Assembly (NCBI GenBank): GCA_002011125.2
Contig: MTMF02000009.1
Location: forward strand, 1,672,989 to 1,736,988
Direction: 5' to 3'
Length of the DNA stretch: 64,000 nt
DNA from: Candidatus Hydrothermarchaeum profundi
GTDB taxonomy: Archaea; Hydrothermarchaeota; Hydrothermarchaeia; Hydrothermarchaeales; Hydrothermarchaeaceae
A program made the translations under genes and the position numbers. Below the pieces are notes generated by a model, which searched no databases, was not told the DNA's origin, and saw only the letters and a program-made list of their open reading frames with translations. Positions 1 through 64,000 of this stretch are shown here, in pieces; position 1 is the first letter of the stretch, and each line of letters begins with the position of its first letter.

Positions 1-326
1 GGATTGAAGGATATTATCACCCCTATAAAGGCACGCTCCTAGATAATTTTCTTTACAGTGAAGTGGTTTATACAAATGCACCATTCCCCCAAAGTAGTAG
101 TGTATACATTGGGAAAGCATCAGTAACTGTACCCATTAATGTAAGTATCTTAGAAAATATTTTCTTATTTGAACACTCGGAAAGTAAAATGCTCTTATCA
201 AATTTTTTTAGTCTCCAACTTAACAGCTCCGTCAATCCCACGTTTTTTGAGATGATAAGAGCTACACACCCTAAAAACAATGCGGCCGAAATAAGAATTA
301 TGCTGTGGAACTCAGGGACGGCTTAA
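1..326 (+). CDS. 3' part of a hypothetical protein (runs off the left edge), probably part of a pilin-like gene cluster
   Basis: Frame is open from position 3 (IEGYYHPYKGTLLDNFLYSEVVYTN...) to TAA at 324-326; it abuts the next gene. Confidence 0.6.
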   Translation, partial: IEGYYHPYKGTLLDNFLYSEVVYTNAPFPQSSSVYIGKASVTVPINVSILENIFLFEHSESKMLLSNFFSLQLNSSVNPTFFEMIRATHPKNNAAEIRIMLWNSGTA

Positions 327-328
327 GA

Positions 329-3300
329 ATGAGTTTTTTGAAAAAAGAGGATGGAATGATTCCATTTTCATCTCTTGGAATAATTATGCTTCTCATCACA
401 GGTATAGCGATCTATCACTTTAGTAAGGTAGATCTTCAGCGAGCGCGCTCTATGAATAAGCATACTGCTGACATGGAAACATTTTATTTAACAACCTCAA
501 TAAACTTAGACCTTCAGCAAATAACTCGAGGGGCTATTAAACAGGCTATTCTTAATCATTCAATTAGCACTTATGGGTCTCCTATTAATATCGATGAAGA
601 GTGGAAAAATCGAAAGGCATACGAACAATGGCGAAAAAACTTAGAAAAAGATATCGAACAATCAATTATAGATTCTATCTACTACTCATATTACCAAGGT
701 AATATAAGCAAGCTAAATGAAAGATATGACGATCACCTAACAAACTTCGATTTCTCTAGGTTTTTAAGCTCAAAGAAAGATCTAAAAGTTAAAATAAATC
801 CTGATTTTTATGATAGAGATAAAAAAGTGCAACATAGCCTTGAAACCGAGGTTAACTTTTATAGAAATGGCATTATCGGTGCCCATAATAAGTATACATT
901 TCATGAAATGTCCTTGAAGTTAGGTACTTCTGTGACATCCGGACTACGGCCTTTCACAATGGCGGATAAAGCGTATGCTTTTACAGGCATTTTTAAAAAA
1001 AGAGCACCTAACCCCTTGAATCCCCTAGAATGTATTGAACCAAAAAAGGCGGGATATAATACGGTAGACGAATTAGCATGGTACTTATGGGGCATACAGG
1101 AAGTCCTCGGTTTTTTTGAGGCTAATGTTAATCATAACATCAAATTCGCTACGGATGATAGAGCATCATATTCCCTAATTCAGTTAATTATAGCGTATAA
1201 AGAACTTGAGCAGTTTGGTACATTTGATTATATTCATGCTACTTCTGAGTTTATACGCCCATGGTTAGGAAGCGAGAATGAAGGGGAAGAGTTTGTTAGA
1301 GTTCTTGAAAAGGGATTGAACGAAAAAGTAGCTAAAGAAGCTGCAGATATGATGGAGTCTTCAACCTTTATTAAAAATCTTTTCAGCAGAATTAACGAGA
1401 TTGGAGATCTATTGATACTATCAGCATCACATTTGGATAGTGCTACCGTGAATATGGATAAAGGAGGCGGATTCCCCCCAGCCATCGCCTCTAATCTAAA
1501 TTTAGCCTCAGAAGGAGTAACCCAGCATTTAAGACAAGCCAGCGACATGTCTCGTCTAATGGAAGTCTACGATACATTATCCCTGATAAAAGAAGAAGTT
1601 GAAGAGAATAAAGAGAATGTAGAAAGTTCTGAAATAGAAAATTGGGGAGATAAAATTGAAGCTCAGATCTCAACTGTTGCACAAGAATGGAATGATGTCA
1701 AAGAAGAGTGGAAAGAAGGGAAATATGACCTCGAAACTTCTAAAAATAATCTAATATTAGCCAAAAAAGACCTTATTGGCCTCAAATTCTGGTTAGAAGA
1801 TGAAAAATGCAAAAATAATGTAGCTACTTCTTTATGGTTTGGAAATGAGAATCAAAACTATAAAGGTATGTACGAGATACTGCCCGCGAAGTTAGAAGAA
1901 ACTAATAGACTTATAGACTCGCTTAGTGACTTAGAAGGAAGATATAATGCTTTAAGATATGATGAAAACTCAGACGATTATTACATTAACTACTATTACC
2001 ACGAAACAATTAGAAATTTGAAGGAAGCGAAAAGCCTTCTTTCTCAAGCAGAATCGGCTAGGGAGACATATCTTGCTCAGAAATATAAGTATGATAACTG
2101 CAGACTCCAAATAGACTATAAAGATCCAAAAATGGGCGGTTGCTTAAGTTCTGGCTATCGATGTAGAGCATATAAATGCAGTCCCTATCCCTGTGATTGC
2201 ACAACTGAAGAAGGTGTTACAACCTGTGAGACATGCTACAGAACTTGCTACCATTCATGTTATGATTGTATATGTGATAAGGGCATCTTAGAAATTAACT
2301 TCAGAGAAGCTCAATCTAAATACGAAGAATATATGAAAAAAGCATTAAAGCCGCTCTCTCGTGCAATAGAAGATGTTCTCTTAATGAGAAACTCTGGAGA
2401 AACCTTTTACGATGAAAAAGGGGCACAGGAAATATTAGAAGAAATTGAGAAAATTCATGGAGTATATACAACTCCCACTTACCTTCCATCTCAAGAAACA
2501 TACTACTCCATAACTGATATCTATTATGCTCACTGGAACTTCTCCCATAGTAAGAATGACATTCCTCATTACATACTAGCTTTAGATATCAATACCCCAC
2601 TGACGTATAATTTAGAAAACAAAAAATTTGATGATTATGGCATCTTCCACATTCAACGAACAGTTAAAGCCATGGAAAGAGCTATCGAAGACCCTTCTCT
2701 TGATGTAGACGCCCTTCAAAGAGGAGAGCAAGCGCTTGAAAAGATGATAAACCAACGCTATTTTGAGAATCTTTCAGGGATATTAGAACTTATCGGTATA
2801 TTTATAGAATCTTCTGAGAATATGAGAACCGCTCTACTAAACATAAGAACATTAGAAACACATTTTCCTAATGCAGTAGATCACGCTTATACAACTTTCC
2901 TTCTACCCCCTATAAATTCATCGCGTTTAGGCTATCAATATCAGGGGCTATCGGTTATACATGATATTCGGCTTAGAGTAGATACACGTCCTGGTAAAAT
3001 TAAGCTCCCGATTATAGGCGAAGTAGGCTTAGGCAGAGATAACTCAGTTAATCCTTCCTTCCCGCTACCTTATACTCCTGTTAATTTTTATATATGGGGC
3101 TTTGAGATTACTCCAAGTTTTAATGAAGAAATACCAGAAATGTCGACACTCTGGCTCATTGACTCCGATACGAATGTACTTACCTCTCTACTAGAAATGA
3201 AGATTAATGATAAAACTATTCCTATCCCCTTGATTCTTCATAAGCCAATTATGTATAAATTCGAATTTACTCCTTTAGAAATTATCTCCAAAAGCATTGG

Positions 3301-4063
3301 AAAAAATTATCTACCTCCCGTAGTTGTTTTCTCTGTGGGACCTTTTACCACCAGATTTAGAGATCGCGTTGAGCCTCCGGATAAAGACATCACAGTACCA
3401 ATTCTTGTAGATTTATCTTATTCAGATAAACGTGTGTACCTGAATACTTCGAATTCCGCTGGGCGGGAAGTATATGTGTTTACTTCGGCATTCGAAAGGG
3501 TGAACAGTTTAAGTTATCCTCTAAAAACTTCTTTAGGAACTTTAAAATTAAACGGCAAAACTTTTTTCTCATCGAATTCAAAAGCCCCCAAGTGGGCACA
3601 ATTAAATGGATTAAAATTATTAGACGAATATGGATGGTCCGAAATTATCATAGACGCTTATGCTACTCATGATCCTATGAGCCCGATTTTCAGCAACAAG
3701 TCTAAACGTATTGAAAAGACTTCCCATGTAAAAGGAAGCGATCATATTCGGATTCTATTACAAGAAGATATCGGAAAAATAAGTATCTCCGGGTCTAAAT
3801 ACGGAGATCATTTGCGAGTAAGTAATAAGGGAAATAAGAGAGTTGATATCTCGATAAGTGGGGAAACATGCACATTTTTTAAGCCTATGACCCCTAGGTC
3901 TACTATTACTAAAGAAATGTGGTTTGGTACGATAGATCCTAAGAGAAGTATAGAATTAATTGTCTTTTACAAAGAAAAAACCAATGTTTCTGTTGAAATA
4001 GAAATGCCGAGGGTATTAAAGGAAGATCTAGATATTCCAAGTATCAAGATAGAGTATCCATAA
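329..4063 (+). CDS. Large secreted protein with class III (prepilin-like) signal peptide, coiled-coil core and Cys-rich insert
   Basis: ATG at 329 gives MSFLKKEDG|MIPFSSLGIIMLLITGIAIYHF (charged leader, G, hydrophobic helix); long helical region; 12 Cys at nt 2099-2275. Confidence 0.7.
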   Translation: MSFLKKEDGMIPFSSLGIIMLLITGIAIYHFSKVDLQRARSMNKHTADMETFYLTTSINLDLQQITRGAIKQAILNHSISTYGSPINIDEEWKNRKAYEQWRKNLEKDIEQSIIDSIYYSYYQGNISKLNERYDDHLTNFDFSRFLSSKKDLKVKINPDFYDRDKKVQHSLETEVNFYRNGIIGAHNKYTFHEMSLKLGTSVTSGLRPFTMADKAYAFTGIFKKRAPNPLNPLECIEPKKAGYNTVDELAWYLWGIQEVLGFFEANVNHNIKFATDDRASYSLIQLIIAYKELEQFGTFDYIHATSEFIRPWLGSENEGEEFVRVLEKGLNEKVAKEAADMMESSTFIKNLFSRINEIGDLLILSASHLDSATVNMDKGGGFPPAIASNLNLASEGVTQHLRQASDMSRLMEVYDTLSLIKEEVEENKENVESSEIENWGDKIEAQISTVAQEWNDVKEEWKEGKYDLETSKNNLILAKKDLIGLKFWLEDEKCKNNVATSLWFGNENQNYKGMYEILPAKLEETNRLIDSLSDLEGRYNALRYDENSDDYYINYYYHETIRNLKEAKSLLSQAESARETYLAQKYKYDNCRLQIDYKDPKMGGCLSSGYRCRAYKCSPYPCDCTTEEGVTTCETCYRTCYHSCYDCICDKGILEINFREAQSKYEEYMKKALKPLSRAIEDVLLMRNSGETFYDEKGAQEILEEIEKIHGVYTTPTYLPSQETYYSITDIYYAHWNFSHSKNDIPHYILALDINTPLTYNLENKKFDDYGIFHIQRTVKAMERAIEDPSLDVDALQRGEQALEKMINQRYFENLSGILELIGIFIESSENMRTALLNIRTLETHFPNAVDHAYTTFLLPPINSSRLGYQYQGLSVIHDIRLRVDTRPGKIKLPIIGEVGLGRDNSVNPSFPLPYTPVNFYIWGFEITPSFNEEIPEMSTLWLIDSDTNVLTSLLEMKINDKTIPIPLILHKPIMYKFEFTPLEIISKSIGKNYLPPVVVFSVGPFTTRFRDRVEPPDKDITVPILVDLSYSDKRVYLNTSNSAGREVYVFTSAFERVNSLSYPLKTSLGTLKLNGKTFFSSNSKAPKWAQLNGLKLLDEYGWSEIIIDAYATHDPMSPIFSNKSKRIEKTSHVKGSDHIRILLQEDIGKISISGSKYGDHLRVSNKGNKRVDISISGETCTFFKPMTPRSTITKEMWFGTIDPKRSIELIVFYKEKTNVSVEIEMPRVLKEDLDIPSIKIEYP

Positions 4064-4109
4064 CATGTATTCGATAAAAATAGTTTGTACCTATTAAATT
4101 AATAAAGAA

Positions 4110-5120
4110 TTATTTCCAAACCCCTTCTATTAGAGTTTTACATTTTGGGCATCTACCCTTCTCTATTTTATTCTCTTCAATAGTAAATCCCCACCTTTTT
4201 ATTAAGATTTCACTACAGTTCGGGCAATAGGTATTCTCGTTTCCATACCCAGGAACATTGCCTTCGTAGACATATTTAAGGCCCACCTCTAACCCAATTT
4301 TTCTTGCCTTTCTTAAACTCTTTAATGGTGTTATAGGAAGGCTCATCAGCTTATATTCGGGATGAAACTGCGTCACATGCCATGGGATATTTTCATCGAC
4401 AGAGACTAAGAATTCTGCTATTCCTCTAATGTGTTCTTCAGAATCATTTAGGGTAGGGATTATCAATGTAGTAACTTCTACCCAGATACCTAACTCCTTA
4501 TAAAGCCTCACATTATTGAGGACCGGCTCAAGTCTAGCACCGCAGATTTCTTTATAGAATTTTTCAGTAAAACCTTTAACATCTATATTAGCAGCGTCAA
4601 GGTAAGGCTTAATTTCCCTAAGTGCATCTTCTCCCGTATAGCCATTCGTAACAAACACATTTTTGATGCCCTCTTTATGTGCGAGTTTTGCAGTATCGTA
4701 GGCATACTCATAAAAAATAGTTGGCTCGGTATAGGTGTAGGCTATACTTTTACAGTTAAATTTTTTTGCTTCTAAAACTATTTCCTCTGGGGATAGAGCT
4801 CTACCATCTATTCTTCGCTCATCTCTAGGCATTTGAGAGATCGAATAGTTCTGGCAATGCATACATCGGAAATTGCACCCTACTGTCGCAAAAGAATATA
4901 TATCAGTTCCTGGGAGAAAATGAAAAAGCGGTTTTTTTTCTATGGGGTCTATATTAGCTGAAATAGCTTTTCCGTATACTAACGAGTAGAGAGTTCCTCC
5001 TATGTTTTCTCGAACAGTACATATTCCCCTCTTACCATCTGCAATGGTACATTTATGATGGCATAAGTAGCATCTAACCCTGCCCTCTGATAACCTCTCG
5101 TAGAACATCGCTTCTTTCAT
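4110..5120 (-). CDS. amrS: AmmeMemoRadiSam-system radical SAM enzyme (PFL-activase-like)
   Basis: N-terminal CYLCHHKC, DPIEKKPLFHFLPG, CNFRCMHCQN radical SAM motif, AYTYTEP, C-terminal CPNC...CPKC. Confidence 0.9.
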   Translation of the reverse strand: MKEAMFYERLSEGRVRCYLCHHKCTIADGKRGICTVRENIGGTLYSLVYGKAISANIDPIEKKPLFHFLPGTDIYSFATVGCNFRCMHCQNYSISQMPRDERRIDGRALSPEEIVLEAKKFNCKSIAYTYTEPTIFYEYAYDTAKLAHKEGIKNVFVTNGYTGEDALREIKPYLDAANIDVKGFTEKFYKEICGARLEPVLNNVRLYKELGIWVEVTTLIIPTLNDSEEHIRGIAEFLVSVDENIPWHVTQFHPEYKLMSLPITPLKSLRKARKIGLEVGLKYVYEGNVPGYGNENTYCPNCSEILIKRWGFTIEENKIEKGRCPKCKTLIEGVWK

Positions 5121-5173
5121 AGCTCATCTATTTTCTGTGTCTTCAACTAGTAAAATTTTTGGGTGTGGACTTT

Positions 5174-6082
5174 TTAAAAGAAGTTGATACTATAAAGAAC
5201 GCCTAGTATAACTAATAGCAGAGCCGCTTCTACCGCTATTTTTAGAGCTATTATTTTGAGAGCTAGTTTCTTTGTGAAAAGAGCTGTTACAGTAGGGAAA
5301 GTGTGCTGAAGGTAAATTCTTGGTAGAGATATGGTGAGTCCTAGTATCAGGGTTACGAGTGCAATATTCTCAGAGAGTACACCGTTAGATACCAATTCTC
5401 CGCATACAGCGAACCCCGCTATTACATTTGCAAATTGCGTAACCATCACAATTGCGCTTTCACCAGGTAATCCTATCGCGCCAGTAATAGGACCGGCTGC
5501 CAGAGAAATTTTATCTAAAACTCCAAAGTATCTTAAAAGCTTAATAACAGATACAGCAACAAGAAAAGTTGGAATTACTCTTTTCAGGATATCCATACTC
5601 TTCAGCAATGCAGTCTTGTAATCGCCTTTTTCCTCGCTCTCGAAGATAGGTTCTATTTGCTGTGGGGGAAACTTCAGCTTCGAGTATATTATCGCTAAAA
5701 AGCTCTGGAAGAAAGAAGAAGTCAATTTTATCAAGAGATATTTGAGTCCCAGTGAAGCCCCCAATAATCCAACTACTAGCGGAATGTAATAGTAAGGTAA
5801 TCTTAAGAATTCGTAGGGAAAAGTTGTCACAAAAGTAGTCACTATCACCTCTTTATCAGAAACCTTTCCTCTACGATAAAACTCGGCCAGTGTCGAGTAT
5901 CCAACCGTAGGGCTTAAAAGCCTCATTAGCGATGAAGTAATAACCTCCTTAGATAGATGGGAAAATTTTATCAGAGGATTGAGAAATCTTACTAAAAGGC
6001 GAGTTAACCCATATTCTGCTATCAAATTAGCTATTATTACTGCCATAGTAAGAGTTGCTACCGTTTTTATGAGATAATTCAT
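5174..6082 (-). CDS. Nucleoside-recognition (Gate) domain membrane protein
   Basis: Two hydrophobic halves, each with a Gate-like motif (LNPLIKFSHLS, AGPITGAIGLPGES); ATG at 6082 preferred over the upstream start. Confidence 0.65.
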   Translation of the reverse strand: MNYLIKTVATLTMAVIIANLIAEYGLTRLLVRFLNPLIKFSHLSKEVITSSLMRLLSPTVGYSTLAEFYRRGKVSDKEVIVTTFVTTFPYEFLRLPYYYIPLVVGLLGASLGLKYLLIKLTSSFFQSFLAIIYSKLKFPPQQIEPIFESEEKGDYKTALLKSMDILKRVIPTFLVAVSVIKLLRYFGVLDKISLAAGPITGAIGLPGESAIVMVTQFANVIAGFAVCGELVSNGVLSENIALVTLILGLTISLPRIYLQHTFPTVTALFTKKLALKIIALKIAVEAALLLVILGVLYSINFF

Positions 6083-6176
6083 TAAAAATTTCTCCGATTT
6101 ATGTTTATTAGAAAAGTTCCTTTTAGGAATTAAACTCAATTAAATATTTAACCTAACATCCATATTCCTAATTCTT

Positions 6177-7157
6177 ATGCAGTTGTCTCTAGGAGTTGTA
6201 AGTAGCAACCCTATTCAGAGTTCTATAAAATATGCACAATTGGCGGAAAATAAGGGTTTCAAGAGAATATGGGTAGGAGAGGACATAAGATCGAGAGAGA
6301 TTTTTTCTTATATTTCTATCATCGCTTTAAGAACGAACTTTATAGGGATTGCATCTGGAATCACTAGCCCTTATGTGAGACGTATTGCAGCACTTGCTTC
6401 CTCTGTAGCAGCGGTACAACATCTAAGTCATGGCAGATTTACATTAGGTATCGGTCCAGGGGGAAGGCCTGAAGTCAAGAAGATGCTTGGAAAAGACCAA
6501 GAAAATGTTATTGAAGTCATGAAAGAAACCACAATGCTGATAAGGAGGATTTTGAAGGGAGAAAGCATTTCATATAAGGGCGTACTAGCCTGTCTTTCAG
6601 ATTATCGTTTACAACATCCAGATCTTGGACCGGTCGACATCTATTTCGGGGTGAGAGGTCCTAAGCTGCTTACACTTGCAGGCGAAATAGCTGATGGAGT
6701 GATTTTTTCTGGGCCTTTAAGCTACATGCGCAATAGCATAAGGATAGTTGAAGATTCTGCACGGAAAAAGGGTAGAGAGTTAAATAAAATTGTGAAAGTA
6801 TTGTGGAACGCGTTTTTAATTACACACAATAAGGTGGAATTAAAATCTGCTAAGCCTATTGTCGCCACGATGATTGCGAGTATGCCCCAGGAGATTATAG
6901 AATCTGTAGGAATCGATAAAGAAACTGCTAGTAAAATCCAAAACTTTTTTGAAAAGTCTAGATATGGGGATGCTTACAGCCTAGTAGGTGAGGATATGAT
7001 TAGGGAGTTTATGATTGCAGGAAGTAAATCCGAGGTGGAGGAACAAATCGAAAAATTAAGGCAGATGGGGTTCGAAGAAATAATTTTAGGCCCCCCATAT
7101 GGCGAAGAGCCGCTGAAAATTATCGAATACTTAGGCGATATTTTTGGTGAAAAATAA
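6177..7157 (+). CDS. LLM-class (luciferase-like, Mer-like) flavin/F420-dependent oxidoreductase
   Basis: AENKGFKRIWVGED, GITSPYVR, SHGRFTLGIGPG, GPKLLTLAGEIADG. Confidence 0.85.
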   Translation: MQLSLGVVSSNPIQSSIKYAQLAENKGFKRIWVGEDIRSREIFSYISIIALRTNFIGIASGITSPYVRRIAALASSVAAVQHLSHGRFTLGIGPGGRPEVKKMLGKDQENVIEVMKETTMLIRRILKGESISYKGVLACLSDYRLQHPDLGPVDIYFGVRGPKLLTLAGEIADGVIFSGPLSYMRNSIRIVEDSARKKGRELNKIVKVLWNAFLITHNKVELKSAKPIVATMIASMPQEIIESVGIDKETASKIQNFFEKSRYGDAYSLVGEDMIREFMIAGSKSEVEEQIEKLRQMGFEEIILGPPYGEEPLKIIEYLGDIFGEK

Positions 7158-8023
7158 TGGAGTATGGGATAAATTTTAACGGAGATGTGATTATAGACAA
7201 GATAACAAAAGCAGCTATTTTGTCAGAAGAAGCAGGCTTCTCACACATATGGGTAGGAGAAACTACCGGATTCTTACATCCCTTCCCACTAATGGCGGCC
7301 TGCTTGGAAAACACCGGGAAAATTGTTGTCGGAGCAGGTATCATCAGCCCATTGAGAAACCGGCCTCATCACATATTGAAAGCTGCATTAACATTTGAAG
7401 AAGTATATGGACCGAGAGTTTCTATTGGGCTAGCCCCTGGAGATCACGAAGGACTTAAAAGAGAGTGCACTACAACTAAAAAAGTTTTAGGAGTCTTAAG
7501 CGACGCGTCTACATACCTTAAAGGAAATTCAGATCTCAAGGTATATATTGGAGCTTCTGGTCCAAAACTCATAAAACTTGCTGGAGAAAAATCCGACGGT
7601 GTATTGCTAAATTATGTTTATCCGGAGTATGTAAAATGGGCTTTGAAATTTTTAAAAAAAGATGTTTACAAGGCAGTCTACGGTCCTTCTCTCCTTCTTC
7701 CCAATTCTAAACTACTAAGTCACTTAAGAGGAGCTGCTGCTGTTGTACTCGCGGGAGGAAACCGAGATTTCTTAGAATCCATGGGGCTCACTGAGTTATC
7801 GGGAGAACTACGGGAGCTTGTGAGAAAAGAGAAATGGAGCGAACTCAAAAAATATGATAAAATACTGTTTGAGCGTTTTACGATCTCTGGAGATGTTTAT
7901 GATTTTCAAGATCGCTTAGAGGAATATAAAAAACTCGGAATAGACCAAGTCATCTTAGCAACTCCCTTTGGAAGAGACATCAAAGGCATACGAGAGATGA
8001 CAAAAGTCATTTCAAGTACTTAA
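7157..8023 (+). CDS. LLM-class flavin/F420-dependent oxidoreductase (second paralogue)
   Basis: EEAGFSHIWVGE, IGLAPGD, YIGASGPKLIKLAGEKSDGVLLN; TAATG stop/start overlap with the previous gene. Confidence 0.8.
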   Translation: MEYGINFNGDVIIDKITKAAILSEEAGFSHIWVGETTGFLHPFPLMAACLENTGKIVVGAGIISPLRNRPHHILKAALTFEEVYGPRVSIGLAPGDHEGLKRECTTTKKVLGVLSDASTYLKGNSDLKVYIGASGPKLIKLAGEKSDGVLLNYVYPEYVKWALKFLKKDVYKAVYGPSLLLPNSKLLSHLRGAAAVVLAGGNRDFLESMGLTELSGELRELVRKEKWSELKKYDKILFERFTISGDVYDFQDRLEEYKKLGIDQVILATPFGRDIKGIREMTKVISST

Positions 8024-8027
8024 TGAC

Positions 8028-9296
8028 TCAAATTTTCTCCGCGAAATATATGTTTTTGTTGTCCATTCCAAGTTCAACAAACATCCCGGTTTTAAGAACT
8101 TTATGAGAATTTTCTATAGGAGCAACCCGCTTTCCAGGTCCGATAATTGAATCTTTTAGAATCGTGACCCCCCCACCGATAACAGGCACTCTTTCAGAAG
8201 GTTTTCCTACAATTTCAACCTCTAGGTCTGCGTCTATTACTGTTCCATCTTCTATTGTGGCAAATCTCCCTATCACGCTTTTGTTTATTTTTACATTTTT
8301 TCCTATATTCGTGAAACTCATTACTACAGAATCCCTAATGACACTACCATCTCCAATTTGGCATGTATGGCCAACGCAAGAGTTCTCTATTTTCACATCT
8401 TTCCCTATCCAACAATGCCGCCCCACCATAGTGTTATCCCCAATGTAAACATCTCTGAGTTGATTATTTCTTTCTACAGTTGACGGATGTATCCATTGTT
8501 TATCCCTATATCGATGAAGGAGAGATATTTGTTTTACCTCGCCCCTTAATATATCAAGAGATGTTTCCAAGAAGCTTCCGGGAGTTCCAACATCGGCCCA
8601 ATATCCGTCCATTAGGTATCCACAGGTGACATAACCATTTTCTACGAGGTAAGGTATGACATCATGCCCTATATCTTTTACCTTGCTCCCCATTTCTCTA
8701 AAGACCTTCCGTATTCTTGGAGAAAAAACATACAGGCCTGTATTTATTAGCTTAGAGGGCTCTGTATCTGGAGATGGTTTTTCTATAAATCTTTTTATCA
8801 TGTTCCCCTCTAGTTCAGCGACCCCAAAGTGACTTACATCTCCTTCTATTCTCTTTAAACCTATCGTTAAAACTGCTTCCGTTTCTCTATGCTGTTTCAT
8901 GATATTCTCTAGGTCTATCTCCATTATGTTATCACCGCCTATCACCAGAACATCTTTTTCTATATCATAGTACTCCATACAGTATCTCACTGCATCACCA
9001 CTGCCTCTATCCTGGTAGTTAGGCTGGTACCTGATTTCCTCTCTAGGCTCTACGCCGAGTTCTTTAAAAAAGCCTATGCCCTCCTTAAAGTATTTATTTA
9101 GCTGCTCAGAATTCTCATACCCTTTACTAGCGATCACAATTTCTCTACAGCCTTGGGTAATAAGAGGTGCTAATGCTCTCGCTAGCGTCGCTTTATTACA
9201 CATATCAAGTATAGCTTTTGCTATATTAAGGGTCAGAGGATATAATCTAGTACCTTTCCCCCCAACGGTTGCTATAACTACAGGAAATTCTCTCAA
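8028..9296 (-). CDS. Sugar-phosphate nucleotidyltransferase (NDP-sugar synthase) with left-handed beta-helix
   Basis: GGKGTRLYPLT, FIEKP, INTGLYVF, YWADVGTP, C-terminal hexapeptide repeats. Confidence 0.9.
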   Translation of the reverse strand: MREFPVVIATVGGKGTRLYPLTLNIAKAILDMCNKATLARALAPLITQGCREIVIASKGYENSEQLNKYFKEGIGFFKELGVEPREEIRYQPNYQDRGSGDAVRYCMEYYDIEKDVLVIGGDNIMEIDLENIMKQHRETEAVLTIGLKRIEGDVSHFGVAELEGNMIKRFIEKPSPDTEPSKLINTGLYVFSPRIRKVFREMGSKVKDIGHDVIPYLVENGYVTCGYLMDGYWADVGTPGSFLETSLDILRGEVKQISLLHRYRDKQWIHPSTVERNNQLRDVYIGDNTMVGRHCWIGKDVKIENSCVGHTCQIGDGSVIRDSVVMSFTNIGKNVKINKSVIGRFATIEDGTVIDADLEVEIVGKPSERVPVIGGGVTILKDSIIGPGKRVAPIENSHKVLKTGMFVELGMDNKNIYFAEKI

Positions 9297-9317
9297 TCCA
9301 GTTTCTCCTAGGAAATT

Positions 9318-10004
9318 TTATCTGCCTATATTTTTCCTATAGTATTCTACTATATCCCTCCCCTCTAAAAAAGTAATTCCTCTTTCCTGTGCATAACGTA
9401 AAGCTTCTTTATAATCTAACGAATTACCATCGTCTCCCATCATCTCACATATAGTAGCTACAGGCGTAAGCCCAGCCATTTGCATGAGGGCTACACTGAG
9501 TTCTGTATGGCCTCTCCTGTCTTCTAATAAGCCTTCTGATGCCCTTAATAAGGTAACATGCCCAGGAGACCTAAAATTCTTTCCAAACTCGTCTTCTTTA
9601 TATCCGTTAAGCAGTTTATCTGCAAGATTTGCTAACTCGCGTATAGTTAAAGCTCTATCGTTATCTGTGATGCCTGTAAAGGTCCTTCTATGGTTAACCG
9701 TGATTGAAAAAGACGATTTCTCGTCGTAAGGTATATCGTTAGCTTCGAGATATTTAAATACCCTATATTTCCTACTAGCATATTTCCAAACATCTACTAT
9801 GAAAGGAATACCAAGTTTATCTGCTATAAGAGGATGCAAAGCTACGCAGATCAATCCTCCACCATCCTTTCTCATAATTCTAATATGTTCTGGCCTAATA
9901 AACCGACTTGCTATCACGAAGTCTGTTTCTTCTTCCCGTCCATCTCCATCGTAAACCAGTATTAGCCTACCAGCCTTTAGCTCTCTGAGAGCCTTTTCTA
10001 TCAT
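9318..10004 (-). CDS. ribB: 3,4-dihydroxy-2-butanone-4-phosphate synthase
   Basis: [32 protein letters not shown]. Confidence 0.95.
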
Positions 10005-10669
10005 ACTTCCACCTTCACGCTTACTATATCTCCATCTTTAAGATTAAGGGCTTCTCTAATCTTCTTTGGAGAGATAATCTCAAGTTTATCGAAACCGTGA
10101 TGCGTCCGGTCAGGTATTACTATTGCAGCTTCTAATTCATCTACCCTAGCCCGAAAGCACTTAACCGGACCAAAAGTCCTATCTCCTTGCTTAAACCCCT
10201 GAATCCTGATTCCCCCAAGTTTCTGTAAAGTCTGCCTAATTCTCCTGTCATCTTCGGTTTTAAGCTTGATATTTAGAGTTCCAGGAAAAGGCTCAAAACC
10301 AAGTTTACTTTTAAATTGATCTACATATCCCTTAATTTTCATATAATAACTTCCTTCCCCAAGTCCCGAAACCACCTCCCCGTTTATTATATAAGTGCAA
10401 GGCTCATGCTCTTGTAAAATCTTATCTAACTCTTGGTGCACAGTTCTTAGTACCTCTATCCCTCGAGAAGTTAACTTAATCCTTTGTCCTCTAGGCAGTA
10501 CTTCCCGGACTATATATTCCTCCCTCTCTAGATCCCTAATTTTTCGTGATGCTGTTTGCTGTGAAGAACCAAGGGCATCCGCTAATCTACTCGAGGATAT
10601 CTCAGTCATTTTACTAGCGCATCCCATCCTCGCCAATGCTATGAGATCTAGAATATTCAATATAATCAA
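10001..10669 (-). CDS. ribK: CTP-dependent riboflavin kinase with N-terminal winged HTH (RbkR-type)
   Basis: [46 protein letters not shown]; adjacent to ribB. Confidence 0.93.
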
Positions 10670-10700
10670 CTCATTTTTGGGTTGCTAATCAATTTTGAGA
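10668..10700. promoter_or_regulatory. Tandem imperfect palindromes at the ribK start (candidate RbkR operators)
   Basis: AACTCATTTTTGGGTT (10668-10683) and AATCAATTTTGAGA (10687-10700). Confidence 0.45.
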
Positions 10701-10769
10701 AAGAGTATATTAACCTTATGTATAAAATTTGTACTTTGAATCAATCAAAAGGCACAATACATCTCTTTC

Positions 10770-11387
10770 TTATAGTTTCTTGTTTGCTAAGAGATGAGCT
10801 AGTCTTATTGGCTCTGGAAGTTTATAATCCCGAATGCAACTTATAGTTAATTTAAGAGCTGAATCAAGTGAAATTTTGTGGCCGGGACTAATATAAATTG
10901 GCCTAACTCCTTTTTTTGGTTTAAATGCATAGCCAACTTTGTTTTTTTGATAAATTATTGGAATAGGCTTCCTTACCTTTATTTCTCCTAGGACTTCCCC
11001 ACACAATAGTTTCTTAGCTACGCCTATAGTAGGAACATTCATCTCGACTCCAACATGAGAGGCAATTCCCATCCCTCTTGGATGAGCTATTCCATGACCG
11101 TCCACCATAAGAATATCGAAATCAATATCCGATAATGCTTCTATAATAGGATATGCTTCTCGGAAGGCAAGAAAAGTTGGGATATAAGGGAATCTTATAT
11201 CTACCTCAGTTACCTTCTTTTCAACTATTTTCAATGAACTAAATTCCAGTACGACAACACCGCATAATGCGGTTCTCCCCCTATATGCTAGATCAGCTCC
11301 TGCAATTAGTTCTTTGTTAAACTCATCTTTTAAAATTACTCTTTTAGCGAGAGCTTGTTGAATTGAGATAAGTCTTTTTTTATCCAT
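10770..11387 (-). CDS. nfi: Endonuclease V
   Basis: AGAD, FPYIPTFLAFRE, DGHGIAHPRGMGIASH, PTIGVAK, YISPGH, LPEPIRLAH. Confidence 0.95.
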   Translation of the reverse strand: MDKKRLISIQQALAKRVILKDEFNKELIAGADLAYRGRTALCGVVVLEFSSLKIVEKKVTEVDIRFPYIPTFLAFREAYPIIEALSDIDFDILMVDGHGIAHPRGMGIASHVGVEMNVPTIGVAKKLLCGEVLGEIKVRKPIPIIYQKNKVGYAFKPKKGVRPIYISPGHKISLDSALKLTISCIRDYKLPEPIRLAHLLANKKL

Positions 11388-11438
11388 TATAAAATAAAGT
11401 TTAAGAGGTATTTATTTGAGAAACTATTTTTACTAAAA

Positions 11439-11702
11439 TCAAGATTTTTTAGGAGGCTCATAGATGAGGTCTCTTAAAAGAACGATATCTCCTATAGACT
11501 TTATTGCCTTATAGGGTACTATTACTCCTTTTTTCCCTTCGGCACCTATCTTCTTGGAGAAATCGCTATCAAGCTTTGATAATATGATGCCCAGAACTTT
11601 TCCCGTTTCCGGATCTATAGAAACATCTTCCAATACGCCTACATGTTTGCCTCCTTCCGTGAATACTTCCAATCCGCTCATCTTGGTAAGTCGAGAAACC
11701 AT
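11439..11702 (-). CDS. PRC-barrel domain protein (CdpB-like)
   Basis: GLEVFTEGGKHVGVLEDVSID...VPYKAIKSIGDIVLL; GGTGA SD upstream. Confidence 0.85.
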   Translation of the reverse strand: MVSRLTKMSGLEVFTEGGKHVGVLEDVSIDPETGKVLGIILSKLDSDFSKKIGAEGKKGVIVPYKAIKSIGDIVLLRDLIYEPPKKS

Positions 11703-11859
11703 ATAATCACCTTTTGATTATAATTGAACTCCTCATTATAAAGGTTTTGTTATTAAAGCGATATTTTGATTGGGAGTACAGAAACAACTTTAAATATATT
11801 TCTCACCATTTCAAAAGACTACAGGAAATTTTAAAGTATTAATTAACAAATTTTAGAAT

Positions 11860-12525
11860 ATGACCACAAAAAAAGAAATAAGCCATATTAAAAACATTTC
11901 ACCCAGATTAAACGATAGGAAGGCTATCACGCTAATTAGCCTTATGAAAAATGGGAGAATTTCGGACACGGAACTAATGGTGCACCTCGGATTAAAAAGT
12001 GCAAATTCGGCTTCGTACTATAGGAAAGATTTAGAAAAACAGGGAATAATTGAGGGATATACTACCTCAGTAAATTGGACAAAGATAGGATACCCTACGG
12101 ACTTTGTTATTTTAATAGAAGGGGGAAGTATGGAAGCGAATTTCAATATAGAGAAGGAGATAATAACATCTCTAGAAGATTACGCCAAGAAAAAAGGAGA
12201 TATTCTTATCTTGCCGAGCGGCAATGGTAGAGTCCTGATCAAAAATATAACTACCTGTTTCGGAGAAAGACCCATGACAATAATTCAGGGCCATGCCTCA
12301 TCAGAGCACGATGCCCTAATATACTTCAGATATTATGTTGCGGAGAAATTCCAAAATGCAAAAACAACTTTCTTGCTGGTGAAGGGTAAAAGTATAGATA
12401 ACCATTTTATCAAAAAGGATTACATAAATTTCATGAAAGGCTCCTTTACTGAAGAGGATACCCTAGAATTGCCCGAGGAGTTCAAAAAACATTTTCCATC
12501 ATTAGCAGCAAAACCAAAGAAATAG
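11860..12525 (+). CDS. Lrp/AsnC-family transcriptional regulator with divergent C-terminal domain
   Basis: LMKNGRISDTEL...LEKQGIIEGYTTSVNWTKIGYP is the Lrp HTH-linker pattern. Confidence 0.8.
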   Translation: MTTKKEISHIKNISPRLNDRKAITLISLMKNGRISDTELMVHLGLKSANSASYYRKDLEKQGIIEGYTTSVNWTKIGYPTDFVILIEGGSMEANFNIEKEIITSLEDYAKKKGDILILPSGNGRVLIKNITTCFGERPMTIIQGHASSEHDALIYFRYYVAEKFQNAKTTFLLVKGKSIDNHFIKKDYINFMKGSFTEEDTLELPEEFKKHFPSLAAKPKK

Positions 12526-13242
12526 TTACTCCAACTCTAATTCTTCTCTTCCAAAAACCCTAAATCTTCCATTTGAATACAAAATAGGGAAATATTGCGT
12601 ATCATGATTTGTGCTCCTCATTTTCACTATACCGATATATCTTTCAAGAGCACTAAGCACATCCCCTCTCTTTTGGAAATCTAAATGTATTATTCCATCA
12701 GCTAGGAAATCCTCCACTCCATACTGGCTATATACCGGTCTCTCTGGAGACATTTCAGATATCAAAAAACAGGTTATCCCTGTGGTTTTCAAATCCTTAA
12801 AAAGGTAGTAGAGTTCCCTTCTTGGATCTCTAATAGTTGTTAAAGAGTAAAGAGCGTTAAGGGAATCTATAACCAATAAGTCATATTCCTGTCCTTTTTT
12901 AGCTTCCTCAATATATCCCCTAATCAACCGTATCCAATTGTCCCCGTATTTCTTTTCCATAGCTGCTTGAACCTTCCTAAAATCTACTAGCAGGATATTT
13001 CTGTGATCAGACATTCCGAGTCTCCTCATCTGTTGCATAAGACTCTCTATCTCCTGTTCTAGGGTTATATAGACGGACTTTAGATCTTCATTAACTGCAT
13101 TATTGTAAAGGATACTATATGCAAGAGAAGATTTCATAGTGCCTGCAGTGCCGCAGATTAACGTAATACTCCCCTTTGGAATTCCTCCTTCGATATGTCT
13201 GTCTAAACCTTCAACATAAGTTCTTATTCTAGGCACATCCAT
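12526..13242 (-). CDS. KaiC/RAD55-family single-domain ATPase
   Basis: TYVEGLDRHIEGGIPKG, Walker A variant GTAGTMKS, YITLEQ, Walker B LLVIDSL, ADGIIHL, KMRST; ATG at 13242 has GTGA upstream. Confidence 0.9.
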   Translation of the reverse strand: MDVPRIRTYVEGLDRHIEGGIPKGSITLICGTAGTMKSSLAYSILYNNAVNEDLKSVYITLEQEIESLMQQMRRLGMSDHRNILLVDFRKVQAAMEKKYGDNWIRLIRGYIEEAKKGQEYDLLVIDSLNALYSLTTIRDPRRELYYLFKDLKTTGITCFLISEMSPERPVYSQYGVEDFLADGIIHLDFQKRGDVLSALERYIGIVKMRSTNHDTQYFPILYSNGRFRVFGREELELE

Positions 13243-13409
13243 ATTATCACGTAAGATTTTTTTTACTTGAAGAATTAAATAGTTTTCCACAAGTAAAAAC
13301 GGTTTGGCACCGATGTTAATATCAAACAGCTACCAAAAGACTACTTCCGTATACCTAATACAACAAGAAATGACTCAAGAAATAATTAAATATTCAATAG
13401 GTTTAGTGA

Positions 13410-14867
13410 ATGGAAAGGATTAGTAAATATCGTAGAGGTAAAAGTTTGACTAATATTCAAAAGGAATTAATAAAAATTGTAGGACCAAAAAATGTCTTTT
13501 CTGAAAAAATTCAGAGATTTTGCTATCGTTTCGGGAATGTGATTGAGTATCGGTTTGATACTCCCTCCTTTTTACCAGATTTTGTGGTAAGACCTGTTTC
13601 AACACAGCAAGTAGCATCTATCCTGAAACTTGCAAACAAGCATCAAATCCCTGTCGTAGTATGGGGAGGTGGTACCGATTTTAGCGGAGCCAATAGTCCG
13701 ATTAAAAACGGGATTGTAATAGATATGAAAGAGTTTAATGAAATACAAGTTGATGTGAAGAGACGGTGTGTTACAGCCGGAAGCGGAGCTATTTTGAAGA
13801 AGATAGGGGAGGAGTGTGAAAATAAAGGATTTTTATTCGAGCATGAACTAACAAGCCAGCCAGGAGCAACTCTAGGAGGTGCGATTGCCACAAACTCATT
13901 TGGCTATAGGTCCGGAAAATATGGGTCCATTAGGAACCTTATACTAGGGATTGAAGTCGTCTTGCCTACAGGGGAGATAATAAAAACTAAGCCCTTGTTC
14001 AAAACATCCATGGGGTATGACCTCGTATCGCTCTTAGTTGGCAGTGAAGGAACATTAGGAGTGATAACTCAGGCTACATTGAAGCTTAGTCCTTTGCCAG
14101 AAAAAAGGGAACTCTATACCTTTGTATTCAGCAGGATAAATCATGCAATAGAAGCTGCTGAAAAAGTATACAACACTATCCCCCCAGATTTATTTGAAAT
14201 TTTTGAAATGAGTTTTTTGGGATATGTAGAGAATACTCAAGAATTTATAGAAGAGCATATTGGTATTCCAAAAAACCTGCTGGACTTAAGTGATGGATTC
14301 CCGGCTATCTTGACTGTAGGATATGAAGGTAAAAAAGAAGTAGTAAATAGTAAGATAAATATTTTGAAAGACTTAATAACCGATGGATTAAGTATTCAAA
14401 ACGAAGGTTACTATGAGAACAGGTTTATTAGGTATCATAAAGAGTTCAGAAAAATCCTCAATCTTCTGCCAAACATTTCATTAAAAGATTACAGCTATGC
14501 TACCTTTGACTTCAGCATCCCTGAAACAAAGTTATTGGAATTTAATGATACTCTTCACGCAATATCTAAAGAATATTCAAATACATATCTATTGGATGTA
14601 AACCTCTATTCAGCGCTTTCTGTCGTGGGTATAGATTTCTTTGTGCCAAATAATAAAGAAGTTTACAAGAATTTGGCTGAGGAAATATTTAGAGTAGTAT
14701 TAGAGCTAGGCGGATCTTTATCTTCTGTCCATGGAATAGGAACTCGGTTAATACCTCACCTTAGAAAAGATTTAGGTGATCCATACGTAGACTTAATGAA
14801 TAGAATAAAGAAAGCCTTTGATCCTTTGAATATCTTAAACCCTGGTAAGCTGGGTAACGTGATGTAA
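13410..14867 (+). CDS. FAD-binding oxidoreductase (VAO/PCMH, GlcD/ADPS-like), atypical
   Basis: WGGGTDFSG, ATLGGAIATN, GSEGTLGVIT, HGIG, FDPLNILNPGK. Confidence 0.88.
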   Translation: MERISKYRRGKSLTNIQKELIKIVGPKNVFSEKIQRFCYRFGNVIEYRFDTPSFLPDFVVRPVSTQQVASILKLANKHQIPVVVWGGGTDFSGANSPIKNGIVIDMKEFNEIQVDVKRRCVTAGSGAILKKIGEECENKGFLFEHELTSQPGATLGGAIATNSFGYRSGKYGSIRNLILGIEVVLPTGEIIKTKPLFKTSMGYDLVSLLVGSEGTLGVITQATLKLSPLPEKRELYTFVFSRINHAIEAAEKVYNTIPPDLFEIFEMSFLGYVENTQEFIEEHIGIPKNLLDLSDGFPAILTVGYEGKKEVVNSKINILKDLITDGLSIQNEGYYENRFIRYHKEFRKILNLLPNISLKDYSYATFDFSIPETKLLEFNDTLHAISKEYSNTYLLDVNLYSALSVVGIDFFVPNNKEVYKNLAEEIFRVVLELGGSLSSVHGIGTRLIPHLRKDLGDPYVDLMNRIKKAFDPLNILNPGKLGNVM

Positions 14868-14868
14868 A

Positions 14869-15216
14869 ATGGAGGAAAACACCGAACTCATACAACTCTG
14901 TTTGAATACCCGATGCAATTACTGTAGATCTGCGTGTAGAGATTTTAAGAGAAGAAGAATGGAGTTCGGATCTCCAAGAGAAAAAATAGAGATAGTTTAC
15001 GAAGCTCTTAATGGTAGATTGAACCCTAAGGAAGCCTCCGATAATCTTTTCCATTGTATTTCTTGTAAAAAATGCTCATCTGCTTGCCCTTACAACATTG
15101 ATACTTCAAAAATTTTATGGGATAATAGAAGATTATTTGAAAATTGTCCTAGAAAGTATTTCTTCATACTAGCCTATGTCTTCTCCAAGCTCTTCAGAAT
15201 AAGCTACCGGGGCTAA
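14869..15216 (+). CDS. Small 4Fe-4S dicluster protein (GlcF N-terminal-like, no CCG domains)
   Basis: CLNTRCNYCRSAC...SPRE...CISCKKCSSACP. Confidence 0.7.
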   Translation: MEENTELIQLCLNTRCNYCRSACRDFKRRRMEFGSPREKIEIVYEALNGRLNPKEASDNLFHCISCKKCSSACPYNIDTSKILWDNRRLFENCPRKYFFILAYVFSKLFRISYRG

Positions 15217-16329
15217 TATACACCTCGCAGGCAAGTGCCAAGGCTTCTCGCCGTCTAATTTTATATCATTGTCTAAAGATTTGGCCAAAAGTACACCTTT
15301 ATCGAATGTCGGCTCCATGAAACCTAGTTTAGAAAACGCGTTTCTTCTCCATTTAATTCTTCTATCAAAGACACTAGCCACAAAACTATAATTAGGCTTA
15401 GAATCTATGATGTATAAGAGCATATTAGCAGGCACCGTAGAATTTTGAAACTCTCCTACAACCGCAAACTCATCAGGGGTATATCCGTAAAATATTTGCC
15501 AATTATCACTATAAACCGGTTTTCCAAACATCCAGCCGCTCCATGCAGAGATAATGTAGGTTAGTACCCCAATAATCTCGCTGTCTTTCTCAGCTACAAT
15601 ACCTTGGATATTATTATTTTTAATTATTTTACCAAATTTACTTAAAGTATAATTTGCGGCAATTTCGAAATCTTTATTAGTGTTCTCGAGGAGTCTAACA
15701 ATATCCGAGTAATCTGATTTTTCCATAGACCTTAAATGTATATTTTCAGGGAGCCTTCCGACAAACAAACTTTTAGCCTTATTGTAGCCTCTAAGTAACT
15801 TGAAAATTAATCTCCAATACAAATTCGCTTCAGCTCGCCAAAAATAAGGGATCGTTCCTTTTAAGTTAATCCCACTAGAAAACCAATTTACTCCCTTTAT
15901 CCACTTAAATCCAAGCCGCTTGAATAGTTCTTGATTTCTCAAAAAATTCTCCTCAAACTCCCAGCCACATAAGATGCTTACATCTTGGCATCTTAATTCT
16001 GCACTTATATCCGAAAATAAAAGTTCAAATATCCTATTATAATTTTTTCTATAATGTGGGTGAATACAATTGTCTACAAAAGAAGCTATTCTAACGCTCT
16101 CTCCTTTAACTAAAGCATCCAGTAGTATAACCCCTAATGAAGCTATAATTTTATCATCTCTTTCTATTCCTCGTACTACATAGTCGCCAGACATCTTGTA
16201 TCTAAGGATCCACTCATTAGGCACCCTCACATAATCAAATTCCTTTTTATCATAGAATATAGACTCATAAAATAGTTTCAAGAATTCGGCATCTCTTTCT
16301 CGAGAATACTCCACAATTTTGAAACCCAT
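15169..16329 (-). CDS. Tandem GNAT-fold acyltransferase-like protein
   Basis: Two GNAT-like units (IIASLGV..FVDNCIHPHYR..FKRLGF; LRSMEKSD..EIIGVL..FSKLGF). Confidence 0.7.
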   Translation of the reverse strand: MGFKIVEYSRERDAEFLKLFYESIFYDKKEFDYVRVPNEWILRYKMSGDYVVRGIERDDKIIASLGVILLDALVKGESVRIASFVDNCIHPHYRKNYNRIFELLFSDISAELRCQDVSILCGWEFEENFLRNQELFKRLGFKWIKGVNWFSSGINLKGTIPYFWRAEANLYWRLIFKLLRGYNKAKSLFVGRLPENIHLRSMEKSDYSDIVRLLENTNKDFEIAANYTLSKFGKIIKNNNIQGIVAEKDSEIIGVLTYIISAWSGWMFGKPVYSDNWQIFYGYTPDEFAVVGEFQNSTVPANMLLYIIDSKPNYSFVASVFDRRIKWRRNAFSKLGFMEPTFDKGVLLAKSLDNDIKLDGEKPWHLPARCILAPVAYSEELGEDIG

Positions 16330-16409
16330 GTTTAAAAAGCAGACAAAACTTAAATATTAAAGTTCCTTCGAAAAGTTAATTTAGCCCGTCTTCGGGAGTA
16401 GCAGAAAAT

Positions 16410-19388
16410 ATGAAACTCGAAAACTTCCTTATAACTCCTTTAACAATTCTTTTTTTAATTCATAGTGTAACTGCCTACTCATCTTATTATTCAGACATAC
16501 CTTTTTTTATAAAGTTCTATGTGTTAGTTTTGGGTTTGCACCATGCCTCAATGATAGCTTTCCTGTGGGAAATAAAAGGAGTTTCTAAATCGAAAGTGTG
16601 GGATAATATATTCAACGCAAATATATGCGGCATTTTTATTACATTCTCTTTAGCTTTGCTTTTGTATAACCTTTACTTAAATTCTATAAACTGGCGGCAT
16701 CTATTAGTCATCTGTGCGGGATTAGATATAGTAGCTCACATTTTTGCCGATATTACTCTATATTATCTTGTAAAGCCTATTATTAAGGAGAAGCTTAATT
16801 TATTTAAATACAGGTATTTAGCCCTTTACGCAGGAATCACAGGGTCTTTATTCTTCTTGATCATATATAATTTAAAAATAAAATTTCCTACCGTCTCTAC
16901 TGATCTACCTTTTAGCATTCTAGGTTTACTTTTTGCTTTTACAGTTTTTTACTTTGTATATTCCCCTATTATAATTTCTGAGGCATATAGAGAAATAGGT
17001 TTTGTTAGGAAACCATTCTCCCTTGCTGGAATAGGAGCTTTAACATTTGTTATCTCTTCTATATTAGTTTTATATGTGACCTTCTACCATATTGAAACTA
17101 CTATTAGACATCAGCTTTTCTACAATATAGCGATTTATGTTCTGGCATCAATTTTCTCATTGATATTCTATACTAAGTTTATAGTAGAGTATCCATCACT
17201 TCTAGAGAGAAAATGGAAAGCATTAATGCCTTTTGATTTTATTAAAATCGCTACAACTTTAGCTCTATTTTTCTTGGCTGTGTCTCTTTATTTTTCAGCT
17301 GAAAAATATTTGGAATTGCCCTTTAGGCTAGAAATATTATTGCCGGTTCTTTTAGGTTTACTAGCGATTTTTATAACCGTAATTTATATTCTTTCATACA
17401 CAAATAGCATTTATAATAAAAGCAAGCTTGTTTATTGGATATATCTAAAAGCTGGTTTATTTATTCATGTAGCATCTACTCTATATGTGCTAGCACTAAT
17501 TATTCTTTTATGGAAGACCCTGAACAATATAGGTAAATACCTATCATCCTTCTTTATTGTTCTTGTATTTTCATTTTACATTTCTTATGCAATGGATCTG
17601 CGCACAATTTTGAAAAATCTGGGGATAAGAACTCGTCTTACTAAAGCTGAAATCACAGGTAATGCTGTGTTGCTCTATGCTATATTTTTAATAATTTTCT
17701 TCTTTATCCTTTTAACCTATGGGAAAACTTCACTAATTTTATATGATATCCAGATAGAATCCTACCCCTTTCTATTATTTTCAATAGCCGTTTTCTTGGT
17801 TGCATATATAAGTTACCTAAGCGTCACGCACAAGGGATTTGAAGAAATGATGAAAAAAAACATTTGGAGCGAACTAACCTATATATCCGGATTTTTAACT
17901 TTTATTACAGTCTATTTATTATATACCTCAGAAAAAAATGTCCAACTTTTCCTATTTCACGATTTCTTTTTTATAAGCTATTTCGTGATGCTTTTAATCG
18001 AAATTGCGTCAATAAGAACGTTAGGATATCATCCGATACATAAAAAAGGTGAAAAAAGCCTGATGTATCTTTTCTACCATCATACGAGCGCATATTTCAG
18101 GGTAGATTACCTTGAGAAAAAATGGAAAAAAATTGTAGACACATACAAGCATCTAGACAGTAAACTATCTACGATCAAGTACAATCCTGCCAAGAGGTCT
18201 TTTGACCTATCAGAACTAAATGAAAAAGCTAGGACTGTTGTTGCCGTTGCAATGTTGCTTGAAATGTACCAGGATAGGAAGGATTTAGGTAAAGTTACAC
18301 CCCTCGGAGAACGCGATATAAAGAGAGAAATAAAAGAAACCTTGAAAGAAAAGGTACTACTCCTCCCCGCAGATTTAAGATCTAAATTTGATGAAGACGA
18401 ATACTATCCTCTTCTCTATGAGTATGCGATTAATACTATAATCGAAAAAATCAAGCCATTTGTCCCTGTTGAAGAACATCAAGAAATTTTTAACAAACTA
18501 AAAAGGGTAGATGATTTCTTCGAATCATTAGAACTCCGGGATTCCAAAATCAATTTTAAGACTGAAAAAAGAATTTCCAGAAGAAACTTTATAAGATATT
18601 TAAAAATGTATTTGCGTTCCATAGAGGAGAGGTTCCCTTTTGAAGATAAGTTACTGTATGAATCTGTAAAAGAGTTAGTGAATAGAGACCTCTCTAATTA
18701 CGGTTTTTCTGTAGTAGATTTGTTAGACATAGTGCCTTCAGGTATCAATCCTGTAGACCGGATTAGTGGCGGACTAAAAAAAGGTACTATGACCCTTCTA
18801 ATATCTGAAGAAAATAAGTATAAGAACGAATTTCTAGAATCCTTCATACGTCAAGGATTAAAAGACGGTGATTGTAATATTTATGCAACATCAAAACTAC
18901 CCTCACAAGAGATATATAATAATCTTTTAATGGATTTTGAAATTAAAAAAACCACTCTAATAGACCTCTATCAGTCGATATATACAACATCACCAGTATC
19001 TAGCATCAGAGAGGAACCTCATAAAATAATTATACCCCCCACAATCATCTCATGGAAAATTAGCTTAACAAAAGCGGTTAAAAAATATTCAAAAGAAGAA
19101 CATAAAAGAATAGTCATAGACGTATTTAATGATCTCCTGAGGTACTATAACCAAGATGAGATAACCAAAGTTTTATATCGACAGCTTGAGGGACTTCGAA
19201 AGTGGAATTGTACTGTAATAATAGTTCTTTATCCTAAAACATTTCAAGAAAATAAATATGAAGAAATTAAAAAATGGTTTGATAACGTTCTCATTTTAGT
19301 AGGGCGAGAAAAAACTTACTTAAATTTTGATAAACTTCATGGAGGATTGCCAAAAAAGAGGTCAATACCTCTTGAGGAACAGTGGTGA
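16410..19388 (+). CDS. Multi-pass membrane protein with C-terminal degenerate KaiC/RAD55-like domain
   Basis: About 530 aa of successive TM helices, a helical linker, then VPSGINPVDRISGGLKKGTMTLL (KaiC N-terminus), broken Walker A, IVID. Confidence 0.75.
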   Translation: MKLENFLITPLTILFLIHSVTAYSSYYSDIPFFIKFYVLVLGLHHASMIAFLWEIKGVSKSKVWDNIFNANICGIFITFSLALLLYNLYLNSINWRHLLVICAGLDIVAHIFADITLYYLVKPIIKEKLNLFKYRYLALYAGITGSLFFLIIYNLKIKFPTVSTDLPFSILGLLFAFTVFYFVYSPIIISEAYREIGFVRKPFSLAGIGALTFVISSILVLYVTFYHIETTIRHQLFYNIAIYVLASIFSLIFYTKFIVEYPSLLERKWKALMPFDFIKIATTLALFFLAVSLYFSAEKYLELPFRLEILLPVLLGLLAIFITVIYILSYTNSIYNKSKLVYWIYLKAGLFIHVASTLYVLALIILLWKTLNNIGKYLSSFFIVLVFSFYISYAMDLRTILKNLGIRTRLTKAEITGNAVLLYAIFLIIFFFILLTYGKTSLILYDIQIESYPFLLFSIAVFLVAYISYLSVTHKGFEEMMKKNIWSELTYISGFLTFITVYLLYTSEKNVQLFLFHDFFFISYFVMLLIEIASIRTLGYHPIHKKGEKSLMYLFYHHTSAYFRVDYLEKKWKKIVDTYKHLDSKLSTIKYNPAKRSFDLSELNEKARTVVAVAMLLEMYQDRKDLGKVTPLGERDIKREIKETLKEKVLLLPADLRSKFDEDEYYPLLYEYAINTIIEKIKPFVPVEEHQEIFNKLKRVDDFFESLELRDSKINFKTEKRISRRNFIRYLKMYLRSIEERFPFEDKLLYESVKELVNRDLSNYGFSVVDLLDIVPSGINPVDRISGGLKKGTMTLLISEENKYKNEFLESFIRQGLKDGDCNIYATSKLPSQEIYNNLLMDFEIKKTTLIDLYQSIYTTSPVSSIREEPHKIIIPPTIISWKISLTKAVKKYSKEEHKRIVIDVFNDLLRYYNQDEITKVLYRQLEGLRKWNCTVIIVLYPKTFQENKYEEIKKWFDNVLILVGREKTYLNFDKLHGGLPKKRSIPLEEQW

Positions 19389-19454
19389 CCACAAAAAATA
19401 TTTATTTTAGAAAATAAAGTTAGATAAGTCCCTAGGTTAGATGGAAGTATATCT

Positions 19455-20120
19455 ATGAACCATTTCATTTCAATAGCGAGTACTATTCTAGCTTTTGGAA
19501 TAATAGGTGGTGGTCTAAAGTTTATTGACGATGCCTTCGATGAAGGAATATTTAATAAAAAGCTAGCTAGTATTACTGCAGTAATACTAGTAATATTGTG
19601 GATTTTTTTATCTCTGAAAGATCCTTACTCCGGGACAATATTATTTTCAATTTTAGCAGGGGTTCTTTTCTCTGGAAAAATAGATAATACAGTATTTATT
19701 GCAAGTACTCTTGCACTCGCTTTGACTACGCTGATTATGGGAGCTACGATATTTTGGATACCGCTGATTATTTTAACTATCTTCGGAGTTATTGATGAAC
19801 TAGGCAATGACTATACGGACATCCACAAAACTCGGCGGCTGATAAAATTTTTTTTTGAACACAGATGCACACTAAAACTGGGTATTCTTGCGATTTGTTT
19901 AACTACATTTTTTCCTATAGAATATTTTCTAATTTTCTTAGCTTTTGATATCTCATATGACTTTGTAGGAATGTATAGTAAAAGAATTAGCAATATAGCA
20001 GAGCCTAAAGTTACAATATTCCTGTGTAATGAACTTCCTTTCCAAATACCTGTAGAACGTGTATGTTTTATGAAATCTGGATTACGCCTTGAGGATAAAA
20101 GCATAAGAATTATTGTATAA
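19455..20120 (+). CDS. Uncharacterised membrane protein with Asp-rich motifs
   Basis: About 7 hydrophobic segments; KFIDDAFDE, GKIDN, VIDELGND. Confidence 0.7.
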   Translation: MNHFISIASTILAFGIIGGGLKFIDDAFDEGIFNKKLASITAVILVILWIFLSLKDPYSGTILFSILAGVLFSGKIDNTVFIASTLALALTTLIMGATIFWIPLIILTIFGVIDELGNDYTDIHKTRRLIKFFFEHRCTLKLGILAICLTTFFPIEYFLIFLAFDISYDFVGMYSKRISNIAEPKVTIFLCNELPFQIPVERVCFMKSGLRLEDKSIRIIV

Positions 20121-20639
20121 ATAATATACTTCATTAGGGAAAAAATTTTTTAATAAAAAAAAGAATTTTAAACCATAATAGATAAATTTTTTAGAATTTT
20201 TATTTGTTAATTAAATTAAAAATTTACTTTATTATAAATTTATAATATTATTAAAAAATTTTATTTCTTTAATTATTTTATTAATAATTTAATGATAAAA
20301 TAAAAAATTAAATTTATTTCTATGTTTTATAAATCCTATATCCTAAAAGTGAGAAACAGTTCACATTAAAGAGGTTTATATCCCGAGCTAAATTACTCTT
20401 TAGTCCTTCAAAGATCGTAACTTTGAAAAGATAGTTAATAGCAGAATAGATTGGCCATATATTAAAAAAAATATTATTATTTTATTTTTTAAGGTTAATA
20501 TAAGTCTATTTTTGTTTTGATTTTTTATAGAATATTTATCTATTTTTTTCAAAAAATATTATAGAAATAGTATAGTAAATATTATTTTCTATAAATTTTC
20601 TTTTTTAATTTAACAATATTTCATTAGGAGGTGAAGTAA
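20121..20639. promoter_or_regulatory. Long, extremely AT-rich intergenic region with a more GC-balanced core of three inverted repeats
   Basis: Nearly pure A/T flanks; core 20349-20427; ends in AGGAGGTGA SD. Confidence 0.5.
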
Positions 20640-20765
20640 ATGGAGCAAGTATCCCCTCTACAAAGCGATGTTAAACGCCTTTACGAACTATTAGGGGTGG
20701 GGAAAAGAGGGGAAATAAAACACGCAAAGTCCGGTGGGGGAAGAGATGAAAAAAAGTATTTCTAA
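20640..20765 (+). CDS. Micro-ORF 1, 41 aa (MEQVSPLQSDVKRLYELLGVGKRGEIKHAKSGGGRDEKKYF)
   Basis: Translated by hand; strong SD AGGAGGTGA just upstream of the ATG; below the ORF-track cutoff. Confidence 0.6.
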   Translation: MEQVSPLQSDVKRLYELLGVGKRGEIKHAKSGGGRDEKKYF

Positions 20766-20892
20766 AAAAAGCTCAAGTCATATTATCCTCTGCCCAGATG
20801 AAACAAAAAAGAGAGTAAATAACTACGTCATCGTAGAAATAGAGGGAACCGGTTTTGTAGTAATAAAACAAAAAATAGACGCGGAGCTATGA
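20746..20892 (+). CDS. Micro-ORF 2, 48 aa (MKKSISKKSSSHIILCPDETKKRVNNYVIVEIEGTGFVVIKQKIDAEL)
   Basis: Overlaps the ORF1 end; GGTGGGG upstream; protein-like beta-strand pattern. Confidence 0.5.
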   Translation: MKKSISKKSSSHIILCPDETKKRVNNYVIVEIEGTGFVVIKQKIDAEL

Positions 20893-20893
20893 T

Positions 20894-21070
20894 ATGGAGG
20901 AGATTATTGAAAGAAAAAAACTTCTAGAGAAATATAGGATAAAAGAACCTGACGAAACACAGATATACTTAATACTCAGAGACTTTGTTTCAGACCCTCT
21001 TCTAGACACCGAATTCAAGAGAAAATTTCCCTCATTAACATCTATCCTGAAGCAGAGAAATAAAGGATAA
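20894..21070 (+). CDS. Micro-ORF 3, 58 aa (MEEIIERKKLLEKYRIKEPDETQIYLILRDFVSDPLLDTEFKRKFPSLTSILKQRNKG)
   Basis: ATG 1 nt after the ORF2 stop, GGAG upstream; shares LxxEFKxxFPSL with the Lrp-like protein. Confidence 0.6.
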   Translation: MEEIIERKKLLEKYRIKEPDETQIYLILRDFVSDPLLDTEFKRKFPSLTSILKQRNKG

Positions 21071-21084
21071 AATCTATAAAATTC

Positions 21085-23076
21085 TCATTTTTCTATAGGT
21101 ATTCTGCCATCAATTAGCGATTTTATTATCGTAGGATCAGCGAGGGTAGACGTATCGCCTAGATTTTCGTAATCACCTTCTGCTATCTTTTTGAGTATTC
21201 TTCGCATAATCTTACCGCTTCTAGTTTTAGGAAGCCCATTTGCAAATTGTATGTAGTGAGGGGTTGCAATAGGGCTTATCTCTTTTCTTACATGTTGAAT
21301 TAGCTCTTTTTTTAGTTCGTCCCTCTTTTCTACATCTTTTTTCAAAACTACAAAACAATATATCGCCTGACCTTTTATAGGGTGAGGCACACCTACCACG
21401 CCCGCTTCAACTACAGCATCATGAGAAACTAGTGCATTTTCTATCTCAGCAGTTCCTAAACGGTGCCCAGATACATTTATAACGTCGTCAATACGGCCCA
21501 TAATCCAAAAATATCCATCCTCATCAACCTTAGCGGCATCCCCCGTCATATATTTCCCCTTGAACTTGCTAAAGTAAATCTCTTTAAATCTCCTATTACC
21601 TTTATCACCAAATATCCCTCTCAGCATACCAGGCCATGGTTTTTTAATAACTAGGTACCCGCCTTCATTTGCTTCCGCAGGAGTACCATCTTCTTTTAAA
21701 ACTTCAGGAAATATTCCAGGAAAAGGTAATGTAGCCGAGCCGGGTTTGAGAGGGGTTGCCCCGGGTAAAGGGGTAATTAATATGCCGCCAGATTCGGTTT
21801 GCCACCAAGTATCCACTATAGGACATCGCTCTTTTCCTATTACCTTATAAAACCAAAGCCATGCCTCCGGATTAATGGGCTCTCCTACTGTCCCCAAAAG
21901 CCGTAGGCTTGATAAGTCATGCTTATTAGGCCATTCCTCACCAAACTTCATAAGGGTTCTAATCGCAGTAGGAGCAGTATAAAATATAGAAACTTTGTGT
22001 CTCTCTATTATACTCCAATATCTATCCGGATTAGGATAAGTTGGAGTACCCTCAAACATTAGCACAGTCGCTCCAGCAGATAATGGACCATAGACCATAT
22101 ATGTATGGCCTGTTATCCACCCGACATCAGCCGTACACCAGAAGATATCAGTATCCTTTATATCAAAAATATACCTAAAAGTCATATTGGCATAGACCAT
22201 ATACCCTCCAGTAGTATGTATTATTCCTTTAGGTTTCCCTGTAGAACCACTTGTATATAATATAAATAAGGGGTCTTCTGCATCCATAGGTTCCGGGGGA
22301 CATTCATCTTTGATATCGCTTGAGTGTGTTTCTTCTTCCCACCAGTAGTCGCGACCCTCCTCCATATTTACCTCGGCATTTCCTATATTTCTAACAATAA
22401 CTGACTGAATAGAATCACAGTCAGGGAGGATCTCATCAGCCTTTTCCTTTAGATGTATAACTTTTCCCGCATGATAAGCTATATCTGTAGTTATCAACAT
22501 CTTAGATTGAGCGTCTTGTATTCGGTTTTTAAGGGCTTCCGGAGAAAATGCACTAAATACAACACTATGTACCGCGCCAATTCTCGCACAAGCCAGCATT
22601 GCAATAGTCAATCTAGGTACCATTGGCATGAATATTGTAACCCGGTCCCCTTTTTTTACTCCATGTTTTTTGAGTACGTTTGCAAATCTACAAACTTCTC
22701 TATGCAACTGTAGATATGTGAACACTTTACGTTGAAGATGGCTTTCTCCCTGCCATATGAGTGCTGCCTTATTTCTCCGGTGCCCACTTAAGTGTCTATC
22801 AATACAATTATAAGACGCATTCAGCTTTCCCCCTTCATAGAACCTCACGTATGGAACAGTAAAATCATAACTTACAACTCTATCCCATTTTTTAAACCAG
22901 TCAATACATTCTGCCTGTGCAGCCCAGAAGCCTTCAAAATCTTCTTCCGCTTCTCTTTGAAGAGCACGGTATTCTTCAAGGCTTTTTATAATGGCGGTTT
23001 CCCTAAATTCTTTTGAAGGATAAAAAACTCTTTCTTCTTTTGATAAGCTCATTATGGTTTCTGGGTCTTCTTTCAT
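21085..23076 (-). CDS. acs: Acetate--CoA ligase (AMP-forming acetyl-CoA synthetase)
   Basis: YTSGSTGKPKG, VGEPINPEAW, DTWWQTE, LPKTRSGKIMRR, LGDTSTLADP. Confidence 0.96.
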   Translation of the reverse strand: MKEDPETIMSLSKEERVFYPSKEFRETAIIKSLEEYRALQREAEEDFEGFWAAQAECIDWFKKWDRVVSYDFTVPYVRFYEGGKLNASYNCIDRHLSGHRRNKAALIWQGESHLQRKVFTYLQLHREVCRFANVLKKHGVKKGDRVTIFMPMVPRLTIAMLACARIGAVHSVVFSAFSPEALKNRIQDAQSKMLITTDIAYHAGKVIHLKEKADEILPDCDSIQSVIVRNIGNAEVNMEEGRDYWWEEETHSSDIKDECPPEPMDAEDPLFILYTSGSTGKPKGIIHTTGGYMVYANMTFRYIFDIKDTDIFWCTADVGWITGHTYMVYGPLSAGATVLMFEGTPTYPNPDRYWSIIERHKVSIFYTAPTAIRTLMKFGEEWPNKHDLSSLRLLGTVGEPINPEAWLWFYKVIGKERCPIVDTWWQTESGGILITPLPGATPLKPGSATLPFPGIFPEVLKEDGTPAEANEGGYLVIKKPWPGMLRGIFGDKGNRRFKEIYFSKFKGKYMTGDAAKVDEDGYFWIMGRIDDVINVSGHRLGTAEIENALVSHDAVVEAGVVGVPHPIKGQAIYCFVVLKKDVEKRDELKKELIQHVRKEISPIATPHYIQFANGLPKTRSGKIMRRILKKIAEGDYENLGDTSTLADPTIIKSLIDGRIPIEK

Positions 23077-23196
23077 AAAATCACTCCTTTCACCGAGAAT
23101 ATATTCTTCCTTGAATTTTATTTTCTGGTTATTTAAGGTTTCACTTACAAGCCTAATATAGCAAAATTTTTAATTGTCAACCAACCTCGATTAGAT

Positions 23197-24273
23197 ATGA
23201 AAGAATCTGTAAAAATAGGAACACTTTTTGGAATTCCAATCGAACTTCACATATTATTCATTCTTCTTATGGTCTTTGTCTTCGCTATTAGTTTAATTTC
23301 TGGAAGATTAGATATTTTTGTCTACCTCTCACTCCTTTTTTTTACGGTGGTCTTACATGAATTTTCTCATTCACTCGTTGCTATGTCTAGGAATATAAAA
23401 ATAGAGAAGATAACATTATTCCCTATCGGGGGGGTTTCAGCAATGGAAAAGATGCCGGAGGATCCAAAGGAAGAATTTATGATTTCTATTGCGGGTCCTG
23501 GCCTCAATTTTTTATTCGCAGCATTGACTTACCTTATAATCGCACTAATACCTGGCGGTTCCTCAAGGATATTTCCATTCTTTGATTTTAGATTATTTAG
23601 TTTCCTCGACTTGTTAGTATTATTTTTCAAGGTAAATGTGCTCTTAGGAGCATTTAATTTATTCATCCCCGCATTACCGATGGACGGAGGGAGGGTATTA
23701 AGAGCTCTATTGGCCATGAAAATAGGCTTTAACGCCGCCACAGATATCGCAGCAGGGTTAGCTAAGTTAATTGCGATAATGATGTTCCTCTTCGGCATGT
23801 TTTTTAATTGGTGGCTGCTTGTAATATCATTTTTTGTATACGTCGGAGCATCCCAAGAACTGGAATCTATGGAGATTTCCGCTCTTTTAAAGGGGATTAA
23901 AGTAAAAGATGTTATGAGTAGTAAGGTAATATACGTCTCTGAAGATATGAGCCTAGAAGAGTTCTCCGATATAATACTGGAGCACCGACATATGGGTTAC
24001 CCTGTGATTAAAGATGGCTCGTTAATCGGTATTATAACGTTCACAGACTTAGCAAGAATACCTAAAACAAAGTGGCGAGAAATTAAAGTGGGAGATGTAA
24101 TGTCAAAGGATGTAGTTACCGTATCGCCAGAGGATAATACTATCGATGTGCTCACCAAAATGATGAAGCTCGGTATTGGAAGAGTACCCGTGGTAAAAGA
24201 TGGTCAGGTTGTAGGGATAGTATCAAGGACTGATATAGTTAGGACAGCTCAAGTTCTAAAACTCCGGAGATGA
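23197..24273 (+). CDS. Site-2 protease (M50) with CBS pair
   Basis: HEFSH, AGP, FNLFIPALPMDGGR, two CBS domains. Confidence 0.92.
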   Translation: MKESVKIGTLFGIPIELHILFILLMVFVFAISLISGRLDIFVYLSLLFFTVVLHEFSHSLVAMSRNIKIEKITLFPIGGVSAMEKMPEDPKEEFMISIAGPGLNFLFAALTYLIIALIPGGSSRIFPFFDFRLFSFLDLLVLFFKVNVLLGAFNLFIPALPMDGGRVLRALLAMKIGFNAATDIAAGLAKLIAIMMFLFGMFFNWWLLVISFFVYVGASQELESMEISALLKGIKVKDVMSSKVIYVSEDMSLEEFSDIILEHRHMGYPVIKDGSLIGIITFTDLARIPKTKWREIKVGDVMSKDVVTVSPEDNTIDVLTKMMKLGIGRVPVVKDGQVVGIVSRTDIVRTAQVLKLRR

Positions 24274-24276
24274 ATT

Positions 24277-25113
24277 ATGAAGGGAGAAGCGGCGGCACTG
24301 CTTGCTGCCCTCTCGTGGGCTATAGCATCTGTTCTCTATAAGAAAGGTCTCTACAAGATTGAGCCTTTTCCTGCTAACATCGTTAGACTTGTAATTGGTA
24401 CCTTTTTTGTTACATTCTCTTATATTCTTGTTAAAGGACTAGATTTCCAAGCATCTTTAGAACCTCTACTTTATGTGGTTGCTGGAGGATTGGTTGGACT
24501 AGGGCTAGGAGACCTACTTTTTTTAAAGAGCTTAAAATATGCTGGAGTTTCAAGAGCTGTTCCTATCTCAAGTACTTACCCCTTATTCACAATCCTCTTT
24601 TCTACCGTATTGCTTAAAGAGAAAGCATATGTTTCAACAGTACTAGGAACATGCCTCATAGTGGCAGGGATATGGCTTCTTCATGAAAAGACAGATAGCG
24701 AAAATCAACAATCCGGGATTTTATTTGCAATTGGTACTGCTATCACTTGGGCATTTTCTATTTATCTTACATCCTTTGGATTAAGGTCAGTGGAACCATT
24801 CCTCGCCACTACTATCAGACTTCCGCTAGTACTGCTTTTCCTCTCTATCATATTTTATTCTACGGGCGGAAGGATCACTCCTGAAAAGATATCCTTCGCA
24901 TATTTAGGGATCGCAAGTGTACTAGCTCTGGGAGTAGGCAGTTTTTTATTTCTATATAGTATTACCCTGATTCAGACTGCAAGAGCCACTTCTTTATCAT
25001 CTGTAATCCCTTTGTTTTCTACAGTATTTGCGATAATTTTTTTAAAAGAGAGGGTTACCTTAAGGATGACCATAGGGATACTATCTATTGTGATCGGGAT
25101 TTGGTTGTTATGA
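24277..25113 (+). CDS. DMT/EamA family transporter
   Basis: 10-TM duplicated EamA pattern, LLKEK / FLKER. Confidence 0.88.
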   Translation: MKGEAAALLAALSWAIASVLYKKGLYKIEPFPANIVRLVIGTFFVTFSYILVKGLDFQASLEPLLYVVAGGLVGLGLGDLLFLKSLKYAGVSRAVPISSTYPLFTILFSTVLLKEKAYVSTVLGTCLIVAGIWLLHEKTDSENQQSGILFAIGTAITWAFSIYLTSFGLRSVEPFLATTIRLPLVLLFLSIIFYSTGGRITPEKISFAYLGIASVLALGVGSFLFLYSITLIQTARATSLSSVIPLFSTVFAIIFLKERVTLRMTIGILSIVIGIWLL

Positions 25114-25760
25114 GGCCTTATGTTATTTTAAATGCAGGAATGACCCTTGATGGAAAAATTGCATCAAAGTCCAGAAACTCTGAGATATCTGGATCCGAAG
25201 ACTTAATGCGCGTGCACGAGCTTCGAAAGAAAGTTGACGCCATTATGGTAGGGATAAATACTGTCATAGTAGATAATCCCCGCCTTACAGTACACAAAAT
25301 CCCCGGTAAAAAAAAGGATAATCCCATACGGATAGTTGTAGACAGCAAAGGAAGGACTCCCTTATCCTCAAGAGTACTAAGCGGGGAAGCCGAAACAATA
25401 ATAGCGGTCTCTAAAAAGGCAGATAAAAAGAGAGTTACTCAATTGAAGAAGAAAGCTAAGGTTATAATATGCGGAAAAGATAAAGTAGATTTAAAATGCC
25501 TAATGGAGAAACTTTACGAGATGTCTATAAAAACCATCTTACTAGAGGGAGGCGGAACTCTTAATTGGAGCATGTTAAGTGGAGGATTAGTTGATGAAGT
25601 TAGAGTTGCCATCGCACCTGTGATAGTTGGCGGAGAAAAAGCTGTAACATTAGTTGAAGGCGAAGGATTTAATCTAATAAAAGAAGGTGTAAAACTCGGC
25701 CTTAAGAGAAATTATCCACTTGGTGAAGACTTTATTCTTGAATATGAGGTTTTAAAATGA
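25110..25760 (+). CDS. arfC: 2,5-diamino-6-ribosylamino-4(3H)-pyrimidinone 5'-phosphate reductase (archaeal Rib7/RibD-C)
   Basis: MTLDGKIA, DAIMVGINTVIVDNPRLT, LEGGGTLN; ATGA overlap with the previous gene. Confidence 0.9.
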   Translation: MRPYVILNAGMTLDGKIASKSRNSEISGSEDLMRVHELRKKVDAIMVGINTVIVDNPRLTVHKIPGKKKDNPIRIVVDSKGRTPLSSRVLSGEAETIIAVSKKADKKRVTQLKKKAKVIICGKDKVDLKCLMEKLYEMSIKTILLEGGGTLNWSMLSGGLVDEVRVAIAPVIVGGEKAVTLVEGEGFNLIKEGVKLGLKRNYPLGEDFILEYEVLK

Positions 25761-26890
25761 TTACTATAATTCCTACAGCACATATCTCAAAGGAAAGCGT
25801 AGAAGAGGTAAGGGATAAGATACTTGAATTAAAGCCAGATGTAGTAGCTGTAGAGCTTTGTCCGGTGAGGTATAAGGGATTAACCGAAGGTAGAGAAATA
25901 CCTATAATCGATCTAATAAAAAGCAAGAAGTCTTCCTTTGTAATTGCAAACATTTTACTTTCTTTTCTACAAAGACGGCTTGGAGAAGAAGTGGGGGTAA
26001 AGCCTGGCAAAGAGATGCTTATAGCAATTGATACTGCAAAAGAATTAGGAGTAGAGTACGCATTGATAGATAGAGATATTAAAATTACTCTAAATAGGGC
26101 CTTTTCCAAGATGACACTATTAGAAAAACTCAGGGCGATAAAAGAGATGATATATGTTTTCTCGCTTTCTGCAACAGATGTCGAAAAAGAAATAGAGAAT
26201 GTAAAGAAAGAGGAGAATTTAGAGGAAATATTGAATGTTTTTAAAAAAATATCACCAAATTTGTTTGAAACCTTAGTTACTGAAAGAGACGCATATATGG
26301 CCTCAAAGCTACTGGAACTCCAAGCAAAATATGAAAATATTTTGGTAGTAGTCGGAGCTGGTCATAAGCGTGGAATAGAGGACTATTTATCTAATCCTAA
26401 CAAGATCCCTCCCACTTCCAAGCTAGTAGAGATACCCAAAAAAAGAGTGAGTATAGGAAAATCCTTGAAATATGGAGTCCCTGCCTTCGTAATGAGCATA
26501 TTTATACTGGCACTATATCATGGAATTTCTCTTGAACAACCTATTATGAGTTGGATTCTGCTTCATTCTATTCCTACCTTCTTAATGGTACTGTTGGTAG
26601 GAGGAAGCTTTATATCAGCAATCGTAGGCATGTTAGCTGCACCTTTTACCTCTCTAAACCCTATGCTAGCGGCTGGATGGTTTGCAGGGCTAGCTGAAAT
26701 TAAAGTTAAAAAAGTAACTGTGCGAGATGTCTCGGATATCTTTAAAACAACTAGCTTTAGAGAATTGCTGAGAAATAAGGCTTTCAAAGTGCTTTTAGTT
26801 ACGGCCTTCGCAAATTTAGGTAGCTCCTTAGGAACTCTAGTATCTTTTCAAAAAATAATGCTGCCATTAATAAAAAACTTATTAGGGTGA
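25757..26890 (+). CDS. TraB/GumN family protein
   Basis: TAHISKES, PDVVAVEL, PGKEM, DRDIKIT, ERDAYMA, VVGAGH, C-terminal TM region. Confidence 0.9.
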   Translation: MITIIPTAHISKESVEEVRDKILELKPDVVAVELCPVRYKGLTEGREIPIIDLIKSKKSSFVIANILLSFLQRRLGEEVGVKPGKEMLIAIDTAKELGVEYALIDRDIKITLNRAFSKMTLLEKLRAIKEMIYVFSLSATDVEKEIENVKKEENLEEILNVFKKISPNLFETLVTERDAYMASKLLELQAKYENILVVVGAGHKRGIEDYLSNPNKIPPTSKLVEIPKKRVSIGKSLKYGVPAFVMSIFILALYHGISLEQPIMSWILLHSIPTFLMVLLVGGSFISAIVGMLAAPFTSLNPMLAAGWFAGLAEIKVKKVTVRDVSDIFKTTSFRELLRNKAFKVLLVTAFANLGSSLGTLVSFQKIMLPLIKNLLG

Positions 26891-27300
26891 GAAATATGAG
26901 AATCACAAGCTTTTTTAAATTTTATATTTTGCTTATATCTTGTTTACTGATAGTTTTCGCTGCCTTTCCTAATTTAGCTTCACTTAAAAGTGAGATCTTT
27001 CTATTTATTGCAGTAAGCCTACTCTCCCCATATATCTTTAAGGAAGCCCTTAAGGTCAGGGGAGTAAAAAAAGGGGATATTGTTCTGATCTCCATGAAAG
27101 ACGAGAGCCCTTTTGGATTTTTTATGAAGAAAACTTTCGCAAAAGCAATTTCTCATGGCAAGGTTGGAGATGTTATCGATATAGAATTTAATTCTAGAAG
27201 AGGTAAAGGCGAGATTGTCAATTACGGGGGAATATTCTTCCCGCCTGAAGTGAATCTTCTTTATTATGAGGAAAACTTTGTACAAAGGGAAGTACTATGA
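26887..27300 (+). CDS. Hypothetical membrane protein (2 TM plus small beta domain)
   Basis: Translationally coupled on both sides; start could be 26887 or 26896. Confidence 0.65.
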   Translation: MRNMRITSFFKFYILLISCLLIVFAAFPNLASLKSEIFLFIAVSLLSPYIFKEALKVRGVKKGDIVLISMKDESPFGFFMKKTFAKAISHGKVGDVIDIEFNSRRGKGEIVNYGGIFFPPEVNLLYYEENFVQREVL

Positions 27301-27842
27301 AGTTTACATTTTCTGCACGAGAAATCAAAGAATTGGCTATCTCAGCAGTAGTTTTGGCTTTCGTCTTTGCATGGTATATGCATGGGGGCGTACCCCTGCC
27401 TAGTACCGTAGCAGTATCTCTAGTAGGAGTCAGCCTTGCCTTTATCTGTCATGAGTTGTCCCATAAGATAGTTGCACAGAAATATGGATGTTACGCAGAG
27501 TATAGGATGTGGGAGAGCGGGTTGATTTTATCTTTTTTTCTTGTAATAGCACTGGGGATAATATTTGCTGCTCCAGGAGCGGTATACATAATGCCGGGAT
27601 ACTATAGTATAAGTAGGAGGGAGAATGGGGTAATATCGGCTGCCGGTGCCTCAGCAAATCTTGGACTAGCTGTGATTTTTTATATTATAGGATTTAGATT
27701 GGGTGTTATCATAAACGCATGGTTAGCTCTTTTTAACATGCTGCCTTTTCCCCCGCTCGATGGATCAAAAGTTATTGCCTGGAGTAAGCCCATCTGGCTA
27801 ACTATTTGTATAGTTGCTTTTTTTATGATGAGTATTGTCTAA
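27297..27842 (+). CDS. Site-2 protease family (M50) metalloprotease
   Basis: HELSHK, APGAV, FNMLPFPPLDGSK. Confidence 0.9.
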   Translation: MKFTFSAREIKELAISAVVLAFVFAWYMHGGVPLPSTVAVSLVGVSLAFICHELSHKIVAQKYGCYAEYRMWESGLILSFFLVIALGIIFAAPGAVYIMPGYYSISRRENGVISAAGASANLGLAVIFYIIGFRLGVIINAWLALFNMLPFPPLDGSKVIAWSKPIWLTICIVAFFMMSIV

Positions 27843-29505
27843 TAATATTGAAGATTAAGTCAACGTTAAGCTCAAAAGCAACTAGCGGCTTCTCTAGCCC
27901 CCAATTGTTTAATACAATAGGATGAATCTCCCCAACTACGCCCGCATGTTCTTTATTAATCTTGACTTCTGCCACGCGGTTAAGAATAAAACTATTGTGT
28001 TTTACTTTCTTGAGTTTATAGCTTATACCCAAGTTTCTCAATAAAGAATCAACTACAGATGAAATATCTTCATAACTTACTTTTGCATCAGTAATTACGC
28101 AGGCAAGTTTTTTAACAGTCCTAGTTGAAGTCTCCTCTTGTTCATCTATTTCTACAATATCACCCACCTCAAAAATTCTCTGCGGAAACTCTACGTGAAG
28201 ATTATAGGTTAAAAATTCTAGGAGGCTAGGAAGTAGCCAATTTCTTAATGCCGTCCAATTAGCACTAACGGGATTCTCTATTTCACAAACTCTTTCTTCC
28301 ACCAGATTCATCTTTTTGAAGAGGAAATCCTTGTTTGTTAGCGAGAATGTCAATATCTCTTGAAAACCTAGCCCTACCATAGCTTCTCTTATGGAGTCGC
28401 ATAATTCCTCTTTTTCATCTTCTTTACCTATCGTGCTGATTTTAGGAGGCTCTGGCTGAATAGAGTTTATACCATAAGCTATTGCGACATCCTCCATAAC
28501 ATCTCGCTGATGCATAATGTCATCTCTATAAGGGGGATATTTCACTACTATACTCCCGTCTTTGAAGGTAGCTTCATACCTAGCCTTAGCAAGGAGACTT
28601 ATAATATCCTCTTTAGATATTTCTAGACCCAATATTTTTTTACATTCTCGAAAATCCATTTTGAACTCCTTTAGAGTTAAATCAGGCGTTACAATCGTAT
28701 GATTAGGATATTGCACTTCAACGCTCTGAATTTCGCCTCCTCGGTCATGAAGTGCCGCTACGATTACATTTAACGCAACATTCAGCCTCTCTAGTCTCCA
28801 TCCAGTTAGCTCTATAAAGACGTTTTTTGTTTCTGGTGTTACTTTACCGGTATAGACCGAATTTATGATCGGAGGCATAGAGAGTACGTTATCCTTAGAA
28901 TCTATCATAAGGGGATATTCAGAATATTCGCTTATTATATGGCCATATTCTCTACCTTTAGGATGCAATCGGAGTATTTCAGCAGGCGTTAACTCTTCAT
29001 CAAAATCAAGGGGCACGAATTTTATTCCATCCGGCAGAACTGTTGTATATCTTATAGGAGGCACTATCTTATCGTAATCATATACGCCTATAGCGACTAG
29101 CTCTCTGTTTTTCCCATAAGTTTGATGTATTTTTTCCTGTAACTGTATTGTTTGCTTTATAGAATCATCATCAAACTCAAGGCCCTTAACAACTGCGCCA
29201 ACTGTCTTTGGCCTGATTTTTTCTACTTTTTTATCGACTAGCATTTTGATTTCTGATGTCTTAACCTCATATTTCGGTGGGCCCTCCTCAATACCATAAT
29301 GCCCTCTAAGTTCTCGAGCTATACCTTCTACACTCCACAAATCAGGTCTATTTGTATCTTTTACGTCTATCTTTACCTGCTCATCATAAAATGACTCTAT
29401 CTCCCCCTTAGCGAAAAGGATGCCTTTGTCTTCTAATTCTTCATAGGTAATGTTAAAACCAAGCAATTTACGTAGGTCCTCTAATGAAAACTCAACGGTT
29501 GGCAT
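27823..29505 (-). CDS. pheT: Phenylalanine--tRNA ligase beta subunit (archaeal)
   Basis: NRPDLWSVEGIAR, LSMPPIINS, YRDDIMHQRDVMEDVAIAYG, GEIHP. Confidence 0.96.
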   Translation of the reverse strand: MPTVEFSLEDLRKLLGFNITYEELEDKGILFAKGEIESFYDEQVKIDVKDTNRPDLWSVEGIARELRGHYGIEEGPPKYEVKTSEIKMLVDKKVEKIRPKTVGAVVKGLEFDDDSIKQTIQLQEKIHQTYGKNRELVAIGVYDYDKIVPPIRYTTVLPDGIKFVPLDFDEELTPAEILRLHPKGREYGHIISEYSEYPLMIDSKDNVLSMPPIINSVYTGKVTPETKNVFIELTGWRLERLNVALNVIVAALHDRGGEIQSVEVQYPNHTIVTPDLTLKEFKMDFRECKKILGLEISKEDIISLLAKARYEATFKDGSIVVKYPPYRDDIMHQRDVMEDVAIAYGINSIQPEPPKISTIGKEDEKEELCDSIREAMVGLGFQEILTFSLTNKDFLFKKMNLVEERVCEIENPVSANWTALRNWLLPSLLEFLTYNLHVEFPQRIFEVGDIVEIDEQEETSTRTVKKLACVITDAKVSYEDISSVVDSLLRNLGISYKLKKVKHNSFILNRVAEVKINKEHAGVVGEIHPIVLNNWGLEKPLVAFELNVDLIFNIIRQYSS

Positions 29506-29507
29506 TT

Positions 29508-30755
29508 TTATAACACCATCTTAGTTTCTCTTAGCCATCTTAGATCATGAGAGAAGAGATATCTTATATCGTCAACGCCTAGCTTAAACATCGCCAGCCT
29601 ATCAATACCTATCCCCCATGCTATCACAGGCACATCTATACCCAAGGGCTTAGTTAGCTCCTCTCTAAATATCCCTGAGCCTCCAAACTCGATCCATCCC
29701 ATCTCAGGGTGATATGCCGAAAGTTGAACAGATGGCTCTGTGAAGGGATAATAATCTGGGAAAAACTTAACTTTTTCTGCTCCGGCTATCTCTTTCGCAA
29801 ATATTTCCAGGATGCCTAACAGATTTTTGAGGTTTAGGGATTCATCTATAACTATACCCTCCGCTTGATTGAATTCTATTAAATGAGTAGCGTCTAAGAC
29901 ATCAGGCCTATAGCACCTAGCGATAGCAAAATATTTTCCAGGTATTTCAGGATTAGAAGCTAGAGTTCTTGCTGATAGGCATGTTCCATGAGCTCGGGGC
30001 AAAAGCCGCATAGCCTTACGGGGGTCCCATTTATACCGCCATCCCTTAGATCCAGTAATCCAGCCATCTTCGTGGCATGCTTTGACCTGTTCCACTATTT
30101 CCTCCCTCGGCAGTTTTCCTATTTTAGGATACTTCAACTGATATGTGCTAGTCCAATCTCGCGCTGGATGGTCCTGAGGCTGGTAGAGTGCATCAAAATT
30201 CCAGAATTCAGTTTCTATGAGAGGTCCAACCATCTCCTTAAATCCCAATTCAACAAGTTTTCTCTTTATTTTTGCTACGAATTGTAGATAAGGCTGTCTT
30301 TTACCGGGATAGATTTTTTTACCCGGAACCTCGACATTATATGGTTTAAAGCTTACTTCTCTCCATAAACCGGTTTTTATTAGTTCCTCAGTTAGGTGGG
30401 TTACTTCCTTGCCCGAAAGCTTCTTAGCCTTCTTGTATATATCCTCCCTTACCTTCCTTACCAGTTTCCTAGATAAAAGAAGAGATAGTATATCGCTACT
30501 AACCTCCTCCCCTTGGGATATTTTTTTAAGAGCCTCTTCTTCAGGTATAGTCTCCGGTTTTTTAAGAGGGGTTATCTTGCCATCTTTTATTGTGATCCAC
30601 CCTTTTTTCTTAGCCCATTGGAGCGCTACTGCAAGATTTTCTATTTTACCTTGAGCTTCTCTAATAGGCAAGGGAGCCTCCAAGGTTTCAATAAGATTTT
30701 TTTCAGGTAAACCCTCCCTCAAATACTTCCAGCCTTCCTCGGTTAGCTCGTACAT
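29508..30755 (-). CDS. pheS: Phenylalanine--tRNA ligase alpha subunit (archaeal)
   Basis: [40 protein letters not shown]. Confidence 0.96.
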
Positions 30756-30765
30756 TATATCAACA

Positions 30766-31074
30766 TCACTTCTTTTTCCGTTTTTTAGCCTTCTTTTTTT
30801 GAGCTTTCTTCACCGGTTTCTCTTTGCTTTCTACTGCGCTCTCCTCTTGATCGAAGTATATTATTGCGATTAGAATGAAAAGTACAGCGAAGGTTATATA
30901 GTAGTCATAAGAAGGGATGTCTTTCGCTACTGTGTAAACGGAAGCTAGGCCAAAAAGAACCCCTAAGCCAGAATAGAGCCAAAATATTTGCTCTTTTTTC
31001 ATCTCCCTCTCCAGGTAATACATGGTAACTATGACAATAGCCATTGCGATTATAAATGTGGTTTTTACGTCCAT
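30766..31074 (-). CDS. Small membrane protein with Lys-rich tail
   Basis: 3 hydrophobic segments, [13 protein letters not shown] end; lies in an operon-like run. Confidence 0.65.
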
Positions 31075-32084
31075 TCTTGGGTTCCTCTTCTACCTATTAT
31101 TGTTATCTCATTTCTTGTATTGTATTTTAGCTTTATTGTATCTAATACCTCTATTTCGCCTTTAGCTAACTCTTGTTTAACTTCCCTTAATACCAAATTT
31201 AAAGCTTGTGCCATAGGTGTCTTCTCCGCCGTCTTAACTGTGTGTATCAAAAAACCGCCCTCTTTTAAATACATTTTAGATAGTCTAGCGCTTAACTCCG
31301 CAGAGAGCCTAGGGTTTATGTTAGTGTCATTGGTAAGGATATCTACAGATTCATCCAAACATATATCCTCCGCTTTTGATTTAATGAAAAAAATGTTCTC
31401 TATACTTTTTACCTCATCAGCTAGCTCTGCATTATCGATTGATATAACTTTTCCAACTTTTTCAGAGAGAGCCCTACTCCATCCTCCCGGAGCAGCTCCT
31501 AAATCTAGTGCAGTGAAATTGCGGTTAAAAATCTCAGGAAACCTCGATATTACTTCCCTCATCTTAAGCTCGCTTCTGGAGATAGGCCGCTTACCTTTGG
31601 CCCATCTCTTTTTGACTTTAGGGGTTTTTCTCAGTATCTCACTAGGATTCAAAACACTTAGGCAGCTGTAGTCTTGTATTATATTGACAATAAACAAAAC
31701 TTCAGGATCCGATAGATTCACCTTCCCACCGAGATTTCGTATAAAGCTACCGACCTCTCTTTCGACATCTATAGACGTAAAGCTATGATGGCCTCTCCTA
31801 CTGCACTTGACTGCAAATTTCGCGTTAAAACGTTTTATTTTAAAAGATTCTTTGATTTCTTCTATCGCAGCACCAGTAATATAATCTACTGGTATAAGCT
31901 TGTGGATATACGTAGTATCTAACGTTCTAAAGAGGTTAAGAAATTCTTCTTTACTCAAATAGGTTTTGCCTAACAACAATCCCTTAAAATATGTAGTTCT
32001 AATGCTCCCAGATCCTAATGCTTCTTTTATCTCATCTATCGCTTCTTTTTCAAATCCGCTCGGCGTAGTTACTAAAAAATGCAC
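31065..32084 (-). CDS. THUMP + FtsJ-like 2'-O-methyltransferase (RlmM-like)
   Basis: THUMP (FAVKCSRRG..VNLSDPE), SRSELK, ALDLGAAPGGW, putative K-D-K-E tetrad. Confidence 0.8.
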   Translation of the reverse strand: MHFLVTTPSGFEKEAIDEIKEALGSGSIRTTYFKGLLLGKTYLSKEEFLNLFRTLDTTYIHKLIPVDYITGAAIEEIKESFKIKRFNAKFAVKCSRRGHHSFTSIDVEREVGSFIRNLGGKVNLSDPEVLFIVNIIQDYSCLSVLNPSEILRKTPKVKKRWAKGKRPISRSELKMREVISRFPEIFNRNFTALDLGAAPGGWSRALSEKVGKVISIDNAELADEVKSIENIFFIKSKAEDICLDESVDILTNDTNINPRLSAELSARLSKMYLKEGGFLIHTVKTAEKTPMAQALNLVLREVKQELAKGEIEVLDTIKLKYNTRNEITIIGRRGTQEWT

Positions 32085-33208
32085 TATCCTACCTCTACTA
32101 CTCTTGCTCTTTCAACTGCTTTATTAATAAGACCGTCTATAGCAGTGTCTTTTTCAGCCTCTATAACCTTCTCAAGTTTTGCTCTCGTTTCAGGATATTT
32201 AGGAGGACCCCAGCAACATGCGACCGTCTCGGTAGAAGGCTCATAGGTGCCTATTTTTTTTGCTATCCCTATTATTTCATTTTTATCGAAGGCTAAAAGA
32301 GGTCTAAATACAGGTATCTCAACCGCTCTATCTACTGCGTACAAGTTATCCATAGTTTGACTCGCTACTTGGCCTAGATTCTCCCCCGTCACTAGAGCCT
32401 TTGCTCCCTCCTTTTTTGCGATTTTCTCTCCAATCTTCAACATACTTCTCTTGCAAAGAACGCAGGTTAGTCTACCGCTTTCTCTAATCTTTGATAAGAC
32501 ATCCCCATAAGGAACCAAATAGGTTTTAATTTTCTGGTTTCTCCATTCCGCTAGCTTTTTTATAGTGTTAAACGCCCTTTCTCTTGCTCCTTCTCCGAAA
32601 ATCTCTGAGCTATCCATGTATAAGCATACCGGATCTACACCCCTTTTCATCATCATCCAAGTTGCGACGGGCGAATCTATTCCTCCACTCACCAGCGCGA
32701 TAGCCTTTCCCTGAGTACCAACTGGCAATCCTCCAACGCCTCGTATTATCTCATCAAAAATGTAAGCGTCTTCATTTCTAACTTCCACATAAATAGTTAT
32801 ATCAGGAGCCTTTAGATTCACCTTTGCAGAAGTTGCTTCCCTTATCGCCGCTCCTAATTTATTTTCTAGGTCTTTGCTAGTGTAGGGGAGGTCACCTACC
32901 CGCCGGGCTCTAACAGCAAAAGTTTTACCCGCATCAATCTTTTTTACAGCCAACTCAACGCCTATTTGGATTATTTCATCAAGATCCGAAGAGGTTTTTA
33001 AAGCTACAGACGTTGACACTACCCCAAACACCTTGGATATTTTCTCAGCATCTTCTCTGGAATCGGAATCTACGAAGATCCTCCCATATTCTCTGAATAC
33101 TTTAATTTCTCCTATAGCCTCCTTGATATTCTTTATAAGCCTAGCTTCAATTGTCCTTCTAGTCTGCCTAGATTTTGTTCCAATTTCGCCATATCTCACG
33201 ATAATCAT
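32084..33208 (-). CDS. thiI: tRNA 4-thiouridine(8) synthase
   Basis: RYGEIGTKS, THUMP, GGLPVGTQG, SGGIDSPV, CVLCKR, GENLGQVASQT; no rhodanese domain. Confidence 0.95.
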   Translation of the reverse strand: MIIVRYGEIGTKSRQTRRTIEARLIKNIKEAIGEIKVFREYGRIFVDSDSREDAEKISKVFGVVSTSVALKTSSDLDEIIQIGVELAVKKIDAGKTFAVRARRVGDLPYTSKDLENKLGAAIREATSAKVNLKAPDITIYVEVRNEDAYIFDEIIRGVGGLPVGTQGKAIALVSGGIDSPVATWMMMKRGVDPVCLYMDSSEIFGEGARERAFNTIKKLAEWRNQKIKTYLVPYGDVLSKIRESGRLTCVLCKRSMLKIGEKIAKKEGAKALVTGENLGQVASQTMDNLYAVDRAVEIPVFRPLLAFDKNEIIGIAKKIGTYEPSTETVACCWGPPKYPETRAKLEKVIEAEKDTAIDGLINKAVERARVVEVG

Positions 33209-33410
33209 AGGAGCAACTCACTCGAATACTTATTCCCAGCATGAGAATATTAAAACTTCCGTTTAAAAATGCTTCAGTATTTCCAGCTTAACGGATATTT
33301 TGTTATACAGATAGTTTAAAGTTTTTATGGGATATTTTTTAGCCAGAATATTTACATGCAAAATTTTATAAAGAATAAAAGTGATAGTGATGCTACTGTT
33401 TTTAGAATTC

Positions 33411-33439
33411 AACCAGATTTAGCGTAGCTAATTCTGGTT
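33411..33439. promoter_or_regulatory. 13-bp inverted repeat in the purA leader
   Basis: AACCAGATTTAGC-GTA-GCTAATTCTGGTT (one mismatch), just before the GAAGGTGA SD. Confidence 0.5.
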
Positions 33440-33459
33440 ATTGTAGTGAAGGTGAAATC

Positions 33460-34470
33460 GTGGCAACAATATTAGTTGGAGGACAGTGGGGAGATGAGGG
33501 GAAAGGGAAGATTGTGAGTTATCTTTGTCTTAAAGATAAGCCAGACATCATTGCTAGAGCCGGAGTAGGGCCTAATGCCGGTCACACTGTGATATATAAG
33601 GGCAAAAAGTATCCCCTCAGACTTACTCCATCCGGATTCATCTATGAAAAAGCTCGCCTCTTGATAGGAGCAGGCGTATTAGTAAACCCAGAGGTTATAC
33701 TGAAAGAAATCCAAGACCTGGGCATCTCAGATAGGATAGGCATAGACAAGAGATGCGGTATAATCGAGGAGAAACACATTAAAAGAGACAAGAGTTCTGG
33801 ACATCTAGCTAAAACCATCGGTAGTACAGGCACAGGCTGTGGACCTGCCAATATTGATAGAGCAAACCGGAGTTTAAAATTGGCTCAGGATATCGAGATT
33901 CTCAAGCCCTATTTGACAGATGTCCCCTTAGAAATAAACCAGGGGTTAGATAATGGAAAAAAAGTACTAGTAGAAGGTTCTCAAGGATTTGGCCTCAGCC
34001 TATTTTATGGCACTTACCCTTATGTGACTTCTAAGGATACAAACGCAGGGATGGCAGCTGTCGATGTAGGAATAGGGCCGCGCAGAGTCAAGGATGTTAT
34101 AGTTGTTTTTAAGACTTTTCCTAGCCGTGTAGGAGAGGGACCTTTTCCGACAGAGATGACGATGGAAGAAGCCGAGAGACTTGGAATAGTAGAATATGGA
34201 ACAGTCACTGGTAGGAGAAGGCGCTCCGGTAGATTTGATTTTGAGATGGCTAAGTATTCTGTGATGATAAACTCAGCTAGCCAAATTGCTTTGACCTGCC
34301 TTGACTACCTTGATAGAGAAATTAAGGGAGTTAAGTCTTACGACGAGCTTTCAAGTAAAGCTAAAAGTTTCGTAGAAGAAGTGGAGAAAAAAATGGGAGT
34401 CCCTGTAACCCTTATTTCAACGGGACCTGATATAGAGGAAACAATAGATCTAAGGGAAGAAAAGCTATGA
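33460..34470 (+). CDS. purA: Adenylosuccinate synthetase (short archaeal type)
   Basis: [39 protein letters not shown]. Confidence 0.97.
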
Positions 34471-36083
34471 CTAATTTCATAATTATAACCGGGGGAGTCC
34501 TCTCAGGATTAGGGAAAGGAGTTAGCACTGCAGCAATAGGTAAAATCCTTTCCAGCAGGGGGATTTCTGTAGACGTTTGTAAGATAGACCCGTACCTCAA
34601 CGTAGATCCAGGACTTATGAACCCCTTCCAGCATGGAGAAGTGTGGGTTACTAAAGATGGATATGAAGCTGATCTCGATTTTGGTCATTATGAACGCTTT
34701 CTTGATGTCGAGTTAGGCCGGGATCATAATATAACCACAGGAAAAGTTTATCTTTCGGTTTTAGAAGGCGAGAGAAAGGGGAAATACCTTGGTCAAACAG
34801 TACAGATTATCCCTCACGTTACCGATGAGATTAAAAGGCAGATATATGAAATAGCTAGGATTAACAACCCGGATGTCCTATTAGTTGAGATAGGTGGTAC
34901 TACTGGAGACATAGAAAGCATGCCTTTCCTCGAGGCTATGCGGCAAATGAGGATGGAGATGGGCAAAGAAAATGTTCTCTTTGTCCATGTTACCCTAGTA
35001 CCCACCCTAAAGGCTGTAGGAGAACAGAAAACTAAGCCCACACAGCATAGTGTTAAAGAGCTCAGAGGTATAGGTATACAACCTGATATCCTCATATGCC
35101 GTACCGAAGAAGAACTTTTAGAGGCAACTAAAGCAAAACTGGCCTTATTTTGCGATGTAAGTAAGCTAGATGTGATTAGCAATCATGATGTAGATACCAT
35201 TTATGAGGTACCCTTAGTTATGGAAAAGCAGGGGCTAGGGGATAACATTCTAAGTAAGCTGAATTTAAGGGAAAGAAAACATGACCTTAAAGATTGGGAG
35301 AAACTAGTTTATAAAATTAAAAATCCTAAGACAAATGTAAGTATCGCGGTAGTTGGTAAATATACAGGCCTACGAGACTCGTATATTAGTATAACCGAGG
35401 CTTTGAGGCATGCTGGAACTGCTAATGATGCACGAGTTGACATTCTTTGGGTAGAATCTTTAGATCTCGAGGAGGATCCATCTAAGGTATGGGAATTGGA
35501 AAAAGCTGACGGCATCTTAGTTCCAGGAGGATTTGGTAAGCGAGGGGCAGAAGGGAAGATTCTTGCCATTAAATATGCGAGAGAAAATAATATACCCTAC
35601 CTTGGTATCTGTTTTGGCTTCCAGCTGGCAGTAGTAGAGTTTGCTAGAAATGTGGCAGGACTTAAAGGAGCCAATAGCGTAGAGCTTGATGAAGATACGC
35701 CTCATCCGGTAATAGACCTGCTTCCAGAACAAAAGAGAGTGAAACAGATGGGAGGAACAATGAGGCTTGGAGAGATTCCCATTATAATAGAACCAGATAC
35801 CTTGGCTTACGAGATATATAAGAAGCAAAAAATTGGTGAACGACATAGGCACAGATACGAGGTAAACCCAGATTACATTGAGGAGCTGGAAAAACATGGG
35901 CTATGTTTTTCTGCAAAAAGTGACCGTGGGAGGAGAATGGAGATTCTAGAAATCCCTGATCACTTTCATTTCCTAGCTACTCAGTTCCATCCAGAGTTTA
36001 AGTCTCGGCCAATTAGGCCCGCACCTGTTTTCAAGGCTTTTGTGGAAGCGGCTCTACGGAGGAAAAATGATGTTCGATCCTAA
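34467..36083 (+). CDS. pyrG: CTP synthase
   Basis: [38 protein letters not shown]. Confidence 0.97.
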
Positions 36084-36999
36084 GAAATTTATTGAGGACG
36101 CAATAAAAGAGATAAGAGAACAAGTCGATAACAAAACCGCTATCATAGCGTTGTCAGGGGGAGTAGATAGTTCAACCGCGGCAGTATTAGCCCATAAAGC
36201 TATTGGTAAACATCTAGTTGCGGTCTACGTAGATCATGGTTTCATGCGGAAAGGAGAGAAAGAAGAGGTAATATCGGTCTTCCGTAATAAGCTTGGAATG
36301 AACTTAGTAGTAGTAGATGCGAGAGAAAGATTTTTTAAAGCTCTAAAAAGGGTACGAGAACCCGAACAAAAAAGAAAAATAATTGGAGAGGAATTCATTA
36401 AAGTCTTCGAAGAAGAAGCTAGAAAAGTCGGTGCAGAGTTTTTAGTCCAGGGCACAATAGCTCCAGACTGGATCGAGAGTATGGGGGGGATAAAGAGCCA
36501 TCATAATGTGGCAGGTCTGCCTTCAGGCATGGTCCTGAAGTTATGTGAGCCTCTGCGAGATCTTTATAAAGACGAGGTAAGGAAAGTTGCACGAGAACTA
36601 GGGCTACCGCCTAGCATAACTGAGAGGATGCCGTTTCCAGGGCCGGGGTTAGCGGTTCGGGTTATCGGAGAAGTTACTCCGGAGAAAGTAGAAATTGTGA
36701 GGCTTGCTAACGCTATCGTAGAAGAGGAGATCTCAAAAGCAGGGCTTCAGCCCTGGCAGGCTCTAGCATGCTTATTGGAAGGAAAAACTGTTGGAGTAAA
36801 AGGGGATATCCGGGACTATGGGTATACGATAGCAGTTAGGGCTGTCGAATCGGTTGATGCTATGACGGCTAATGCCATGGAACTTCCATGGGAAGTGCTT
36901 AAAAGGATTCAGAAAAGGATTACTAGGGAGATCCCTGATGTTACTAGGGTTTTGTATGATATAACTGATAAACCCCCCGCTACTATTGAGTTTGAGTAA
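36067..36999 (+). CDS. guaAB: GMP synthase subunit B (ATP pyrophosphatase)
   Basis: [32 protein letters not shown]; no GATase domain; start at 36067 or 36070. Confidence 0.95.
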
Positions 37000-38473
37000 C
37001 ATTAATCTCGCCAATCCAGACGTCACTTATCACTTCTCTTCGAAGAGCAAATACTAGCAGTTTTCCTGTGTGAGGATAACTTGCTACCACGGATATTGAG
37101 ATGTTCTTTTCTTCACCAGGCAACACTTCTGTATCATAAGTCTTCCATATACCTTTTGCAATATGAGTGCGACTTAAAAATATACTCGTACTTCCCCCGG
37201 TTCTCAAGATCTGTGGCATATCGCCTTCGAATAATAGCAAGGAGATATTACCCCCTTTTTCTCCCATATTCTTTATCCTTATAAGTATTTGCGAGGTTTT
37301 ATTGACTTTCATTTCAGGTATCTTAACATCTAGTATTTTCGGAGATATCCTAAGTCCCTTGACGGTAGCATTTACTACTTTACTGTCAATCAAATCGTTA
37401 AAGTAATATAGATCTACTCCAAACCGCCTCTCCCCCGGCTGCCCGAAAGAAGCATTATAGAAATACGTTAAGTTAGTATGGGGATCAAGAGCAACAGATG
37501 CCTGGGTTATTGCGCCGGTAGTGCTCGAGAAAACCAACAAAAGTTGCATCGAGAAATTTTCCCTATTTTCTATATCGAATATTAGCGTATTATCCTCCCC
37601 TGCATATAATTCCGGGATATGGATATCTGTAATCCTCACGTTTGGCTTTCTCACGATTAGTGTGGAATTTTTTTGCGTTAATACCTGCCCTCTCCATAAA
37701 ATGACAGAAGTATAATCCTGTTTTCCACTTTTATGCGGTGTTATATTGAGATAATAAATATTCCTACCTCTAGGTAGATATAGCCCCTGCCTCCTAATCC
37801 CACCACCTTCAGAAGAGATGACAATAGTAGTATTCACTCCCACTATCCCCTTATTGATAAGTTCTAAAGCAACTGTGGCATTTCTGCCTAATACTACATC
37901 CCCCTCTACATGCATATCAACTATTTCTACCTCTGGTGGCGCAGTACCAGATAAGACGGGAGTAATGCTGCCTTCTATCACTGCTCCTACCACCAGAACA
38001 AGTGCAACGACTATGAAATACTTTAGGGGTATTACATCATCCCGCTCTAGTCCTTCAATATTACGTAATCCTATCGCTCCACTTACGATTATAGCAGGTA
38101 TCTCCAGTATCCCATGGGGGAGAATGCTTAATAGGGTCTGTGAAATCCCTATCTTTAAGGTAGCTCCAATGAAAAAGCCTGTTGTAAACCCGTTTAAAAA
38201 TAAGATAACTGTGGGCATGAGATATATTAAAGCAGCGCCTCCAGGATCTTTCTTAAGACCGAGTAATCTCCAAGCCAGTACTGGACCATACGCAGTAACG
38301 TAGGCTGCCAGAAGATTGTTTCCAATGATAATGAGCGTGTCCTGATTAAAGTCTACTAGGAGAAACTTCCAAGCAATGAAAGCCGGAGGCTCTTCTTTTA
38401 ATAAACCCACAATGATACCTAATAATAGTCCGCCAGTAAAGAGTATTGTTGCCGCCTTTATATGGGATTTCAT
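36983..38473 (-). CDS. SpoIIM-domain membrane protein with C-terminal Ig-like/CARDB-like repeats
   Basis: [22 protein letters not shown] (SpoIIM), then beta-rich repeats. Confidence 0.75.
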
Positions 38474-38640
38474 GGCTAAAAAAATAAGTTAAAAGTATAT
38501 ATCCCTTTGGTAGCCTATTTCTGTAACTTATTGGAGGTATAAGAGTTTGTAATATACAAGGCCTTAAGCGATGCTAACAGCCGAATGCAAGACAACACAC
38601 CAAAGTTGCAAAGAATTCAAGAAGCGGTTTAGAAAAAATA

Positions 38641-39753
38641 TTAATCCTTAATAAAAATCCTTCCATTGTCTTTTTCAATAATTTTTCCTTTAACTTCAGT
38701 GTTTATTAGAACAATTGTTGAATTGCCTTTTGCTATAACATCTCCCCTTATTTTAGAATTTTTTATCTCAAAATAATTGTTTTCGTTTGCTATTACAACA
38801 TTAGAAACAATATTTTCATAGAATTGCCTGCCATTGCCCCCATTATGGTTTATGTCATCTATATCTGAATTTTTCACATAAAGTGTATTATCATCCCATA
38901 CATTGAAACACCATCCTCTTGAAGAAACATTCTCTAGATAAATTTCCGTGCCTCCATATTCTATTACTCTTTTCTCATACACCACGCCCTTTCTCAGATT
39001 ATTAAAATAAAAAGTTTCATTGATATATGGCCAAAGGATAGGCATACAGAAATTTACATCACGAGAATCACTAAGATAAACTTTCCCCCTAGGAGCTATA
39101 CCTATGCCCCAGTGAATAATATTAGAATCCTCTATATCAATTAAGTAGTTTATATTTTTCTCCCTCTCATTTGGGAATACAAATTTATCAACATACCCAG
39201 GGACTAAGTGAGATTCGTTAATTGTAGAATTCTCATAAACGTATAACTCTAATGCCAATTCATGTGAGTTTCTAATAATAAATTTTGGGCTATCACTAAT
39301 AGCAGTTCCTCCAAAATTAGTGTTATAAACATAAGCAGTAGCATTTTCAAAAAGTCCATGCCAAGGATTCCCACTATTTTTATTTGTATTATTGTAAATA
39401 ATCTGCGAATTTCCGCCAAAATCCCAATCAATCCAGCTACTGGTTCTAAGTATAGAATTCTCAAAAATTACCTTTGAACTGTCATTTGCTTTCAAAGTGT
39501 ATGCTTGCGCCCCATGACCTTCATGAGAAAAATAAGAATCCCGAACTATCAACTCTGCATTATCTGAGAGAATAATATCATTCCTTTGGATATATTTAGC
39601 GTCAATGATCTCAAGCCTTTGATTATCTGAAAGGATGAGAGGCTCTGTATTTATTATTTTTTTAGAATATTGCCATTCAGTAAAATATGCAACCACAAGA
39701 AATAGGAAGAATAAAAACAATAAAATTATTAGGATACCATGCTTTAAATTCAT
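38641..39753 (-). CDS. Secreted or membrane-anchored beta-helix-like hypothetical protein, AT-rich
   Basis: N-terminal TM; Asn/Ile/Ser-rich repeats (NAELIVRDS, SKVIFENS, STIVLINT). Confidence 0.7.
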   Translation of the reverse strand: MNLKHGILIILLFLFFLFLVVAYFTEWQYSKKIINTEPLILSDNQRLEIIDAKYIQRNDIILSDNAELIVRDSYFSHEGHGAQAYTLKANDSSKVIFENSILRTSSWIDWDFGGNSQIIYNNTNKNSGNPWHGLFENATAYVYNTNFGGTAISDSPKFIIRNSHELALELYVYENSTINESHLVPGYVDKFVFPNEREKNINYLIDIEDSNIIHWGIGIAPRGKVYLSDSRDVNFCMPILWPYINETFYFNNLRKGVVYEKRVIEYGGTEIYLENVSSRGWCFNVWDDNTLYVKNSDIDDINHNGGNGRQFYENIVSNVVIANENNYFEIKNSKIRGDVIAKGNSTIVLINTEVKGKIIEKDNGRIFIKD

Positions 39754-40053
39754 AACAATAAAATTATTTAATTCCTTAAAAAATCTCCTTTTTGAAGCGA
39801 ACTCCCGGGTTTCTGCTAACGAATATTTATAGAGCCAGATAACATGATTATTTTCTTAAACTCGTATATTGAAAAAGCTCTTAATCTAATGTTGGAGAGG
39901 CATATATTAGTAGGTAGACAAGAAGTATTCTTGCCAAATAGACAAGTTTTTCTCTGGTTTTGAAAGGATTTCTAAAATCTAGCAAAACTTAGGTGAGATT
40001 TGCTTTCGTACCCAGATAAAAGCAAACAACATTAAGTTAACAAAACCGGTAGC

Positions 40054-40788
40054 CTAGCGCGCCTCTTGATTTATAATTTTTAGGAAAAGTTCCTCGTATT
40101 CGTGAGGTTCTATCAGAAACCTGAGATAGGATGGGTTCTTCCTTATTAGTCCATACATTTCACGGTTCTTTTTAAGCCCTATCTCAGAATAATTAGCAGG
40201 CTTTATAAATCGTAATTCCGGTATTTCTCCATAGTTAGTGTTTTTCACAAATCTATGTCCCTCTATCTCGAAATAAGCGGCTCCCCCTCTCTTCTTGTAC
40301 GGTTCATAGATAGAGGAGAAATGTCTAGCTACAAAGTTAGCCATCTTTAAAACCTTATTAGAGGGATTCACAGTTACATGACCATAATTTGGAGGCACGA
40401 TGACCTTATCGCCTTTGCCTGCTTTAACCACAGCAACATCGAGTAATCTGCCGTTCTCTTCTTTCTGGAGGATATAGTGGGCTTCACCCTCCAATACTTC
40501 GTAAACCTCGGTATATGATAGGGAGGTACCTTGAATTAGGGGATGGTAGTGACCTAAGGTCTTAACGAATTCCTTTCCCAGCATCCCAGGGGGTATAACA
40601 GTTATATCGTATCTCAAGCCATTGTCAAGCAGGATTTCCCTATCTCTTTTACTGAGATATAGGTCCCTATACATATAGTATACTTCAAAATCATCGGCCC
40701 TAGCTAACCAATCTTTATCGTAGATTACATCCCGTAAGTTGTATAACCTCCTCACATCTGATGCTATCTCTCGATTTCCTAATCGCAT
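40054..40788 (-). CDS. Cupin-type glucose-6-phosphate isomerase family protein
   Basis: YYMYRD, LRYDITVIPPG, KTLGHYHP, EVYEVLEG, VPPNYGHVTVNP; start at 40788 or 40809. Confidence 0.88.
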   Translation of the reverse strand: MRLGNREIASDVRRLYNLRDVIYDKDWLARADDFEVYYMYRDLYLSKRDREILLDNGLRYDITVIPPGMLGKEFVKTLGHYHPLIQGTSLSYTEVYEVLEGEAHYILQKEENGRLLDVAVVKAGKGDKVIVPPNYGHVTVNPSNKVLKMANFVARHFSSIYEPYKKRGGAAYFEIEGHRFVKNTNYGEIPELRFIKPANYSEIGLKKNREMYGLIRKNPSYLRFLIEPHEYEELFLKIINQEAR

Positions 40789-40829
40789 TGTAAACTTATT
40801 TATGGCCATTTTATAAAGATAAGAAATTG

Positions 40830-41792
40830 ATGGCAGTTAAAATCTTTTCCCATGGAGATGCTGATGGCATTTGCGCTGCTTCATTAATTACATCCGTATA
40901 TCCTGACTGTGAGATTTGGATCACCAGTCCAGTAGGACTTCTCAAAGATCTTAAGGAAACCGAGGCAGGGGACGTATTCATTTGCGACGTTGCGATTTCT
41001 GAGAGGGATAAAAAGGAACTTTTTGAAGAGTTTGCTAGGATTAGAGAGAAAGGGAGAATAACATATATCGACCATCATCCTCTACCATTAGGCATTATGA
41101 GAGCTGACGTACCTGCTAGCAGAGTAATTACAAGTTCGTTGAAGTCCACCTCAGAGTTAACATATCAGATGCTACAAGATAACCTGCCTAAAACGATGGA
41201 CAGGGTAGCTCTCTTTGGTGCTATTTCTGATTACTGCGATGAAACCGAGTTTGTTTTAAGATCCCTTGATATATATGATAAGAGGACTATATACTTTGAG
41301 GCAGGCCTATTATCTCAATGTCTTGGAGCGGTTAAAGGAGACTATCCCTTCAAAAAGGAGATAATTAGGCATCTTGCAGAAGGAGAACTCCCCAGCGAGA
41401 TCAATGAAGTAGTTAAAATGGCGATTAAAGCAACTAAAAAGGAGTGGAAACTGTATAACTACGTTGATAAAAAAGTCTCAATCCATAATGGTATAGCGGT
41501 TGTATCAGATGTTCCACAGGGACTCTCTCCAACTAAAGCAGCCAAATTCGCTATGGGTATAACCGGTTCTAGGATCGGGGTAAGTACTAAAAGTAGAAAT
41601 AAGCATGTTGATGTAAGTGTGAGGAAAAGAAGGGATTTCCCACTTGACTTAAATAGGACTCTTAGAAATATTGCATTACGTTTTAACGGTACAGGTGGCG
41701 GCCACCCAAACGCCGCTGGTGCTAGAATCCCCCAAGAGAACCTCAATAATTTTATAGAGTTTCTAGCAAGAGAGGTATCCTCAATAAGCTGA
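40830..41792 (+). CDS. DHH/DHHA1 phosphoesterase
   Basis: HGDADG, DHH, GGGHPNAAG. Confidence 0.9.
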   Translation: MAVKIFSHGDADGICAASLITSVYPDCEIWITSPVGLLKDLKETEAGDVFICDVAISERDKKELFEEFARIREKGRITYIDHHPLPLGIMRADVPASRVITSSLKSTSELTYQMLQDNLPKTMDRVALFGAISDYCDETEFVLRSLDIYDKRTIYFEAGLLSQCLGAVKGDYPFKKEIIRHLAEGELPSEINEVVKMAIKATKKEWKLYNYVDKKVSIHNGIAVVSDVPQGLSPTKAAKFAMGITGSRIGVSTKSRNKHVDVSVRKRRDFPLDLNRTLRNIALRFNGTGGGHPNAAGARIPQENLNNFIEFLAREVSSIS

Positions 41793-41887
41793 AATCGCTA
41801 ATTTTCCTGTTTTAACGAATGAAATGTATGTCGGGAAGAATATTAGATAATATTGTAATTTCTCATGTTACTGGAAGAGAATAAAAT

Positions 41888-44566
41888 ATGCCCATAGAAT
41901 ATGCTAATAAACCATTCTCCGATAAGGAAAGCCTTGAGTGTCTGGAATCATATGTAAGCAAGTGGTTTACTAGAACATATGCCGAGTTTACACCTCCACA
42001 GAGATATTCATTCAAACTTATATCCCAAGGAGAAAATGTACTAATAACTGCTCCCACAGGATCAGGAAAAACTCTCTCAGGGTTCATGTCTATTTTAAGC
42101 GAGTTATTTAAACTCGGTGAGAAAGGAGAACTCGAAGACAAGGTTTATTGTATATACATCTCTCCTCTAAAAGCACTTAATAATGACGTGAAAAAAAATC
42201 TTCTGACACCTCTGGTTGAAATAAGACAGATAGCAGAAGAAGAGGGTATTAAACTACCGGAGATAAGAGTAGGAGTCAGAACCGGGGATGTGCCCCAAAA
42301 TGAAAAACAGAAGCAACTAAAAGAGCCGCCCCATATACTTATCACCACCCCAGAAAGCCTCGCGGTGCTTCTTAATGCCCCCAAATTTTCTGAACACCTT
42401 AAGAGCCTTAAATGGGTGGTAGTTGACGAGATCCACGAGCTGGCTTCAAATAAAAGGGGCGTACATCTCAGCTTAAGCTTGGAGCGTCTTCGAGAATTAG
42501 TTGGAAGAGAATTCTGCAGGATAGGCCTAGGTGCTACTCTCCACCCGCTCAAGGAGGCAGCGAAGTTTCTCGTAGGATACGGAGGGAAAGAAATAAGGAG
42601 CTGTAAGATAGTAGATGTAAGCTGGTATAAGCCTTTAGATTTGAAAGTGCTTTCCCCTGTCGAAGATATTGTTCATGCCTCGGCAGAAGAGCTAAATGAA
42701 GCTCTCTACGAACTATTAGATGAGCTTATCTCTACCCACACTACGACTCTTGTGTTCACTAACACTAGGAGCGGTACAGAGAGGGTTGTGTTCCATCTTA
42801 AAGATAAGTGGGGAGAAAAGTATACGGATGAAACCCTTGGGGCTCATCATGGTTCACTATCGAGAGATACTCGGCTAGAAGTTGAAGATAGATTGAAAAA
42901 AGGGATGCTTAAAGCAGTTGTATGCTCTACTTCTCTCGAATTAGGAATAGATATTGGATACATAGACTTAGTTGTTCAAATAGGCTCACCTAAAAGTATA
43001 ACCAGGGCCGTACAGAGGATAGGAAGGAGTGGACATAAATTCAAAGATACCGCTAGAGGACGAATAATTGTATTGGATAGGGATGACTTAGTGGAATGCG
43101 CTGTAATGCTACAATGTGCTCGCGAGAGGAAGCTGGACGAGATCCAAATACCAGAGAACTGCTTGGATATCTTAGCTCAGCATGTCGTTGGCATGGCACT
43201 AACCCAGAAATGGAAAGTCAAAGATGCACTGCGAGTTATCAGAAGAAGCTACTGCTATCACCATTTGAAGGAGGACTTGTTTATCAGCCTCTTACATTAT
43301 CTTGCGGGCCATTATGCGGAGCTTGAGGATCAGAGGGTATATGGGAAGATTTGGTTTGATGAGAGAGAGGGGGTATTTGGTAGGAGGGGAAAATACACTC
43401 GCTTGATTTATTATTTAAATCTGGGGGCTATCCCTGATGAGGTAAAAATAGATGTCTATAAGCTTCCAAATAGAATTTACATTGGCGGGATAGAGGAAGG
43501 ATTTCTCGAAAGACTAAAACATGGAGATATATTCGTATTGGGCGGTAAGCTGTATAAGTTTAGATACGCTAGGGGGATGCGCTGCTATGTTGAGGATGTT
43601 CCTAAGGGTGCAGTACCGACTATCCCTGCCTGGTTCTCAGAGATGCTTCCACTAAGCTTTGACCTCGCAGAGGAAATAAGAGCTTTTAGATCAGAGATGA
43701 GAGAGAAGATACGAAGGAGCGAAAGCAAGGAAAAGATAGTTTCCTGGCTCGAGAAAAGCTTCCCCATCGACCATGCAGCGGCTAACTCTATCTATGAGTA
43801 CTTTATAGAACAGGAAATTTACACAGGGAAGATACCTGGGCTAAATGAGATCCTTGTTGAAGAAACATATGACCTCGAGAGGAGAAGATTCCTAGTATTC
43901 CACTCTTTATTTGGGAGGAGAACTAACGATGCACTATCTAGGGCAGTAGCTGTGATATTATCAGATCAAATTGGCCATAATGTAGGAGTGATAGTCAGCG
44001 ATAATGGATTCGCTCTTCTTGTGCCTGAGAAAAGGAGAATTTCTTTGGATAAGCTGATTAAGGAGCTTACTCAATGTGACTTAGAAGAACTCTTAAAGAA
44101 TAGCATAAGACGCACAGAGCTAATGAAAAGGAGATTTAGACATTGTTCTGCTAGAAGCTTCCTCGTATTGAGAAATTACAAAGGGTATAAGATAAGCGTA
44201 AGCAAACAGCAACTAAGCTCACAATCCCTACTTAAAGTAGTTGAAGAGATTGACCCAAATTTCCCTGTGATACAAGAGACCTATAGGGAGATACTAGAGG
44301 ATATCCTAGATATTAAAAGGGCAAAAGAGGTTATCAAAAAAATTAAAAACGGCGATATTATGGTGGAAAGCATATCTACCGAGTTTCCTTCCCCCTTCGC
44401 TCATAATCTGATTGTTCTAGGAGAAGCTGACATTGTTCTGATGGAGGATAGGAGAAAAAGGCTTATACAACTGCATGAAGCGATAATGAAAAAGATAAAA
44501 AAGAAATACGCTGAGCCAGCTGCCCCGCCTTATCTGACAGCACCGCCCACTAAAAGAGAAGACTAA
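41888..44566 (+). CDS. lhr: Lhr-family ATP-dependent helicase
   Basis: APTGSGKT, DEIH, HHGSLSR, SLELGIDIG, QRIGRSGH, SPFA. Confidence 0.93.
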   Translation: MPIEYANKPFSDKESLECLESYVSKWFTRTYAEFTPPQRYSFKLISQGENVLITAPTGSGKTLSGFMSILSELFKLGEKGELEDKVYCIYISPLKALNNDVKKNLLTPLVEIRQIAEEEGIKLPEIRVGVRTGDVPQNEKQKQLKEPPHILITTPESLAVLLNAPKFSEHLKSLKWVVVDEIHELASNKRGVHLSLSLERLRELVGREFCRIGLGATLHPLKEAAKFLVGYGGKEIRSCKIVDVSWYKPLDLKVLSPVEDIVHASAEELNEALYELLDELISTHTTTLVFTNTRSGTERVVFHLKDKWGEKYTDETLGAHHGSLSRDTRLEVEDRLKKGMLKAVVCSTSLELGIDIGYIDLVVQIGSPKSITRAVQRIGRSGHKFKDTARGRIIVLDRDDLVECAVMLQCARERKLDEIQIPENCLDILAQHVVGMALTQKWKVKDALRVIRRSYCYHHLKEDLFISLLHYLAGHYAELEDQRVYGKIWFDEREGVFGRRGKYTRLIYYLNLGAIPDEVKIDVYKLPNRIYIGGIEEGFLERLKHGDIFVLGGKLYKFRYARGMRCYVEDVPKGAVPTIPAWFSEMLPLSFDLAEEIRAFRSEMREKIRRSESKEKIVSWLEKSFPIDHAAANSIYEYFIEQEIYTGKIPGLNEILVEETYDLERRRFLVFHSLFGRRTNDALSRAVAVILSDQIGHNVGVIVSDNGFALLVPEKRRISLDKLIKELTQCDLEELLKNSIRRTELMKRRFRHCSARSFLVLRNYKGYKISVSKQQLSSQSLLKVVEEIDPNFPVIQETYREILEDILDIKRAKEVIKKIKNGDIMVESISTEFPSPFAHNLIVLGEADIVLMEDRRKRLIQLHEAIMKKIKKKYAEPAAPPYLTAPPTKRED

Positions 44567-44947
44567 ACGAAAAAAAAGCAGAAGGAAATATATTACTTTT
44601 ATTTCTGGACTTTCTCAAGAGGTTTTTAGAGACGGAAAAGATCTAGTTCAGAAATTATAGAGTTGAATATTATATTTTAAACGCTGAAGAGGATATACCG
44701 CGGAGAATAGAAATTTGAAAGTTTAGTACTCCCTTTTCATTGTAATGTTCTGCATAAATCCAGCACAAGGTAGTATTTAAAGTAATCCTTGAAAAAAATC
44801 AATGAGCAGAATACTGCAGTAGATATAGAAAAAATAAAAAAACTTCTCCGGGATATCTGAAGTAGAACTTATAATTCCCCAATGTAATCACTTCAAATGG
44901 ACGTATATAAATATATGAGACTGATATAAAGAAGATGAGTAGATAAG

Positions 44948-46012
44948 ATGAAGATTGATATAGACAGAAAGCACATCACTGAAAATTTTTTCGTAGTATT
45001 ATTATTTATCGGCCTGATAGCCTTTCTCTACCTGTTAAAACCACTTTACCCCGCACTGCTTCTGGCATTAATATTAGTCTACATATTTAATCCCGTAGTA
45101 GACAAAGTCGAGGCTTACAGTAAGCGGAGATGGATAGGTGTTCTATTTATTATCATATTTGTTATCCCGCCGTTGAGCATCTTTCTAGGAATGCTTGTTT
45201 TGACTTTTATATCAGAGATCAGATTACTTTTGCGAGATCCCCAAGTGCAAGAATTTCTCCAGTACCTGGGGGTAAATATAGAGAGCTATGTATCATCGCT
45301 AGCTGGTGAAAAATTTTCTTTTTCACCATCAGACCTTTCTTCCCTTAGTGTTGCAGAAGTTTATGATAGCCTTCAAGCTTACCAGCAATGGTTTACAAAG
45401 GGCTTTGAGGCTGTATCTGGGTTCTTTAGAACATTAAGCTCTATTTTATTTCAGACAATACTCGGGGGTTTCTTCGCGCTTTATGCGCTATTAAAAATGA
45501 ACAAAATAAGAAAGACAATAAGAGCAATTGAACATGAAAAGATTCAAATGTTCCTCGTTTTCGTTGATAAAGGCTTGAAACAAGTCGTGTATAGCATGTT
45601 CCTTACCTCTGTATTTGGTGGAGTTATCTCGGCAATTATTTATTGGTATTTTGGTCTTCCCTTTATTCTTTTGCTTTCAATCCTTACCGGCTTACTAATA
45701 CTCATCCCCTTAGTAGGAGGCTGGCTGGTTTATCTTCCATTAACAGGCTATATCTTATGGAAACAAGGGCTGGTTGATGCAGCTCTTTTCTTCGTAGTAT
45801 GTGCCATATTTATAAGCACTATGCCTGACCTTTTGATTAGACCAATGCTGGCTAAGAGTAAAGAGGTCGACTTTGTTTTACTATCCTTGGGCTTTATTTC
45901 AGGTGTAATCGCCTTTGGAGCGATAGGTATTATATTAGGACCTTTACTCATAATTTGTGCTGTAGGAGTTTTTAAAATACTATCTAGCGATAATGAAGAA
46001 TCTAAGAATTAA
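44948..46012 (+). CDS. AI-2E family transporter
   Basis: Family TM pattern, IPLVG, DLLIRP, FGAIGIILGP. Confidence 0.85.
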   Translation: MKIDIDRKHITENFFVVLLFIGLIAFLYLLKPLYPALLLALILVYIFNPVVDKVEAYSKRRWIGVLFIIIFVIPPLSIFLGMLVLTFISEIRLLLRDPQVQEFLQYLGVNIESYVSSLAGEKFSFSPSDLSSLSVAEVYDSLQAYQQWFTKGFEAVSGFFRTLSSILFQTILGGFFALYALLKMNKIRKTIRAIEHEKIQMFLVFVDKGLKQVVYSMFLTSVFGGVISAIIYWYFGLPFILLLSILTGLLILIPLVGGWLVYLPLTGYILWKQGLVDAALFFVVCAIFISTMPDLLIRPMLAKSKEVDFVLLSLGFISGVIAFGAIGIILGPLLIICAVGVFKILSSDNEESKN

Positions 46013-46125
46013 CCCTTAATATATGTTTACTAGATTCCCATAATTTCTTTTAAAGTGTAGTAGAGGATCTAAACTCTCGACTCGACTCAGGTCTTTTTTA
46101 TTAATCTCAACTTAAACTGAGTTAA

Positions 46126-47250
46126 TCATTTTTCCGATAATTCTCCGAGCCTGTCAATGTAATGCAGTATTACCTCGGCAGCTCTTCCTGCACCGTTAAG
46201 CTCTTTAAAGGGCAATGGTTTGCTCAAAATGCACTCCCTCGCCTTCATGGAGAGTAATTCAGGTGTCAGATCTCTTCTGGGGAGGAATTCTATATTCTCA
46301 AATATAGAGAAGCGGCGGATATTTTCAAGCTGCTCGAAATGCTCCTCAATTGGTATAGCTATGCACCTAACTCCTAGGGACGCAATCTCTGATAAACTAG
46401 CGGTACCAGCTTGAGTTATAACGCAGTCAGAGGAGTACATAAGGGAGGGTAAGTCTTTAACGAAGCCAAGTAGCTTAACGCCATCAGGCACCTTCTTGTT
46501 TATAGATCCCCTAGGACCTAGTACTATGATGGTGTTTAAGTCTTTAAACTCCTTCCTCAGGGTTTTATGAGCTTCAATGGCTACCCTAAGTATGTCAGAG
46601 CCTATAGACGTCCCCCCCGTAGTGACCACTATCGTCCTTCCGCTCAGCCCAAGTTTCTCTCTAATCTTACTCCTATCAGAGATATCCCTCCTAGAAAGCC
46701 CGGGCAATCCCACATGGTGAGCATGAGGCCCTATTAAGCCTGGATCGTATTCACCCTCATCGCCATAAAATATGAATAAGTCAACAGACCTGTAGAGCCT
46801 GATAAGGACTTTATTCAGCACGTAAGCAATTAATCCCCCAGCGGTATATCTGATGAAGTCTGTTAGAAATACAACCCTACAATTCGGCCTCCAGTAGGCT
46901 ATCTCCCAAGCCTCATCACCTATAACCAGGTCTGGAATTACCTGCGCATAAGCTTCTTTCGCAATCATAGCGTTGTGCCTAATAGACCCAATAAGTTTCA
47001 CCCCATTCCTTATCCCTATATTTATCCTCCCAGCTTCTCTCTCCATTTTCTCAACTCCCGGGGACAGGGACGAGAGTTCTCTAGAAAGGTTGTGAACCTC
47101 CTGGCCGTGTTCCCTCAGGAAGCGTAGCACAGGTTCTCCAGCCAGCCATGTTACCTCAACCCTTCTTTGCTCCTTCAACTTTTCTACTACTTTCAGACTT
47201 CTCCTAGCATGACCTAAGCCTATTGATGAAACAAGGAAGAGGATTTTCAT
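46126..47250 (-). CDS. Glycosyltransferase, GT-B/GT28-like
   Basis: GLGHARR, VTTGGT, ITQAGTASLSE, HFEQLEN. Confidence 0.85.
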   Translation of the reverse strand: MKILFLVSSIGLGHARRSLKVVEKLKEQRRVEVTWLAGEPVLRFLREHGQEVHNLSRELSSLSPGVEKMEREAGRINIGIRNGVKLIGSIRHNAMIAKEAYAQVIPDLVIGDEAWEIAYWRPNCRVVFLTDFIRYTAGGLIAYVLNKVLIRLYRSVDLFIFYGDEGEYDPGLIGPHAHHVGLPGLSRRDISDRSKIREKLGLSGRTIVVTTGGTSIGSDILRVAIEAHKTLRKEFKDLNTIIVLGPRGSINKKVPDGVKLLGFVKDLPSLMYSSDCVITQAGTASLSEIASLGVRCIAIPIEEHFEQLENIRRFSIFENIEFLPRRDLTPELLSMKARECILSKPLPFKELNGAGRAAEVILHYIDRLGELSEK

Positions 47251-47516
47251 CTTAAATACCTACTTATAGGCTTTTCACTAGCATAACCCGTAAGGTGTAC
47301 GTTATCCAATCCTCTTCGAGACTTGGGGAGACATTTCAAGAGAGTTTCACCTCCCTTAGCAACTGTAAGGCCAGCAGAACTTACCCAGCTATATAACATT
47401 ATCTCCCTCAACTATACGCCTCCTTTTTTATCCACAGCTTCTTGTAGCCTTAGTTGACATCGATTACTCTCTATCCTTGCAATAATTAATAGTGCTAGTA
47501 TAGTCTTATAAGAGTT

Positions 47517-47768
47517 CTATCCTTCGAGTAGGTTGTAAAGGAATGCAAAAGTAGCCCCTCCATAGACACCGTAGACAAAGGTCTCCACCAAGCCGAGGAT
47601 AAAGCTTCCCATACTGAGCCAAGTAAAACCGGGTAAAATTGGTGCCCAAACACCGAACATGGCATACTCTGGAAGAGCTATATCCCACAGAACGCAGAGG
47701 ACATATGTTATACTGAAAAGAACTCCGAGAGCCAATCCCGCTGCCCTAATGTTGATTTTTCCTTGCAT
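47517..47768 (-). CDS. Small membrane protein (DUF5676-like)
   Basis: YVLCVLW...LPGFTWLS..FILGLVETFVYG..FAFLYN. Confidence 0.7.
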   Translation of the reverse strand: MQGKINIRAAGLALGVLFSITYVLCVLWDIALPEYAMFGVWAPILPGFTWLSMGSFILGLVETFVYGVYGGATFAFLYNLLEG

Positions 47769-47924
47769 TAGTTTTATTTACAAAGATAAGTATTTATTTC
47801 TTTTTCTTACAAAAAACGCAAAATTATAATGTTTTCCGCATATATTGAGAAATTTTCAATTAGAATTTTTATCAAAATGGAAGAAACTTAAAGATTAGAA
47901 GGCTACGGTTAGGAATTTGATAGG

Positions 47925-49208
47925 CTATAGTGAAGTTTTACTTTCCCTTCGTAATTCGTCAAGTATTTCTTTAGCTCTATCCATCCTTACCCTTTTCTCT
48001 TTCACTAGTCTTTCAACGACCTTATCTATGAGCTCTCCCTCAGCTCCCGCCATAACCGCGATATTTCTTGCATGAAGCTCCATATGCCCTCGCTGGATGC
48101 CCTCCGTAGCAAGAGCTCTTAAAGCAGCGAGATTTTGAGCTAGCCCCACTGCCGCCATAACTTCTCCTAATTCCCTCGCAGTTTTTATCCCCAAGATCTT
48201 TACATTTGCTTTAGCCACCGGATGAACTGCTGTAGCTCCTCCAACTAGACCTACTGCAACCGGCACTTCTATCCTACCTACAAGATCTCCTTCCTCATTC
48301 TTCCAATAGCTTGTTAAAGGCTTATATCTACCATGATAAGCAGCATAAGCGTGAGCTCCTGCCTCTATCGCTCTGGTATCATTTCCAGTAGCTAGGGTTA
48401 CCGCTGTTATTCCATTCATTATCCCTTTATTATGCGTAGCGCACCTAAATGGATCTGCCTCGGCAAAAGCGTATGCCTTCAATATCCCGTCTACAACCTC
48501 CTCTCCCCCAAGAGCTTCCTTAGAGAAAATGGCCTCAGCCCGTGCTAGTCGGTAGACAGCGAGATTAGAAATTATCCTAAGAAAAACCTTCCCTCCAGTT
48601 ATATCCTCCAACAACGGAGCTACAGCTTCCGCCATAGTATTTACTGCATTGGCTCCCATGGCGTCCCTGCAGTCTACTAATAAGTGAACGATAAGCATAG
48701 AGCCTTCCTTAGTATCCAAAATCCTTACTTCCAAGTCCTTAGCGCCTCCGCCCAACTTTACAAGGAGGGGATCCTGACTATTCGCAAGTTCTAAAATCTC
48801 ATTCTTTTTTAAGAGGATTAACCCTCTAGCTTTATCTGGGTCATATACATCAGTTAACTGTATTTGACCTATCATTATCGGCTCTGTGCTCTCTGTTTTA
48901 AATCCCCCTTTTATCCTGGCCATCTTAGCAGCATTGCTCGCTGCTGCAACTACAGAAGGCTCCTCTATCGCCATAGGTATGAGATAGTCTTTCCCATTAA
49001 TCAGAAAATTTACTGCTATCCCCAATGGTACTTCCATAGTTCCAATGACATTCTCGATCATCCTATCAACCTGGTCTACCCTCATACAGCCGGTATTCCT
49101 TATAGCGCTTACTTCCTCCTCCGATAACCCAGCAAATTCCTTTACAATTTTAAGCCTGTCATCAACACTTAGCTTATAAAAACCGGAAATTTTTGAAGTC
49201 TTACTCAT
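47925..49208 (-). CDS. mvaA: Hydroxymethylglutaryl-CoA reductase, class II
   Basis: [44 protein letters not shown]. Confidence 0.93.
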
Positions 49209-49268
49209 TTGCCTATCCCCATTGATATTCTCTAACCCGATATTCCGCTCATATTAACATCTATATTC

Positions 49269-50570
49269 TCACTCTAAAAGCCTTCTGGGTACTCTCTGCT
49301 TTACTAAGAGGTCCTCTACACTTTCTCTTTCGCGAATAAGCTCATATTTTCCATCTCTGACAAGAACCTCAGCTGGCCTAGGCCTTGAATTGTACTGAGA
49401 TGCCATTATTATGCAGTAGGCCCCTACATCAAGGAAAGCTACAACATCTCCTGCCTCCACGTTAGGTAGCCGTCGGTCTCTGCCGAGTATGTCCCCCGAC
49501 TCGCAAACATTGCCAGCAATATCTACCCTCTCAACAGGCTCTTGATTCATTTTGTTTGCTATAACAGCCTCATGATAAGCGCCATATAGAACGGGCCTCA
49601 ATAAAATATGAAACCCTGCGTCTACACCTATGAACTTCTTGTAAGGAGTTTGCTTGACTGTGCTTACTCTACACAATAAAATCGAGGAGTCACCCACAAT
49701 ATACCTTCCGGGCTCCAAATATAAGGTTGGTTCCTCTATACTATGCTCTTTTATTTTTCTTTTTATGATGGGTATAAGAGCATTGGCGAGATCAGTTGGA
49801 GTTATATATGGGCTATCACGCTCGTATCTTATACCTAACCCCCCGCCTAAGTCTACGAACTCTAGATCTATTTCTAGCACTCTCTTTAACTTGCCTACTA
49901 TGTCGAAGAGCTTTGAGGTAGCTTCTTCATAGGGTTGAGTACTTGTTATCTGAGAGCCTATATGCATATGAATTCCTAAGATTCTTAAGTAATCCGAATC
50001 CTTGGCTCTGCGGTAGACTTTTATCACGTCTTCTTCATGAATTCCGAATTTGCTTTTTCTTAGACCTGTTGCGAGATGAGGATGCGTCATAGGGGATACT
50101 GAGGGATTTACCCTGAAAGAGATCTTTGCTTCCTTACCCTTCTCCTCACATATACCAATTAGTCTCTCCAGTTCGTGGACCGCATCTATGTTTATGATTA
50201 CGTCCTCTTCTAAGGCAAGTTCAAGCTCCCTATCAGTCTTATTATTTCCAGTGAAAATTATATTCTCTGCTTCTAGTCCAATCTTCTTCCTAGCTATATA
50301 CAGTTCTCCCTCTGAGAGGATGTCCGCACCTGCGCCTTCCTGTCTAAGAATATGTAACACTGCCAAGGAGGTATTTGCCTTATATGCATATTTTATCTCG
50401 ACTTTTGGATATAAAGAAGAAAAAGCTGAGTAAAACTCCCTATACCTCTCTCTTATACGGTTTTCATCTACGACATATAAAGGCGTATCTAATTCGTCTG
50501 CAAGCTTAACGGCATCTACCCCGCCAATAGTAAGATGACCCATATCATTAACCTTTATGTGGGGTCTCAT
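49269..50570 (-). CDS. lysA: Diaminopimelate decarboxylase
   Basis: YAYKAN, SKFG, HMHIGSQ, EPGRYIV, CESGD, YNSRPRP. Confidence 0.95.
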   Translation of the reverse strand: MRPHIKVNDMGHLTIGGVDAVKLADELDTPLYVVDENRIRERYREFYSAFSSLYPKVEIKYAYKANTSLAVLHILRQEGAGADILSEGELYIARKKIGLEAENIIFTGNNKTDRELELALEEDVIINIDAVHELERLIGICEEKGKEAKISFRVNPSVSPMTHPHLATGLRKSKFGIHEEDVIKVYRRAKDSDYLRILGIHMHIGSQITSTQPYEEATSKLFDIVGKLKRVLEIDLEFVDLGGGLGIRYERDSPYITPTDLANALIPIIKRKIKEHSIEEPTLYLEPGRYIVGDSSILLCRVSTVKQTPYKKFIGVDAGFHILLRPVLYGAYHEAVIANKMNQEPVERVDIAGNVCESGDILGRDRRLPNVEAGDVVAFLDVGAYCIIMASQYNSRPRPAEVLVRDGKYELIRERESVEDLLVKQRVPRRLLE

Positions 50571-50573
50571 AAT

Positions 50574-51734
50574 TTATGCACCCTTTAGCACTTTATCCAT
50601 CCTTTCAATAGCCTCGTTTATTCTCTCAACAGGCTGGGTTAATGCAAATCTTACATAACCCTCACCATACTCTCCAAAACCTATCCCCGGAGTGCAAACT
50701 ACGCCGCATTCGTCTAATAACATCTTAGTGAACTCTATCGAATCCCCCTCAGGCACTTCGAGCCATACATAAAAAGTTGCTTTGGGCGTTTCACAGTCAA
50801 AGCCCATACTACGGAGGCCCTCTACAAGGATGTTTCTACGCTCTTGGTATATTCTAATGTTTTCTTTAACACATTCTTGTGAGGACATAAGCGCAGCGAT
50901 TCCTGCTTCCTGTATTATCTGCGAAGTGCCAGAATCTACATTTGTTTTAACCTTTCTTAGACCATCTATAATCTCACTGTTCCCTACCACGTATCCTATC
51001 CTCCAGCCCGTCATATTATAAGTCTTTGATAGAGAATTAAACACCACACCAACATCCTTCGCTCCCTCTATCTCTAGGAAAGAGGGAGGCTTGTATCCAT
51101 CAAACGCTATAGAGGAGTAGGCTTCATCTGAACATACTATTATTTCATTTTCAGTAGCAAAATCAACAACCGCCTTATAAAACTCTCTATCAGCAACCGC
51201 TGCTGTAGGATTATTAGGATAGTTTATCCACATCAGCTTAGCATTCCTCGCCTTCTCGCTAGGTATCGAATCTAAATCAGGCAGAAATCTGTTTTCCTTA
51301 ATGAGAGGCATAGGATAAGCTTTCCCACCAGCGAATAGGGGTCCAGTGCGATAGACAGGATACCCCGGGTTAGTGTATAGCACTATATCTCCTGGATCGA
51401 TAAATGCGAAGTGAATATTATGTATGCTTTCCTTCGAGCCTAGAGATACTATTATCTCTGTTTCCGGGTCCAACTCAATCCCGTAGTCTAGCTCGTATCG
51501 TTTAGCTACAGCTTTTCTAAAAGAGAGGAGCCCAGTATAACTAGGATACCTGTGGTTTTCAGGTTTTTTCGCTGCCTCGCAACAAGCTTCAATAATATGT
51601 CTCGGGGTAGGCAAATCAGGGTCCCCTACACCAAATGTAATTATATCTACCCCTTCTTTCTTTTTCTCTTCAATCCTCCTATCTATCTCGTCGAAAAGGT
51701 ACGGAGGCAAATTTCTGATCCTATCTGCCAGCAT
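50574..51734 (-). CDS. dapL: LL-diaminopimelate aminotransferase (class I PLP aminotransferase)
   Basis: LPPYLF, GVGDPDLPTP, NYPNNPT, SLSKTYNMTGWRIG, KTNVDSG; directly upstream of lysA. Confidence 0.85.
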   Translation of the reverse strand: MLADRIRNLPPYLFDEIDRRIEEKKKEGVDIITFGVGDPDLPTPRHIIEACCEAAKKPENHRYPSYTGLLSFRKAVAKRYELDYGIELDPETEIIVSLGSKESIHNIHFAFIDPGDIVLYTNPGYPVYRTGPLFAGGKAYPMPLIKENRFLPDLDSIPSEKARNAKLMWINYPNNPTAAVADREFYKAVVDFATENEIIVCSDEAYSSIAFDGYKPPSFLEIEGAKDVGVVFNSLSKTYNMTGWRIGYVVGNSEIIDGLRKVKTNVDSGTSQIIQEAGIAALMSSQECVKENIRIYQERRNILVEGLRSMGFDCETPKATFYVWLEVPEGDSIEFTKMLLDECGVVCTPGIGFGEYGEGYVRFALTQPVERINEAIERMDKVLKGA

Positions 51735-51835
51735 CAATAAGCAAACCACCGAATCATTTTTATAAGGTTAGGATTACTTTGGTGATATTTAAACGTTGTC
51801 AAAAGTTGGAGTGGGTCTCCAAAGTTGTGAAGGAT

Positions 51836-53884
51836 ATGAAGAAGCTTATAATCGCAGAAAAACCCAAAGTCTCAATGAAAATCGCGCGGTCTATTTCTGA
51901 GAACTATTCTAGGAGAGGGAGTAAAGGAGCATACTACTATGAAGTGAAGGTTAATGGAGACCACGTAATAGTAGCATCTGCTGTAGGCCACCTCTATACC
52001 CTAGTACAAGAAGGTAGCAGATGGGAATACCCTGTCTTCGATGTACGGTGGGCTCCGCTACATATCGTGGACTCCTCCAAATCATATCTTAAAAAATATG
52101 TTAACCTACTCCAAGAGCTATGCAGGGATGCTGAGGTTTTTTATATAGCTACAGATTATGACCTCGAGGGAGAACTCCTCGGTTATAATGCTCTACGATT
52201 TGCATGCCGACCTGGTGATAAAGTAGTCTTAAGAATGAAGTTTTCTACTCTTACGCAGAGAGATCTAAGGGAAGCGTTCCAAAACCCCATAAAAATTGAT
52301 GAAAAGATGGTGGAAGCCGCTGAAGCACGGCATAAAATGGACTGGTTCTGGGGAATAAACGTATCGAGGGCCCTTAGCCTTGCAGGGAGGGTAGTAAAAA
52401 AGAAATTTAATACATTATCAGCTGGCAGAGTTCAGACCCCCGCACTAGCAATACTAGTTGCTAGGGAGAGAGAGATCAAGGACTTTAAATCCAAGCCTTT
52501 CTGGGAAGTTTTAGCTGACTTAGATGTAAAAGGCGAAAAAATTACAGCGCACTACATTGGTGGGAGAGTTTTTGAAGAAGATAAGGCCAAGAAAATCATT
52601 AAAAACTCTAGGTCAGACGAGGCAGAGCTGAAATCCCTGGAGAAAAAGAAGAGTAAGAAACTACCGCTGGTTCCTTTCGATCTTGGTGGATTGCAATCAG
52701 AGGCCTATCGGGTATTCGGCTATAATCCAAAAAGGACGCAGGATATGGCTCAAAGTCTATATGAGAGTGGCTATATCTCATATCCTAGAACATCATCTCA
52801 GAAACTGCCCTACACTATTGGATTTAAAAGTATACTCTTAAACCTACGCAATAATAGGGAGTTTCAGCCAACTGTTGACATGATTCTATCTAGAGAAAAG
52901 CTGCGTCCTATCCAAGGGAAAAAAGATGACCCCGCTCATCCTGCTATTTACCCCACGGGTGTTTTACCTGAGAAAATAAGTCCTGCCGAAGAAAAACTAT
53001 ACAAGCTGATTGTCTACCGTTTCATCGCTGCCTTTGGAGATCCATTAATACAAGAATGCACTAGGGGAGTATGTGAGATTGGCTTAGAAAAATACGTGTT
53101 TGAGGGCTCTAGGATTATTGATGCAGGTTGGACTAAACTCTACCCCTATGTGAAGATCGGTGAAAAGACCCTACCAGAATTGAAAGTAGGTGACTACTTA
53201 AAAGTTCTAAAAGTATACTCTAAGAAAGGCGAAACTAAGCCTCCTCCTATGTATAATCCTGCATCATTGATTAGGGAGCTTGAAAGCAGGGGACTAGGTA
53301 CAAAAGCTACTAGGGCGGAAATAGTTGATACTCTCTACAAGAGAGGATATATCCGCGGTAGAAATACTATACGGGTGACGGAACTTGGATATTCTGTTAT
53401 TGAAGCGCTTCAAGAATATGTGCCTGCCATTATAAGCGAGGAGCTTACCAGAAAGTTTGAGGAAAAGCTTGAAAACATAAGAGCTGGAAAGGAAAGTCAA
53501 GAGCACGTACTAGAGGAGGCTAAGCGAGAGCTTACAAGGATACTAAACGAGTTTAAAATGAAGGAGAAACTAGTTGGCGAGAAACTAGTTAAGGCAATGG
53601 AAGAAAAAGAAAAAAGGGAAGGCTCGGTTGGAACCTGTCCTAATTGCGGATCTCCTTTAAAAATAATTCGTTCAAGAAAGACAAAGAAAATATTTATCGG
53701 ATGTAGTAACTATCCAAGATGTTCAACTTCTTTCCCTCTACCGCAAAAGACTGGCATCAGAACAACAGACAAGAAATGCAAGTACTGCGGACTTCCAATG
53801 GTAAGTATTCCTATGGGTAAGAGAAGGTTATTAAGTTGCATCGATATGAAATGTGAATCAAAGACGAAGTTTAAAAAGAATTAA
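51836..53884 (+). CDS. topA: DNA topoisomerase I (type IA) with C-terminal Zn ribbons
   Basis: IAEKP, ATDYDLEGE, SAGRVQTP, ISYPRT, GLGTKATR; ATG at 51836. Confidence 0.95.
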   Translation: MKKLIIAEKPKVSMKIARSISENYSRRGSKGAYYYEVKVNGDHVIVASAVGHLYTLVQEGSRWEYPVFDVRWAPLHIVDSSKSYLKKYVNLLQELCRDAEVFYIATDYDLEGELLGYNALRFACRPGDKVVLRMKFSTLTQRDLREAFQNPIKIDEKMVEAAEARHKMDWFWGINVSRALSLAGRVVKKKFNTLSAGRVQTPALAILVAREREIKDFKSKPFWEVLADLDVKGEKITAHYIGGRVFEEDKAKKIIKNSRSDEAELKSLEKKKSKKLPLVPFDLGGLQSEAYRVFGYNPKRTQDMAQSLYESGYISYPRTSSQKLPYTIGFKSILLNLRNNREFQPTVDMILSREKLRPIQGKKDDPAHPAIYPTGVLPEKISPAEEKLYKLIVYRFIAAFGDPLIQECTRGVCEIGLEKYVFEGSRIIDAGWTKLYPYVKIGEKTLPELKVGDYLKVLKVYSKKGETKPPPMYNPASLIRELESRGLGTKATRAEIVDTLYKRGYIRGRNTIRVTELGYSVIEALQEYVPAIISEELTRKFEEKLENIRAGKESQEHVLEEAKRELTRILNEFKMKEKLVGEKLVKAMEEKEKREGSVGTCPNCGSPLKIIRSRKTKKIFIGCSNYPRCSTSFPLPQKTGIRTTDKKCKYCGLPMVSIPMGKRRLLSCIDMKCESKTKFKKN

Positions 53885-54005
53885 TTTATTACCAGGGAGT
53901 ATAGACGTATTATCTGGAGTTTTAAAAAGAAACAATAAGATTAGAGTTTAACAAGAAAAGAGAACGTCAATTAAGTAAAAATTTCCTATTCTCATTCCTT
54001 TCTTT

Positions 54006-54521
54006 TTATACCTTAAAAATTCCTCTAAATTTATTTTGAAAATATAGGAATAGGGGGAGTTCTAAGGCGCAGATCGGGCCTCTAATGATAATCCAGTCTC
54101 CTATTCTCAAGTCTACTAAACCTGGTAGGATTAAATACCTATGACCTATTCTCTTCTTAAGTTCTGCTTCATTTATAACTTCAAGTAGAGATTCCTCGGT
54201 AAACTTACCAGTAGCGACTGCATTATCAACGGAATATCCTTCTGTATTTATCGAAAGAAGATAACAGTTGATGCCAGAAGAAGCTAATATCTCAGCGAGT
54301 AGGGCTTGTGTATACAGATAGTTTCCAGTTACTATCACAGGCGAATTTCTCTTAGGATTATTTATTTCGAAGAGCCCTGTCTTTACCGGTATAGCATTCT
54401 GCACAGTAGGAACTGGTGGGGGATGTTCTTTTATAATATTAAGACAGGTTATATGGCATCCCTTAGATATGGATTGGTACTTGTCGATACCGAATTCCTG
54501 CAGATAAAGGTCTACACTCAT
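54006..54521 (-). CDS. Stand-alone CdhD/HgcA-like corrinoid-binding domain protein
   Basis: PVKTGL..NP..NSPVIVTGNY..T, NTEGYSV..A...GKF, HRYLILPGL, GPICA.ELP. Confidence 0.75.
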   Translation of the reverse strand: MSVDLYLQEFGIDKYQSISKGCHITCLNIIKEHPPPVPTVQNAIPVKTGLFEINNPKRNSPVIVTGNYLYTQALLAEILASSGINCYLLSINTEGYSVDNAVATGKFTEESLLEVINEAELKKRIGHRYLILPGLVDLRIGDWIIIRGPICALELPLFLYFQNKFRGIFKV

Positions 54522-54566
54522 TTTGTTGCCACAAATATTTTTAGGTCTTTAATTCAAGTTATAATA

Positions 54567-55313
54567 ATGACTCAATTAACTTTAATTTTACTTAGCGTCT
54601 TAGCTGTTAGCTTAATATCCCTCGTAGGAGTTTTCACATTATTAGTAAAAGAGAGGTTTATGGAAAGAGTCCTGTTTATACTTATAGCCGGGGCAACAGG
54701 GACCTTACTAGGCGCGGCATTTCTTGACCTAATTCCCGAAGCAATGAACGAAAGCGGCAGTAATGCTATGACTCATGTCCTATTTGGGCTTCTTTCTTTT
54801 TTCATATTGGAGAGATTTATATTCTGGCGCCATTGTCATGAAGAGAAATGCGAGATCCATGCCTTCACATACTTGAACCTTATCGGCGATGCAATACATA
54901 ACTTCTTAGACGGTATGGTAATAGCTGCCGCCTACCTATCAAGCGGGAGCGACATTTCCCTAGGGCTGATAACTACTATAGCGATAATCTCTCATGAGAT
55001 ACCCCAAGAGATAGGTGACTTCGGGATCCTAGTCTATGGAGGCTTAAGTAAATATCGAGCTCTACTTTTTAACTTCCTCTCAGCTCTAACCTCCTTTATA
55101 GGTGCTATATTATTCTACTTCTTCTCCCCTCTCTTTGAGGGGAGTACTTCACTCTTATTGGGATTTGCTGCGGGGGGATTTATTTATATCGCGGCAGTCG
55201 ATTTACTACCGGAACTTAATAAAGAGTTAGAAATCCGGAGATCCGCAATACAGCTAGCCTTCCTCACTGCAGGCATATTTGCAATATGGTTCACTATAAG
55301 AATCTTCGAATAA
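54567..55313 (+). CDS. ZIP family metal (Zn) transporter
   Basis: WRHCHE, GDAIHNFLDG, HEIPQEIGD, FIYIAAVDLLPE; ATG at 54567. Confidence 0.93.
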   Translation: MTQLTLILLSVLAVSLISLVGVFTLLVKERFMERVLFILIAGATGTLLGAAFLDLIPEAMNESGSNAMTHVLFGLLSFFILERFIFWRHCHEEKCEIHAFTYLNLIGDAIHNFLDGMVIAAAYLSSGSDISLGLITTIAIISHEIPQEIGDFGILVYGGLSKYRALLFNFLSALTSFIGAILFYFFSPLFEGSTSLLLGFAAGGFIYIAAVDLLPELNKELEIRRSAIQLAFLTAGIFAIWFTIRIFE

Positions 55314-55451
55314 TTACCATTTCCCTCTACCACAGGAGAGACATACTCCCTTTTCGTGATTGTAGTGCAACTGGCATACCTGCCTACCACACAACTGGCA
55401 TGTGTATACTGCGCCTGCTTTACCGCAGACATTGCATATACCTGTGATCAT
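55314..55451 (-). CDS. Zinc-finger microprotein, 45 aa (MITGICNVCGKAGAVYTCQLCGRQVCQLHYNHEKGVCLSCGRGKW)
   Basis: Translated by hand; CxxC-CxxC-CxxH-CxxC; AAGGTG SD; missed by the ORF track. Confidence 0.8.
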   Translation of the reverse strand: MITGICNVCGKAGAVYTCQLCGRQVCQLHYNHEKGVCLSCGRGKW

Positions 55452-55572
55452 AAAAAACACCTTTTTAAAGTCATAGATATTTAACTTCTAATATCGTTTG
55501 CGCACCTTTTAATCACTTGAATATAATACCCTGCCTAGTCAATATTTTTCCATTCCTCACCATAAGGAGGAG

Positions 55573-55899
55573 CTAAGCTTTATTTTTCCCGAGAAAAGTG
55601 TTTATAATTTTTATAAGATCCAAAAAAAGACACGAAGAAACATTTGCTCTTGCATATTTCGCGATCCACCTAAGTAACACGCTTCCAAAAAACTGGCCCA
55701 AAAAAAAGGACCCTATCAACACGGGAAAAGTTATAAAATGCCACCCTATCCCAGTAAAGATACGGAGAGCAATCACTATTGGTACAGGGATATGAACCGA
55801 CAAAAACCAATCGCGTGAAAATTTTTTCGTATTAGCTCTCCAGTAGCCAAAAGGCACATTCACAATGAAAACGATGCCCGATAAAGCTATCAGGTTCAT
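55573..55899 (-). CDS. Small hypothetical membrane protein
   Basis: NVPFGYWR..KFSRDWFLSVHIPVP..LR..GQFFG; AGGTGG SD. Confidence 0.75.
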   Translation of the reverse strand: MNLIALSGIVFIVNVPFGYWRANTKKFSRDWFLSVHIPVPIVIALRIFTGIGWHFITFPVLIGSFFLGQFFGSVLLRWIAKYARANVSSCLFLDLIKIINTFLGKNKA

Positions 55900-55971
55900 A
55901 TTACCACCTTTAAACTATTTTTGATTATATAAATTTAAAGGGAACCGATATATGTCTTTTTTCTACCTTTC

Positions 55972-57189
55972 TTATGACTTTAAGATACCCCATTGTTCTA
56001 TTGCTGCTTTAAGTTCTGCATGTTCCTCAGCATATTCTAACAGCGAGATCCCCTGCAAGGTGGCATCTAGAGCCTGCCTCATAGCTTTCGCACCGGCAGT
56101 GGCTCCATCCCTGTGCCCAAATATCCCGCCTCCCGCAAGTATCAAGGCATCTTCTCCCAGATGTTTAACATTCTCAGGTACCTTACCCGGATGCTGCCCT
56201 CCTGACGAAACAGGTAAGGCGGGAGTTATATGATAAAAGTCCTCTCGTAGGACTCTCACTGACTCCATCACTACATCTAAGTCTTCATATAGTTTCCCAT
56301 GGATCGCCCCTGCGTGCACTTGATCACCTCCGCATAATCTAGCAAGCTTAGAGACTATTCTAGTATGTATACCATGATACTCACTTCTTGTGAAGGCGGC
56401 AAACATGTCGCGGTGGCAATGTACAGGCACATTTACGCTTGGGTCTTCACATAGCATCCGTAGAGCAGAAAATCCTGCTGTAATAAAGTTAAGCATAAGG
56501 CAGTTAGCTCCATGTTCTAATGCGACATCTGCGTTTTCCATTATTTTATCAACCTCATCAGTTACGTTGGTAGCGAAAAGAGTTTTCTCTCCCTTCTCCT
56601 CATTAGCCCTATCCAAAGCCTCCATAGTTTCCGTGACCCTCTCCTCAATCGGCGAGTACTGCGGGTTAGCAATAAGTTCATCATCCTTAATGAAATCAAC
56701 TCCACCAACAGCTGCCTGATAACATGCCTCTGCAAATTGCTTAGGCTCAAGTCCAACGCAGGGTTTCACTATGCAACCTATAAGCGGCCTTTCTTTCACA
56801 CCTAATACCTTTTTTGTGCCTTTGATCCCGAACTTCGGGCCCTTGAAATTCTTCACATAACTCTCTGGGAACTCTAAGTCAAGGAGTTTTATATTTTTGA
56901 AATCCTTCATCTCAAAAAGATTACCAGCTACAGTGGTGAGTAGCATAGGCACCACAGGACCAAAGTTTCCATGAGGAAATGCTATCTTTACTATTTTATC
57001 CTTAGCTTCTAACACTTTAGCGCTATATTTTTCGATCAGATCATCGGTTTCAAATCCAACTCTTATCCAAGTCCCGGTGCTTTGTTCCCCTGCAAGGGCC
57101 TCTGCAGCTTTTCTCAAATCTAGATCTGTATCTAGATAATATGTTGCTACAACGTGCTTCTCAAAATCTATATCCTTCGCCTCTCTCAT
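55972..57189 (-). CDS. RuBisCO large-subunit family protein (RuBisCO-like, form IV or divergent form III)
   Basis: EQSTGTW, AGNLF, GPKFG, VKPCVGL, DFIKDDE, HCHR, GKL, SSGG, AGGGIFGH. Confidence 0.92.
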   Translation of the reverse strand: MREAKDIDFEKHVVATYYLDTDLDLRKAAEALAGEQSTGTWIRVGFETDDLIEKYSAKVLEAKDKIVKIAFPHGNFGPVVPMLLTTVAGNLFEMKDFKNIKLLDLEFPESYVKNFKGPKFGIKGTKKVLGVKERPLIGCIVKPCVGLEPKQFAEACYQAAVGGVDFIKDDELIANPQYSPIEERVTETMEALDRANEEKGEKTLFATNVTDEVDKIMENADVALEHGANCLMLNFITAGFSALRMLCEDPSVNVPVHCHRDMFAAFTRSEYHGIHTRIVSKLARLCGGDQVHAGAIHGKLYEDLDVVMESVRVLREDFYHITPALPVSSGGQHPGKVPENVKHLGEDALILAGGGIFGHRDGATAGAKAMRQALDATLQGISLLEYAEEHAELKAAIEQWGILKS

Positions 57190-57193
57190 ATCA

Positions 57194-58288
57194 TTACCTC
57201 ATTTGCATTTCTACTATGCTTGAAATATCGAGTACTTTTAATCCTTTTCCTTGTTTTTTTAAATGAAGATAACAGAAGGGGCATGCACTGGATAATATAT
57301 CCGCCTCCGTACTCTTAGCGTCTTTGATCCTATTATCGCAAATGCTTAGAGCAAGGTCTTTAAATCCGGCCGCCATCCCACCTCCAGCTCCGCAGCATCG
57401 AGCATTTTTTCTGGTTCTCTCCATCTCCACGAGGTCAACCCCAGGTATAGATGCTAATATCCTCCTTGGTTCTTCGTAGACATTCATATGTCTGCCTAAG
57501 TGACATGGATCATGGTAGGTTATCCTAGCATCTAGATTATTAAACTTGATTGTGCCTTCTTCGATAAGCTCCGAAAGAAAATGAACTAGGTGAACGACCT
57601 TCACTCCCTCTTTTTCTATCTGATACTCGGAGATGAAGGTTTTGTAGCATCCAGCACACGATAGAAGCAGAGTTTCTACGCCTTGAAGAGCCTCAATATT
57701 CTTTTCTACTAGCTTTTCTCTCTCCTCTTTCCTACCTATCCTAAACAATACTGAGCCACAACAAAAATCTTGTAGAATCCTATAATCTTGCCCTATTTTA
57801 TCCAAAATATTCTTGGTGCTTCTAGCTATCTCAGGCGTACGAAAGTTTGTTGTACATCCAGGAAAATACGCAAAAGAGGAATCTCCTATACTTTTGAGCA
57901 TTTCTTCCCCATAGGGATTACCTTTTTCAAGAAAGTTGTCTGTAATCCTATCGAAAGCAGGACTGGAGAAATTCTTATAGAGATATACCCTTGCATCTTG
58001 TATTATCCTATCAACTTCTACTCCTGCTGGACATTCCTCATAACAATTCTTGCAGATAGTACATTGAAATATCCTTTTTACAGCTCCCTCCGTCGGCTCT
58101 AGTTTTCCTTCTATCATCCCTTCTAGAATCGCTAGTTTTCCTCGTGTTACAAGGGACTCTATCTTAGTTACTTCAAAGACAGGGCAAACTGCACGGCAGA
58201 AACCGCACCGCATGCACCGTTTTATATACTCTCCCAAGTTTTTCAGATTATTTTCCCGAAAGGTATCTCTTAGCCTCATTGATTTCAT
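57194..58288 (-). CDS. Fe-S oxidoreductase, GlcF/HdrD-like (2x4Fe-4S plus two CCG domains)
   Basis: CMRCGFCRAVCP, CTICKNCYEECP, CCGS, YHDPCHLGR, CCGAGGG; true start is probably downstream of 58288. Confidence 0.9.
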   Translation of the reverse strand: MKSMRLRDTFRENNLKNLGEYIKRCMRCGFCRAVCPVFEVTKIESLVTRGKLAILEGMIEGKLEPTEGAVKRIFQCTICKNCYEECPAGVEVDRIIQDARVYLYKNFSSPAFDRITDNFLEKGNPYGEEMLKSIGDSSFAYFPGCTTNFRTPEIARSTKNILDKIGQDYRILQDFCCGSVLFRIGRKEEREKLVEKNIEALQGVETLLLSCAGCYKTFISEYQIEKEGVKVVHLVHFLSELIEEGTIKFNNLDARITYHDPCHLGRHMNVYEEPRRILASIPGVDLVEMERTRKNARCCGAGGGMAAGFKDLALSICDNRIKDAKSTEADILSSACPFCYLHLKKQGKGLKVLDISSIVEMQMR

Positions 58289-60560
58289 CCTTTTTTCCTA
58301 TTATGAGGAGAGTATCTCCCTCTTTAATAACGTTTTGAGGCTTCGGATTCTTTATAATCTCTTCGCCTCTCTCAATGGCTATTATCGTAACTCCAGTAAG
58401 GGTTCTTATGCGGCTTTCTCCAAGGGTTTTACCAACGATGGGAGACTCACTTGTAACTCTTAGCCTAGCCAAGCTAATATCTCTCTCATCCTTCGGGGCT
58501 TTTGCAATTGATAGATATTTTCTAGCACTCTTTCTTTCCTCTTCTGTGCCTATTATAAGTAGGGTATCCCCCTCTAATAGTATTTCTGAGGGCTTTGGAT
58601 TTCTTATTTTCCTCGAACCTCTTTCAATTTCTACAATCGTTGCCCCTGTCACAGCAGCTAACTTTGACTCTGCAATGGTTTTACCTGCAACTACAGAACC
58701 TACCGGTATCTCAACTTCTTCAAAGTCGAAATCTCTCTCTACCTCTAAATTTTCGATTATCGAATCTATGTCTTCTGAAGCCTCTTCTCCGACTTGCAAT
58801 GTTTCTCTTATTGCTTCATGTAGCTTAGCGTGAAATCCACCCATAATCCTCCAGAAAAAAATGCCTGAAAGAACTATAAAGAAAAGCACGCTCAGCTCTA
58901 GTATAATCCCAACCCCAACTGCTTCTGAAATTAATATGGGTAGAATAGTGAAGGTGAAAGTAATGAAAAGTGCGACATAAACAGCGCTTCTAATGGTATC
59001 TTTTATCGCCTTATATTCAAGGAATTTAACCTTAGATACCGCTATAGATATAGAGAGATCAATAAGTGCTTGTATATCCCTAATTATAAAGTAAAGTGAC
59101 GGAGAAACTAAAAATAAACCTGTGAGTATAATAATAAAATTTGGATTAAACCATGGTGGCGGTGTAACTCCTATAGCGTTAAACATAGCTGACGCCAATG
59201 CATCTAATGTTTTTAAAGCATAAAATTTAAGCAACACTACTGCTTGATAAACGATGAGAATGATAACTAGATTCACTCCTATGTCCCTGAAGTGTTTTTT
59301 CACCTCATTTTTTGCATCTTCATCTAGCTTCAACTGCCCACCTATTATGCCCGCAAAGGTACTTGAGTATTTGAAGAAGCTTTTTACACGTATTGGGGTT
59401 ATCCTTCCCAAAGTATCTGTCAATCGGGGAGCAAAGGGGAGGGATATAGAACCTGCCAGAGTTGTGATTAATACGAGGGCAATAGTAACTACATAAAAAT
59501 CAGGCCCAAGAGTTCCATTATCAACTCCGACTTTCGCGATTATAAGCGAGAACTCACCACGCGGAATCATGCCTAATCCGGCAGTCAAAGCGGTTATGCC
59601 CTTATATCCAACGTAGTATGATCCTAAGCTAATACACGCAATTTTTCCAAGAACTGCGATAAAGGATATTAATAAGATCGCAGGTAAATAGTTTTTCAAG
59701 ATAAATACGTCCACTAGCATTCCCACGCTTACAAAGAAAATACTAGCGAATATGTCTCTTACTGGGCCTGTTATAATTTCAACTTCATTTGAATGCTTTG
59801 AACCTGATATAACAACTCCCATCATAAAAGCTCCTAATGCCACGGAAAAGCCCAGAATATCTGAAAATGACGCTAACGCAAAGCATAGCCCCAACGTTGT
59901 AAGTAGGAGTAGCTCCCTTCCTCCAGTCTCTTTCACCTTATCAATAAATGAGGGTACAAATTTCAAGCCTAGCAGTAGAGTAACCAAGAAAAAAACCACC
60001 ACCCGGGATAAAACCAATAATGCATCACGTATCAGGGTCTCTCCAACCATGGTTATACTACTAAGAATAGTAATCATTACAATAGCCCCAATATCCTCTA
60101 CTAACAGGATGCCCAAAATAAGCAAACTATAAGTTCTCCTGAGGACCTTCATATCCATTAAAATCTTTAATATAGCTGCGGTACTGCTGAATGCGATGAT
60201 AGCTCCTAAAAAAATGGACTCAGTATATGACCAGCCGAGTATCCTTCCAAGGGCATTACCAATTGCCAGTAAAAGAAGGATCTCAAAAGCCCCTATTAGT
60301 ATAGCATGAACCCCTATCCTCCTTAATTTTTCAATATTAAGCTTTAAACCAATACTATACATTAATAATATAATCCCTAACTCAGCAAGTACATTTATGG
60401 TCTCAGAACTCGAGACTAGTCTAAACATATAAGGCCCAATTAGCACCCCTGTAAGTATATATCCGAAAACTACTGGTTGACGAATACGGTTGAATACAAA
60501 AGCTGACAGGAAAGCAAATACCAATATTATCGCAAAATCGTATACAAAACTAGCAAACAT
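58248..60560 (-). CDS. CPA2 cation:proton antiporter with two C-terminal TrkA-C (RCK_C) domains
   Basis: SSTAA, LVED, FFVSVG, PRGEFS; duplicated GKT..ES....TG.TI..IERG....NP domains. Confidence 0.9.
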   Translation of the reverse strand: MFASFVYDFAIILVFAFLSAFVFNRIRQPVVFGYILTGVLIGPYMFRLVSSSETINVLAELGIILLMYSIGLKLNIEKLRRIGVHAILIGAFEILLLLAIGNALGRILGWSYTESIFLGAIIAFSSTAAILKILMDMKVLRRTYSLLILGILLVEDIGAIVMITILSSITMVGETLIRDALLVLSRVVVFFLVTLLLGLKFVPSFIDKVKETGGRELLLLTTLGLCFALASFSDILGFSVALGAFMMGVVISGSKHSNEVEIITGPVRDIFASIFFVSVGMLVDVFILKNYLPAILLISFIAVLGKIACISLGSYYVGYKGITALTAGLGMIPRGEFSLIIAKVGVDNGTLGPDFYVVTIALVLITTLAGSISLPFAPRLTDTLGRITPIRVKSFFKYSSTFAGIIGGQLKLDEDAKNEVKKHFRDIGVNLVIILIVYQAVVLLKFYALKTLDALASAMFNAIGVTPPPWFNPNFIIILTGLFLVSPSLYFIIRDIQALIDLSISIAVSKVKFLEYKAIKDTIRSAVYVALFITFTFTILPILISEAVGVGIILELSVLFFIVLSGIFFWRIMGGFHAKLHEAIRETLQVGEEASEDIDSIIENLEVERDFDFEEVEIPVGSVVAGKTIAESKLAAVTGATIVEIERGSRKIRNPKPSEILLEGDTLLIIGTEEERKSARKYLSIAKAPKDERDISLARLRVTSESPIVGKTLGESRIRTLTGVTIIAIERGEEIIKNPKPQNVIKEGDTLLIIGKKDEINEAKRYLSGK
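58257..58716 (-). repeat. Tandem duplicated TrkA-C domains within the antiporter gene
   Basis: GKTIAESKLAAVTGATIVEIERG..NPKPSEILLEGDTLLIIG versus GKTLGESRIRTLTGVTIIAIERG..NPKPQNVIKEGDTLLIIG; boundaries approximate. Confidence 0.8.
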
Positions 60561-60571
60561 TCCCCTGTCCC

Positions 60572-61918
60572 TCAAAATATTTTCCCAGGATTTAGTATTC
60601 CATTAGGGTCTAAGGATTTCTTAATTTGTTTCATAAGGCTTATCGAATTGTGTTCGATGCTTATATATCTCTTCTTTTCAAGACCTATGCCGTGTTCTCC
60701 TGAGAGCGTACCTCCCATTTTTATGACTTTATGAAAGAGTTCCCCTATAGCTTTCTCAGCCCTTTCCACTTCTTCTCTCTTATTTCTATCTACTAGAAAA
60801 GTCGGATGGAGATTACCATCTCCAGCATGCCCAAAAGTAGCAATCTCAACTCCATGTTTTTTACCAAGCACTTCTAACTCCTTGAATAGAGAAGGCAAAA
60901 AAGAAATAGGCACAGTAACATCTTCTAAAATTAAAGTCGGTTTATATCTTGCTAATGCTGGTAGAGCAGACTTTCGTGCTTTCCATATGGATTCCCTATC
61001 AGCATTAGAGATGGCTTCCTCCACTATATTAGCATTATACTTTTGGCATATTTCTATAGCCTCCCTTAGATACAGGGTCACCTTCTCATCAAAACCGTCT
61101 AGTTCAACTATCAATAAAACTTCTACATCAGGGAAATTTAGCCCCGTATACTTTTCCACTGCTTGCAAGGTATTCTTATCCATAATTTCTAGAACCGCTG
61201 GTTGTAAGCCAGAATACATTATTTCTCGTACAGCTTTCCCTGCCTTAAAGCCATCGCTAAACCCTACCATCGAAGTAGCATAATTAGTAGGCTTTTTAAT
61301 TACTCTTAAAGTGATTTCTGTGAATATGCCCAGAGTTCCCTCCGAACCTACAAATATACCAGGTAAATCATAGCCAGAGGAGGATTTAACTGCTTTCGTG
61401 CCGCATCTAATTATTTCTCCATCTGCCAACACTACTTCTAATTTCTTAACATAATCCCTAGTAGTGCCGTATTTCACAGCTCTAAGCCCGCTCGAGTTAG
61501 TTGCAACCATCCCTCCAATCGTACATACACTTCCACTTCCAGGGTCAGGCGGGAAGAAGACTCCATACTTCTCAAGTTCACGGTTCAATCTGCCATAGAC
61601 GACCCCGGGCTCTAGAGTCACAAGCTGATTTTCCAGATCAACCTTTATTATGCTGTCCATAAGAGTAAGATCCAGTACAATACCTCCATCTACTGGAACC
61701 GAGCCGCCGCTTAAACTTGTACCTGCGCCTCTAGGCACGAGCGGGATGCGCTCCCTATTAGCGATCTTAACTATGCGAGAAACTTCTTCCTTTGAATAAG
61801 GCATCAGTACGAGATTAGGCAGGGAACGATGTCTTGAGGCATCTGATGAGTAACTCAGTAGCTCTTCAGGAGTTGAAAGCACTCGATCCTCGTCCATAAA
61901 ATCAAAAAATTGCAACAT
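60572..61918 (-). CDS. FAD-linked 2-hydroxyacid dehydrogenase, GlcD / D-lactate dehydrogenase-like
   Basis: PRGAGTSLSGG, PPDPGS, GSEGTLG, GHAGDGNLH, SGEHGIG, NPGKIF. Confidence 0.92.
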   Translation of the reverse strand: MLQFFDFMDEDRVLSTPEELLSYSSDASRHRSLPNLVLMPYSKEEVSRIVKIANRERIPLVPRGAGTSLSGGSVPVDGGIVLDLTLMDSIIKVDLENQLVTLEPGVVYGRLNRELEKYGVFFPPDPGSGSVCTIGGMVATNSSGLRAVKYGTTRDYVKKLEVVLADGEIIRCGTKAVKSSSGYDLPGIFVGSEGTLGIFTEITLRVIKKPTNYATSMVGFSDGFKAGKAVREIMYSGLQPAVLEIMDKNTLQAVEKYTGLNFPDVEVLLIVELDGFDEKVTLYLREAIEICQKYNANIVEEAISNADRESIWKARKSALPALARYKPTLILEDVTVPISFLPSLFKELEVLGKKHGVEIATFGHAGDGNLHPTFLVDRNKREEVERAEKAIGELFHKVIKMGGTLSGEHGIGLEKKRYISIEHNSISLMKQIKKSLDPNGILNPGKIF

Positions 61919-62163
61919 ATTCCAAACTTAGAGTTTTAACAAACTCAACGAATGCTCCTTTATGAGCAAGGCATATCAGAGACTCTGAAAAATCTCTCTC
62001 CGTTAGAAATTACTTTTTTCTTTCAGGCAGTCCATGGGAGTAAGAAAAGGTTTCTATTCTCATTACGAGATACTTAGTAACTCTCATAATCTTACGACAC
62101 TTACTATTTTATGATAAGTTTTATTATGCGCTAGAATCAAAAACTATTTGAGGTCTGAAGAAA

Positions 62164-63702
62164 TTGGCAAAAATCGTTGGGATCATATTTGGTGAGGTCA
62201 GTTATGGCGACTTTAATTTTATAGTTAGCAGAGAATCCAACCTTCAAAAGGGACAATACGTTAAAGTAAACCACGAGGTCTATGGATGGATTTTAGCACA
62301 AGTGGTAGCGATCTCTAGATACAATGAGAGGTACACATTAAATGCCATGGCTGGAACTACTTCACCTAAAGAAAACATTGCATCTGAAAGGACGGTAGCT
62401 AACGCCAAAGTTATAGGATATCTGGATGAAAAAGGAATGCTTAAATCACCCAAAATACCCTTTAAACCCGGAGAAAAAGTCTATGAAGCCGATAACTCCA
62501 TTATAACTCGCACTCTAAATCTATCTACAAGGGAAGGGGTATATCTTGGGCTACTCGAAGGTCATTCAAGTCCATTGAGGGTTTATCTCAACCCAAACAG
62601 ATTGGTACAGAAACATATATGCGTCCTAGCTAAGACAGGTGCGGGAAAGTCTTATACCGTCGGTGTCCTAATTGAAGAACTATTGGAGAAAAAGGTGCCT
62701 GTAGTTGTTATAGACCCCCATGGCGAATACTCGTCATTGAAATACCCAAACAATAACAAGCGAGAGCTTGAGATGATGGAAATCTACGGAGTCTCCCCAA
62801 GAGGATATGAGAACGTGGTTGAATTCACCCCAGACCTCAATCTAAACCCTCAAGCAGACAGAAAACTCGCTCTCGACGTAACTAAGCTAAGCGTGAGAGA
62901 TTTTATTGAGATGCTGCCTTCGAAACTTACCTCGAGTCAAAAGGGGATGCTATTCGAAGCCCTCAAGGCAGTTCACGCTTATGGTAAATATTCGCTAGAG
63001 GACTTAATAAGGATAATACATGAATTCGAAAATAAAGCTAAGTGGAATCTAATAACAAGCCTAGAAATGATACGGGAAAGCAAGATATTCGAGGGGCCGC
63101 CGGTTGCTCCTCACGATTTAGTAAAAAAAGACGTAGTCTCGATTATAAATTTAAGGGGGGTTCAGCCAGATATTCAGGAAATCGTAGTTGCCAGAGTAGC
63201 GCAAGAACTCTTCGATGCGAGGAAAGGCGGCAAGATTCCTCCCCTACTATTACTTATAGAGGAAGCCCATAATTTTGCTCCAGAAAGAGGTTTCGGCAGT
63301 ACTCCGGCATCAGGTATCCTCCGAACACTTGCGAGTGAAGGGAGGAAATTTGGACTCGGACTATGTGTAGTTTCACAACGCCCAGCAAGGATAGATAAAA
63401 ACGTGCTAAGCCAGTGCAATACCCAGATAATATTGAAAGTGACTAACCCGAATGATCTTAAAGCAATTAGTCAGAGCATCGAAGGATTTACCCAAGACTT
63501 AGAGGAGGAGATTAAACAACTTCCTCCAGGGGTTGCACTTATAGTAGGTGATGTCGTAGAGCAACCAATATTCGTTGATATAAGAGTTAAAAGAACCAAA
63601 CATGGTGGAACCTCGGTAGAACTTGTAAGAAAAAATAGGCGGAAAAAAGTTACAACCCCAATGACCTTCGAAAGCATCTGGAAGAGGATATTCAGGGCAT
63701 AA
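62164..63702 (+). CDS. HerA-like ATPase (HAS barrel + FtsK/HerA domain)
   Basis: N-terminal HAS barrel, LAKTGAGKS, DPHGEY, EEAHNFAP, EGRKFG, SQRP. Confidence 0.9.
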   Translation: MAKIVGIIFGEVSYGDFNFIVSRESNLQKGQYVKVNHEVYGWILAQVVAISRYNERYTLNAMAGTTSPKENIASERTVANAKVIGYLDEKGMLKSPKIPFKPGEKVYEADNSIITRTLNLSTREGVYLGLLEGHSSPLRVYLNPNRLVQKHICVLAKTGAGKSYTVGVLIEELLEKKVPVVVIDPHGEYSSLKYPNNNKRELEMMEIYGVSPRGYENVVEFTPDLNLNPQADRKLALDVTKLSVRDFIEMLPSKLTSSQKGMLFEALKAVHAYGKYSLEDLIRIIHEFENKAKWNLITSLEMIRESKIFEGPPVAPHDLVKKDVVSIINLRGVQPDIQEIVVARVAQELFDARKGGKIPPLLLLIEEAHNFAPERGFGSTPASGILRTLASEGRKFGLGLCVVSQRPARIDKNVLSQCNTQIILKVTNPNDLKAISQSIEGFTQDLEEEIKQLPPGVALIVGDVVEQPIFVDIRVKRTKHGGTSVELVRKNRRKKVTTPMTFESIWKRIFRA

Positions 63703-63799
63703 CTAATTAAGCTACTATTATTTTTGGTTTCTGTATATTATGAGGAAAAATATTTACCTGTCAACTTTAAGTTGTGGATATATAGGATAGTAAATAAAA

Positions 63800-64000
63800 A
63801 TGATTAATCCAATCAGCCTTTTTCCATATAAAGAAGCCAGACCATTTCAAGATGAATTAATACAAAGGATATATTCAGCTGATAAGATACTGTGTAATGC
63901 CCCAACGGGCGTTGGAAAATCAATAAGCGCTCTATGTGGTTTTTTAGCCGAGCGAGATAGAGATGAGAAGATCGTTATCTTAACTAGGACTAAGTCGCAA
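63800..64000 (+). CDS. XPD/Rad3/DinG-family helicase, 5' part (runs off the right edge)
   Basis: Translated by hand: MINPISLFPYKEARPFQ...NAPTGVGKS...ILTRTKSQ. Confidence 0.85.
   Translation, partial: MINPISLFPYKEARPFQDELIQRIYSADKILCNAPTGVGKSISALCGFLAERDRDEKIVILTRTKSQ

Follow-up and report, generated by a model that had tools for sequence, protein, structure and literature searches.

Archaeal KaiC-like ATPases have reportedly been proposed as hubs of signal transduction, and these hubs are said to work with membrane sensors and with inactivated KaiC domains of the DUF835 or MEDS type. In the agr system of Staphylococcus, the modifying enzyme varies together with the N-terminal input domain of the receptor. 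The corresponding polymorphism of comQXP in Bacillus has been described (PMC4408185); according to PMC4008528, ComP has a variable N-terminal domain of 8-10 TM helices and a conserved cytoplasmic domain, and ComQ is an isoprenyl transferase. On the enzyme side, PMC12219266 notes that double GNATs of the N-myristoyltransferase (NMT) type were noticed in archaea by structure search, and gives an NMT mechanism with a C-terminal-carboxylate base. A review of geranylgeranyl reductases (GGR; PMC10821996) reports that a phytoene-desaturase homologue makes hydroxyarchaeol and that GGR paralogues sit with ferredoxins; these paralogues are described as uncharacterised, with quinones, polyprenols or carotenoids as possible substrates, and KaiC goes unmentioned in the review.

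Here we analyse a block of genes from Candidatus Hydrothermarchaeum profundi (genome G000), lying in a window of 64,000 nucleotides, this being the whole stretch of DNA analysed. It was compared with 40 relatives (the 41 genomes forming an order-level sample), and 14 GNAT loci (L-numbered) were examined besides the relatives' genomes. All of the genomes compared are uncultured assemblies, and because the relatives are phylogenetically clustered the counts given below overstate independence. The block is a recurring cluster, beyond chance juxtaposition, and it is made up of three evolutionary modules: a regulator and KaiC pair, a membrane pair, and an enzyme cassette.

Gene content of the block

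ORF calling, Pfam and NCBIfam place all of the elements at the positions in Table 1, and every gene listed by the earlier note (Lrp-like regulator, KaiC, FAD oxidase, mini Fe-S protein, GNAT, mem992, mem221 and micro-ORFs) was found. That note had named a lack of co-occurrence elsewhere, together with a lack of KaiC/pseudo-KaiC/Lrp interactions, as what would count against it; in the neighbourhoods of the relatives and in the GNAT loci the block genes do recur together. They do not recur as the single fixed unit that had been supposed: among the loci examined, the GNAT cassette is accompanied by the kaiC-regulator pair in this genome only, and none of the 14 GNAT loci showed an orthologue of kaiC254 or reg221.

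Table 1. Features of the block, numbered from the first nucleotide of the window
Feature	Position	Strand	Description
reg221	11860..12525	+	Lrp/AsnC-type wHTH, truncated RAM-like segment, unique ~95-aa C-terminal domain, tail LPEEFKKxFPSL
kaiC254	12526..13290	-	Single-domain KaiC/RadA-like ATPase; Walker A GTAGTMKS, Walker B LLVIDS, conserved acidic C-terminus REELELE
fad485	13410..14867	+	VAO/PCMH-type flavoprotein; FAD_binding_4 and FAD-oxidase_C
fes115	14869..15216	+	Mini 2x[4Fe-4S]-type protein; N-terminal part of GlcF only; hydrophobic C-terminal tail
gnat386	15169..16329	-	Predicted double-GNAT acyltransferase, by fold closest to eukaryotic N-myristoyltransferases
mem992	16410..19388	+	~15 hydrophobic segments; C-terminal inactivated KaiC domain
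mem992 variable input module	16410..17159	+	Codons 1-~250, ~8 hydrophobic segments; exchanged with upstream enzyme cassette
mem992 constant part	17160..18731	+	EYPSLLxPKWxALMPFD motif, ~7 more hydrophobic segments, THKGFEE motif, cytoplasmic helical linker
mem992 inactivated KaiC domain	18732..19388	+	Walker A replaced by S/xEExxxK; HKRxVxD and WNCT motifs conserved
mem221	19455..20120	+	Stand-alone helical membrane protein; motifs IDDAFDE, GKIDN, DExGNDYxD, HRxxMK, FDxxY
AT-rich 477-nt segment	20126..20628	.	GC about 15-19%; direct repeat ATAYTTCATTAGG at 20126-20138 and 20616-20628
micro-ORF m1	20640..20765	+	41 aa; strong SD-like GGAGGTG upstream
micro-ORF m2	20746..20892	+	48 aa from ATG; conserved small-protein family
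micro-ORF m3	20894..21070	+	58 aa; lineage-specific

Regulator and KaiC-like ATPase

In Pfam, reg221 gives a weak match to HTH_24. A profile of eight reg221 orthologues matches structures of the Lrp/AsnC type (E 5.5e-8), the match being confined to residues 18-105, and hhalign relates the protein to the genome's own Lrp paralogue with 96% probability. The C-terminal tail is invariant in eight reg221 orthologues, and its form in this genome (EFKKHFPSL) returns at the end of m3 (EFKRKFPSL), so that the two ends of the block do have a peptide motif in common, as had been claimed. Close orthologues (62-70% identity) occur in 9 of the 40 relatives, and in seven of these nine they are convergent with, and adjacent to, an orthologue of kaiC254.

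The kaiC254 protein matches PF06745 at 2.7e-42; the genome as a whole holds 17 such matches. A deviant Walker A motif, GT(P/A)G(T/S)MKSS, is found in all nine aligned members of the subfamily (this genome and eight relatives) and in neither of two paralogues, which suggests that the protein may be a poor ATPase, or none at all. Orthologues (E<=1e-40) are present in 20 of the 40 relatives. Of the 16 relatives with mem992, 15 have the subfamily as well and one lacks it; five others have KaiC but not mem992, and 19 have neither. In this genome, G006 and G009 the regulator pair and the membrane pair flank a cassette, and the kaiC-reg pair adjoins mem992 in only three lineages of one order; in genus g18 the two are 180 kb apart.

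Membrane proteins and micro-ORFs

Residues 775-968 of mem992 are KaiC-like (2.9e-9), and the Walker A motif is gone in 10 of 10 aligned orthologues. The pseudo-KaiC of the earlier note is thus a C-terminal KaiC domain that has been inactivated, with the fold but not the P-loop. Pfam finds no DUF835 or MEDS match in mem992; its Atlas neighbours include MEDS, DUF835 and KaiC/DUF7504 clusters. The order mem992 then mem221 is seen in 8 of the 16 mem992-carrying relatives, and also in L023/L024.

For mem221, the AF2 model has eight helices and a Kyte-Doolittle scan gives five hydrophobic segments. No Pfam family and no solved fold matches it, and its Asp, Glu and Asn motifs are invariant across 52 homologues. 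It occurs in ten relatives that have no mem992 match and in an eleventh (G014) that has only a weak one (1.1e-4), and GNAT is found with mem221 and no mem992 in L026 and L028; the parts are therefore separable. In six loci, from genus g18 and its relatives, the end of mem221 runs into the gene for a soluble histidine kinase.

Of 19172 windows of 400 nt along the 1.9-Mb contig, only two have GC <= 0.17; they overlap, and both lie in the AT-rich gap that follows mem221 (20120-20640). A Shine-Dalgarno-like sequence lies upstream of each of the three micro-ORFs. The start of m2 is most likely the ATG at 20746; its family lies directly 3' of mem221 in five genomes and also occurs independently of mem992. 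No homologue of m1 was found, and neither m1 nor m3 has orthologues. The N-terminal part of m3 resembles an internal stretch of DUF2226-type proteins, its C-terminal part being the one that resembles the reg221 tail.

Enzyme cassette

The description of fad485 as an atypical FAD oxidase is justified. It scores 245.6 against the NCBIfam glcD model, below the cut-off of 567.9, and the GHxGDGNxH...EHG residues, kept in the window's own canonical paralogue, are absent throughout the subfamily; the missing His/His/Glu residues are presumably the usual metal site. Among proteins of solved structure, the nearest are LctD (3e-41), alkyl-DHAP synthase (2.6e-40) and, at 1.4e-36, glycolate oxidase, fad485 being about equidistant from the LctD/D-LDH/glycolate oxidase group and from alkyl-DHAP synthase. 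In the seven loci where it is complete, an orthologue (47-60% identical) adjoins GNAT; in L021, at the end of the contig, there is a fragment of the C-terminal part, 33% identical over 225 aa. Its neighbour fes115, which overlaps gnat386 by 48 nt at their 3' ends, has two 4-Cys motifs and no CCG domain. The Fe-S partner is of this mini form in 5/5 loci with mem992 adjacent, and has 353-356 aa in 4/4 loci without it, the CCG domain being seen by Pfam in two of these four.

That gnat386 is a tandem GNAT is agreed by the AF2 model (pLDDT 89) and by fold searches. In Foldseek, the best 50 matches listed are all N-myristoyltransferases (E 4e-18, TM about 0.6); VIA aligns 311-318 residues with NMT at Z 24.1 and 24.0 (rmsd about 4 A), other tandem GNATs, which act on small molecules, reaching nearly as high (Z 18-22); and the profile match to NMT has E 0.002. 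Pfam finds no NMT domains. Past the conserved LPARxIxAPV, the C-terminal tail varies and its model is poor. With no Autoind_synth match and a double-GNAT fold of the NMT type, the analogy first drawn with LuxI is not supported.

The order in which fad and fes converge on gnat, itself divergent from mem992, recurs in L023/L024, L025, L032 and L033, and gnat, fes and fad recur together in L021, L027, L029 and partly L030; the arrangement of the cassette is kept, wholly or in part, in nine of the 14 GNAT loci. FIST-domain proteins lie directly 5' of GNAT in four of the 14, and nearby in L027 (divergent) and L031 (a FIST_C fragment), mem992 being absent from all of these. GNAT is found in only one of the 41 genomes of the order-level sample.

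Exchange of cassette and input module

Upstream of mem992, GGR-family genes (FAD_binding_3 with or without GGR_cat) are found in 7/7 relatives with sequence there, some of these slots also holding Fer4 proteins, a B12 radical-SAM gene or a phytoene-desaturase-like gene. A GGR-family gene is also divergent from the kaiC254 orthologue in six relatives (G006, G010, G014, G018, G020 and G025), and in G009 the gene in this position is GGR-like with no GGR_cat match. The slot in our window has no GGR; the closest GGR-type genes of this genome lie elsewhere, and a second GGR->KaiC operon is present. The lipid or acyl theme put forward earlier finds support in the NMT-like GNAT fold together with the GGR cassettes in the same slot of relatives. 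Since the cassettes are unrelated enzyme families, a single common substrate is not evident.

In nucleotide alignments the swapped unit always takes in the first ~250 codons of mem992 (~8 TM helices), the rest being 80-97% identical. Between L024 and G032, 9074 nt are 93.6% identical up to about codon 240 of mem992; the 5' part of that gene and the cassette then cannot be aligned, and alignment resumes at 89%. The same pattern is seen within genera g17 and g18. At the protein level, identities in the N-terminal, middle and C-terminal parts of mem992 are 42/93/97 for L024 and G032, and 63/40/41 for L024 and this genome. The latter two are distant lineages with the GNAT cassette in common, and the identity of their mem992 proteins is 62-63% for the N-part but 39-41% outside it. 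Among 25 full-length proteins (300 pairs), the correlation between N-part and C-part identity is only 0.29. No integrase or transposase was found in the slots of the loci scanned, and apart from a weak P-loop match there were no matches to defence systems.

Possible function

From the observed gene content, folds, conserved linkages, phyletic co-occurrence and swap of cassettes with a breakpoint inside mem992, we infer a scheme in which every binding step, substrate and direction of signalling is conditional. The reading that we tentatively prefer, while stopping short of calling it probable, is of a modular locus for membrane-lipid tailoring and sensing, in which the cassette tailors a lipid, the matching mem992 module senses it, and KaiC relays to the regulator. 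The replaceable cassette, here the NMT-like double-GNAT acyltransferase with the GlcD/ADPS-like flavoprotein and its mini ferredoxin-like partner, would act on a hydrophobic isoprenoid or acyl compound. The mem992 protein would serve the cassette as its cognate receptor or dock in the membrane: the first ~8 TM helices, co-inherited with the cassette, presumably bind the cassette product or the enzymes themselves, and the constant part (~7 TM helices, helical linker and dead KaiC domain) would be the transmitter. As the constant partner, the Asp-rich mem221 would be a membrane enzyme or transporter, probably Mg-dependent. The dead KaiC domain would signal to kaiC254, which would set the activity of reg221, and feedback by reg221 on transcription of the cassette could provide homeostasis of the cell's own envelope lipids. 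Several findings weigh against this reading: kaiC-reg adjoins mem992 in few lineages and was not seen in the GNAT loci, the cassettes are of unrelated enzyme families, the parts are separable, and the Walker A motif of kaiC254 is deviant. Seen in this way, the block resembles a matched maker-and-sensor system. The quorum-sensing-like circuit of the earlier note survives as far as a signalling role is concerned, to which the co-occurrence of kaiC254 and mem992, the g18 histidine kinase and the joint swap of input module and enzymes all point. The P-loop-less KaiC fold of mem992 and the FIST-domain proteins near GNAT also speak for signalling. The diffusible signal of that circuit is unsupported, as are contacts among KaiC, pseudo-KaiC and Lrp.

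Such a signal would be needed if the cassette made an exported, lineage-specific, lipid-like compound for cell-to-cell signalling with specificity groups, with the N-terminal TM module of mem992 as receptor and kaiC254 with reg221, or the soluble histidine kinase in g18, as output. Variation of enzymes and receptor N-part between close relatives above a conserved cytoplasmic part would fit this, as would the match to the comQXP-like pattern and the long-chain acyl transfer suggested by an NMT-like enzyme. We nevertheless consider it unlikely, given that the analysis turned up no gene for a signal precursor, no exporter and no processing enzyme, that the m2 family is independent of mem992 while m1 and m3 have no orthologues, that Pfam finds no LuxI-type domain, that the cassettes differ by whole enzyme families rather than as alleles of one synthase, and that those of GGR type resemble bulk-lipid chemistry. 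It is also rather improbable, in our view, that the block encodes a non-signalling membrane enzyme complex, with mem992 as a scaffold or an electron or lipid conduit whose variable N-module docks the cassette enzymes in place of the Fe-S subunit's CCG domain, the dead KaiC having only a structural or assembly role. The loss of CCG tracks mem992 (5/5 against 0/4), flavoproteins are found in all cassettes and ferredoxin-like partners in several, and mem221 looks like an enzyme; however, mem992 is phyletically coupled to a free KaiC ATPase, a histidine kinase is fused into the g18 operon, and an HTH regulator adjoins. Inactivated KaiC domains, moreover, are said to have been proposed as signalling modules.

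The locus might, alternatively, be no functional unit, the slot 5' of mem992 being a recombination hot spot or envelope-variation island where unrelated cargo is replaced along with a fast-evolving, perhaps virus-exposed N-terminus, and kaiC-reg an independent neighbour. Cargo does differ among very close relatives, kaiC-reg is unlinked in g18, GNAT is rare in the order-level sample, and direct repeats bound an AT-rich insert close by. We give this little credence: the cargo is coherent, with isoprenoid/lipid redox and acyl enzymes in 7/7 GGR-type and five GNAT-type loci, the same GNAT cassette and input module are found in the distant lineages of this genome and L024, and the scans for defence systems, integrases and transposases argue against it. 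Protein lipidation, in which the NMT-like enzyme would N-acylate a protein or proteins of the locus or elsewhere for membrane anchoring, is very improbable. It draws on the Foldseek, VIA and profile matches, but small-molecule tandem GNATs score nearly as high, the Pfam domains of NMT are missing, and a Met-Gly start is found only in the enzyme itself and in no neighbouring gene product. The variable, poorly modelled C-terminal tail also makes a C-terminal-carboxylate base of the NMT kind doubtful.

Comparison with known systems

The locus resembles the KaiC hubs in its free KaiC-like ATPase, of a single domain and next to an HTH regulator, in its polytopic protein with a P-loop-less KaiC domain, and in the many KaiC paralogues of its genome. 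It differs in that mem992 has no DUF835 or MEDS match in Pfam, in the subfamily-wide G->M change in the Walker A motif of the free ATPase, and in being tied to GGR-paralogue or NMT-like cassettes with which the input module is swapped. A literature search found neither this tie nor this swap in print. With comQXPA and agr the likeness is one of pattern only: enzymes and multi-TM input vary together and the transmitter is conserved, whereas here the receptor output is a dead KaiC domain rather than a histidine kinase, there is no peptide precursor, the cassettes come from separate enzyme families instead of being alleles, and homology was not found.

Among the enzymes, gnat386 has the full-length double-GNAT fold of NMT and of other such enzymes (HisAT/NAT16, Eis, MshD, MAB_4324). 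It departs from NMT in its 12-16% identity, its lack of the Pfam domains, an NMT signature only partly kept and a variable tail, and none of the partners that it has in genomes (VAO-type flavoprotein, Fe-S protein, GGR, FIST and mem221) has a counterpart in NMT biology. Like GlcD/GlcF, LctD and alkyl-DHAP synthase, fad485 combines FAD_binding_4 with FAD-oxidase_C, and its partner has the N-terminal Cys motifs of GlcF; unlike GlcD/GlcF, it falls under the glcD cut-off and lacks His/His/Glu, and the partner has no CCG domains wherever mem992 is adjacent. Finally, this genome differs from the loci that join GGR paralogues with ferredoxins or the hydroxyarchaeol enzyme, the slot here holding no GGR, but the alternative cassettes of its sister genomes are exactly these families.

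Organisation of the block

The source genome G000 is archaeal (2.19 Mb, 39% GC), with the window at C9:1672989-1736988, and the block consists of ten ORFs, flanked by riboflavin and repair genes on one side and by acetyl-CoA synthetase on the other. Every ORF listed in the earlier note was found, so that its gene inventory is correct and its observation as a whole stands. The contigs of an independent marine sequencing run (X2) carry the same sequence as the window, while those of a vent run (X3) come from a relative at about 94-98% identity, in which the junctions of gnat with mem992 and of mem992 with mem221 are unchanged. In the AT-rich part of these contigs, the reported joints, with sides of just 21-26 letters, were disregarded.

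Positions of the ORFs of the block and of other features mentioned in the text (window numbering unless a locus or contig is named; C9 is the contig of G000 that holds the window)
Feature	Position	Strand	Remark
reg221 (putative regulator)	11860-12525	+	
kaiC254 (KaiC-family protein)	12526-13290	-	stop codon abuts reg221 stop
fad485 (flavoprotein)	13410-14867	+	
fes115 (Fe-S protein)	14869-15216	+	
gnat386 (tandem GNAT)	15169-16329	-	convergent with fes115, 48-nt overlap
mem992 (membrane protein)	16410-19388	+	divergent from gnat386
mem221 (membrane protein)	19455-20120	+	
Gap after mem221			520 nt, 15-19% GC
AT-rich segment	20126-20628		477 nt
m1 (micro-ORF)	20640-20765		tightly packed with m2 and m3
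m2 (micro-ORF)	20746-20892		tightly packed with m1 and m3
m3 (micro-ORF)	20894-21070		tightly packed with m1 and m2
11-mer, first copy	11812-11822		reg221 promoter side
11-mer, second copy	13334-13344		kaiC254/fad485 intergenic
1252-aa ORF	305-4063		no Pfam family at E <= 1e-6
AI-2E family transporter	44948-46012		
HMG-CoA reductase	47925-49208		isoprenoid pathway
RuBisCO large-subunit homologue	55972-57189		
GlcF-like protein	57194-58288		Fer4 + 2 CCG
Na+/H+ exchanger	58248-60575		with TrkA-C domains
GlcD-like protein	60572-61918		
FIST-domain protein	L026:8705-10000		
Histidine kinase	L011:7778-8851		same position in L012, L014, L015, L023, L024
268-aa protein of genus g17	L006:8070-8876 and L009:8497-9303		
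Homologue of the 268-aa protein	C9:379959-380762		
Canonical GGR with KaiC paralogue	C9:1139494-1141435 (L036:3492-5445)		GGR_cat 2.3e-24; overlaps KaiC start, same strand
Second KaiC hub	C9:421522-425045 (L035:5523-9046)		

Exchange of the putative receptor input together with its enzymes

Comparison of closely related loci indicates that the unit of exchange ends inside a gene. In a nucleotide alignment, 9074 nt of the GNAT locus L024 run collinear, at 93.6% identity, with the corresponding locus of the relative G032 (L012); this stretch takes in cobalamin genes, a histidine kinase, mem221 and mem992, the last as far back as about codon 240. The part that cannot be aligned is 3.9 kb in L024, comprising the 5' part of mem992 with gnat, fes and fad, and 2.8 kb in G032, comprising the 5' part of mem992 with two genes of the geranylgeranyl reductase (GGR) type. 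Alignment resumes at 89% from the TrmB gene onward. The same break pattern, with different cassettes of enzyme genes upstream of mem992, is seen between G026 and G032 in genus g18 and between G025 and G023 in genus g17.

Protein identity (%) between mem992 homologues in three ranges of residues
Pair	30-290	300-560	600-985	Remark
L024-G032	42	93	97	
L024-G000	63	40	41	
G025-G023	36	81	80	
G026-G032	37	87	79	
G017-G009	96	94		same cassette

Over the 300 pairs formed by 25 full-length members, the identities of the N-terminal and C-terminal parts correlate at just 0.29. At one extreme are P0122 and P0124, with 98% in the C-part and 27% in the N-part, and at the reverse extreme G000 and L024, with 39% and 62% respectively. 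The breakpoint lies just 5' of a conserved EYPSLLxPKWxALMPFD motif. Identity to L024 is 53-63% for each of the GNAT, fad, fes and N-terminal module of G000, and about 40% for the remainder of mem992. Because the alignments break inside mem992 and the identities of its two parts differ, the first approximately 250 residues of mem992, which would form about eight transmembrane helices, are by their sequence a module that moves with the enzymes.

Conservation in relatives

In a search of 40 relatives, mostly of one order and represented by draft genomes, mem992 gave 16 strong and two weak matches, and orthologues were found for kaiC254 (E <= 1e-40) in 20, for mem221 in 26 and, counting close orthologues, for reg221 in nine; gnat386 was found in none of the 40. 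The convergent reg-kaiC pair is adjacent in seven of the nine relatives with a close reg221, the exceptions being G009, which is real, and G017, in which the KaiC gene is at a contig edge. Of 16 relatives, eight have mem221 as the gene next after mem992, seven of them with both genes on one strand; a different gene takes this place in G025, G023, G027 and G013. Both mem992 and the kaiC254 subfamily are present in 15 of the 40 and neither in 19; one genome, only 62% complete (G034), has mem992 alone, and five have the kaiC254 subfamily alone, two of them with weak mem992 fragments. Kin are not independent in these phyletic counts, yet within families f1, f2 and f10 some members have these genes and others do not. 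In G000, G006 and G009, the reg-kaiC and mem992-mem221 pairs flank one slot. The gene-neighbourhood check across archaeal genomes that the earlier note proposed therefore comes out in its favour, giving conserved pairs together with an order of GNAT cassette and mem992 that recurs in other loci.

Contents of the slot

All seven relatives with sequence upstream of mem992 have GGR-family flavoproteins there. The slot holds a GGR in G006; a GGR-like protein, a Fer4 protein (266 aa) and an 85-aa ORF in G009; an FAD protein (407 aa) and two Fer4 proteins (266 and 86 aa) in G023; a GGR and a B12 radical-SAM enzyme in G025; a phytoene-desaturase-like protein, a GGR and a GGR-like protein in G026; a GGR and an FAD protein (350 aa) in G032; and a GGR and a GGR-like protein in G027. 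The kaiC254 orthologue likewise has a divergently oriented GGR-family gene beside it in G006, G010, G014, G018, G020 and G025, and a GGR-like one in G009. There are just one to six GGR_cat matches per genome. It is worth adding that a canonical GGR of G000 overlaps the start of a KaiC paralogue, which is a second, independent pairing of GGR and KaiC in this genome.

A review of this family (PMC10821996) describes GGR paralogues as uncharacterised, often accompanied by ferredoxins and possibly acting on quinones, polyprenols or carotenoids, and attributes hydroxyarchaeol to a phytoene-desaturase homologue; KaiC is nowhere mentioned in it. A literature search pairing KaiC with geranylgeranyl reductase returned an incidental match only, as judged by title and abstract.

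Fourteen loci anchored on the GNAT were compared (2 genomes, 12 metagenomes; counts by tblastn and Pfam), and orthologues of kaiC254 and reg221 were found in none of them. The order of the window, with fad-fes convergent to gnat and gnat divergent from mem992, recurs in L023 and L024 (near-identical to each other), L025, L032 and L033. L021, L027 and L029 have gnat, fes and fad with no visible mem992, as does L030, whose contig ends in fes. In L026 and L028, mem221 is found close to the GNAT and mem992 is absent. The GNAT is flanked by GGR-family genes in L022, L031, L032 and L034, and L033 has a gene with FAD_binding_3 only. A FIST-domain protein of about 430 aa is directly upstream of the GNAT in L022, L026, L028 and L030, all of which lack mem992; elsewhere, FIST is divergent and near the GNAT in L027 and present as a FIST_C fragment in L031. 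A saccharopine-dehydrogenase-like gene follows the GNAT in L026 and L028.

The enzymes of the GNAT cassette

Just 18 homologues of gnat386, at 40-57% identity, were found among 5.8 billion proteins, with source names that include Hodarchaeales and Promethearchaeota. The AlphaFold2 model (19 sequences) has a pLDDT of 89 and a pTM of 0.89. In a Foldseek search of the PDB, the best 50 matches listed are all N-myristoyltransferases (NMT; E 4e-18, TM 0.57-0.62, about 390 columns), and VIA likewise places NMT highest (Z 24.1 and 24.0, 311-318 residues aligned), followed by other tandem GNATs (Z 22.4-18; HisAT 18.1). The earlier description as a tandem GNAT is thus borne out, and the model predicts a double-GNAT fold superposable on NMT over its full length. 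At the sequence level, the gnat386 profile matches PDB NMT weakly (E 0.002, residues 168-260 only), and Pfam gives no NMT or NMT_C match, PF13527 alone being found (2.6e-6). The likeness to LuxI that had been suggested is not upheld, there being no autoinducer-synthase match in Pfam or NCBIfam and no LuxI-type chain among the fold-search matches listed. According to a 2025 structure search (PMC12219266), NMT-type and HisAT-type double GNATs occur in archaea, and the NMT type is recognised by a C-terminal carboxylate placed in the active site. In gnat386, the tail varies beyond a conserved LPARxIxAPV, with pLDDT < 50 for residues 383-386. A literature search for N-myristoyltransferase in Asgard archaea gave no match.

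The flavoprotein fad485 has a two-domain architecture of the VAO type (FAD_binding_4 5.9e-39, FAD-oxidase_C 6.7e-26). It scores 245.6 against TIGR00387 (glcD), below the equivalog cut-off of 567.9, and is roughly equidistant from LctD (3e-41), alkyl-DHAP synthase (2.6e-40) and glycolate oxidase (1.4e-36). The motif GHxGDGNxH...EHG, whose His/His/Glu residues we take to be the metal/catalytic site of D-2-hydroxyacid dehydrogenases, is replaced in all seven subfamily members aligned and kept in the GlcD-like paralogue in the window. Its partner fes115 (115 aa) shares both Cys clusters with the N-terminal part of GlcF and has a hydrophobic tail, which is short; it gives Fer4-type matches only, with no CCG (Cys-rich) domain in Pfam such as would mark a GlcF/HdrD-type protein. 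The orthologues of L021 and L027, of 354-356 aa, keep CCG, as does the GlcF-like paralogue in the window. The length of the Fe-S partner is 96-118 aa in all five loci with an adjoining mem992 and 353-356 aa in L021, L027, L029 and L030, which have no visible mem992, the CCG domain being assigned by Pfam for L021 and L027, by alignment for L029 and from length only for L030. The two paralogues form a second, canonical pair in the window, separated by a Na+/H+ exchanger.

The membrane proteins

Up to residue 540, mem992 contains some 15 hydrophobic segments; they are followed by a helical linker and then by a KaiC-like domain (residues 775-968, PF06745 at 2.9e-9), whose Atlas structure has a TM of 0.83 to a 222-aa KaiC cluster. 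The Walker A motif (P-loop) is replaced in all ten orthologues. With a membrane part and a KaiC fold that has lost its P-loop, mem992 fits the inactivated-KaiC sensor proteins. No DUF835 or MEDS match was found in Pfam at E <= 0.01, both being seen only among the Atlas feature neighbours (scores 0.78-0.81).

The 86 homologues collected for mem221 are all "hypothetical" and belong to no Pfam family, and among 50%-identity cluster representatives the family has at least 500 matches at E <= 0.001. The best 150 of these HMM matches are all stand-alone proteins of 90-258 aa, with no fused forms. The invariant motifs are IDDAFDE, GKIDN, DExGNDYxD, HRxxMK and FDxxY, and from the order of helices in the AlphaFold2 model (pLDDT 87) they would lie on one face of the membrane. 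Foldseek found nothing in the PDB at E <= 0.001, the best Z in a wide VIA search was 6.6, within helical-bundle noise, and the Atlas has unnamed archaeal clusters only. The locus defines two uncharacterised families, mem221 and mem992.

In six loci a 357-aa histidine kinase (HisKA + HATPase_c; Pfam for two loci, tblastn for all six) overlaps the end of mem221. It is soluble, with no hydrophobic or transmembrane segment, has a 120-aa N-terminus without known match, and is confined to genus g18 and the metagenome loci related to it. After mem992, genus g17 has in place of mem221 a conserved 268-aa protein (no Pfam family), a metallophosphoesterase and a UbiA prenyltransferase; a homologue of the 268-aa protein, 58-59% identical, is encoded elsewhere in G000.

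The putative KaiC ATPase and regulator

kaiC254 consists of a single KaiC domain (PF06745, E 2.7e-42; 145.1 bits, the cut-off being 26.6). Its Walker A reads GTAGTMKS and so departs from the canonical GxxxxGK[ST]. The form GT(P/A)G(T/S)MKSS is found in all nine subfamily sequences aligned (G000 and eight relatives), and two KaiC paralogues aligned alongside retain GxxGxGK[ST]. LLVIDS and TLEQ(E/D), conserved across all orthologues aligned, are presumably the Walker B (hhhhD) and, following Walker A, the catalytic Glu; conservation extends to an acidic C-terminus, REELELE. The KaiC of the cyanobacterial clock has two tandem domains (about 500 aa) and kaiA and kaiB as partners, whereas kaiC254 has one domain in 254 aa, scores 121 against NF006799 (cut-off 408), and has no KaiB-type neighbour in Pfam scans of the block. 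PADLOC gave a weak P-loop match only (mad8, 5.4e-6). As a separate observation, G000 has another KaiC hub, in which a 909-aa zinc ribbon/TPR/KaiC-DUF7504 protein and a canonical KaiC are followed by a convergent T2SSE-type ATPase.

A profile of eight reg221 orthologues matches AsnC, LrpA and LrpC structures in the PDB (E 5.5e-8 to 4e-6) over residues 18-105 only, and hhalign gives 96% probability to the Lrp paralogue of the same genome, covering the HTH and only the second half of the RAM domain of the paralogue across a 40-residue gap. The sequence thus predicts an N-terminal winged HTH of the AsnC type. A complete RAM effector domain is not seen, there being no AsnC_trans_reg match in Pfam, and residues 128-221 match nothing in the profile search or hhalign. 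The C-terminal tail LPEEFKKxFPSL is invariant in all eight orthologues. Kinship with DUF2226 was rejected, the hhalign probability being just 0.1%. Complex prediction for kaiC254 with reg221, using the partner alignment and the profile, gave a score of 0.00, which decides neither way.

The 11-mer CAAAAGACTAC has two copies in the window against 0.05 expected, and six in the genome. Having been found post hoc, and with the placement of its heptamer core inconsistent in relatives, it is a weak candidate for an operator.

The AT-rich segment and the micro-ORFs

The AT-rich segment after mem221 is flanked by a 13-nt direct repeat, exact but for one position, ATAYTTCATTAGG, which has exactly two copies in the window against 0.01 expected, the second extending into the ribosome-binding site of m1. 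It provides the sole 400-nt windows with GC <= 0.17 on the 1.9-Mb contig (two overlapping ones of 19172), and has no second copy in the genome. An insertion with target duplication is a reasonable reading, though unproven. A replication origin has no support, Pfam scans of the window having shown no Orc1/Cdc6. No Rfam family reached its gathering score anywhere in the window, and 19900-21200 gave sub-threshold matches only; the tRNA search found none; and a promoter/terminator scan was not above shuffles, its model being of bacterial type and unsuited to archaea.

The m2 family of small proteins is present in 17 of 40 relatives, including genomes without mem992, and lies directly 3' of mem221 in G000, G006, G010, G014 and G023. 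No homologue of m1 and no small-ORF orthologue of m3 was found. The first 40 residues of m3 resemble an internal stretch of larger DUF2226-type proteins, and its C-terminal end resembles the tail of reg221.

Discussion

To our knowledge, KaiC-like ATPases are abundant in archaea and their inputs almost unknown. Makarova et al. in 2017 reportedly proposed them as hubs linked to membrane sensors and inactivated KaiC domains. Compared with the literature found, what is new here is that a KaiC subfamily and a putative receptor with a dead KaiC domain are linked to cassettes of GGR paralogues or an NMT-like protein, that the P-loop is changed across the whole kaiC254 subfamily, and that the receptor input is swapped as a module with its enzymes. 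The locus joins three puzzles, namely the inputs of KaiC, the roles of GGR paralogues and those of archaeal NMT-like double GNATs.

The lipid and isoprenoid cassettes, the co-inheritance of the input module, the dead KaiC domain, the phyletic tie of mem992 to kaiC254 with its Lrp-type partner, and the histidine kinase of g18 jointly point to one sensing model. The cassette enzymes would modify a hydrophobic compound, the matching input module of mem992 would bind either that compound or the enzymes, and the state of the module would be relayed to transcription. We tentatively prefer a homeostatic version, in which the cell modifies and senses the lipids of its own membrane, and on the sequences we put it at somewhat short of an even chance. 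The interpretation in the earlier note, a circuit akin to quorum sensing, is partly supported: modification of a lipid-like compound and its sensing at the membrane are kept in this model, and the LuxI analogy is not.

Communication in the manner of comQXPA, argued by analogy, has in its favour that the polymorphism has the pattern that is the hallmark of that system, and against it that no gene resembling a signal precursor varies with the cassette; we consider it rather unlikely. It would amount to an archaeal "pherotype" read by KaiC, to which we give the same low credence. Each cassette, whether an NMT-like acyltransferase with a flavoprotein or a set of GGR, radical-SAM and desaturase enzymes, would make a distinct lipid-derived signal and travel with the matching 8-TM input module, and the dead KaiC domain would feed the KaiC ATPase and the Lrp-type regulator or the soluble histidine kinase. 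That mem992 is purely a scaffold for the enzymes seems doubtful to a similar degree. A recombination hot spot, with no functional unit behind the exchanged stretch, is unlikely, and protein lipidation very improbable.

Under the preferred sensing model, exchange of the input module with defined enzyme sets predicts an enzyme product for each type of receptor, so that lipidomics and binding assays could be used to ask what KaiC hubs sense. Should the compound turn out to leave the cell, archaea would have in this locus a candidate lipid-based communication system that is genetically defined, and the pherotype, if true, would mean lipid-based recognition of kin or group.

In comQXPA, as described in PMC4008528, ComP's N-terminal domain, with 8-10 TM helices, is variable and its cytoplasmic part conserved, and ComQ is an isoprenyl transferase. 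The block resembles comQXPA and agr in that enzymes and receptor input domain are variable while the cytoplasmic transmitter is conserved. It differs from them in the lack of a precursor-like gene, and in its receptor: theirs is a histidine kinase, whereas the C-terminal domain of mem992 is a dead KaiC, and only g18 has, as a protein of its own, a soluble histidine kinase.

Follow-up and report, generated by a model that had tools for sequence, protein, structure and literature searches.

KaiC-like ATPases have been proposed as signalling hubs in archaea, reportedly by Makarova, Galperin and Koonin in mBio in 2017. A KaiC-centred archaeal signalling network has been proposed (cited in PMC5847659), and the locus described here resembles it in that the genes for a single-domain KaiC, an HTH regulator and a membrane protein that has a KaiC-like domain lie close together; it differs in a putative short docking motif and a putatively competing microprotein, neither of which is mentioned in the part of PMC5847659 available to us. 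The regulator shares with the Lrp/AsnC (feast-famine) family a wHTH and an alpha/beta effector domain, but whereas typical members have ~150 residues, this one has 221, adds a long insertion and, unlike them, has its best-conserved window in a 45-residue tail. MicroProteins have been described for plants and animals (PMC6003976), in the accessible part of that article as small proteins built of one interaction element of a larger regulator. The product of the short gene ORF3 is alike in this respect, as its sequence shares an element with the regulator, to which we ascribe an interaction role; unlike the plant and animal cases it is archaeal, has two parts and shares a 25-residue segment, not a whole domain, and its interference is putative.

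The ORF3 module is real and apparently undescribed, and the Lrp-KaiC gene pair may already stand in the supplements of the 2017 mBio article. Full-text literature searches returned nothing on DUF2226 and nothing joining Hydrothermarchaeota and KaiC; those on DUF2095 gave only unrelated listings on thymidylate metabolism, nothing was found on the twelve-residue motif discussed below (motif B), and the accessible part of PMC6393860 held nothing relevant.

Gene order at the locus

The window, by which we mean the whole 64,000-nucleotide stretch analysed, contains the following features:

11860..12525, + strand: Lrp/AsnC-fold regulator, 221 aa, with a C-terminal extension of ~45 residues (Foldseek, orthologues)
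12424..12504, + strand: I189-L215 in the tail of the Lrp; motif B occupies 12469-12504 (motif in 21/21 rows)
12526..13242 (longest ORF to 13290), - strand: single-domain KaiC-family ATPase, tail-to-tail with the Lrp gene (PF06745, 145 bits)
16410..19388, + strand: 992-aa membrane protein with a C-terminal KaiC-like domain, a pseudo-KaiC candidate (PF06745, 37 bits at 775-968)
19455..20120, + strand: 221-aa membrane protein of no family (no Pfam or NCBIfam match)
20640..20765, + strand: ORF1, 41 aa, with a strong ribosome-binding site (AGGAGGTGA)
20746..20892, + strand: ORF2, 48-aa conserved microprotein (17/37 relatives)
20894..21070, + strand: ORF3 microprotein, 58 aa, a free-standing module

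Synteny was followed in 20 fetched regions, with 12 genomes that have the 992-aa gene inspected. The 992-aa protein, whose match to DUF835 falls below the cut-off, has matches in 17 of the 37 relatives and lies on a contig in common with KaiC in G006 and G009. The 221-aa gene stands in tandem with the 992-aa gene in five of the 12 genomes and is convergent with it in one; it directly follows the 992-aa gene in G006, G009, G026, G032 and G033. One contig of G006 carries Lrp, KaiC, an oxidoreductase and the 992-aa gene, and another the 992-aa gene, the 221-aa gene and ORF2, while KaiC, the oxidoreductase and the 992-aa gene are found together in G009. The enzyme slot of the block appears to be exchangeable, since the FAD oxidase, ferredoxin and GNAT genes at 13410-16329 of the window occupy the place, upstream of the 992-aa gene, where relatives have geranylgeranyl-reductase-like genes. 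Synteny supports a unit of Lrp, KaiC and membrane sensor. An earlier note on this DNA had seen in the ORF3 motif the strongest internal sign of the block being a single system; that claim is not supported, because ORF3 is found in 0 of the 37 relatives and the block is partly conserved in G006 and G009 without it, so that gene order in these two genomes is the better evidence.

Several further observations concern the flanks of the block. An 87-aa PRC-barrel gene (11439-11702, - strand) is divergent from the Lrp gene and was not seen adjoining Lrp in the relatives' loci displayed. The very AT-rich spacer of ~520 bases that precedes ORF1 (20121-20639) has low-complexity repeats only, and a promoter scan, made with a model that is not right for an archaeon, gave 9 sigma-70-type sites in it versus 6.1 +/- 2.6 in shuffles. 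ORF1 has no homologue in the 37 relatives. Relatives of ORF2 lie behind ftsZ in six of the eight loci inspected; in G006 and G014 they follow the 221-aa gene, and no ORF3 comes after them. The ORF2 family (L155-L160) is unnamed, about 50-70 aa long, has the pattern NY.LIPIEG.GFVVIK and matches nothing in Pfam or NCBIfam; its loci behind ftsZ have close by a conserved winged-helix-like gene of 75-85 aa, and a second copy in G000 (C9:1480240-1480413) is directly behind ftsZ. The Lrp-KaiC pair of G006 and G014 (L161, L170) is within 3 kb of PadR-like, inositol-phosphate-synthase-like and small winged-helix genes, which flank ftsZ; ftsZ is on the G006 contig, and the other genes were labelled by eye.

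ORF3 and its homologues

ORF3, whose start lies one base beyond the stop codon of ORF2, is the last of a three-gene run with a strong ribosome-binding site at its front. Two features are distinguished within it:

20906..20989, + strand: part A of ORF3 (residues 5-32), a DUF2226-type peptide, R.ELL.KY.I.EP....I..I...F (Pfam PF09987)
20963..21037, + strand: I24-L48, the segment that recurs in the Lrp tail, with motif B at its end (21002-21037)

Its codon score is 0.122 versus a gene mean of 0.115, a value exceeded by only 1.6% of 1,943 shadow ORFs. Besides ORF3 itself, a HMMER search of 1.84 billion representatives retrieved three full-length relatives with E-values of 9e-6 to 2e-4, and codon use and homologues together favour a coding ORF3. 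Two of the relatives, P0023 (50 aa) and P0025 (56 aa), appear as free microproteins whose methionine start lies directly ahead of the first motif, and the third, P0024 (191 aa), has a Roadblock domain ahead of the complete ORF3 module and a C-terminal end, LPEEFKKRFPSL, that is identical to the Lrp consensus at 12 of 12 positions. The module seems to be portable, since P0024 bears it whole on a Roadblock domain and ends as the Lrp consensus does. All three are singletons on short contigs (2298, 1488 and 1014 bases) and could for that reason be partial gene calls. Seven residues (E40, F41, K42, F45, P46, S47 and L48) are invariant across the four rows of the family.

Four helices are predicted in ORF3 (residues 2-13, 21-32, 39-44 and 46-56), and its AF2 model has a pLDDT of 78 and a pTM of 0.42. 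Residues 6-44 match positions 150-185 of the Pfam PF09987 (DUF2226) profile with 23 bits, the gathering cut-off being 22, and P0023-P0025 pass this model too (24-28 bits). In the PDB the module has no match under E 0.18 by sequence and none under E 4 by fold; NCBIfam gave zero matches for ORF3, its homologues, ORF1 and ORF2; the ESM Atlas held no usable match to ORF3 and matched P0024 in the Roadblock domain only; and the sole candidate of a word-based search with ORF3 alone as query was ORF3 itself. No whole ORF3 module appears to be covered by solved structures or curated families.

The full module was found in none of the 37 other genomes of the phylum, among them all nine other Lrp carriers, which therefore run the Lrp-KaiC pair without ORF3, and a profile of the four rows found it in none of 400 archaeal genomes. 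Of 124 candidates in a further search with this profile four passed, the only new one being a protein with part A alone; in scans of collections 2 of 302 metagenome, 1 of 159 genome and 0 of 195 viral-contig candidate stretches passed. The two of these that were inspected, L072 and L074, are 630-aa transketolase-like proteins and were rejected as chance matches. ORF3 is an occasional accessory, a lineage-specific addition to the end of the block and not a core part of it.

A conserved tail on the Lrp regulator

The 221-aa regulator has the Lrp fold, with an N-terminal wHTH and a C-terminal alpha/beta effector domain in its AlphaFold2 model, the best Foldseek matches of which are Lrp/AsnC structures without exception; among curated models HTH_24 matches weakly and the Lrp models of NCBIfam all stay below cut-off. 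Twenty orthologues at 55-73% identity were retained from 281 candidates, those carrying organism names being proteins of Hydrothermarchaeota or Euryarchaeota. The pattern [LI]P.EF[KR][KR][RH]FPS[LI] is present in all 21 rows, and motif B ranks first among the 206 twelve-column windows of the alignment (0.94 versus a mean of 0.75, with 0.89-0.90 for the HTH windows). The tail that bears it lies outside the Lrp fold, solved Lrp structures have no such tail, and from about residue 176 the AlphaFold2 monomer model gives it a pLDDT of 45-58, with helices at 186-195 and 206-211. The tail is strongly conserved yet poorly ordered, which suggests that it is a putative docking peptide folding on a partner. 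Four more distant Lrp paralogues were inspected; none has FPSL and none has KaiC inside 1.5 kb, three adjoin a UbiA-type gene, and their C-termini show a looser F-x-[KH]-R-F-x-P.

The segment shared by ORF3 and the Lrp tail

The earlier note had reported that a peptide in ORF3 matches the Lrp tail at 8 of 12 residues near the C-terminus of both, and that synonymous codons in the shared residues point to conservation at the protein level. The match is there: LDTEFKRKFPSL (ORF3, 21002-21037) and LPEEFKKHFPSL (Lrp, 12469-12504) are identical at 8/12 residues and end 10 and 6 residues, respectively, before the C-terminus. At four of the eight shared positions the codons differ (CTA/TTG, GAA/GAG, AAG/AAA and CCC/CCA), and at the other four they are the same. 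The two copies agree in 23 of 36 bases, which rules out a recent DNA duplication as the origin of the match.

Among the 4,371,232 six-frame 12-mers of the genome searched (G000; 2.19 Mb, 19 contigs), none besides the Lrp copy reaches 8/12 with the ORF3 peptide, and 0.056 windows at this level are expected by chance in the proteome. This uniqueness overstates the surprise, since any short ORF could match any neighbour. In a comparison of 927 intergenic ORFs of 30-80 aa with every gene up to 10 kb away (15,381 pairs), 11 had a best match of exactly 8/12, versus 12, 7, 8, 6 and 6 of 927 in five shuffles, although among the 11 the ORF3/Lrp pair stands alone in that neither copy is more than 10 residues from the C-terminus. 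Chance thus gives such a match to about 1% of short ORFs, and 8/12 alone is a lead and not a result; this rate is what speaks for the view that a non-coding ORF resembles a protein tail by accident. That view is now highly improbable and largely refuted, as it has to contend with three full-length homologues, coding-like codons, a Pfam match above cut-off and conservation in both families. It is this conservation of the motif, in 21/21 Lrp rows and 4/4 rows of the ORF3 family, that takes the match out of the range of chance and bears out the protein-level conservation proposed in the note.

Profiles built without sequences of G000 connect the two families in both directions. With one made from 20 foreign Lrp tails, ORF3 ranks first after Lrp itself among 13,754 ORFs of G000, at E-values of 0.017, 0.0032 and 0.0015 for three tail lengths, and a profile from two foreign microproteins retrieves the Lrp tail from the same ORFs at E 0.0085. 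Alignment of the ORF3 module and the Lrp tail with hhalign gives a probability of 96.1 over 36 columns. The common segment has ~25 residues, I-x2-h-x3-F-x5-7-L-x2-EF[KR]x2FPSL, and with four module rows and eight Lrp rows 8 of 29 gap-free columns are invariant for the same residue in both families, including the S and L past the proline and two upstream positions. The segment of ORF3 and that of the Lrp tail are very probably one conserved element.

Part A and the DUF2226 network

The first half of ORF3, which the earlier note had missed, is a DUF2226 peptide. DUF2226 (PF09987) is an uncharacterised archaeal family whose proteins carry part A after their N-terminal domain; ORF3, in contrast, is a 40-residue piece with neither the N-terminal nor the C-terminal domain, and since it covers positions 150-185 of the 252 in the profile it is a fragment-type relative and not a full member. 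The four-row profile finds matches in 24 of the 37 other genomes of the phylum (E 0.001) and in 39 of the 400 archaeal genomes (E 1e-5), and the part-A carriers looked at comprise DUF2226 proteins from many archaea, HEAT-repeat proteins and others. Where ORF3 has EFK, the seven DUF2226 rows aligned continue from part A into a helix L.E[FL]K[KE], with no FPSL. Part of the likeness of ORF3 is therefore inherited from DUF2226, the EFK helix aligning with the third DUF2226 helix, and FPSL is, as judged from the alignment, a probable addition by the ORF3 family to a DUF2226-type peptide.

Part A is also seen in other settings. G000 has two carriers besides ORF3, a 240-aa protein (C9:13029-13751, + strand) and a 39-aa ORF limited to part A (C9:1082656-1082775, - strand). 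Proteins of 490-690 aa from several Hydrothermarchaeota (L031, L032, L036, L071) begin with a DUF2226-like part, carry the part-A peptide and extend into long HEAT-repeat tails, and a 274-aa protein (L061:1273-2097) has the peptide in two tandem copies.

The third DUF2226 helix bears on an alternative in which homology or convergence leaves no shared partner: ORF3 would be an excised DUF2226 fragment, and F-x-x-x-F-P-x-L a favourable helix-break sequence that serves each of three families in its own folding or self-packing. The position of the EFK helix in place of that helix agrees with this, as do the free part-A fragments that lack FPSL (P0026, 37 aa, and the 39-aa ORF at C9:1082656 in G000), the looser C-termini of the distant Lrp paralogues and the weak EF[RK]R[RK]FP matches inside unrelated enzymes. 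Eight same-residue invariants in both families and the 12/12 identity of P0024 with the Lrp consensus are, however, hard to reconcile with it, and one would not expect a folding cap to surpass the DNA-binding helix in conservation. We regard this explanation as unlikely.

The genes around part A could point to a different partner. A DUF2226 gene is flanked by SepF and a MinD-like ATPase at L131:726-2707, part-A genes adjoin Roadblock genes at L024, L041, L053, L055 and L064, and at L060 one precedes a MinD-like gene; the remaining part-A loci display no SepF, Roadblock or MinD-like neighbours. The closest relatives of the P0024 Roadblock domain are in operons with a second Roadblock-like gene, to which G024 and G012 add a MinD-like ATPase. 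The shared segment might then dock not on KaiC but on the DUF2226/Roadblock/MinD-like network, with ORF3 as a free modulator of that network and the Lrp having acquired or retained the segment so that the network can recruit it. These neighbourhoods, the DUF2226 nature of part A, the fusion of the module to a Roadblock domain with such relatives, the coupling of ORF3 to ORF2, whose family is mostly behind ftsZ, and a DUF2095 gene with a similar motif near a small GTPase gene in G000 all fit this account. It nevertheless explains part A better than FPSL, which ordinary DUF2226 proteins lack, and leaves the Lrp-KaiC gene pair without a reason; we hold it to be unlikely.

Separately, L182 and L183 show operons in which a gene labelled by eye as V4R-like accompanies a MinD-like ATPase gene and a pair of Roadblock-like genes.

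Motif B outside the two families

DUF2095 (PF09868), another uncharacterised archaeal family, starts with a looser motif B, EEF[KR][KR][RK][FY]P[NH]LA[KR]E, and the shared-segment profile finds these proteins at E 1.6e-4 to 0.05 per genome. Unlike ORF3 and the Lrp tail, they have the motif at the N-terminus, with N or H for S, and lack the upstream helix. With E-values up to 10 admitted, the Pfam model of DUF2095 still matches none of ORF3, P0023, P0025 and the two Lrp tails compared, and the DUF2095 motif may resemble motif B with no common origin. A DUF2095 protein with the motif is also present in G024, where no orthologue of KaiC was found. In the 187 loci fetched, with 9,129 ORFs, the sole carriers of [ED]F[KR][KR][KRH][FY]P.L are Lrp tails, DUF2095-type proteins and ORF3, a count that gives no background rate because the loci were selected. 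That part A is a DUF2226 peptide and that DUF2095 has a similar motif widens the list of possible partners.

In G000 a DUF2095-like gene with a weak motif B (C9:906821-909252) lies two genes upstream of a small GTPase and two small conserved genes, a cluster that may resemble the haloarchaeal oapABC/arvABC cluster.

KaiC as the leading candidate partner

The ATPase encoded tail-to-tail with the Lrp belongs to the KaiC family by its PF06745 match of 145 bits and its Walker A lysine, with G..G.MKSS invariant in 18 rows. It is one of eight KaiC-like proteins that the analysis turned up in G000. A motif-bearing Lrp is present in 10 of the 38 genomes of the phylum, and all 10 have a KaiC orthologue; the two genes are convergent and adjoining in G000 and in seven of the nine other carriers and are on separate contigs in G009 and G017. 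Eleven of the 38 genomes have a KaiC orthologue and no motif-bearing Lrp. Co-occurrence and adjacency make KaiC the leading candidate partner of motif B, as far as genome comparison can indicate, although the carrier genomes are kin, so that the pairing counts as one evolutionary event, not ten, and the linkage, coming from one clade, is not independent evidence for docking on KaiC.

ORF3 is predicted to be a microprotein that consists wholly of a free-standing, two-part protein-interaction module. Its second part (helix, linker and EFKxxFPSL) would be the one that the Lrp also bears, as an appended tail. That segment would dock onto the surface of a partner, and ORF3 and the Lrp tail probably, if by no wide margin of confidence, have the same one. 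The partner would most likely be KaiC, the ATPase whose gene meets that of the Lrp tail-to-tail, an identification that we make tentatively over all the evidence. ORF3 would then fill the same site on KaiC as the Lrp tail and would either compete the Lrp off KaiC or tie KaiC, through part A, to Roadblock, DUF2226 or MinD-like proteins. We give this reading, in which the shared segment is a putative KaiC docking peptide and ORF3 competes for its site or bridges it via part A, a probability of about 0.35. The earlier note had likewise suggested a docking motif, with KaiC as an example of a partner and the microprotein as a possible decoy, and its interpretation is partly supported. Its most far-reaching form, in which ORF3 would be a two-headed adaptor that joins a KaiC docking copy to a docking peptide for DUF2226, Roadblock or MinD-like proteins and couples the circuit of sensor, KaiC and transcription to the cell-division or polarity machinery, is quite unlikely.

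The Lrp itself could also be the target. Lrp/AsnC proteins oligomerise, and the tail might be an element of self-association or auto-inhibition, with ORF3 a dominant-negative microProtein that binds the regulator. The poor order of the tail in the monomer model is compatible with this. A parallel exists in plants and animals, where small proteins are known that reproduce a single interaction domain found in a larger regulator, as described in the accessible part of PMC6003976. Such self-binding would leave the Roadblock fusion, part A and DUF2095 unexplained, and we judge it distinctly unlikely.

Implications

How archaeal KaiC-like ATPases pass signals to outputs has been proposed, not worked out. 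The reach of the present finding is limited, as ORF3 is a rare gene of an uncultured lineage and its partner only a candidate. Motif B, present on a KaiC-linked regulator, a free microprotein and a Roadblock fusion, is nonetheless a concrete and cheap target for peptide-binding work, and independently of KaiC the two portable peptides would be first handles on the uncharacterised families DUF2226 and DUF2095. Were the adaptor reading true, the KaiC network of archaea would gain in these two short motifs its first defined docking code, one put to use again on Lrp, Roadblock and DUF2095 proteins.
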